Positions 1 through 64,000 of a stretch of 64,000 nucleotides of DNA are shown in pieces. This DNA comes from Rebecca billardiae RCC1528 (lineage: Eukaryota > Protista > Haptophyta). The stretch covers positions 558,001-622,000 of the forward strand of contig OZ251236.1 in NCBI GenBank assembly GCA_965240325.2, written 5' to 3'. Every line of letters begins with the position of its first letter. Position 1 is the first letter of the stretch. The notes beneath the pieces are model-generated. The model saw nothing but the letters and a program-made list of their open reading frames with translations, had not been told where the DNA came from and did no database searches. The position numbers and the translations under genes were made by a program.

Positions 1-3000
1 TCAGTGAACCCAAAGGCGACGTACAGCACACGGTCGCCATATGAGCAGCAGCCGCCGCCGGTGACGGTGAGGTGGAGAACGTCGCGCCACCCGCCGTCGT
101 AAACGTTTGCAAGCGGCTCGAGCGACAGGCGAACGGTGAATTCCTCCGGCACGTCGATCGTGGCGATGTGGTTGTTCAATCCAGGCTGGACCGGCCCCGC
201 GAGCTCGAGCAGCACGCCCGGCGTCAACGGCTGCGCCGGAGGGTCGACGAGCTCGCACACGTAGCCGTACGTATTCGTGCACGGGTGATTTGTGGCCCAC
301 TGCGTGCCGCCGCGACGGGGCGGGTCAATCAGCCGCACGCAATCGCCGACATGAGTGTTACGGTTTGGATACCACTCCGTGTACGCGAGCGCCTCGCCAC
401 TCACTGCGAGATAGTCGTCAGTTGAGGTGATGTCGAAGACGCCTATCCACGGCTGGCTCATCGAGATCAAGTCCAGGTGGTAGTACCAGTACTGGAGCTC
501 GATTGCGCTCAGTGGTACGGCCAGTCTGCCGACCAGGCCAGCTGCGATGCCCAGCGCGACGCAAGCCTCCTGCGCCTGCGGGTGGCAGTCGTGGGGCATC
601 CGCCATCGGCGGGCGCGCGCACGCGTGGCAGGCGGCGAGGGGGGATGCATATGAGCGTGGACACTTCTCGCGTACGAGATTATGACGGGGATGCATGGTG
701 GTGGGGGAGGCGCAAGTCGTCGTGTCCATCTCACAGAAGGGGGTGCGCACGCGCGCACACCGCAGTCCCTGAAAGTGATGCAGAGAAGCCCATGAAGCAC
801 TTCTCGACGGCGCCACCTGTCCACACGACGTTGCCGGCGGTGCCCGATGTGCACGCGGCGCCCACGGGCGTGGACGGCGGCGGTGGCGGCGCGCTGGCCG
901 ACAGCTCGCAGATGTACGCCGGCACGATGTTGAGGCATGGCCAATCACCCCACGTGTCGCCATACCAGAAGATCCCGTCGAAGCTGGCGCAGTCCTGGTT
1001 GCCTTGAAGGTTGTTCGGCTGCTCAATCCGCCACGGGTAGAAGCCGGCCAGCTTGGAGTCGCTGCCGCGCACAAACACGTTCTCCGTCTGCGAGTCGCTC
1101 GGCGCGACCCACGCGTCAGCCACACCCGTCAAGTTGAGGTGGTACAGCAAGTACTGCACCTCGCGCTCGCTGCCGGGCAGAAAGAGATGGCCCGACAGCC
1201 CGGCTGACGCGTTGCCCAACGCAGCACAGCCTGCAGCCGCCTGCGCGTGCGTCGCGCTGGTCTTGAAGCCGACGAAGCACTTGTCCACGGCGCCGCCCGT
1301 CCACACGGCAGCCCCCATGTCGCCAACGGAGCACGCGCGGCCCAGCGCAGTCGGCGGTGGCGGCGGTGGTGGAGCGACGAGCTCGCACACGTAGCTGGAC
1401 ACCAGCGCGCACGCATGATGCGTGTAAATGCCGTCGGACGTGCGCATCTGCACGCAGTACGGCGTGCCAGACGCATCTGGAAACCCGTTCTGGCGCGGGC
1501 CGGCCAGCCAGTTGTGCAGTCCCACTGGCTGACCATCGGCGCGCGCCCACTCGCCAAGCGTAAGCGCCGTGGGAGCTCCTTCCGTCTGGTCCTTCATGCC
1601 GATCCATGGGCCGTCGGCTGCCGCCATGCCGAGTGAGCTCGTGTTGAGCTGCGTGAGCGCGAACGCAATCTCGCCGACGCTCAGCGGCGTCAGAAGTCGT
1701 CCGATGTACGCGCCCTCCGTCGCAGTCCCCAGCGACTCGCACGCAGCTTGCGCCTGCGCGCGCGCGCGGGCGCAGCAGGCAGACGACGAGCGCGCGCGCG
1801 GCGCAACACGCCGAGGCGGGGCACGGAGCGCAGGGCGGTGAGCGCAGCGCAGGCGAGGAGCGTTCGCAGGCATGCGTGCGCGCGTACCGCCGCCCACGTG
1901 GTCGTCAGATTCGAGGTGAAGCCCATGATGCACTTGTCGACCACGCCTGAGGTCCAAATGGCGTTGCCAGCGTCGCCCTGCCAGCACGGCGGCACGAACT
2001 GGCCCGCCACTGCTGCGCTTGGCGCCGGGGGCGAGTGTGGCGGGCTCGGCGGCGGGCTCGGCGGTGGCGAAGGCGGCGGCGAGGGCGGTGGCGACGGTGG
2101 CGGCGGCGGGGCCGGTGGGCTCGGAGGTGGCAGGCTCGGCGGCGGGCTCGGTGGCGGCGGGCGCGGAGGTGGCGACGGCGGACGCGGCGGGCTCGGCGGC
2201 GGGCGCGGCGGTGGGCTCGGCGGGGGGCTCGGCGGTGAGCTCGGCGGGGGGCTCGGCGGAGGGGGTGAAAGCGATCGCGTGATGGTGAGGTTGCTCACGC
2301 GATTGGGCTCGTTGGGTTGCGTCATGCCGCTCCGGCTGAGCCCGCCTAGGTACACCCTCACATCCGAGAATGCAGCGCGCACGCCGCCGTTCGCGTATGT
2401 GTGCTCGCAAGCTGTCGACGTGCTGTTTGCGCTGTCCGAAAGCTCGACACGAATGGTGGATAGGGAGAGAGTGGCTGTGATGTGAATCGGCATGCCCGGC
2501 GCGGGAATGTCAAAGACGCCGCAGCCGTCGTCGCTTGCGCCGGAGTGGTCCGTTCTCACGTAGAGGCCGTCAGTGAACCCAAAGGCGACGTACAGCACAC
2601 GGTCGCCATATGAGCAGCAGCCGCCGCCGGTGACGGTGAGGTGGAGAACGTCGCGCCACCCGCCGTCGTAAACGTTTGCAAGCGGCTCGAGCGACAGGCG
2701 AACGGTGAATTCCTCCGGCACGTCGATCGTGGCGATGTGGTTGTTCAATCCAGGCTGGACCGGCCCCGCGAGCTCGAGCAGCACGCCCGGCGTCAACGGC
2801 TGCGCCGGAGGGTCGACGAGCTCGCACACGTAGCCGTACGTATTCGTGCACGGGTGATTTGTGGCCCACTGCGTGCCGCCGCGACGGGGCGGGTCAATCA
2901 GCCGCACGCAATCGCCGACATGAGTGTTACGGTTTGGATACCACTCCGTGTACGCGAGCGCCTCGCCACTCACTGCGAGATAGTCGTCAGTTGAGGTGAT

Positions 3001-4579
3001 GTCGAAGACGCCTATCCACGGCTGGCTCATCGAGATCAAGTCCAGGTGGTAGTACCAGTACTGGAGCTCGATTGCGCTCAGTGGTACGGCCAGTCTGCCG
3101 ACCAGGCCAGCTGCGATGCCCAGCGCGACGCAAGCCTCCTGCGCCTGCGGGTGGCAGTCGTGGGGCATCCGCCATCGGCGGGCGCGCGCACGCGTGGCAG
3201 GCGGCGAGGGGGGATGCATATGAGCGTGGACACTTCTCGCGTACGAGATTATGACGGGGATGCATGGTGGTGGGGGAGGCGCAAGTCGTCGTGTCCATCT
3301 CACAGAAGGGGGTGCGCACGCGCGCACACCGCAGTCCCTGAAAGTGATGCAGAGAAGCCCATGAAGCACTTCTCGACGGCGCCACCTGTCCACACGACGT
3401 TGCCGGCGGTGCCCGATGTGCACGCGGCGCCCACGGGCGTGGACGGCGGCGGTGGCGGCGCGCTGGCCGACAGCTCGCAGATGTACGCCGGCACGATGTT
3501 GAGGCATGGCCAATCACCCCACGTGTCGCCATACCAGAAGATCCCGTCGAAGCTGGCGCAGTCCTGGTTGCCTTGAAGGTTGTTCGGCTGCTCAATCCGC
3601 CACGGGTAGAAGCCGGCCAGCTTGGAGTCGCTGCCGCGCACAAACACGTTCTCCGTCTGCGAGTCGCTCGGCGCGACCCACGCGTCAGCCACACCCGTCA
3701 AGTTGAGGTGGTACAGCAAGTACTGCACCTCGCGCTCGCTGCCGGGCAGAAAGAGATGGCCCGACAGCCCGGCTGACGCGTTGCCCAACGCAGCACAGCC
3801 TGCAGCCGCCTGCGCGTGCGTCGCGCTGGTCTTGAAGCCGACGAAGCACTTGTCCACGGCGCCGCCCGTCCACACGGCAGCCCCCATGTCGCCAACGGAG
3901 CACGCGCGGCCCAGCGCAGTCGGCGGTGGCGGCGGTGGTGGAGCGACGAGCTCGCACACGTAGCTGGACACCAGCGCGCACGCATGATGCGTGTAAATGC
4001 CGTCGGACGTGCGCATCTGCACGCAGTACGGCGTGCCAGACGCATCTGGAAACCCGTTCTGGCGCGGGCCGGCCAGCCAGTTGTGCAGTCCCACTGGCTG
4101 ACCATCGGCGCGCGCCCACTCGCCAAGCGTAAGCGCCGTGGGAGCTCCTTCCGTCTGGTCCTTCATGCCGATCCATGGGCCGTCGGCTGCCGCCATGCCG
4201 AGTGAGCTCGTGTTGAGCTGCGTGAGCGCGAACGCAATCTCGCCGACGCTCAGCGGCGTCAGAAGTCGTCCGATGTACGCGCCCTCCGTCGCAGTCCCCA
4301 GCGACTCGCACGCAGCTTGCGCCTGCGCGCGCGCGCGGGCGCAGCAGGCAGACGACGAGCGCGCGCGCGGCGCAACACGCCGAGGCGGGGCACGGAGCGC
4401 AGGGCGGTGAGCGCAGCGCAGGCGAGGAGCGTTCGCAGGCATGCGTGCGCGCGTACCGCCGCCCACGTGGTCGTCAGATTCGAGGTGAAGCCCATGATGC
4501 ACTTGTCGACCACGCCTGAGGTCCAAATGGCGTTGCCAGCGTCGCCCTGCCAGCACGGCGGCACGAACTGGCCCGCCAC
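1..4579. repeat. Tandem intragenic repeat with a 2569-bp period (about 1.8 units visible)
   Basis: Position 1 (tcagtgaacccaaaggcgacg) recurs at 2570. All six-frame ORFs recur identically at +2569. Similarity ends near 2010/4579. Confidence 0.97.
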
Positions 4580-4615
4580 CGCTGCGACGGCACAAGACGC
4601 AATGGCGAGGTGCAT
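1..4615 (-). CDS. Secreted multi-C-type-lectin protein with LamG-like domain and Ser-Pro (extensin-like) linkers; runs off the left edge of the window
   Basis: The ATG at 4615 gives a signal-peptide-like start (MHLAIASCAVAAVAG). GT-AG introns at 4323-4456 and 3145-3329 recur 2569 bp lower; splicing gives TTTWAA|AQAACES and SGTA|AQEACV. CTLD motifs include WIG, C..YVCE and EQPNN..QDC..WGDWPC, with three CTLDs per unit, then a GGGCCSYGDR domain and (SPPP)n. Confidence 0.85.
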
Positions 4616-5489
4616 GGCAGCGTGCTGATGACGAGGCATGGTGATCTTGGTGTCGAGTCACGCGCTCGTTCGAGGGAGTCGCCGATACGCACCACCCGCC
4701 GGGCGTGAGTAGGTTCTGGAAGGGCGGGAGCACCACCGGCTTCAGCAACCGGTAGCTAATTAGCGCTCACTACAGTACGGTACCGCGGCCCCCATTCGCG
4801 AATTGTAGACGACGAACATGTTCGATGCGGCGCATTCTCGTCGACATCATTGACGAATGTACATACATTCGTGTATGAGAAGAATCTTCGCTGCGGCATT
4901 CTCGTCGAGGTCATTGACGAATGGAGACGAACTAGTACAGTCGTATGGGGGTCGTAAAGAGAACGCAGCTCCTGTAGATCATGGTATCGGATAACCGTAA
5001 TACCTTTTCATCATACAGTATAGTGAAGTTCATAATAAAGTTCATCCGTGATCAGACTACCATGCGTTGATGATGTCAGTGATCAGGCCGGAAGAACTCA
5101 CGAACGGCGCCCCGTGGCAATTACTTCTCGCGCACCGCCGTCATCACAAAGGCCGCCGTAGTATGTTGTCATCCTACAGTATATTTCTGGCCTGATTCAG
5201 TTCGTAATCTCGCCTTCCTGACTATAATCCTGAGCTGTGTGCGTCTCTTTTTCTTAGTAAACTGTACTGATGTAGATTGAGAGGCTGGAATGACCAAGAG
5301 GTATCTTCAGTCTTCAAAATACATACCGCGTGCTACACTCACCGCTACAGTTTCCTCAGAATAAGAGACGCGCATAACTCACGTCGATGCCTCAGGCAGG
5401 CGAGCGGCTTAACGCGGCGTTGGCGCGTCGGATGTCGACGGGGGCGTGGAGGTGCGTCGGGACGTCCCAGCGAATCGTCGACGCGGCGT

Positions 5490-5910
5490 GTCCGTTGGCC
5501 TGCCCACCTGCTGCTCGCTCAAGCATGTTTGCCTTTCCCCGCCGCTCGCCTCTCCCGGCGCTTGACGCCTTGAGGCAACACGCGGTAGTTGCGGCCACCT
5601 TCGAATAGGCCCGCGGCTCAGATCAGGACCGACTTGAACGCGACGCGGCGGAGATTGAGCGCGACTGGTTCACGCTGGACCTTGACCGCTTCGTGCACTC
5701 CCTCGATGCTGTCATCAAAGAAGCCCTCGCGTGGACGACCTTGTCAATCCTTGTCTCTGAAGTCGTCAAGGATCTCGCAGCAAGTCGCCGTTCCTATGGT
5801 TGGGCAGGCCTTCGAAACCTGCTGCTCGGTCCTGACATCTCGTGTGCGTGCGCTGGCCGTTCCGCCGTGTCTCGCAGTCTAGCCCCTAAATGGGTGGGGC
5901 CGGTGGTGCG
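5490..5910 (-). pseudogene. Decayed coding fragment, possibly a transposase C-terminus
   Basis: A minus frame reads ..CEILDDFRDKD*QGRPREGFFDDSIEGVHEAVKVQRE..SVLI*AAGLFEGG..KRRERRAAGKGKHA* with in-frame TGA stops. GFFDDSIEGVH resembles the G-x-x-S/D-E-x-x-E-S-x-H motif near the catalytic Glu of some DDE transposases. Confidence 0.35.
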
Positions 5911-6255
5911 CTGAGACCAAGCCGTGTAGCTCAGCGACCCTAGTAGTCGCCGGCTCGCATGGCCGCGCTGGGCCTGCGCGGCGTACAGTAGTGCTGATGC
6001 CCGGGTTCTGTACTGCGAGCAGTGCGAGCTGCGGGGCTGTATAGTGTATTATCAGCTACGCGCCGTACACTGTAACCTGCCCTCTACTAACTCGGCGGAG
6101 TGTCTGTGCCGGGCCGTTGTATAGACGAGGGGGCCGGGGGACGACGGCGAGGAGCGCTGATCCTGGTGTTTGTCCCTGCTGCTCGATCTGCTGCTACAGC
6201 TTGCTGACTCTGACGCCTGCATGCCCGTTGCATGCCACGTCGTTAAATATAGTAC

Positions 6256-6500
6256 GTCGTCAAGGATCTCGCAGCAAGTCGCCGTTATTCCTATATAGTT
6301 GGGCAGGCCTTCGAAACCTGCTGCTCGGTCATCCTGACATCTCGTGTGCGTGCGCTGGCCGTTCCGCCGTGTCTCGCAGTCTAGCCCCTAACTGGGTGGG
6401 GCCGGTGGTGCGCTGTGAGACCAAGCCGTACAGCTCAGCGACCCTAGCTTACAGTAGTGCTGCTGATAATGCCCGGGTTTTGTACTGCGAGCAGTGCGAG
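6256..6500 (+). repeat. Diverged local duplicate of about 5762-6030
   Basis: gtcgtcaaggatctcgcagcaagtcgccgtt... through ...tgtactgcgagcagtgcgag occurs in both. They differ by several 2-3 bp insertions and one larger indel. Confidence 0.9.
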
Positions 6501-6689
6501 ACTCTGCGGGTCGCTGTATAGCATTGCATTCATTGCGTCGTCATGCAGCTTATTATTAGTCTAGACACAGCATCAGCAGTTAGCAGTCTGAGCAGATGCG
6601 CTACTAAGCGAGGCACGCGGCTGCCAGCTGGCTGCTTCTCGGCCGCCTCCAGAAGGCTGATGCATGCGCTCAGCGCCGGCGCTGGGCAC

Positions 6690-9437
6690 TCAGCGCGGGG
6701 TTGACATGGTCTCGTGACGGCGCAGCAGAGAAGCTGCTGATGACATTCCGCGGCGCTCGTCCTCATCTTGCGGCGGCGGCTGTGCGCCCGCAACGCCCGC
6801 TCCATGGGCGTCATGCTCCGGCGGGCTCGCGGCAGTTGGTCGCGCCCAGGCTGCGCTTGAGACGACGGTGCGTTGTGCGATGCGCGGCTGTGTGCGCGCA
6901 CGGCGCTCGGCGTCGCTGCCCGGCGGCGCCTCCGTCAACCGCCGGCTGGTGGTGCCCACACTTGCCGTGGCGCGCTCGGCGCAGCCTGGCGACACCGCGC
7001 GCGGGGGTGCGCGGAGTGCACGTGGCTCTGCGCTGTGCACCCGCACTGGGTGCCTGGGCGAGGGTGAGCGCGACCGCGAGGCCGCACGTGACGCTGCAAA
7101 CACGTCATCAGCGCGCACATGCAGCCGCGAGCGACGTCCGCCGCGCACGACGACCGGCGGCGCTGCTTTCCACGCGGCCCGCTCGGCCGGCCCGAGAGCG
7201 CGCAGCCGGTGCGCCACCTCGCTCGGGGCACCATCCTCCGAGCCGAGCCGCGCGTGCGTGGGCAGTGCACCCCCGTGTGCGCGCTCCTGCGCGGCGTGCA
7301 GCCGCTGGACGAATTCGTCGAGCGTCTCGTACCCACCGCCGACGCGCAGGCGCAGCTCCAGCGCGCCCACGCCGCGCACGCGACTGTCGCCATCGATGCC
7401 GCCGCGCGCCCCAGCCGCAGCCACCCAGCTGCCGACAGCCGCTGGGCTGCTGCTTGCGCCGAGAGCAGAGCCACCGCCACCGCCAGCGCGCCAGGGCCCG
7501 CCGTTGGCACAACCCGCACCGCCGCCGCCGCCGCCGCCGAGGTGCGCGCCCACACCGCCGCCCCCCGCGCCCGCTCGAGCCGCGCCCGCGTCACCGTCGC
7601 CTGATGCCACGCCCGCAGTGCGCCCGGGCAGCTGCACCGATGCACGCGCACCGCCGACCTCCCACTCGCCAGCGCCGAGGTGGCGGACGGCGGGGAGCCT
7701 GCCGTCGGTGAGCAGCCGCAGGATGAGCGCGGCTCGCATGCGCGCGTCGGCCTCCGCGTCCTCGCCGCCATCTGCGCGCGCGCCCGCGCCCGCAGCGGGC
7801 GAGGACGAGGAGGTCTCTGCGCCGGGGCCGACGGCGGACGCGACGTCACGCAACGCGTCGAGGAGATGCTGCAGCGCGCGCTGTGCACGCGCGTCCTCGG
7901 AGGCGGCGTCCACGCCTCCCGCTACGCTTGGGACGGACGCGTGCCCCACGACCATACCGGCACGCCGGCGCAGTTCGTCCGCGTCCGCGCGCGCGCGCCT
8001 CGCCTCGAGTGCGTGCGCGTGCGCCTCCGAGCGAGCGACTGCGAGCTGGCGGCGCAGCTCGTCGCACTCGGCGCGCGCCTCGGTGGCCTCCGTGGCTCGA
8101 CGCCGCGCCTCTGCTCGCGCGCTGGCGAGCTCGCGCGCGTGCGTCGCTGCTGCCGCGTGCGTCGCCACGGTCGCCGCCGCAGACGCCGCGTCATGTGCTG
8201 CGGCCGCGATCGCCGCGTCGCGCGCCGCCGCCGCGCGGTGCGGGCCCCCGCCGCTCAGCGCGGCCGCGCCAGCCACGGGCGCCATGGGGCTCGGCCACGC
8301 GAGCCCGGGCGTGGCGTGACGCACACGCGAGGGGGAGCTGAGGTGCGAGCCGCTGCGCGCGCCCCTCCGCCCGACGCCATCGCCGCCATCGCGATCGTCG
8401 CCATCCCGACCACCGTCGGCAAGGCCGGAGTGCGCGTCGGCCGCCACCGCCTCGACTGCGGCGGCCGCTCGCTCCAGCGCGCCCAGGGCGCGGCCGTCGG
8501 CGGCAGAGGCTGCGTCGTGGTCGTGGGCGTGCGCGGCGTGTGCTGCGAGTGCCAGGCGCTCGAGCTCACGCAGCTGCTCGGCCAGCGCGCGCAGCCCCTC
8601 GGATTCCGCCGCGCCTGAAGCCCCCTGCGACTGCGGCTGCGGCTGCGGCCCCTGCTCCGCGCCCGCCGCCGCCGCCGCCGCCGCCGCGCTCGCGGCCGCA
8701 CTCAGCTGCGCGGCCTGCGCGCTGGTGAGCAGCTCGTGGAACGCGGCGGCGCGCAGCGAGACGGTGGCCTGGCGCGAGTGCGACGCGCTCTCCAGACTGC
8801 CGCGTGCCTCGGCGAGCGCGTCCAGCGCGTCGTCCAGCGAGGCGGCGATCTGACGCAGCATGGCGCCGTGGGCGCTGGACGCGCTCCCGGCCACCGCCGC
8901 CTGCGGGACGCGTCGCGTGCGCGCACGTGGGGAAAGGGGGTTTAGCAGCATGGGCGTGGGGCCAGGCACGGCTGGTCAAAAGCGCGCATCGCGTCCGCGC
9001 CCAGTCGCGCGCACCTCGGCGCGTTCGATCTCGAGCTCGTGTGCGCGCGTGCGCGATGCGTCGAGCTCAGCCAGCCGGTGCTCGCGCGCGTCGACGCGGG
9101 CCTCGCGCGCGGTGAGCTCGGAGGCGTGCTCGCGCCGCGCTGACTCAACAAGAATGCGTGTCTCGCTCAGTCGCTCGCGCAGCTCGTGCGCCTCGGTGCG
9201 CGACTCGTGTAGCTGCGCGCGCGAGGCATCGAGCTCTCTCTCGAGCGCGCCCAGCCGCGCTCGGCATGCATCGGCGGAGCCGCGCGCCTCGGCCTCGCGG
9301 CGGCGCGAGACAGCAAGCGCCTCCTCGAGCGCGCCAAGACGCAGCGAAACCGCCCTGCGCGTCTCGTGCCACAGCTCGGTGCGCTCATGCCGCGCGTCGT
9401 ATGACGCCTGCACGAGCGCGAGCTCGGCCGAGGTCAT
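6690..9437 (-). CDS. Coiled-coil protein with a GAS2/GAR (microtubule-binding) motif
   Basis: Exon 9437-9015, intron 9014-8901 (GTGCGC..CCGCAG), exon 8900-6690. The N-half has E/R/A-rich heptads. LRLRVGGGYETLDEFV matches the GAS2 signature VRVGGGW..LDEFL. Confidence 0.7.
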
Positions 9438-9616
9438 CTCGGGCGGTCGTGACCAGCAAGAAGGTCGTAAAATGGCAAGCCCTGTTTCACCGTTTCAGCC
9501 TGTCTTGGTTTGAGGTGGTTACTGCCGTTGCAGGTTGGTGTTCCGGACGCACGGCGGCGCCCGGACCACAGCTCGAATACTGTTGGGTTGGCCACGCCTG
9601 CGCGCAGTCAATCACG

Positions 9617-10147
9617 ATGACGCTTGGCGGCGGAGTGCCCAAAGTTGGCGGGCTCAGCGGCTACGCTGAGCCCGCGACGCTCCGGTGCGTGGGGTCTTTC
9701 CATGAGCAGTTCCGTGTACCCGTGCTCAGTGCGCCGCGCATTCCATCCGAGGAGCGATGCCGCCTGCGCGTCGATCTCCTGCAAGAGGAGCTGGACGAGT
9801 TGAAGGTGGCGATCGCAGAGCAGGACATGGTGGGCGTGGCTGATGCGCTGGCCGACCTGCAGTACGTGCTCGCCGGCACCGTGCACGAGTTCGGCCTCGG
9901 GCGGCGTTTTGGCTCCCTTTTCGACGAGGTGCACCGCTCGAACATGAGCAAGGCTTGCGCGTCGAAGCATGAGGCAGAGCTCACGGTCGAGCAGTACGCC
10001 GCCAAAGGCGTGGACGCTCGGATCGAGCTCGTCGGCGAGAGCTACCTGGTCTACCGTGTCCCGGACGGGAAGGTGCTCAAGAGCGTCCACTACAGCCCCC
10101 CGGAGCTCGGTGGCATCCTCGAGGCGCCTGTGCACGGCTACAAGTAG
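9617..10147 (+). CDS. MazG-like (all-alpha) NTP pyrophosphohydrolase, DR2231/PRA-PH-like
   Basis: Motifs LLQEELDEL..VADALADLQYV..FDEVHRSNMSK..DGKVLKS..Y.PP. Intronless; ATG at 9617, in frame with ORF 9158-10147. Confidence 0.85.
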   Translation: MTLGGGVPKVGGLSGYAEPATLRCVGSFHEQFRVPVLSAPRIPSEERCRLRVDLLQEELDELKVAIAEQDMVGVADALADLQYVLAGTVHEFGLGRRFGSLFDEVHRSNMSKACASKHEAELTVEQYAAKGVDARIELVGESYLVYRVPDGKVLKSVHYSPPELGGILEAPVHGYK

Positions 10148-10698
10148 TCCCTGACGACATCAGACCTCGACGCATGATCTGAGTTTGGACCATGTGGCCG
10201 ACAAGGGCGACACGCGGGCGCTGTGCAGTGTGCACCTACGATACAGAAATCAGTGCTTTTCTCGAGTCAGATGATGCACTACACCGTCACCGTACTGGCC
10301 GCGCCCCTCACTCCTCACAGACCTCAGCAGACAAGCACGGCCGCTACTCTCGGCCTTCGGCTCCGCACTCCGGGCCCCGGCACGCCGGTGCCACTGCCCG
10401 GTCCGCGCCCCGGACTCGCGATAGAGTACAGTTTACTATGCGATTTAACGTGACACAACCGTGCCCGTGGCTTAGACATGGCACTGGCCACAGCTACCAC
10501 TCACCAGCACCGTGGGCCGTGCCGTGCCCGTGCGGACTCGGGACGACCGAAGACACAATGCGCGGCTCGGACTGACGCAGCGCATCTAGTCGCGCCCACG
10601 GCGTTGTCAGTGTCGGCGATGTGCGCCAGCGAGACCGCGCTGGCGAGTTAGAGTGGTCCTTGACAGGCCGACAGCCCGCCCGGGCCCGCTCGCGGCTT

Positions 10699-12882
10699 GA
10701 GACCCCTTCAGGGAAATCGTGCTCGGCTGGGGTCGCGGCTGCGCTGGCGAGCGGCTGAGGTCGGACCTCAGCCGAGCCGAGGCCGGCTGAGGTCGATCTC
10801 CACATTGAACATACGGGGAAAGCGCGAGATAGTAGGCGCCGCGCGCGCCGAGGCGCCTTGCGCCTCCTCGCACGTCGCACCGACGCGTGGCACGCGACTC
10901 ACGCGGCTGCGCATCGGCGCTGAGGTACAAGGGTCCATCCGCGCCGATCGCGCGCGTGCGCACGCCCTTCCTCGCCGCTGCGGCAGGCGCACGCGCTTCG
11001 CGAGCCGCCATGCGTGCGCTGGGAGGCAAAAGCGCACGCGCGCGGCGAGGCACGTTGAACGCCCCAGACGCAGCGATGCGTCGTATGGCGTAGCACATGT
11101 CACACGCGTGCTCTCAGCTTCGCGTGGCGCCGCGCGTGTGCACGGTCTCGGCGGTGCGCGTCGCGCGCTTTGCGCAGCCGCCAGCACACAGCCAGCTGAC
11201 CCACGTGCGCCCGGCGTCGTCGAGTGGGCTGTGCACTGCGCGCACGAGGCGTGGCGCTGCGTGCCTGGCTCGTGGATGGTATGATGCCCGCGCTCTGCGC
11301 CCCTCCTGGCGCTTGGCCAGCGATGTGTACCTCCGCGGCCAAGCTGTTCCGCGGCGTGGCAGGCGGTGCGATCGCAGGGCGCGGCCGGTTCCAGCCGCCG
11401 GCTCGCCGGCCATGCGCACCGGGACATGCGGTGCCATGTCGGCCTCGCGAGCGCGCGCGGGTGTCACGTAGTGATGCAACTGCCCCTCGGCGGCCGCAGG
11501 GCGGTCGCGGCCGCAGCCTGGCGCCCTGGGATCGCGCATGGCGGTCAGCTCATGCATCAGGCAGGCGAGCACGACAGCAGCCAGGCGCACTGTGAATCGG
11601 CCGCGGCCGTCTGCTGGTTCTAGCTCGCCTCTCGGACGAGTGACCGAGACTCGTCAGCCCACGCCATTTGGTTGTCGGTAGCAAACGGGTGGACTTCCGC
11701 TGGCGCTGCTGATGATCAATAGGCTGTCGCAGCAACATATCGTCGCCTGTTGCTAGCTGGCATCTCTCATCTGCTCAGCGAGCTCTGTGGACTGGGCCGT
11801 GCATGCCGGCATGCGACACAGCAACAGGCATGCTGCATGGTTTTGGCAGCCATCGAGTCACAATGCGACGAATCCTGCCGCCAGACTTGACATGTGCGCT
11901 ACCTGCCCGGCAAATGGCAACGCCCCCATCTCAGAGACATGCCAAGTTGTTCTCGAGTTGCGCTGCACCTGATGACAATACCCGACCTGTGCACTTCGGC
12001 TGCTGTGCTGAGCAACACCGTAGGCCGCAACCAGCTTGTCAATCAGATCAGCAGCGGGGGACGAGATGAGCCAGGCTGCGGCCGCGACCGCCCTGCGGCC
12101 GCCGAGGGGCAGTTGCATCACTACGTGACACCCGCGCGCGCTCGCGAGGCCGACATGGCACCGCATGTCCCGGTGCGCATGGCCGGCGAGCCGGCGGCTG
12201 GAACCGGCCGCGCCCTGCGATCGCACCGCCTGCCACGCCGCGGAACAGCTTGGCCGCGGAGGTACACATCGCTGGCCAAGCGCCAGGCGGGGCGCAGAGC
12301 GCGGGCATCATGCCATCCACGAGCCAGGCACGCAGCGCCACGCCTCGTGCGCGCAGTGCACAGCCCACTCGACGACGCCGGGCGCACGTGGGTCAGCTGG
12401 CTGTGTGCTGGCGGCTGCGCAAAGCGCGCGACGCGCACCGCCGAGACCGTGCACACGCGCGGCGCCACGCGAAGCTGAGAGCACGCGTGTGACACGTGCT
12501 ACGCCATACGACGCATCGCTGCGTCTGGGGCGTTCAACGTGCCTCGCCGCGCGCGTGCGCTTTTGCCTCCCAGCGCACGCATGGCGGCTCGCGAAGCGCG
12601 TGCGCCTGCCGCAGCGGCGAGGAAGGGCGTGCGCACGCGCGCGATCGGCGCGGATGGACCCTTGTACCTCAGCGCCGATGCGCAGCCGCGTGAGTCGCGT
12701 GCCACGCGTCGGTGCGACGTGCGAGGAGGCGCAAGGCGCCTCGGCGCGCGCGGCGCCTACTATCTCGCGCTTTCCCCGTATGTGGAGATCGACCTCAGCC
12801 GGCCTCGGCTCGGCTGAGGTCCGACCTCAGCCGCCAGCGCAGCCGCGACCCCAGCCGAGCACGATTTCCCTGAAGGGGTCTC
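10699..12882. mobile_element. Foldback non-autonomous element, copy 1 (arms 10699-11522 and 12070-12882; 547-bp spacer)
   Basis: Termini are GAGACCCCTTCAGGGAAATCG...CGATTTCCCTGAAGGGGTCTC and the arms are near-perfect reverse complements. The left arm has extra 4-bp and 7-bp insertions. No clear TSD. Confidence 0.93.
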
Positions 12883-12931
12883 GCGCCCTGCTTGCCGCGA
12901 GCTAGCGCGCGACAGCTGGCGAGCGGAGCGC

Positions 12932-15900
12932 ATGGCGCTCGTGCAGTACGCCGGGCCAGCGCCCGCGGACGCGCCGAGCATCTTCGACCTGGCGCGGCAC
13001 GACTCAAACGTCGAGGTGCTCAAGCGCGCGCTCGCCGACGACCCCGGCCGCGTGCTCGCGCGCAAAGGCGCGGGGCCGCTCGAGGCCACGCCGCTGCACG
13101 CGGCGGTGGAGGCGCACGCGGTGGCGTGCGCCCGCGCGCTCATGGGCGCGCTCGCCGAGTACGCCGCCCGCGCCGGCCAGCCCGCGCTGCCCGACGCCGC
13201 CTTGGCCGACGGCGAGGGCAACACGCCGCTCCACCTCGCCGTCGGCGCCCGGCACGCCGGCCGGCCGATGGTCGCGCCGATGGTCGGGCCGATGGTCGAG
13301 AAGATGGTCGAGGCGCTGCGCACCGCGCCGCGCTGGTTCAACCGGTGGCTGTGGCAGGTGAATAACGGCGGCCAGCGCCCCTTCCAGCTGCTGCCGCCCT
13401 CAACCTCGCGCGCGTCCGAGCGGCTGCGCGCGCTGCTGCAGCCCGCGGACCCGCCGCGCGCGCCGTTCGACAGCCTCGACATGCGCGCGCTCGAGTCGCA
13501 CGAGGCGGAGCTGGAGCGGGCGCTGGGCGCCCTCGTGCCCACGCCCGCGCCGCCCTCGCAGGAGGACGACGGGCACCACGACAAGTGCGGCCACTGCGCG
13601 AACGGCGGCAAGCTGTACACGTGCGACCGCTGCCCGCACGCGTGGCACTACGAGTGCGTCAAGGCGGCCAGCGGCGAGCTGCCCACCGACGACGAGCGGC
13701 AGGCGTGGCTCTGCCCGCGCTGCCTCGTCGACCTGTGCGCGCAGCACAGCGAGCGCGTCGCCCGCGAGCTCACGCCCGACGAGCTGCGCGCGCAGCGGCC
13801 CGGCGACGTCGAGCTGCGCGCGCTCGTGTGCTCGCTCGCGCTGCGCCCGCGCGGCGTGCTCAGGCACGCGCTGCCGGACGTCGAGGGCGCCGAGGGCGGC
13901 GAGGGCGAGGGCGCGGCCGGCTCGGCGGCGCGGGGCGGGGGCGTGCGCACGCCCCTTCCTCCCGCGCCGCCGCGCGCGCCGCCCGCGCTCATATCCGCGC
14001 GCGACTCGCCACGCACGCCCGCGCCGCCGCCCGCGGAGCGCGAGCCCAGCTCGGGCGCCGAGCAGCGGCCGCGCGTGCTCGGCGACACGATCCCGCCTGG
14101 CTGGCGCGGCCCGGCCGTGCCGCGCGTGCACTCGCTCGCGCACACGGCGCAGCTGCGCCACGCGCTGAGCACGGGCCCCGGCATCGTGCACGTGGGCGCG
14201 CCCACCGAGGCGGCGCGCGCGCTCGACGCCGAGCACCTGATCCGCTGCCTGCACCGCGCCGCGGGGCTGGGCGCGGCCGAGCCGGGCGTGCGCGCGCGCG
14301 CGCTGCAGGAGGCGGGCGGCATGCCCGCGCTCTTCCGCGGCCTCGCGCGCGCCGCGCGCGCCACCGCAGACGGCCCGACGCACGTCGCGCTGTACCACTC
14401 GGGGTACGCCCGCCAGGCGGTGCGCAACACGTCGGTGGACACGCTCGGGCAGCAGCTGAGCCGCGCGGAGCTGCAGAGAGAGCTGCACGCGCGCGGAGGG
14501 CAGCGCGCGCGCTCGGCGCGGCCGGCGCGGGCGGCGCAGCAGGCGAGGTGGCTCGCGCCCACGCCCGACGCGCAGGCGCAGACGCCGTCGTCGCAGCCGC
14601 CGGCGGAGCTCACGCTCGAAGACGTGAGCGGCCCCGCGCGACGCGCGCGCGCGCGCGCGCGCCCGCCTCTCGCGGGCTCAGCAGCCCGCGCGCGCCCACC
14701 GCCCGCCCGCCCTCTCTCCGCGCGCCCAGGCCGCCGACTTCCTCGGCGAGTCCGCCGGCGCGTACCCGCGCGTGGTGAACGTGCACACGCGCAGCGCGCC
14801 GTTGTTCGGCTCGCTGCACGCGCTGACGGCGCCGTGCGGGCTGGTGCCCGCCGAGGCGATGGTGCTCACCTCGGAGGCGGGCGCGCTCACGCGCGCGCAC
14901 GCCGACCGCACGCCGTACACCGTGGCGCTGCACCTGGTGCGCGGGCGCAAGCTGCTCATCGGCTTCGGCGCCGAGCACCTCGAGCGCGTGCTCGGCGGCT
15001 CGGAGAAGCTGCGCGCGGCGGACGACGGCATCCTGCACGGGCTCGACCCGCTGCGGCCGTGCCGCGACGACTTCCCCGAGTTTGCGCGCGCGCGGCCGAT
15101 GGCGATCGACATGCGCGCGGGCGACGTGGTCGTGTTCGCGCCGGGCGTGGTGCACTTCGTGCTCACGCTCGAGGACTCGGTGATGCTCACCGCCGAGTGC
15201 GTCGACCGCTACCAGCTCGCGCGCGCGCTCGCGGTCGCGCCCGCCGTGATGCGCACGGACGACGAGCCGCCGCGCACGCGCGCCGAGATTGCAGACGAGC
15301 TCACGCACGTGCGCACGGTGCTGGGCGTGCTGCGCGCGGCCGCGTCCGAGGCCGAGGCGGAGTGCGCCGCGGTGCTCGGGCCGGTGCTCACGCACAAGCT
15401 GCCGCACAACGCGCTGCTGCGCCTGCCCCTCTGCGCCGCGCCGCCCGGCACCGCCGCCCTCGAGCTGCGCACGCTGCGGCACGAGATGAAACGCGAGCAG
15501 GAGTTGATGCACGCGGCGCACCTGTGGGGGCCCTGGCACGCGCTCGCTGTCGACAGCGGCTACGGGATCGAAATCGTGCGCTTCGACGACGAGGCGCTCG
15601 GCGGCTTGGACGGCGCGCCCCGCCGCGCGCCGCCGCCGCCGCCACCGTCGACGACCACGACGACGACCACCGACGACGACGCCGACGACGACGCCGACGC
15701 CGACGCCGACGCCGAGGGCGAGGGCGGCGGCGGGGGCGCGCCATCGCAGCCTCGGTGGGCGGGCGCGCGCTACCCGCCGGTGGTGGCCAAGCTGGACGCC
15801 TCCGGCGCACCGACGTCGGAGCTGCGCAAGCCGACCAAGTTTGACCGGCTGCAGGGGCTGGCGGTGCTCCCCGCCGCCGACTCGCGCCCCTCCTCTCCTC

Positions 15901-17729
15901 GCTCGCACGTGTACACCGTGCTGCACGTCGAGAGCAAGGCAAACCCTCGCTTTGTGCTGCACCGCTGGAGCGCGGCGCCGAGCGGCGCGGCGGCGGCGGC
16001 CGACGGCTGTGCGGCCGACGAGCCGCCGAGGCTCGAGGTCGTGGAGGAGCTCGAGCTCGAGCTGGGCGCCGTGCACCGCTTCCAGATGTTCGGCCTCGCC
16101 GTGCTGCAGCCGTGCGTGCCCGCGCCGCCGAGGGGCGGCAGCGCGCACGGCCCGGCGCCGCCCGGCGCGCGCTCGCTGGCGAGTCTCTTCACGACCGCGG
16201 TGGACACGCACGGCCTGCTGCAGAACTGCGTGATGCGCATCGACCTCGGCCCGGACGGCGAGCTGCGCCACGCGACGCCCTCGCTGCACGCGTTCCTGCC
16301 CAAGCACGGCTGCGGCGAGCCCAAGATGCTGTGCGTGGGCCCCGCGCGCTCGCTGTTTGTGGTGACGCAGGCGAGCGCGGACGCGGGCACGACCGCCGCG
16401 CACGACGGCGCGCCCGCCGCCGCAGCGCATGACGAGCCCGCCGTGCTGCACGTCGAGCCGGACGGCGGCGTGAGCGTCTTCGCCCGCGGCACGTCGGACG
16501 GGCTGGACACGCCCCGCTCGTGCGCGTGCCTCGTCGTGCGCGGCGCGCTGCGCCTCCTCGTCGCCAACGGCGGCGGCCCGTGCGGCAAGTTCGTGACCGA
16601 GTTCGACGTGCTGCCCGGCGCACAGGAGGGCAGCGCGCGCGCGGGCGCAAAGGTGCGGCACCACGCGAGCAACATGAAGCAGCCGGTGCGCGCGCGCGCC
16701 GCCGACGACGCAAACGAGGTGCGCAAGGCCGATCTCGACGCGTTCTACCCGGTCGCGCTGCTCGTGCCGAGCGCCGCCGTGCACGCGGTCCAGCACCCGT
16801 GCGCGGCGGAGGACGCGCTGCTGCGGCCGCCACACCGCGCGCGCGCAGACGCGGACGCCGCGGCCGAGGGCGCAGCGAGAGACGAGAAGGGCGCGCCGCC
16901 GCGCGCAAAGCCCGCGCGGCTCAAGCCACCGGCGCCGCGCCCGCCCGCCGACGCCGACGCGTGCGGCTGCCCGGCCGCCAAGCCGAGCGCGTACAACGTG
17001 GGCACGCGCAAGCGCGGCGTGGACGGGCGCGAGTACGAGGTGGACGTGGCGTGCAAGCGGCTCAAGAACTCGACCATGCCCGGCGCGATCAGCCGGCACT
17101 TCTGGCGGCTCGTGGAGGCGGAGGCGGAGGAGGAGGACGCCAAGCGCGCCCACGCGGCCGGTGAGCCGGGGCCCGCGGCAGCCGGCGCGGGCGCGCTGGG
17201 CCGGCACGCGAGGCCGGCTCCACGCCGCCCCACCAGGCGGGGGAGTCCGGCGCGCGCGCCCGCGACGATCGACCTGACCAACGACACGGACGAGGAGGCG
17301 GACGCGGACGAGCACCTCGCTCCGCACGCCGCGCACCCCGACCCAGACCCGCCCGGCGCCGCGCCACTCGGCCGGCCGCCCTCGCCCGCCACGCCGTGCG
17401 CGGGCGGCCTGCAGCACACGGCCGGTGCCCCAGGGCTCGAGCCGCCGGGGCCAGGCGCCACCCCCGCGTGCGCTGCGCACCACCCTGCTGCACCGTCGGG
17501 GGCGCTGCCCGCTGGCGCCGCGCCCGCACACGTGCACGTGGACGAGGGCGCGCCGAGTCGCGACGCCGGTCCGACAGAGGACGCTGCCCCCGCCTGTGCG
17601 CCGAGCAATGCGCGCGGGGGTCACCACGCGCCCGCGATGACGACGGCGGCGCCAATGGGCTACGGCCGCGTTGTGGACGTCGAGGACGTGACGACGACGG
17701 ATGACGACGACGACGACGAAGCCTGCTAA
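12932..17729 (+). CDS. Ankyrin-PHD-JmjC chromatin protein with putative beta-propeller region
   Basis: Ankyrin motifs TPLHAAV and DGEGNTPLHLAV; PHD CGHC..CDRCPHAWH..C..WLCPRC. Intron 14624-14729 (GTGAGC..CCCAG) joins the two ORFs in frame. JmjC HAD..GRK..AGDVVVFAPGVVHFV. NHL-like segments follow (GLDTPRSCACL, LLVANGG). Confidence 0.8.
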
Positions 17730-17968
17730 CTAATAACACTGTTGACTGTACGAGTACGACAGTGTCGCCCGTCACGAGCTCGGAGTCACAGCACACGACT
17801 GCTATTATCGCGCGATATCACGATGATGATGCGCGCCGCCGACGATCGATATGCTCAGACACCATGATCTGCATCGGCGCGGCAGCACCGAGCACGGTCA
17901 GTCGACAGCCATACGTAGGCAATCACGCGCGGGTAATAAGATTAAATATATATATATATATATATATT

Positions 17969-19496
17969 ATATATTTAACGACGTGGCAGCATCGGACAAG
18001 CGTCAGGCTCAGAGTGCAACAGACACATAGAATGCGTCCGCGCCTTCCGTCCAGGTCAGATGCCAGTGCGCCACCCGCAGCCCTGCCCCCCTACGGGAGC
18101 GGGGCCGGGATGGAGCACCGCCTCGGCCTGGGGCACGCGGCGGCGACGGCAGATGCCGCCGCGGCCGAGCGCCTTCCGGATTATGGCCCGCGGTGCAGGG
18201 CGGAGCGCGCAGCGTGGAGCCCGCACCAGCGGGCCCGAACCACGTTTCAAAAAGATCTTTGATCAAGAAAAAAGGGACGGGGGGCGGCGGGAAAAAAGGG
18301 ACGGGGGGCGATTTTTAGGGCTGGCGGAGACCGAGTTTCGAGTTTTGAGATCGCATAGAGAGGTCTATTAGGCCGAAAAAGAGCGCGCCCAGCTGATTCC
18401 ATAAGTAATCGATGGATGGGACGTGAGCCTGGCCGTGACTTCAGTCCAACGGTTCGTTACGAGCGAATCGTACTCGTCTTCCCGGATCGCGTGACGTCCG
18501 GACTGGGCCACATCCGGATCGTCGGAGGTGACGTGCCCCGGCACGATGGGCGATGGCAGATATGCGGGACGGCGCCTGCACGTGCCTCCGGACCCGCCTC
18601 CCGCTTGCTGCTCACGCAGTCAGCTGCGACCGTGGCGCATGATCGCAGAAGCAGTGCCGGCAGTACGGCCTGCATCAGCTAGTGCCGCGCCGTCGTGGCG
18701 CGCGCGGTACGGTTGCGCGTTTGCAGCGCTCGCCGCTCGGCGACGGCACGCGCGTGCGGCTCAGGTGTGTCAAATGCGGTCTCGTCGGCGCGCTTTCGCC
18801 TGCCACCTCGTGCACCCGTGCCGCCAGTTTCATCGTCTTCATGAGGACTGCTGCTGCTGTCGCCATCCGCTCTCCATCACCCCGAGTCGCCGGTCGCGCG
18901 GCGCGCGCGGTAGGCACTAGGCAGGGCGTACGGTCACTCACCCGTGCAACGGGTCAAGTGGCCAGAGTACGTCTGGTCGTTGGCTGGCACGGGCCGCAGC
19001 GCTAAAGCACCCTGCTGTCACACCCGACTCCTTCAGTACTCCGAGCTCCGCGGCACGACTCACTCGGCACGATCGCGGACGGGTCGGATCCGAGCTGATC
19101 AGCCAGAGTTGGACACAGTTTGGCAGCTACTAGTAGTAATTCCGATGCCGATGGCACGATCGCGGACGGGTCGGATCCGAGCTGATCAGCCAGTTGGACA
19201 TTTGGCAGCTAGTTGTCAGACGGACGTCCGATTTGACGACCGGTGCCGGGTGCGGTCTCAGGTCCGCTGCTGTGATTGTGTGAAGTGTGAATGAGTCTCG
19301 CGGTCGCGCAGGCACTAGGCAGGGCGACGGTCGGACTAATAGCTTCAGTCATCTCAGAACCGACTTCAACTGGCGAACTGCCACTACGGCGGAGAGCCGC
19401 GATTGCACGGCCACCGCGGGCCCCCAACTGCGTTGATTCTATGCAGAAAAGGACCGCGGAACGCGGTCATATATTTAACGACGTGGCAGCATCGGA
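17969..19496. repeat. 1.5-kb segment bracketed by a perfect 28-bp direct repeat
   Basis: atatatttaacgacgtggcagcatcgga occurs at 17969-17996 and 19469-19496. Internal short duplications lie at about 18268-18310 and 19066/19153. Confidence 0.75.
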
Positions 19497-19500
19497 TATA

Positions 19501-21502
19501 TGATTAAACTTTCTTCAGGAATGCGCACCAGAAAAAGCCTTAAGAATCCGCGCGGCCCAAGATGGGGTCGGCGGCCACGACGGCGGTTATGCGCCCTCGC
19601 GCGCCTTCGAGCGGCTCGTGCGCGCCATGAAGTGCGCCAAACCATGCTCGCGACATGCTCGTTCGTCGACGCTGTTCGTTGGACGATCGCATGCCAGCCC
19701 ACGCCGACGTCTGAGTGCGCCTCGCCGCGCACGGTACAGCTTTACGGTACACGGTACGATTCGGCCGCGAGCAGCCTCGTGCGCGCGACCGAGCCAGAGG
19801 TGGTCGTCGAGAGTAGCACGAGTGGCGGCACACGCGCGGGCCTGATCGTTGCCGAATATCTGACGCACCAATCGACCTCGCCCAGCGCCATCTGCTCGTT
19901 TGCGCACGTGTCGGAAAGAATGAGCAGCTGCCTGCAAACGCCGAGCGCGCAGATGAGGCGTGGGCGAGCGAAGGGGCGGCGAGGGCCGGCGCGTGCGCGC
20001 GCGTAAATTCGAGACTCCCCATACGCATCAAAACACACCGCGCTCGCTCGTCGAGCTGCGCACGGGTATCGGTGTGCGCGCGCCAACGCGGCGCGCCGTG
20101 CACGCGCCCGGCGAATGCACACCTGCTCGCGCGCGCACGCGCGCGTGATGGACCGAGGAGGTCGCGCGAGCATGCGCGATGTGTCTGGATGGAGCACGTG
20201 TGAGGTGTAGGCTGCGCTCCGCGCGCGCTCCGCCACCGTGCACCGCGCTGTCCCTCGCCCGCGCGGTCGCTGCCGAGCCCGGATTCAAACGTGTGCGAGC
20301 CCGCAAGCGCACCTCTGAGCAGCAGTCGCAGCTATCGTGTCGAAGGCTTGGCGAGAGGCAGATGTGCATGGCAAGTCGCGCAATGGGGGTGCCCATCACG
20401 CGCACACACTCGCGCACGCTCGCCGCACCACCTCGTCGCGCCCACGTGCAGCGCGCGGGGCGCGCTTCGCGCCCGGAGCAGCTGCCGAGCGGCTGCTGCG
20501 CGCGGCGCGCGCGGCGAGTAGGGCTCAGCCAATGGTCCGAGGGCGAGCCTGCCGAGCGTCGTGCGTGGCGCGCGCGGACCTAGTACAACGCCGCGTACCA
20601 CTCGCTGCCACCATAGGGCCCGTACCGGCGAGCTGTGGCCGCCGCAGACACCAAAAAGCAGCCCAACGGTCAGCGCGCGACAGCCGACGAGCGCGTGACG
20701 CGCGCGTCCACCACCGTGATGAGCACGGACGAGCGCGCGCGCCCGTGTCGTAGCTCAGGTGGGGTCCCCCGATCGCACGCACCACCGCGCTGCCACGCCT
20801 TCGACCATCTTGTGTCACCATGTGGCCGCTCGCCGCTCGCGCCGAGCGGCTGGCGGCGCAGCTGCACGACCGGCAAACAGTCAGCGCGCAGCAAGGGTGG
20901 AGTCCGGCGAGGGTCGGCCGGACTGTCCGGCGCCACCAAGGTGGACCACGCGGTGGTCACCGGCGCGCTCGTCACCACGCTCGAGGCCATGGAGGCCGCC
21001 CACGAGCAGAAATGCTCACTGCATCTGCCTGTGCACTGCCTTTGCAGTGCTCCTGTGCGCGCGCGCGCAGCGCCAACGAGCGAAAGCGTTTGCCGTGACC
21101 TAGTCCGGGGCTCAAGGGTACCACCATCAAAGAATGGAATGCGCGCAAAGGTCACGGCAAACAAATTTTGTGTCGCCCGTGCCGCGCGCGCGCGAGCACG
21201 GCCAATGCGGCTCCTTGCACATCTGCTGCAGATCGGCTCGTGCTCGTCGAGGGCGGCGAAGAGACGGGTGCGCGCTCGCGAGCGAGCGTACCTGAGAGTG
21301 ATATCGGCATCCGATCAGGAAGAGCGGGTCGATCTGCCCGCAGCTCGTCGCACGATCGCGAGAGCGCACGTGCGGTCGACGAGGAAGAAGGCCCGCATCG
21401 TGGCGTTTCCGCCAGTGGCGGGCCGGCTCGAGATTTGACGGCGAAACTCCAGCGGATTCTTAAGGCTTTTTCTGGTGCGCATTCCTGAAGAAAGTTTAAT
21501 CA
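19501..21502. mobile_element. Non-autonomous TIR element with perfect 51-bp TIRs in TA context
   Basis: tgattaaactttcttcaggaatgcgcaccagaaaaagccttaagaatccgc (19501-19551) and its exact reverse complement (21452-21502), flanked by TATA on both sides. No intact transposase. Confidence 0.88.
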
Positions 21503-21510
21503 TATATATA

Positions 21511-22206
21511 TGTGGCGTTATAACGGAGTTATAACCGAGTGTGTCGGGAGGCTGGAAAGGCAACGCGCAGCTGGTGGACAAGGGCCGCCATCGTCTTCTA
21601 GGTCCTGCAGGTAGTTGCAGTCGATTTCCGGAGCTCATCGGCCACGGAGCTATCCTTTATCATCATCATGGCGGGCGCTGGTCCTTTCATATCGGCCAAC
21701 CACACTGGCTCCTCTGTAAGTACCCGCTCCTCTCCACTATCCGGCGCTCGAGATCATATCCAAGGTCATCTTAAGTCGGCGTGGCAACTTACCAAAGTTC
21801 ATATCAAGCAGCCCACCTAGCAGAGCTCGCTCGATCATCGGTTACACGACCTTTCGGGCCGAGCTGCTCATCTCTCGGCAGCCCCTGCTTCGGCCTGCGC
21901 ATTTGCAAAGCCCGAGGTCCCGCCATCTCCTCTGCGTTCTTTGCTTTTGCTGCCACACGCTGGCGCAGTCTGCGCGCAGCTTTGGCACCGTCGGCTCAGT
22001 CGCTCTTCCCGTTCAGCCAGGGACAAATCCCCACCACGCGCAAGTATATATTTATACATCACCATTTCGGCATGGTGTGTATCGGCATTTGCTGCATGCT
22101 CGCATATATGCTGCAATACCTGCCCTCGCATGCACATCACGCAGACTGTGGGTGATGTTCGTCCATACTCAATGGCGTCGCGTCGCTCTTCATGCAGGAG
22201 GACACA
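21511..22206. mobile_element. Possible solo LTR inserted in a (TA)n run
   Basis: A 696-bp block with TGTG...CACA ends, (TA)n on both sides, lower GC and an internal TATA-like tatatatttata. No second copy in the window. Confidence 0.35.
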
Positions 22207-22237
<31 letters not shown>

Positions 22238-23149
22238 ATATATATATAATTATTTATTAATATAAGGACGCGCTGCGCATGTCACGTTATAAGACACTCC
22301 GGGGCTTGCGTGCTATAATGTCTGCGCGGATCTGGCCTAGAAACTGAGACTAGCGATTGGCTGGTTCGCTATATCAGATATATGGTGCAGCTCGAGAGCC
22401 GCCAAGCCGCACGAGAGCAAGGCACGAAGCACCATCGTGCAGAGGGCATCACGAAGATGCGGGCCCGGAAACAGCTGCAGCCATCATGCCAGTGGGCACT
22501 TCCGAAGGGCGTTCGCTGCGAGTGAGCGAGAGGCACTGGACTGCGTCGGTTCGCTCGGCGCCTGACGATGAAAAAACCCAGTTCACCAATTCACAATTGG
22601 CAGTCCTGTGCCGCCACCAACCTTGCCTATTTGCCTAAGGCCCAGGAGCATCACAACGAGTAGGTTGTTCGGGGTCGTTGTGCGAGCGCACAGAGCAGAC
22701 TCGAAAGTCCCTCGTGGCACGAGAAGAGGGTGGCCAAGATGGCAGCCGGACTTGAGCTCGGCCGCCTGGCTCGGGCCGAATGGCAGGCAGGTGTTGATAC
22801 GGCGCATTGCGCTCCCACCGTCCTCTTAGACAATCAGTTATTGTGCCAATAACTACACATATACGCATCATAGTCACACTAAGAAACCGGGACTACGTCG
22901 CCCGCGGCTGTGACGAGTGGCCCGCCGAGGCGCAGTGCCCGTGGGACGCGGCGCGCGGCCCGACTACCGGCACCGCTACGTCTACGAGTACACTGGCCAA
23001 GTCCCGACTTCTCCTGATGACTGACTCCTGGCCAGTGCACCGCGCAGCATCCATGCAACCTCATGCCAGATTTGCTCCAAAATATGGCCCAAATTTTTCA
23101 TCGGCCTCGCCGGCCGGGCCTAAGCCCGAAAAACTCCTAAGCGGGGGGC

Positions 23150-23310
23150 TCTGCCCCCCTGCTGCGCCCCCCCGCGCCTGCGCGGCGGGCGGACCTAGCT
23201 AAGAAACTGCTGAGACTCCGTAGGCGCTCGGGCTACCGAACGGCTAAGAAACCGGGACTAGCCGTGAGATCTCTGACTTCTTATTGCCCGCGATTGCCTG
23301 TACGCGACTA
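23150..23310 (+). repeat. Dispersed short repeat, copy A (paralog at about 53290-53490)
   Basis: Shared blocks: cctgctgcgcccc, gcgggcggaccta, taagaaactgctgagactccg, aggcgctcgggc, acggctaagaa, tagccgtg.gatctct, cgcgattgcctgta. Confidence 0.75.
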
Positions 23311-23357
23311 TATATGCATATCGTCCGGCCGAGGACATATCGCACATTAAATTATTT

Positions 23358-23828
23358 TAGAGGGGTCAGAGCCCCACTGTGGCCGTGGGGTGTGTGGCCC
23401 AAAATCCAAAAACCACTTTCTGTCGTCTTGAGATGAGGCTCTCAAACTTCGGGATGTCAATATTCGCCTGAAATGATCTGGGGTCACGCTGACAAGTTTT
23501 GCGAAAATAAAATGCATATCATCATACATACTGGAGATATATGACCTCAATCTCGATGCGATCTCGGCAACATTAGTAGGGGAGATACACGATCTCCAAG
23601 GTGATCTCGCTATTTGCACCAGAATCGCACCGGCTAGATCGCATTTTGGCAGTCTGAAATTGGCACAGGCGGATTCTACGCCCTGGAAGTACAGTAAGCC
23701 TTAACGCCTACTAACTAGATCGTCCAAGTAAACTTACCCGTGTGATAGTTCATGCTAAGAGATTTCGTCGGGAGATTATTGTATTTGTGGCACCCGGGAG
23801 TGTAACGGTCGGAGCTCTGACCCCACTA
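23358..23828. mobile_element. About 470-bp MITE with hAT-like TAG...CTA termini
   Basis: 15-bp TIR tagaggggtcagagc / gctctgaccccacta (1 mismatch) with AT-rich interior. cattaaat(t) occurs in both flanks; the left copy is offset by about 5 bp. Confidence 0.6.
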
Positions 23829-24723
23829 CATTAAATTTTATCATCACGATAGCTAGTCGATAGCTACTCATAGCTTAGCGCGCTACTGTATAGACGATTC
23901 ATCACTACTACCGGTATTCGCGGCCAGTGACTCAGTCAGTCTGAGACAGTCTCAGTGGGGCAGCCGCAGCAGCGCTCGTGGTCTTAGCAATCAGGAGACC
24001 CGCGTCGTCCTACCTGTGAGTATAGCGCATCCGAGCATCGTCCTCATGCCGGCAGGCGATGACAGCGTGTCGTCCGGGACTAGCCGCGTGGCCCGCGACA
24101 TGGCATGGGATGAGTGGACGCGGTGCCAGGGCCCAGGACAGAGTGGCCCAGGTGCTCAGCGCGCCGAGTACGCAGACTACGTCTACGGTCACGGTACGGC
24201 AGCCGCGGAGCGTCGTACTGGCGTATAGCACTATACTGGCTATAGCGCCGCAGTCCGACGAGAGTCACCCGTCAGGGGCGGCGGTCAGGGCGGCCGCCCA
24301 ACTCCAAGGCGTCATCGCACGCCCGCCGAATGCGGCCGAATCGCCCGGCCGGCGGCACGCATCAGCCGATTACGCGGCAGCCGATCATCCGTTACACTTA
24401 CATCCGACGATCATCGCACGACTATACGGTCGTAGTAAGCAGACGACGTGACCGTAGTGTAAACTGATCCGTCGGAGTCGGAGGTCCCACGGTGCTCTAG
24501 CTGCTGACGCTGATGCGTGACGAGATATTGGCAGTGAATGAACTTATTAGCAGCAGCACGGCATCAGCCTAAGAGTCGCATGCACGCTGCGCGCGCCTGC
24601 GCTCCTGTTGCAGAGGATGGGTTCGAGTTCTCGAGCTTCGCGGCCTGCTGATCAGAGCCGACGGGACTCGGCTTGACGACCCTCTGATTAAGTGCTGCTG
24701 TCGTCCACTGCATGACTGTGGCA

Positions 24724-25497
24724 TCAGCCAGCGGCAACAGCCCCAGGCGCTGGCGCGGCCGGCTGCAGCAACGCCTCGACCACCTCGCCGTTGGCAAGCC
24801 AACGATCCGGCGTGCCCAGGTGGCGCTCGAGCAGTGCGTTGAGAAAATCGCTGTGCCCGAACACCGCGACCCGCCGCTCGGGCCGCCGCTGCAGCTCCGC
24901 GGCGAACTCGTCCACCCTGGCCAGGAAGCACAGCTCCGGCTCGATCAGCCCAAACTGGGCGTACCGCACGCGCGAGTCGCGCGCGTCGGTGGTGCTCGTC
25001 TCGTCGTCGACGTACCACCAGACGGGAGGCAGCTGCGCAAAGTCGAGCGTCGGGAACCGCGCCTGCAGCTCGGCCGGCGCTGAGCCGATGTCGCACGAGT
25101 CCGTCAGGTGCTCGCGCGCGAGCGCGCACACCTCGACCCGCGGCGGAGGGTGCGCGCGCCGGCCTCCCGGCGGGAAGGCGCCTAGGTACGTCTGGACAGC
25201 ACGCGTGAGAGGAGAAACTAGGACGAGCTCGACCGGCTCGCGCGCGAAGCGCTCCTCCAGCGCCGCTGCCTGCCGCGCGCCCTCTGCAGTGAGGGGCGCA
25301 TCGAACAGCGCGTCGTCGGCGCCGCTGTCGCCATACGCATGCACGGCGCTCACATTGTGCGTGGACTCCCCGTGACGGACGAGGAGCAACGTCATTGGGG
25401 CGTGCGATAGGTCGATCGCCGTGTACTGCACGGCGCGCACCAGCACGTCGAGCCTCGACCAGAGCCACCGCACCAGCGAGCGCCACCAGGGCGCCAT
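24724..25497 (-). CDS. Phosphoglycerate mutase-like histidine phosphatase (branch 1)
   Basis: Motifs LLLVRHGESTHN, DAPLT..G..QA, VSPLTRAVQT, RE, VFGHS. Start is 25497 (MAPWW..) or 25395. Confidence 0.85.
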   Translation of the reverse strand: MAPWWRSLVRWLWSRLDVLVRAVQYTAIDLSHAPMTLLLVRHGESTHNVSAVHAYGDSGADDALFDAPLTAEGARQAAALEERFAREPVELVLVSPLTRAVQTYLGAFPPGGRRAHPPPRVEVCALAREHLTDSCDIGSAPAELQARFPTLDFAQLPPVWWYVDDETSTTDARDSRVRYAQFGLIEPELCFLARVDEFAAELQRRPERRVAVFGHSDFLNALLERHLGTPDRWLANGEVVEALLQPAAPAPGAVAAG

Positions 25498-25579
25498 CGT
25501 CCGGTCCGCTCGCGAAAAATTCCGTTGCCCGCCCGAAGTTTGTGAAGTGCCCACTGCTGCTTGCGGCCTTGCTGCGCCC

Positions 25580-26989
25580 ATGGATCATTCCATAGAGGAC
25601 TCCCCGGGCGAGCTCCAACAGCTGTGCTCGGTGACATGCGGCCCGATGCTGGGGGAAGGCACGTCGGGCGCGGCGTACGCGGTCTCGAGCGCGATCGACG
25701 GCTGCCGCTACGCGCTGAAGCGCGTGCACGTGGACACTCACGAGGAGCTCGCGCGCGCGAGGCACGAGGTGACGGTGCACGCCAAGCTGCTCTCGCCCTC
25801 GATCGTCAAATACGCGTACTCGTGGGAGGAGCGGGCGGCCGACGGCGGGCACTTGCTCAACATCCTCCTCGAGCGCTGCGACCGCGAGCTCTGGGACGCG
25901 CTCACCGACGCCGCCTCGCGGCCGAGCCCGTTCGAGCGGCACGTGTGGAGCATGGCGCTGCTCGAGGCGATGCAGGAGCTCAGCCTGAAGAAGGTGGTGC
26001 ACCGCGACATCAACCCGTGGAACGTGTGGCTCGCGGGGATCGAGCTGCGCCTGGGCGACCTCGGCCTCGCCGCGCACCTCCCGCCGGGCGGCGTGCTCGA
26101 GGGCGCCGACACCGCGGGCGCGCCGCCACTCGACTCGTCCGCGCTGGGCAGCCTGTACTCTGCGCCCGAGCTGGGCGCGGTGTACGGCGCGGCCGCGGAC
26201 GTCTTCTCGGCGGGGATGGTGCTCTTCGCGGTGTGGGCGGGCGCGTGCCCCACCGCGGCGGCCGCGGGCGAGGACGAGCTCACCACGCACACCGAGGCCG
26301 TGCGCGCGAGCGGCAGCGTGCCCGGTTGGTTTGAGCAGGAGTGCGTGTACGCGGCTGTGATCGCGCGCATGGTCAGCCATCAGCCGGGCGCGCGGCCGAG
26401 CGTGGTCGAGTGCGCGCACGCGTTCCGGAGCACACCGCCCATGGGCAAGCCTGTGCCTGCGCCGGTGGGCGGCCGGCGCCGCTCGTCCGTCGGCGTGCTC
26501 GGTGGCAGCGGCGACGGTGGCGCGGGCGGCCTGCGCGCCCTGCGCCGCGCCGCGTCGGTGGTGTCAGCAGTCAGTGCGTTCAGCTCCGCAGCGCCGAGTG
26601 GCGGTGCGGCACGGCCTACGCGCCGAGCCTCGTGGGCCGGCAGCGTGGACGCCGCGCGACCTCGCAACGGCAGCGCTGCGCCCGCCCGCGACGACGCGGC
26701 GTTGCGCATGGGCCCGACTGGCACTGCCGGCACGGCCGCTCCGCGGCAGCAGCCGTCGGCTGGCAGTGCGAACGCCCGCGCAGACGCGGCGACGATGACG
26801 TCGCCGCAGCGAGCCGCCGCAGCCCCTGCCGCCGAGATACGCGATGGTTCGCGCCTCCAGCCGAATGACGCCGCGACGAAGCCGTCGCGACCCCAGCTAG
26901 CGACTGCTCGTCCGCTGCAGTTGTGCTGGCCAGCGCTGCGCGCGCGCCGCGCAAACAACACTGACAGCAGCCCTGCTGCGCATCATTGA
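25580..26989 (+). CDS. Protein kinase (divergent Ser/Thr type)
   Basis: Motifs LGEGTSG, YALKRV, HE, VHRDINPWN, LGDLGLA, YSAPE, ADVFSAG, RPS; low-complexity C-tail. Confidence 0.85.
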   Translation: MDHSIEDSPGELQQLCSVTCGPMLGEGTSGAAYAVSSAIDGCRYALKRVHVDTHEELARARHEVTVHAKLLSPSIVKYAYSWEERAADGGHLLNILLERCDRELWDALTDAASRPSPFERHVWSMALLEAMQELSLKKVVHRDINPWNVWLAGIELRLGDLGLAAHLPPGGVLEGADTAGAPPLDSSALGSLYSAPELGAVYGAAADVFSAGMVLFAVWAGACPTAAAAGEDELTTHTEAVRASGSVPGWFEQECVYAAVIARMVSHQPGARPSVVECAHAFRSTPPMGKPVPAPVGGRRRSSVGVLGGSGDGGAGGLRALRRAASVVSAVSAFSSAAPSGGAARPTRRASWAGSVDAARPRNGSAAPARDDAALRMGPTGTAGTAAPRQQPSAGSANARADAATMTSPQRAAAAPAAEIRDGSRLQPNDAATKPSRPQLATARPLQLCWPALRARRANNTDSSPAAHH

Positions 26990-27159
26990 CCAGCATATGT
27001 GGCATATCAGCGCATGTATATGCATGCATGATGCTGTTGTGTCGGTCGTCGTATTATTGGTATACGTGCAGCGGAGGGCGGCCGGACAGGCTTAACACAA
27101 GAATTAAAAGCGCATCATCAGCGCTATCCCCGGCCCCGCCGCCCCGCGGGCGGGCCCGC

Positions 27160-28779
27160 CTATCCTGCACGTGGCCCCTGCGACAGACCCGCCGCCAGCT
27201 GTGCGTGCCGCACAGCCGCGTGGATCACGCGCTCGTGGTTGAGGCCAATCGCGGGGTCCGCTGTCGCGACGTCGATCGCGCGCTGGAACGCGTCCGCTGC
27301 ATCGACAGCGCGATCGGGTCCCTGCGCTTCGCGTGCATCGCCGAGGGCGACGAGCGCGCGCACGCGCATCGCGCCGAGGCCGAGCTCTGCATCGCCACGC
27401 TTGGCTGCAGCGGAGGGCTCGCCCGCGGGCACAGGCGCGCGGTCGGCGAGCTGCTCTGCATCGGCGAGGGCCACCTCGCACTCCGCCTCCGCCTCGGCAT
27501 GCCGCTCGAGTCGGAGCAGCTGCGAGGCGAGCTGCACGCGCAGCGAGACGACGTGCGTGCGCGCCTCAGCAGACGGTGGCGGTGCCAACCTGTCGGCCAG
27601 CGTGCCCGCTGCAGCGCCTGCTGCGGACATGCCCTTGTCCATGGCGCTGAAGCCCTCCGCGACGCCGAGCGCCTGGCGCAGGATGGCAAGCGACGCCTCG
27701 TGCTTTCCCTCGCGCGCGAGCGCCGCGCCCACCTCCTCCAGCCGCGCCGCCTGCAGGCTCTTGCTGCCGCCGTACCCGCCGCCCTCTGTCGCCGACGTGG
27801 CCGTCGAGTGCGCGAGCTCGGATGGTGACGGCATCGGAGGGATGTTGAGCGCCGAGCGCACGGCGGTCATGCGAAGAAGGCTGGTCTGCGCGAAGGTGAG
27901 CACGTTGTTCACGACCCAGTACATGACCAGCCCCGCGGGGAGGTTCGCCGTCAGCGGGAACGAGGCGATGGCGAGCGCGCGCATCACCGTGCCCATCAGC
28001 CGCTGCGTCTTGGCGGCGGTTGGGTCAGGCGAGGGTGGCATGTTGCTCATCGCCGCCTGCACGGTGGCGAACATCGAGATGGAGCACGCGAGCGGGAGGA
28101 CGTACGTCGGGTCCGCGACGGTGAGGTCCGCGAACCCCGGCGGGCCGCCCGTCGCCATCGACGGGAACACCGCCCCCGCCTTCTGCAGGCCCCACATGGC
28201 CGAGAGGAAGCAAGGCAGCTGCACCAGGGGCAGCTTGAGCGACGACGCGGGCGAGACGTTGTGCCGCGCGTAGATGGCCATGAGCTCGGCCTGGATGGCA
28301 CGCATTTGCTCCTCCGACGCCTTCGCGCCCACCGCCACCTGCAGCCGCTGCTGCACCTCGCCGAGCTCTGGCGCGGCACGCGCCATGCGCACGCTGATGC
28401 GCATGGCCTCGATGTTCAGGGGCAGCAGCGCCGTGCGCAGGCACAGGGTGAGGCTGGCGATCGAGATCCACCACGGCACGTCGGCGTATGTATGCACGCC
28501 ATGCAGCAGCATGAGCACTGTGTCCGCGGGGTACGCCATCATCGTCGCAAACAGCGGCTGCGTCGGCTCCGTCACTGCTCCAACGCCCAACGCCAGATCG
28601 CCTGCAGTGCTGGGGTAAGGTGCTGGGCCGACGAAGGCCGCGGGACCTGGCGGGGGCACTTGCTCATTCGTGCCAACCGAGAGCACGCGCACGCCAGCAC
28701 CGCGCCGAGCGCACACGCGCGGCTGCGCGACGCGCCCGAGTGGCGTGACGCGACACGCGACGCGTGCCCAGCGCTGCAT
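27160..28779 (-). CDS. Oxa1/YidC-family mitochondrial membrane insertase with TPR-like C-terminal extension
   Basis: Arg-rich presequence; PWWISIASLTLCLRTALLPL, PLVQLPCF, DLTVADPTYVLP, LPAGLVMYWVVNN..Q, LNIP; then a helical TPR-like tail. Confidence 0.88.
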   Translation of the reverse strand: MQRWARVACRVTPLGRVAQPRVCARRGAGVRVLSVGTNEQVPPPGPAAFVGPAPYPSTAGDLALGVGAVTEPTQPLFATMMAYPADTVLMLLHGVHTYADVPWWISIASLTLCLRTALLPLNIEAMRISVRMARAAPELGEVQQRLQVAVGAKASEEQMRAIQAELMAIYARHNVSPASSLKLPLVQLPCFLSAMWGLQKAGAVFPSMATGGPPGFADLTVADPTYVLPLACSISMFATVQAAMSNMPPSPDPTAAKTQRLMGTVMRALAIASFPLTANLPAGLVMYWVVNNVLTFAQTSLLRMTAVRSALNIPPMPSPSELAHSTATSATEGGGYGGSKSLQAARLEEVGAALAREGKHEASLAILRQALGVAEGFSAMDKGMSAAGAAAGTLADRLAPPPSAEARTHVVSLRVQLASQLLRLERHAEAEAECEVALADAEQLADRAPVPAGEPSAAAKRGDAELGLGAMRVRALVALGDAREAQGPDRAVDAADAFQRAIDVATADPAIGLNHERVIHAAVRHAQLAAGLSQGPRAG

Positions 28780-28953
28780 CGTGTCGTGCCGGGAGGGTCA
28801 CTGGCCGAGAATTCCTTTGGCCGAGCCTCCCTTGGCCGAGCGGCGCCGGCCGGGCGCACAGCGCGCGTTTACTTCCGCGCGACGACCTCACTGATCTATG
28901 GATTCATGCCGGATCGGCTTTGATGGCTTCCGCGCGCCCGAGCCGCACGGCTC

Positions 28954-31126
28954 GAGACCCCTTCAGGGAAATCGTGCTCGGCTGGGGTCGCGGCTGCGCT
29001 GGCGGCTGAGGTCGGACCTCAGCCGAGCCGAGGCCGGCTGAGGTCGATCTCCACATACGGGGAAAGCGCGAGATAGTAGGCGCCGCGCGCGCCGAGGCGC
29101 CTTGCGCCTCCTCGCACGTCGCACCGACGCGTGGCACGCGACTCACGCGGCTGCGCATCGGCGCTGAGGTACAAGGGTCCATCCGCGCCGATCGCGCGCG
29201 TGCGCACGCCCTTCCTCGCCGCTGCGGCAGGCGCACGCGCTTCGCGAGCCGCCATGCGTGCGCTGGGAGGCAAAAGCGCACGCGCGCGGCGAGGCACGTT
29301 GAACGCCCCAGACGCAGCGATGCGTCGTATGGCGTAGCACGTGTCACACGCGTGCTCTTAGCTTCGCGTGGCGCCGCGCGTGTGCACGGTCTCGGCGGTG
29401 CGCGTCGCGCGCTTTGCGCAGCCGCCAGCACACAGCCAGCTGACCCACGTGCGCCCGGCGTCGTCGAGTGGGCTGTGCACTGCGCGCACGAGGCGTGGCG
29501 CTGCGTGCCTGGCTCGTGGATGGCATGATGCCCGCGCTCTGCGCCCCGCCTGGCGCTTGGCCAGCGATGTGTACCTCCGCGGCCAAGCTGTTCCGCGGCG
29601 TGGCAGGCGGTGCGATCGCAGGGCGCGGCCGGTTCCAGCCGCCGGCTCGCCGGCCATGCGCACCGGGACATGCGGTGCCATGTCGGCCTCGCGAGCGCGC
29701 GCGGGTGTCACGTAGTGATGCAACTGCCCCTCGGCGGCCGCAGGGCGGTCGCGGCCGCAGCCTGGCGCCATGGGATCGCGCATGGCGGTCAGCTCATGCA
29801 TCAGGCAGGCGAGCACGACAGCAGCCAGGCGCACTGTGAATCGGCCGCGGCCGTCTGCTGGTTCTAGCTCGCCTCTCGGACGAGTGACCGAGACTCGTCA
29901 GCCCACGCCATTTGGTTGTCGGTAGCGAACGGGTGGACTTCCGCTGGCGCTGCTGATGATCAATAGGCTGTCGCAGCAACATATCGTCGCCTGTTGCTAG
30001 CTGGCATCTCTCATCTGCTCAGCGAGCTCTGTGGACTGGGCCGTGCATGCCGGCATGCGACACAGCCACAGGCATGCTGCATGGTTTTGGCAGCCATCGA
30101 GTCACAATGCGACGAATCCTGCCGCCAGACTTGACATGTGCGCTACCTGCCCGGCAAATGGCAACGCCCCCATCTCAGAGACATGCCAAGTTGTTCTCGA
30201 GTTGCGCTGCACCTGATGACAATACCCGACCTGTGCACTTTGGCTGCTGTGCTGAGCAACACCGTAGGCCGCAACCAGCTTGTCAATCAGATCAGCAGCG
30301 GGGGACGAGATGAGCCAGGCTGCGGCCGCGACCGCCCTGCGGCCGCCGAGGGGCAGTTGCATCACTACGTGACACCCGCGCGCGCTCGCGAGGCCGACAT
30401 GGCACCGCATGTCCCGGTGCGCATGGCCGGCGAGCCGGCGGCTGGAACCGGCCGCGCCCTGCGATCGCACCGCCTGCCACGCCGCGGAACAGCTTGGCCG
30501 CGGAGGTACACATCGCTGGCCAAGCGCCAGGCGGGGCGCAGAGCGCGGGCATCATGCCATCCACGAGCCAGGCACGCAGCGCCACGCCTCGTGCGCGCAG
30601 TGCACAGCCCACTCGACGACGCCGGGCGCACGTGGGTCAGCTGGCTGTGTGCTGGCGGCTGCGCAAAGCGCGCGACGCGCACCGCCGAGACCGTGCACAC
30701 GCGCGGCGCCACGCGAAGCTAAGAGCACGCGTGTGACACGTGCTACGCCATACGACGCATCGCTGCGTCTGGGGCGTTCAACGTGCCTCGCCGCGCGCGT
30801 GCGCTTTTGCCTCCCAGCGCACGCATGGCGGCTCGCGAAGCGCGTGCGCCTGCCGCAGCGGCGAGGAAGGGCGTGCGCACGCGCGCGATCGGCGCGGATG
30901 GACCCTTGTACCTCAGCGCCGACGCGCAGCCGCGTGAGTCGCGTGCCACGCGTCGGTGCGACGCGCGAGGAGGCGCAAGGCGCCTCGGCGCGCGCGGCGC
31001 CTACTATCTCGCGCTTTCCCCGTATGTGGAGATCGACCTCAGCCGGCCTCGGCTCGGCTGAGGTCCGACCTCAGCCGCCAGCGCAGCCGCGACCCCAGCC
31101 GAGCACGATTTCCCTGAAGGGGTCTC
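28954..31126. mobile_element. Foldback non-autonomous element, copy 2 (813-bp arms 28954-29766 and 30314-31126), 5-bp TSD GGCTC
   Basis: Near-identical to 10699-12882 and in the same orientation. Flanks are cacGGCTC|GAGACC ... GGTCTC|GGCTCgcac. Confidence 0.95.
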
Positions 31127-31210
31127 GGCTCGCACCCCCCCCCCCGTCCGGCGTGGAGAGGTCGCCAGCTCTCGCTCGCCCGCCAGCTGACCTCGCCGCC
31201 GCTCGCCGAG

Positions 31211-31889
31211 ATGAACGCCATGGCGCCACGTCCCCGCTCGAATTCGCTGAAGCCCGCGCACAAGCACTCGCCGGCAGAAGAGGAGGAGCTCGTCATGTCC
31301 ACGCTGAGACGCCTCCTCACGGCAATCGACAGTGGCGACTACGCCACATACTGGTGCGCGCCATTTCCTCTTGAGCTGTTGCGCACGCCATCCGGAAGCC
31401 TGCGGGCGGGCTGACGGGCGCGGCGGCGGCCCTGCGCGCGCGCGCAGCGAGCTTTGCGATCCCGACCTGACCGCGTTCGAACCGGAGGCGCACGGCGCGC
31501 TCGTTGAAGGCTTGACTTTCCACAAGGTGCGCGTGCGCCGATGCGCTAGCCCCAGCCCTGACCTCCACACACTCTCACTATTGAACAGCGCTGCTGAGCG
31601 TTTGAGCTGATGCTGTGCAGCGCGCCCTGCGCATGTCGTCTGTTGCCACCCCGTTCAGTTCTACTTCGACAATCGCATGTCGGACTCCCCGGGCAGGGCC
31701 CAGTCCACCATCGCGTCGCCAAAGTTCTCCCTGCTCGGCGACAATCACGCGCTGGTGGCCTACACGCGCGTGCAGCAGAGGCTGGTGCCCAACGGGGGCT
31801 TTGCGGAGAGCGCGTCGAATGAGACGCGCGTCTTCTCACGCAGTGGCGCGACAGGAAACTGGATCTGCATGCACTTCCACCGCTCGTGA
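31211..31889 (+). CDS. Stand-alone CaMKII association (hub) domain protein, about 150 aa
   Basis: Exons 31211-31353, 31448-31526 and 31659-31889 splice to [66 protein letters not shown], the CaMKII hub signature. Confidence 0.92.
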
Positions 31890-32371
31890 TGATGCGATGC
31901 TGTATGGGCTGGCCACGGCGTTTCAAGGGACTCTCCATTCATCGCTGCTGAGCTCAATGGATCGAGATCGAAATCACGGATGTGAAGTGCGAGTCACACG
32001 CCGTCGAATCCGTCATGCTGCAGTGCTGCACAGTGCACACTGAGCCGCGTGCTCGCCGCGCCGCGCGACCAATCGGCACCATCGAGAGAGTGCGATGGCG
32101 CTCTACATCAAAGCAAGCATGGCTGGCGCGTCGAGAGTGGCTGACTTGGCGGAACGGGGAGTCGCCCAGGCCGTCAACTCCGGGATACCGGCCCGACCGG
32201 GCAGCCATCCATCCAGCATCGTCAACGACTCAACGCTGGCGTTCGTCATCATCAATCGCGCCGGCAGCCAGCAGCCGAGCTCATAATCTAAGAGTGTCAA
32301 ATGCCACTCTATCATGCATGTTGAGAGTGGCTACTACAGTGTGGCATCGTAGTGGCTTATTAGTGGGTCGT

Positions 32372-32376
<5 letters not shown>

Positions 32377-32423
<47 letters not shown>

Positions 32424-32489
32424 CATGTATATTATAAGCTATATACTGCGCTATATCGTCTTAATAACTAATAGAGAGAGAGAGAGAGT

Positions 32490-32545
<56 letters not shown>
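32377..32545. repeat. (TA)n and (GA)n microsatellites
   Basis: Seen directly in the sequence. Confidence 0.95.
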
Positions 32546-32547
<2 letters not shown>

Positions 32548-33638
32548 GGCGGAGAGAGATCGAGAGCGCATGCATGACCGGATCGGAATATAGCTCGCGT
32601 AACTATATAGCTGTGACACTCGTCAGCAGCTTCAGAGCAGATCGACGCTGCTGATGTGTCTGCTGCAGACTGAGTCTGAGACTGCGCCTGCGTGCGCCAC
32701 CTGGTACTGATCCGTTACTAATGACTACTAGGTTACCGGACGATCCGCCGATGAATCCGGCGCGGCCCGCCCGCTGGCGCCGGGGGCCCGGAGCCCTGCG
32801 CGGTGGCAGCGCCGATGATGGCTGTCCCGGGGCCAGTAGTAGTCGTATATATAACTATAGACTGGCGCCTCGCGCCCGCGAATCCGCGATTGTAACACTC
32901 CGCCGTCCGCCTATAATATAGCTGCTGATGGATGATTGATGAGGGCGGCAAGATCCGGCCACGTGCAGCACAATTTCCGGACGGCGCGCGCCGCTGGCGC
33001 CTGACGGGCCACGGGACGGCTCGGACTGCGGCCGCGACTCGGCTGCATCGGTGGGCCCCAGTGGCAGGCGGCGCCCCGCGGCCACGGCCCTGACCGCGCG
33101 GGCCGCGGGCCATGCACGCAGTCTCAGCGCGAATGAAATTTGTCGGCGCCCGACTCGTCCATCCTGCGCGCCTGCGGACGACGACCCAGTCATCCGACAC
33201 AGTAAGTGAGCAGCAGTTACGTAGTCTGCGCTGATGGGTATTGAAAAAGTCGCGTCGTCGCGTCTAGTTTATTTTCAATATATTTAAATATATTTAAGGC
33301 GCCTGCGTACTTCGCGCCGTAGTCAGGCAGCAGCACTCAGCAGCAGGCGCAGCATCAGTCGTTCGGCGGAGTCGTTTGCTGCCTCTCGCACCAGGCTACA
33401 CTGACTAAACCTACACGGGTCTCTGCGACTCCCGCTCTGCGGCCTCAGCGCGCTGCACAGCCGACGAGCGCGCATGCAAGCTGCTTATAGCAGCTAATCA
33501 GGCGCAGCCTAGCTCAAGGAGCTGTCGTCGATTGCCCTCAGGACGGTCTATGCACACGAACGTTCCGCGCGGCTGGGCGAGCCGCCAACTCCACCGCAAG
33601 TGGCCACGCCACCGATGTGATCAGGTCCCTGACCTGCG

Positions 33639-34440
33639 GTGAGATCCCTCCTTGCCACACCACCTTGCGTGGCCACGACGGCTGGATGGGCGGCGGCTCG
33701 TCCGAGCGCCGCCTCACACCCAGGGCAGGGCAGCCGCTCGTCAGGCGCTGCGCGGTGGTGTGCCCGCACGGGGCAAGGTGACGTTGAGAAGTCACCATTT
33801 GCCTGCGCGGAGGAAGCACAGTCTCCGAGCCTGCGCGACGACACGATCGCGAAGAGAAGGAAGGACAAGCTGTATGTGTATGCGCAGTGTGCACACGCTC
33901 ACACGCACACACGCGTACGCACAATGGCCAGCAGCACGCCACGCACGACGAGCGGTCCATCATAGGCTCAGACGCGCCCACGCTTGAGTGCACCTCGTGC
34001 GGTCTGGTGGACGCCCCACGCTCAGCTTCTTTGCCACCCTCTACCGTACAACATGTGTTTCATGGTTTGGGTGAACCTGGCTCTGATCCGTTATCGCTCG
34101 ACGTTGACGCCTCTGCCAAGCAGGACAAGCTGCGTGAATTCCGCGATCTGGACGAGCTCCTACAAGGGCGCACGGCTCTCACATCCTACGAAGTCATTCT
34201 TTTCCTCGTCGCTCGTGAATTCACGACTGAATGGCGAGGAGTGGCCACGCCGAGAAGAGACAAGCTCTCAGCTCGATCTCGGCGCGGATAGGAGTTCGCG
34301 GGCTCGTCGGACTCGAGTGGCCAGCCCGCACCGTTCAAATCGCAGATCTCGTGCCATCCACGACGGCTTCGACCAGCGGCCGAACCACGGCATTCTGCAT
34401 TGGCGGCTCGGCGCTCGTCAAGGGCAGCAGTCCATCTGAC
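33639..34440 (+). other. Possible degraded or unrecognised coding region
   Basis: Protein-like segments (LECTSCG; KLREFRDLDELLQGRTALTSYEVILFLVARE) across frames; no family recognised. Confidence 0.2.
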
Positions 34441-34624
34441 ACGCTGACACGGGATCTTGCGCCCACAGCTCCCGCCATTTCTCGTCCCGCCGGCCGACGG
34501 GTCGCTCGTGACGAGCTCAGTTTCCTCCGGAACGCGAAATCCGGAAGACAACCACACCAAGGGCGGTAACCACACACTCATAAGTCATATTACGCTTTTA
34601 CCCGCCCGGACGAATCGCCGCGGC

Positions 34625-35251
34625 ATGGCAAGCGCCCTGCTCACACGGGCCTCGAGCCGGGCCATTCTCGTGGCTACGGAGGCTGCCGCGAATATCGCTC
34701 GAGATGAGAGCATTCGGTGGCTACTATTCAGTCTGGCCACGACCGTGCTTGCGCGCGCGCGGCGCCTCCTCGACGGCCGGCTGAGCGCGTGTGCACAAAT
34801 ACTCGCTTGTGCCGCAGCCGTGTCGGCGCTGATTGGCTGCGCATACTACACGCTCTGGCGACCCGAATCGGACGCCAGCGCCTCGAGCCACCAGCCAGCC
34901 CCCGAGCTCCCGAAGGCTGGGTGGCAGCTGAGGAAGGCCGCGTCTCGAGCGCTCGCGGCCATCCCGGTTCGACAGGTCCTCACATCTGCAGTCATCCTGA
35001 TCATCCTCGATTTCAGCAACGTGTTCATCGCGATCGACCAGGCGGATATCATCGTCGGGCCTCTCATGCGGCTCGGCGGCTCTGTGGTAAGGGTCGCACG
35101 CCCAGCTCTCCGAGCGAGCATTCGACTGGCAGCTGCCGTGGTGCGCAGGTTGAGCGCGCAGAGGCAGACGCTGGCGAGCAGCGCGACCAGCACTCGCAAA
35201 ATACCCCGACTCCGCCGCCTGGTGTCTGTCATGACGCGCCTGCGACAATGA
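34625..35251 (+). CDS. Hypothetical membrane protein
   Basis: ATG at 34625 (MASALLTRA..), with 2-3 hydrophobic segments (AQILACAAAVSALIGCAYY; VLTSAVILIILDFSNVFIA). Confidence 0.5.
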   Translation: MASALLTRASSRAILVATEAAANIARDESIRWLLFSLATTVLARARRLLDGRLSACAQILACAAAVSALIGCAYYTLWRPESDASASSHQPAPELPKAGWQLRKAASRALAAIPVRQVLTSAVILIILDFSNVFIAIDQADIIVGPLMRLGGSVVRVARPALRASIRLAAAVVRRLSAQRQTLASSATSTRKIPRLRRLVSVMTRLRQ

Positions 35252-35294
35252 CGAGCATGCCAATGCTGCTGCTGATGAGTATACGACGACTAAT

Positions 35295-35297
<3 letters not shown>

Positions 35298-35365
<68 letters not shown>
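35298..35365. repeat. (CA)n microsatellite
   Basis: Seen directly in the sequence. Confidence 0.95.
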
Positions 35366-35368
<3 letters not shown>

Positions 35369-55897: not shown

Positions 55898-58800
55898 TCA
55901 GTGCAGCCGCGTCAGCTCCTCGACTCGCCTGCACAGCTCCTCGTGCTCGATGTCCATCTGCACGCAGATCTCGTCCTGCTTTGGCCTCTTCAGGTCGAGG
56001 AACGCTTCGATCAGGTCGCCGTCGATGAAGTTGGACGCATCCGCCTGCCGCGCCGCGCGTGCCGCGCCGTGCGCGCAGAGCGGGCGTCACGCGAACGCGC
56101 TCGTGGCGCGGCGCTGGCGCTGAGGGGACGGGGCGGGGCCGGTGCGCCGAGCGCGCACGCACCATCTTGCGCTCGTTCTGGAAGGCTCGCCATGTGGAGT
56201 GCTTGAGCCCGCCCACGCCGTGGATGACCTTGCACAGCACGGCTTGCAGCTTGGCCAGGAATGTGTACACCTACGCGGGCCGGTGTGCCGCCGCGCACGC
56301 GCGCGCGTGCGCAGGAGAAGGGTGGCGGGGGGCACGGGGCAGGTGCGGCGGGGATGAGCGTGCGGCGCGCGCGCGCGCGGTTCGTGCGAGGCGGCTGGGC
56401 GCGGCTTGAGCTCAGTGAATCCACAGCCTTGAACGTGCTCATGAGGCGCGGCCGAAGTACTCGACCGCCGCACTCGCAATCTTTCAAGATTTGTTTGTCT
56501 AATCCTCGCTCGGGTGAGGGTCGCGCGCGCGCGCGCGCGCGGAGGAAAAACCGGCGGTGTGCCGGTGGGCTGCGCGCGCGGCCTCACCTCCTCTGGCAGC
56601 TGCGCGATCACGCCGATGACGCCGTTGACCGTGCCGAAGAGCAGCGTGGGCATCGGCGCCGCGTCCGACTCGCTCAGCTGCATCGTGAGCGAGCCCCGCC
56701 GGAAGCGGTTCACGTGCTCGCCGAGGTGGAACTCTCCGGAGACTTCCAGCCGTTGCCGCTCCTCGTCGGTCGTCGCGTCGGCGTTCTTGCGCACGGTGAA
56801 GAGGTTGTACGAGGACTCGGCGCCGATGTACACGTCGTCGTCGAGGGCCTGCAGCGCGGTCATCCAGTTCGAGTTGTAGTCGCGCGCGAGGTCCTCGATC
56901 TCGCCCACCTCCGGCTTGTACACGTGCAGCGACACGCTCTTCATCAGGTCGCCGACGACGATGAAGTCGGCTCTGGTCTCCACAAAGAGCGCGAGGATGT
57001 GGCCGTGGTGCACGCACTCGGTGCGCAGCGAGCCGTGGAGCGCGGTGCCGCTGGGCGCGGCGTCCTCCCAGCAGTACACCTCGATGCGGTTGTTCACGCC
57101 CGCGACCACCTTGCCGCGCAGCTCCGCGAGCGAGTACACCGCGCCCTTGGTCGGCGCCTCTGCGAGCAGCTGCAGCTGGCCGTCGCTCACGCTGAGCACG
57201 AGCAGCCGCCCGGCGGTCGGCTCGGGCTCGTCAGGCAGGATGAAGGCCGTGCCCACGACGAAGCACTCGACGGCGGCGCCAGACTCGGCGGAGCGGAGCG
57301 TGCACGCGAGGACGGACTGCGTCGACTCGAGCTCCTGCAGCGTGTGCGTGTCCACGATCTCGAACGTCGAGTCGTCTATGAGGCGCACGTGGTTCACCTC
57401 CGCGCCCTCGTCCGCGGCGTGCGCGGCCGAGCCGCCCGCCAGCCCGCCGCCGCCGCTCGCCTGCTGCACCGTGCACACGGCGAAGGTGCGCGAGCGTCGG
57501 TCGTGCGCGATCCGCCGCGGGTGCTCGCTCAGCGGCACCGTCTTGATGTGCAGCTTCTGGATGTTGTCGATGTTGCCAATCGTCAGCATCGTCTCGCCCG
57601 CGAGCGCGAGGCACTCTGGGAACGCCGCGGAGTCGAACGGGCACATGTGCGCGGTGTCGCCCGTGTTCACGTTGGCGTAGAGCAGCTTGTGCGCGGAGGA
57701 GGAGATGACGGTGGGCCGGTCCGACGCGGCGAAGACGTGGCGCAGCCCCTTGCACATGAACGGCGTGAGCTGCACCGGCTGCGTGCCCAGCGGCACCTGC
57801 TTTCGCTCGGCGAGCATCGGCGCCGTGCCCGGCGCGCCCGCGGCGAATCGGAACGAGAGCACGTGGCCGTCGCCCATGCCGCAGAAGAGCTGCTCGCCGC
57901 GCTCCAGCGTGGCAAAGAGCAGCGAGCGCGCCATCACCTCGCCGCCGAGCGGCTCGGCGCGCACCTCGACCAGCGAGGGCAGCTCGAGCAGCAGCACGTC
58001 CATCCGCGTCCACAGCCCGACCGCCACGATGCGCGCGCCCGCCGTCTCGACCTCCATCGCGGAGGAGCTGTCGGCGGCGGCGGCGGCGGCGGCGGTGCTG
58101 CCGCCGGCGGCCGCGGCCGACGCGGCGGCGCTCGCGCGGCCGTGCGTCGGCGCCGAGAGCGCGAGGCACGACGCCTCGTGCTCGAGGCTGCTGCGGCACA
58201 CCTCGGCAAAGCCGTGCGCGCCCGTCCGCAGCAGCACGAGCTCTGACGGCGCCGAGAGCGCGAGGACGACGTCCTCCCCGTCCGCCGCGGCGACCGAGAT
58301 GTGCCGGCCGGCGGGCGGGCGCCACTCGCCCACCGCTCGCCGCGCGGTCGCGTCGATCAGCGCCGCGCGGTGCGCGCACACCTGCAGCAGCAGGTCCCCG
58401 AGCATGTTGGCGCACAGCAGCGTCTTCGCGCCCACCTCGAACCCCGGGATCTCGGACTCCTCGAGCTCCTCGCCGGAGAGCGAGAGCACGCGCGTCTCCT
58501 CCATGAACGAGACGATCAGGAAGCAGTCGTGCGGCGCGTCCGACGCCTCGCGCAGCGCCCACAGCCCCTTCACGCCGGGCAGCTCGACGGACGCGTGCTC
58601 GTCGATGCCGATGCCGTTGCGCATGATGCGGAGCGAGCCGTCCTTGAACGCGCCCGAGCAGCAGACGACCTGCCCCTGCCCCTGCCGCTCGAGGTCCACC
58701 ACGCAGAAGTCGATGATCGGCCCGAGGTTGGGCATCGCCTCAAGCACCTCCAGCCCGCCGCCGCCGCCGCCGCCGCCCTCGGCCGAGCCGCCGCCGCCGT

Positions 58801-60073
58801 CCTGCGGCTGAAGCCGGATGAGCTGAGAGTCTCCATACGACGAGCCGACAAAGATGATGCCGTTGTCGAGGTAGCAGATCGCCGAGGGCGAGCTGGTCAC
58901 GCCGAGCGGCTGCAGCACGAGCGAGCTGACCACCGCCGCCGGCGCGCTCGAGCTCGAGCTGCCCCCGCCCGCCGCGGGCTCGGAGACGAGCATCAGGATC
59001 GAGAGCTCGCCGCGGTCGTCGCCGAGCAGCCAGCGACGCCCGTCCTCGTCCACCCGCTCGTACGCGCGCACGAGGGTGGGGCGCATCGGGATCGAGCAGA
59101 ACGTGCTGCCGCTGTGGTACGTGATCGTCTGCTCGCCGATGATCAGCACGCCGCCGAACGGCTGCGGCACGGGCGCGAGGATGGACGCGCCGCCCTCGAC
59201 GTGGTTCTGCGACCACGGCCCGTCGGCCAGGTCCTGCTCCTTGAGCAGCAGCTCGTACGTCTTGACGTTGCGCGCCTCCTTCGGGTCCTGGTACAGCACC
59301 GCGATCGTCGGCTTCGGCATCCCGTACAGGAACGCGATGTCGATCACGTGCAGCTCCTCCAGCCGCAGGTTGAAGGCGTCGCGCAGCGCCGAGCCGCCGC
59401 CGCCGCCCGGCGCGGGGCCGACAGGGATGACCTTGAGGAGGCCGTCGTACAGGCGGAGCGCGATGGCGCGCGAGGCGGGCTCGATGATCGCGATGTGCCC
59501 GAACTCCGCCGCGCGGCCCACCTTGTCGTGCAGGTCGCCGTTCGCGCGCGTGACGATCTCGCCGCTCGAGCTGTCAAACGCGAGCACGCAGAACTGGTAC
59601 TTCTCGGTCGTGAGGAAGAGCATGTCCGTCTGCTCGCCGGCGGGGCGCCAGAGCTTCATCGTCGCGATGCGGCCGTAGATCGGCACGTCGTACACCGGCT
59701 GAAGGCCGTCGTGCGTCACGGTGTGGATCTCGAGCCGCGTGGACTTGCTGCGCGCGGCGCGGTGCGACGGCGCGCCGCGAGCGCGCGCGCAAAGCGCGCG
59801 CGCGGGTGCGGGCGTGCGGGGTTCAGCGCACGCGGTGCGAGGGCGTGGGCCGCACGTGCACGCGCGCGCGCGCGCGCACGCCAGCCCGGCCTGATGGTCG
59901 CGCGCCGTGCACCACAGGCCGCACACGGCGGAGCGCGCGGGCGCGCGGCGCGCGCGCGCCGTGCGCGCGCACGAGATGATCAGGTTGATGTCCGTGGGCG
60001 ACGTCACGTTGCCGACGGCGGCGTGCGTCACGTTCGTCGGCTTGTGCGCCGTCACCACGTAGTGGTAGCTCAT
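55898..60073 (-). CDS. DDB1: DNA damage-binding protein 1
   Basis: MSYHYVVTAHKPT, PIYGRIA, LERQGQGQ..CSGAFKDGSLRI.RNGIGI, IQKLHIKTVPL, VGDLMKS, FIDGDLIE..VEELTRLH*. Introns 59748-59972, 56271-56587 and 56045-56162. Confidence 0.97.
56408..56511 (-). ncRNA. Putative intronic box C/D snoRNA (DDB1 intron 2)
   Basis: Minus strand reads gagc-g-AGGATTA (C-like)...AU hairpin aatct-tgaa-agatt...GC hairpin...ATGAGC (C'-like)...CTGA-gctc. 4-bp terminal stem; oversized 317-bp intron. Confidence 0.5.
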
Positions 60074-60357
60074 CGCCCCTCCACGCGCCGCACGCGAGAT
60101 GTACGGCCTACGCGCCGGCTGGTGGGCTCGCCGCGTCCCCCGGCCCCCGCGGCTCGCGCGCTCGGTAGTCGCGGCGCCTGAGCGACGGGTGCCAGCCGCC
60201 AAGCCAGGCAAGCGCACGGCCGCACGTGTGCAGCCAAGGGAGGCCTCCCTTGGTGCAGCGCCCGCGACGCAAGCGGGAAAACCGCGCGGCAAAAGTGCAA
60301 AACCCTGCTTATTGCCGAATTTAAAAGGCGAAAAGGCGATGATCGTCGCGCTGCAGC

Positions 60358-61410
60358 ATGAGCGGCGAGACGGCGACGAAGGCGCGCTCGAGGGTGTCCT
60401 CGATCTCGCGCGCGGCTCTGACGCTGCTGGCGATCTGCCTGGTCCTCATCATCCTCACACGCCGAGCGCACATTCATCGCGTGACGCCCACTGTGCCGGC
60501 GCAGCCGCCACTATTACTGCGACCGAGCGAAAAGCACCGGGAGGCTTTTCGCGCGTCGGAGGGCCGCGCCGCCGAAGCACAGGCATCGGCCTTGATAGCA
60601 CAGCCGACCCCGACGGAGCAGGACTTCCCGTGTGAGCCGCGCGAGCACGTCGAGCTCTGGGGCCAGGTGATGAGGCCGGGCCTCGGCCCGGGAGCCGTCC
60701 ACGCGCCATCGGTCGCAGACTGCTGCAAGGAGTGCGCACGCACGCGCGGGTGCAACGCTTGGGTCGCGTGCATCGACGCGAACGCGTGCGGGACGCAGTG
60801 CTGGCTCAAGTGGCAGGCGAATCCGACCGACGCCGTGGCGCACGCCACCGGCGCGCACGTGCCCTGGACCTCGGGCGCCATGCGCAAGGACTTCATCGAC
60901 GACTCGCGCGTGTTCGAGCCCGGCGCCGCGCAGCTGCTCGTGCTGACGACGCCGCGCGGCGAGCTCCGCATACGGCTGCGGCCGGAGTGGTCGCAGGGCT
61001 CCGTGCGCTACGCCCGCATCGTCGGGCGCTACGGCCTGTGCACCGTGAAGTGCGTCTTCTACCGCGCAGAGCCGGGCTTCCTCCTGCAGGGCGCGCTGCA
61101 CGCCGCCGCGGTCGCCGCCAACAATGAGACCCTGTACCGCAGCAAGGGCGTGGCGATGGAGCGTGGCGACGTGGCGTGGGCCGGCGGGTTCGCCGGGCCC
61201 GACTTCTTCATCACGCACCGCAGGGTGCCCGGCTTCGGTGGGCAGCACGTCGTCTGGGGATCCCTCGCCGACGACGCCTCGCTCGCGGTGCTCGACAAGC
61301 TGGTCGATCTGCCCGCGCACGCGCCAAAGGGCGGGGGCATGCGCATGATCGACGAGCCCGCGGCATTCGAGGCGCGCGTCGAGGACGGCGCGGGCGGCTC
61401 GGCGGGGTGA
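60358..61410 (+). CDS. Membrane-anchored PAN/apple-like plus cyclophilin-like protein
   Basis: TM segment (ALTLLAICLVLIIL); CCKEC..GCNAWV.C..CWLK..WTSG; then LTTPRGELRIRL..FYRAEPGFLLQG..AWAGG..GPDFFI..HVVWG. Confidence 0.78.
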   Translation: MSGETATKARSRVSSISRAALTLLAICLVLIILTRRAHIHRVTPTVPAQPPLLLRPSEKHREAFRASEGRAAEAQASALIAQPTPTEQDFPCEPREHVELWGQVMRPGLGPGAVHAPSVADCCKECARTRGCNAWVACIDANACGTQCWLKWQANPTDAVAHATGAHVPWTSGAMRKDFIDDSRVFEPGAAQLLVLTTPRGELRIRLRPEWSQGSVRYARIVGRYGLCTVKCVFYRAEPGFLLQGALHAAAVAANNETLYRSKGVAMERGDVAWAGGFAGPDFFITHRRVPGFGGQHVVWGSLADDASLAVLDKLVDLPAHAPKGGGMRMIDEPAAFEARVEDGAGGSAG

Positions 61411-61737
61411 GGAGGCGCGGGCGCGCATACGAGGGCGGCCCGATGACCGGCGCGGGCCGGCGTCCAGTGCGCTGCCGGCGCTGGACGAGGACCGGACCGT
61501 CACTGCGGGCGTCGTCGTCAGGACTCAGGCATCGTACGAACTGCCGTGGAGTCATTAACTGCGCGCGCATCAACGGCGCTGCGGCTGAGACCTGACTCCT
61601 GAGGCTGAGCCGGCGCCCCGGCGGCCCGGGACGCAGCACCGGCCGTCAGGCGGCGCCGTTCCCGGCCCCGGCGCGCTGTGATGATGATCGAGCATCGGCC
61701 CGATCGTCATCGTCGTAGTCGCAGATATATATCTTAA

Positions 61738-63439
61738 GAGATAATGTCAGCTGTATTGCCGTTTTGGAAAGTGTGGTCAGGTGTATTGCCAAACGCACGT
61801 TTTGACTACCGTCGTCAGGTGTATTGCCGTTTTCCATGTTTGGGAATCACGTGTCAATCTTGTTGCCACGTCGAATACTTGTGTCAGGTGTATTGCCGTG
61901 GATGATGGCCCAATACTTTGTCCAGCTGTATTGCCGTCGCGTAGTGTGGGTCAGTTGTGTTGCCGTTTGCGCATCTTTGATTCAGGTTTGTTGCCGCGAT
62001 CGCCCACGCGCTGATGATGGCGCTTGCGCCCACGCGCCGCCGGCGTGCGCGGCGTGCCCTTGAGCAGGCCTAGCTGATCCCAGGCCAGAAGAGTGACGTT
62101 CAACGACGACGATCTCTGCCGGGGTAGCGCCGTGTTTCTCGACATCATCAAGTCGAACGACGAGCTGAACCGTGGACCGGAATCTGCACAAACGCTGCCG
62201 CATGCGCGCGCAGTGCAACACGCGCGTGCACCTCGGGCTACTCGCCGTCTACGCGGAGACGGGCGAGAATCCGTCGCGACTTCTATCGAATCGGCGTTGC
62301 TCCGTGCTCACTTCGACTCCGGGACCGTCAAGCGCGCAGTCGATGACATTGCGACGGCAGCGCATGCAGGTGCATGCGTGAAGCAGGGTGAGCGTGTGTT
62401 GCTGCGCCCCGATTTGCGGGAGTCGAACGTGCACGACGGGCGTGTGCTCTTCAACGGCCTCAAGAAGCTTGACCAACGCGACGCGCGTCTCCCTCACTGC
62501 CTGCCATCGACTGTCATTCACACCGTGGCGATCAACCAACGCGCGTCGCTCTCGCTCGTGCAACACTGCTGGCGCGTGCCTTTTTGCGATTGTCATCACT
62601 CCAACAGCAGACTGCCCTGTGGCCAACCGTGTGCAGGTCGCTGACCGTGCGCCAGTCGCATTCGTCAACGCAGGCTGATTGGCCCGTGGAGGAGGAAGTC
62701 CAAGGCGTACTGCCAGCTGGGACACAACGCACCGACTGGCGGGCGGTGCGCCGCGCGCGCCTCGACGAGCCAGCAAGCAGGAGGGGCAGGCGACGCTTCC
62801 TGCTGCTGCTTGGAACCCGAGTGGCAGGCTTGGCGAGCGCGGTCGCAGCTTGAGGCGGCGCGTGCAGCGGCATGGGACGCGATGCGGCTCACGTGGCCGC
62901 TGAAGTAGCAGCAGTCCCGATGGCGCTGGCGGCCGGCTGGCGGGCGGCAAGCGCGACGGCGACGGGAAGCGCCGACTGCTACTGGAAGTCAAGATGAGCT
63001 ACGCAGGCCGCATGATGATGGCATGTCGGTTGGTTGCAGTTGCGTATCATGCATGCCGCGCGCAGGCAGTCGCAGCTCTGCACGCACGCGCACACGGGCT
63101 GCGCGAGTCTCTTGTCTGAGTGCGAGTCGTGCCCCAGCCACCCGAGCTGCTGGCGGCAATACAACTGACACAGCATAGTTATGGAAAGGGCAATATTTCT
63201 GAGCAGACTATGTTCAAGCTCGAAAACGGCAATATTCTCGAACCAAGTAGTGTGAAAGGGTCATTGGTTTGAAACCAGTATTTGAGGGGCAATATTGTTG
63301 ACACACTATCCAAAAGCGGCAATATTCTTGACCCATACTACTGAAAACGGCAATACAACTGACCACGGTAGTCATAACGTGCTTTTGGCAATACAACTGA
63401 CCACACTATCCAAAGCGGCAATACAACTGACGTCGGCTC
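61738..63439. mobile_element. Mutator-like (MULE) non-autonomous element with 9-bp TSD and subterminal repeats
   Basis: GAG...CTC termini and about 100-bp imperfect TIRs built from TCAG(G/C/T)TGTATTGCC repeats. TSD is atatcttaa (61729-61737) / atatattaa (63440-63448). Internal decayed coding with SWIM-like FCDC..RLPC. Confidence 0.8.
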
Positions 63440-64000
63440 ATATATTAATATATATCGCGTCGATCGATGAACGAACGAATAAAATATTAATAAATTACAG
63501 TGCGCGCTATAGTAGTATGTAAAAATATTTATTTTATATATATATATATATAAACTTATATTATAACTGGTCCGTGGGCCTCGCGCGACGTCGCGCGTGA
63601 CCGTGAGTCCGCGCTCGTCTCGGATTCGTCTCGATCTGTTGATGAAGTCCTTCGTCGGAGCAGTCAGCTCTCACGCATCACCGCCGCGCGGCGGGTCCCA
63701 CGGCTGTCGGAGTCACCGTCACGACAGTCGTAGGCACTGCTAGGTGTAGTCATGCGGCAGCTCTCCGCGGCTTGACGACTTTTTAAAGCCCGCGGCGATA
63801 GATCGGCTGCGCCCACTTGGCTCGGGGAGTGCCGCGCGCGGGTGCGCGTGCGCTGCCTGCATGCTGCGCTAGCGCCCCAAGCACAGCTCAGCCGGTGCCT
63901 GCGCTACCCGCGCCCACCGGCGCCACCACGACGGCCGCCCCGTCGAGCGGCGGGCCGAGCGCGGCCGGCTGCTTGGCGCGCTCCGTGGTGAGCACCTTGA

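Follow-up and report, generated by a model that had tools for sequence, protein, structure and literature searches.

What moves the two nearly identical elements that lie 18 kb apart in this part of the Rebecca billardiae genome, and to which group of DNA transposons do they belong? The question arises within a window of 64,000 nucleotides, the whole stretch of DNA analysed here, and the two features by which DNA transposons are normally sorted, the length of the target-site duplication and the sequence of the ends, do not settle it. A 5-bp duplication combined with GAG...CTC ends fits none of MuDR, Sola3 and Transib cleanly, as the original prediction had already pointed out. Our analysis indicates, with a probability of roughly 80%, that both window elements are copies of a foldback DNA transposon, non-autonomous and non-coding, which we call family A.

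Results

Both foldback elements, each of about 2.2 kb, were found with the layout that had been predicted for them, namely arms of about 813 nt, a spacer of 547 nt and GAG...CTC ends, the one departure being a longer left arm in copy 1. Copy 2 (28954–31126, no strand assigned, 2173 bp) consists of a left arm on the plus strand (28954–29766; 813 nt, 73% GC), an unstranded spacer (29767–30313; 547 nt, 60% GC) with no convincing ORF and no Rfam match, and a right arm on the minus strand (30314–31126; 813 nt). Its two arms differ by 2 mismatches over 813 nt. Copy 1 (10699–12882, likewise unstranded, 2184 bp) is 99.5% identical to copy 2, and both belong to subfamily A1. Here a non-coding spacer (11523–12069, unstranded, 547 nt) separates an 813-nt right arm on the minus strand (12070–12882) from a plus-strand left arm (10699–11522) that measures 824 nt because of two small extra pieces, 4 bases near 10747–10753 and 7 bases near 10802–10812, relative to the right arm. 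The ORFs in the element are all rich in Arg and Ala, as its high GC content would lead one to expect, and we found neither coding capacity nor an Rfam match in it. With arms that make up 2 × 813 of 2173 nt, ORFs that are artefacts of GC content, and nine copies of which eight bear a duplication, the element has the features of the foldback class.

A target-site duplication of GGCTC had been proposed for copy 2, with a 7-bp alternative, CGGCTCG. We found GGCTC on both sides of this copy (28949–28953 on the left and 31127–31131 on the right, both unstranded), and a perfect 5-bp duplication at eight of the nine family A copies and at all five copies of a sister family, B. The 7-bp reading had to be given up: it fits only 7 of the 13 duplication-bearing copies of the two families, and thus 5 bp is the correct length, a length that all 13 share exactly. 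By chance, DNA of about 70% GC should show a perfect 5-bp match at approximately 0.2% of sites; it was observed at 13 of the 14 intact copies. The target forms a weak palindrome, C|nGnCn|G: of the 26 cases in the symmetrised logo, 20 have C at −3 and G at +3, and 16 have G and C at duplication positions 2 and 4, respectively.

The sole exception within family A is copy 1, which has no duplication: its left flank reads GGCTT and its right flank GCGCC. Its flanks are unique in the genome, where no empty site or haplotig for this copy was found. We also considered a composite transposon made of both copies and the 16 kb between them, whose outer flanks (GGCTT and GGCTC) agree at four of five bases, yet rejected it because a perfect duplication flanks copy 2 by itself.

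The termini of family A begin GAGACC, and the first 100 nt of families A and B follow a single plan, a 21-nt tip common to both (28954–28974 in the left arm of copy 2, plus strand) and four 10-mer slots (28980–29046 in copy 2, plus strand). The subterminal motif that had been reported to occur three times per arm, with two occurrences forming a hairpin, was located as described: the 10-mer GGCTGAGGTC occupies arm positions 51–60 and 84–93 in direct orientation and 62–71 in inverted orientation, and slots 2 and 3 (51–60 and 62–71) form a hairpin with a 10-bp stem. A fourth slot, at positions 27–36, holds a one-mismatch version of GGCTGAGGTC. Between subfamilies the 10-mer is replaced in all slots at once, and the tip and four slots are colinear in A and B. 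The subterminal hairpin attracts insertions of three other transposon families, for which it is a hot spot. A tip core of 14 nt also occurs in a further family, C, which is flanked by TA; family C is the only one with such flanks, as A and B have varied 5-bp sequences in place of the TA duplication of Tc1/mariner elements.

Across the 72-Mb, very GC-rich genome, family A is represented by nine full copies and some relics, located at unrelated loci on six contigs. Identity between copies is 99.0–99.7% within A1, 98.6–99.4% within the other subfamily and 97.3% between the two, with no identical pairs. Three copies carry nested insertions, one of which is a Mutator-like miniature element with a 9-bp duplication. 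The description of the family as young and recently active has to be qualified. 'Recently active' can be meant only in a relative sense, because a family of nine copies and relics is small and divergence inside its subfamilies is 0.3–1%; moreover, three of the nine copies have been inserted into and one has lost its duplication. Elements of families A and B measure 2.2–2.6 kb, with arms of about 810 nt, and the arms of the two families align colinearly as distant homologues, with 62% identity across about 520 nt (E 7e-31). The window elements belong to a small foldback clade that comprises A1, A2, B1, B2 and, probably, D.

Within one family A copy the arms are 99–100% alike, with 0–10 differences over 813 sites. 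Arms agree at all ten subfamily-diagnostic sites, and 14 variants private to a single copy are present on both of its arms. Private variants confined to one arm comprise 2 AT-to-GC and 12 GC-to-AT changes, whereas those on both arms comprise 9 and 3, respectively (Fisher p=0.004). This pattern fits repeated, GC-biased gene conversion from arm to arm, although the counts are small. Two sister copies have kept the same difference between left and right arm at two sites, and the data show that movement of the element copies both arms faithfully. Variants found on both arms could instead stem from unsampled source copies. We also asked whether the spacer evolves faster than the arms; fixed differences (12 of 547 sites in the spacer, 10 of 813 in the arms) are not clearly different, and this idea was dropped.

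An autonomous partner had been envisaged as a longer copy with a transposase between the same inverted repeats. No such copy appeared in our searches: when the genome was scanned for patterns taken from the tip (26, 18 and 12 nt) and for an inner 12-mer, no autonomous partner came up. Exact matches to the tip core are either paired within 3.1 kb or solo, and no element recovered in this way exceeds 3.1 kb. Solo tips on C5, C23, C1 and C29 led to host genes (DnaJ, Myb, RPA34, a kinase and an RTX-repeat protein), truncated copies or a 150-bp miniature relic. A motif of similar appearance, GAGCCCTCTTCAGGAAAA, was set aside as it lies inside an unrelated repeat, and the 21-nt tip had no match in a metagenome collection. 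Searches of the genome with Pfam models gave two matches to MULE, one broken match to the hAT dimerisation domain with no accompanying domain, and none to the hAT-like RNase-H. The model for RAG1 (PF12940) had no match in the genome, a weak result given that the same search was silent in controls too. A Chromo search for chromodomain-bearing hAT-like transposons returned host genes only, for example a SET/CXXC/chromo protein.

Discussion

In overall build, family A resembles Drosophila FB, Galileo and similar foldbacks, which likewise consist almost entirely of two long inverted arms with a short spacer between them, are non-coding, and have arms that are more alike within an element than between copies. 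It differs from them in two respects. The duplication is 9 bp in FB and 7 bp in Galileo but 5 bp in family A, and the arms of family A are unique sequence, not tandem repeats.

If family A is a non-autonomous foldback transposon, then it would move by cut-and-paste through a DDE-type transposase supplied in trans, which would make a 5-bp staggered cut in the target, recognise the tip and probably bind the 10-mers in dimeric form. Co-evolution with this enzyme may lie behind the concerted exchange of the 10-mer between subfamilies. Neither an empty site nor an excision footprint of family A was seen.

Family A is a real foldback family with an unusual combination of ends and duplication, but that combination is not proof of a new superfamily, because 5-bp duplications are on record for both hAT5 (PMC12730594) and Ginger2 (PMC10045372). 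The named groups are weighed individually below.

The elements might be non-autonomous members of hAT, from a lineage with 5-bp duplications like hAT5, which we consider unlikely. Short subterminal motifs in both orientations, such as those of family A, are typical of hAT elements. Canonical hAT elements duplicate 8 bp, but hAT5 shares the 5-bp duplication (PMC12730594), and A and G at the second and third end positions obey the hAT end rule, under which the third base is always G (PMC1131882). Against the hAT end pattern (C/T)A(A/G)NG, however, GAGAC fits only at positions 2 and 3, with G at the first position and C at the fifth departing from it. In addition, hAT5 was described from animals, and Pfam searches of the genome gave no matching transposase, only the broken dimerisation-domain fragment and no hAT-like RNase-H.

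An element moved by an rve integrase, of the Ginger2/TDD, Polinton or virophage-like kind, could have given rise to family A by deletion, although we regard this origin as improbable. Polinton-like elements commonly have long inverted ends, and integrase substrates usually end in TG...CA or AG...CT. The 5 bp of family A falls in the 4–6-bp range of rve integrases and matches Ginger2 in particular (4–5 bp in Ginger2, 6 bp in Polinton and 3–6 bp in LTR elements; PMC10045372). Its GAG...CTC ends, in contrast, are not of the integrase type, and no long element with the same arms or tips was found. A recent internal deletion looks unlikely as well, because the arms account for 75% of the element and show homology between families.

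A similarly low probability attaches to the Mutator/Foldback superfamily, in which family A would represent a lineage with an unusually short duplication. Mutator-like elements, to which Drosophila FB is assigned, typically have long inverted repeats and ends of the GAG type; family A shares these ends and repeats and the foldback build. MULE domains occur in the genome, and duplications of IS256/MuDR are given as 4–10 bp (PMC10045372). Yet all 13 copies of family A and its sister family that bear a duplication have one of exactly 5 bp, not the 8–10 bp by which Mutator and FB elements are recognised. The Mutator-like miniature element nested in one copy made a 9-bp duplication, and therefore the resident Mutator machinery behaves canonically.

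Transib, the classic 5-bp superfamily and a member of the CMC clade, comes close in its target, with a fixed 5-bp duplication and GC-rich sites framed by c...g, such as cCASTGg (PMC1131882), that resemble C|nGnCn|G, but a Transib-like element is very improbable here. Transib ends carry a CAC(A/T)ATG heptamer in which CAC is perfectly conserved (PMC1131882), and its inverted repeats are 38 bp long, unlike the GAG ends and 813-nt arms of family A; the lack of a RAG1-like match in the genome adds little, as that search was silent everywhere.

We dismiss the idea that misassembly or segmental duplication in this region produced the two copies, even though the assembly of long perfect palindromes is difficult and only 18 kb separates the two, because each of the nine copies, spread over six contigs, has its own distinct flanks (those of copy 1 being unique in the genome) and three have nested insertions; the copies also carry private variants, and eight of the nine loci bear the 5-bp duplication.

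We return, then, to family A as a non-autonomous foldback transposon and to the enzyme behind it. A more tentative reading, which we consider less likely than not, is that families A and B belong to a superfamily of eukaryotic DNA transposons that has yet to be described. Its transposase would read a short tip together with a hairpin-forming array of 10-mers and would have switched specificity repeatedly, as the 10-mer swaps among A, B1 and B2 suggest, and the gene for it would either sit somewhere without recognisable ends or have been lost from this strain. That GAG ends go with a consistent 5-bp rule, with no partner enzyme in sight, suggests either that current classification has a blind spot or that a known superfamily has an unusual branch in this poorly studied lineage of algae.

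Whatever moves them, these elements offer a compact natural case of long palindrome arms that are probably kept identical by GC-biased conversion within lineages that have diverged to 62%, and of a DNA hairpin at which several unrelated transposons land. Read-through transcripts of the arms may fold into dsRNA, a potential source of small RNAs, as had been proposed. Each of the window copies sits a short distance upstream of a gene, with the start codons 49 and 174 bp away, and therefore production of hairpin RNA, or effects on expression, would be testable for both.

The family A elements and their genomic distribution

Repeat search and inspection of the sequence confirmed that the two elements of about 2.17 kb predicted at 10699-12882 (copy 1, 2184 bp) and 28954-31126 (copy 2, 2173 bp) are present at these positions, with 813-nt arms, a 547-nt spacer and GAG...CTC ends. 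The arms of copy 2 are both 813 nt long, with 2 mismatches between them, and flank the 547-nt spacer. In copy 1 the right arm is likewise 813 nt, and two short additional stretches of 4 bp and 7 bp bring the left arm to 824 nt. Counting inward from the element tip, the 10-mer GGCTGAGGTC occupies arm positions 51-60 and 84-93 in direct orientation and 62-71 in inverted orientation, and a fourth site, with one mismatch, lies at 27-36. As the inverted 10-mer sits beside the direct one at 51-60, the two form the subterminal hairpin of the original prediction. The only open reading frames in family A are Arg/Ala-rich ones, as GC-rich sequence would give, and comparison of the family with Rfam gave no match.

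The host genome comprises 72 Mb in 41 contigs, at roughly 70% GC and with AT and AG microsatellites; in it, the window corresponds to C19:558001-622000. Family A is represented genome-wide by nine full copies spread over six contigs, together with a single solo arm and older fragments that are 85-95% identical. The full copies form two subfamilies that are 97.3% identical to each other: A1, comprising both window copies, C7a, C7b and C15a (99.0-99.7% identity within), and A2, comprising C15b, C38, C1 and C5 (98.6-99.4%). A perfect 5-bp target site duplication, different in sequence at each site, flanks eight of the nine. Copy 2 has GGCTC on either flank, as predicted; copy 1 has GGCTT on the left and GCGCC on the right, and thus no duplication. 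An assembly artefact, which had been raised as a possible explanation, would have to account for nine copies over six contigs, eight with their own duplication; family A is instead a dispersed family.

The sequences flanking copy 1 occur nowhere else in the genome, and we found neither an empty allele nor a duplicate of its locus. By our estimate, there is roughly a 2% chance that two of nine copies in 72 Mb would lie only 18 kb apart, as copies 1 and 2 do, which hints at local hopping. However, pairwise identities show that neither window copy is most closely related to the other. On contig C26, the solo arm of about 800 nt (L033:252-1565; C26:899170-900483) is bracketed exactly by the two 250-nt inverted arms of a different foldback-like element, an arrangement that may reflect either a deletion after nested insertion or a rearrangement mediated by the palindrome. 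On contig C29, a miniature relic of about 150 bp (L055:4700-4848; C29:918699-918847) lacks arms but has a diverged tip of the family A type at each end.

Target site, classification and search for a transposase

To define the target, we reconstructed 13 empty sites of family A and its sister family B and symmetrised them, giving 26 half-sites. C at -3 and G at +3 occurred in 20/26, and G at duplication position 2 with C at position 4 in 16/26. These positional counts give the target C/nGnCn/G, where slashes bound the duplication. An alternative 7-bp duplication, CGGCTCG, had been entertained for copy 2; this reading holds at only 7 of the 13 sites, and thus 5 bp is the true duplication length.

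Duplications of 5 bp are known from Transib (PMC1131882) and hAT5 (PMC12730594), and of 4-5 bp from Ginger2 (PMC10045372). Family A shares its duplication length with Transib, but its ends lack the Transib CAC heptamer. It likewise matches hAT5 in duplication length, but follows the hAT end rule at positions 2 and 3 only, and 5 bp is not the duplication length of Mutator/FB. The earlier judgement that the combination fits none of MuDR, Sola3 and Transib cleanly was supported. Family A is a genuine, well-defined family whose behaviour is informative; we file it as a foldback-type non-autonomous DNA transposon, with its superfamily left unplaced.

The original prediction had also suggested a search for longer copies with a transposase between the same inverted repeats. 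Our searches did not turn up this enzyme. We surveyed matches to the tip genome-wide, and every exact match was either paired within 3.1 kb or a solo end; what lies beyond a solo tip is a host gene, a truncated copy or a relic of 150 bp. The tip had no match in the metagenome collection. Among Pfam profiles searched against the genome, RAG1 gave no hit, and matched no control either; the hAT-like RNase-H profile gave no hit, the hAT dimerisation domain one broken hit, and MULE two hits.

Probable gene conversion between the arms

We counted arm variants outside the subterminal zone only, as this zone is disturbed by nested insertions. The arms agree at 10/10 subfamily-diagnostic sites. Fifteen variable sites are confined to one arm (one 1-nt gap and 14 substitutions; directions were counted on the substitutions), and 14 copy-private variants sit on both arms. 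Two sister copies carry an identical left/right difference at two sites. Transposition therefore copies each arm as is, and homogenisation is thus a separate event rather than regeneration from one arm at each jump.

The classes differ in direction. Single-arm variants comprise 2 AT-to-GC and 12 GC-to-AT changes and spacer variants 3 and 9, whereas both-arm variants comprise 9 and 3 (Fisher's test, p=0.004 for one-arm versus both-arm classes; p=0.0026 with single-arm and spacer variants pooled against both-arm). The counts are small, and the pattern supports GC-biased arm-to-arm gene conversion, of which it is the signature. The GC content of the arms (73%) versus the spacer (60%) fits with such conversion. 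Source copies outside the sample may account for some of the both-arm variants.

A conserved subterminal hairpin with nested insertions of other transposons

Family B is 2.57 kb long with arms of 800-810 nt, plus one 1.4-kb copy, and has its first 21 nt in common with family A. All five intact copies have perfect 5-bp duplications. The A and B arms are colinear distant homologues (62% identity over about 520 nt, E 7e-31), so the foldback build is older than the A/B split. The B subtypes, B1 and B2, are about 88% identical apart from the 10-mer. A, B1 and B2 have a common layout over their first 100 nt: the identical 21-nt tip, four 10-mer slots at matching positions, of which slots 2 and 3 form the hairpin (stem 10-12 bp), and, near position 100, a CATACGG block. 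The sequence of the 10-mer varies (GGCTGAGGTC in A, GGCTTGGGTC in B1, GGCCCGGATG in B2), with all four slots switched together. The slots are putative binding sites of a sequence-specific protein, in the simplest case the transposase, and the inverted pair could be bound by a dimer or act as a structural hairpin.

Three of the nine family A copies carry nested elements, all inside the same 21-bp hairpin: a 1.1-kb CAAGGG-ended foldback in the C5 copy (L009:395-1500; 7-bp duplication CCTCAGC), a 1.04-kb element in the C1 copy (L008:3652-4695; 3-bp duplication TCA) and a 108-bp miniature element in a C15 copy (L005:1393-1500; 9-bp duplication GCTGAGGTC). We estimate the chance of three independent insertions within 42 of 2173 bp at about 7e-6; nested insertion at the hairpin is far from random. 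Both extras in the copy 1 left arm, relative to its right arm, fall in the same subterminal zone: 4 bases within 10747-10753, which reads GCG-A-GCG, and 7 bases within 10802-10812, which reads ACAT-TGA-ACAT. Judged from sequence, they look like excision footprints of elements making 3-bp and 4-bp duplications.

A further family, D, is made up of inverted pairs spaced about 2.55 kb apart, at C10:66019-68588, C5:3609852-3612421 and at least 6 other loci. It has arm positions 194-344 in common with family A at about 71% identity, and by this similarity probably also belongs to the foldback clade. Family C (2.4 kb; L047-L052, e.g. C5:36067-38470) has inverted ends of only 38 bp, no Pfam hit, and TA flanks within A/TA/T contexts, Tc1/mariner-like. 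After the TA it opens with the 14-nt core GACCCCTTCAGGGA, which in A and B follows the first two bases of the tip. A tip core is thus common to groups with different duplication rules, TA in C and 5 bp in A and B.

Genomic setting of the window copies

Two further elements lie in the window. One, of 2.0 kb (19496-21507), has perfect 56-nt inverted ends in an AT-repeat context with TA-type flanks, and contains a 267-aa ORF (20635-21438) without a Pfam hit. The other, of 1.7 kb (61735-63442), lies between AT-rich flanks and has 100-nt inverted ends, 87% complementary, each with the 15-nt motif GTCAGNTGTATTGCC three times.

Both family A copies are close to genes. Copy 1, found 550 bp downstream of a PRA-PH ORF, is also upstream of an ankyrin/PHD ORF (12932-15844, + strand), with 49 bp between the end of the element and the first ATG. 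Copy 2 begins 174 bp upstream of the start codon of an Oxa1/YidC-like ORF (27160-28779, - strand). The potential small-RNA source of the original prediction would be a hairpin RNA about 800 bp long, made by transcription through either copy.
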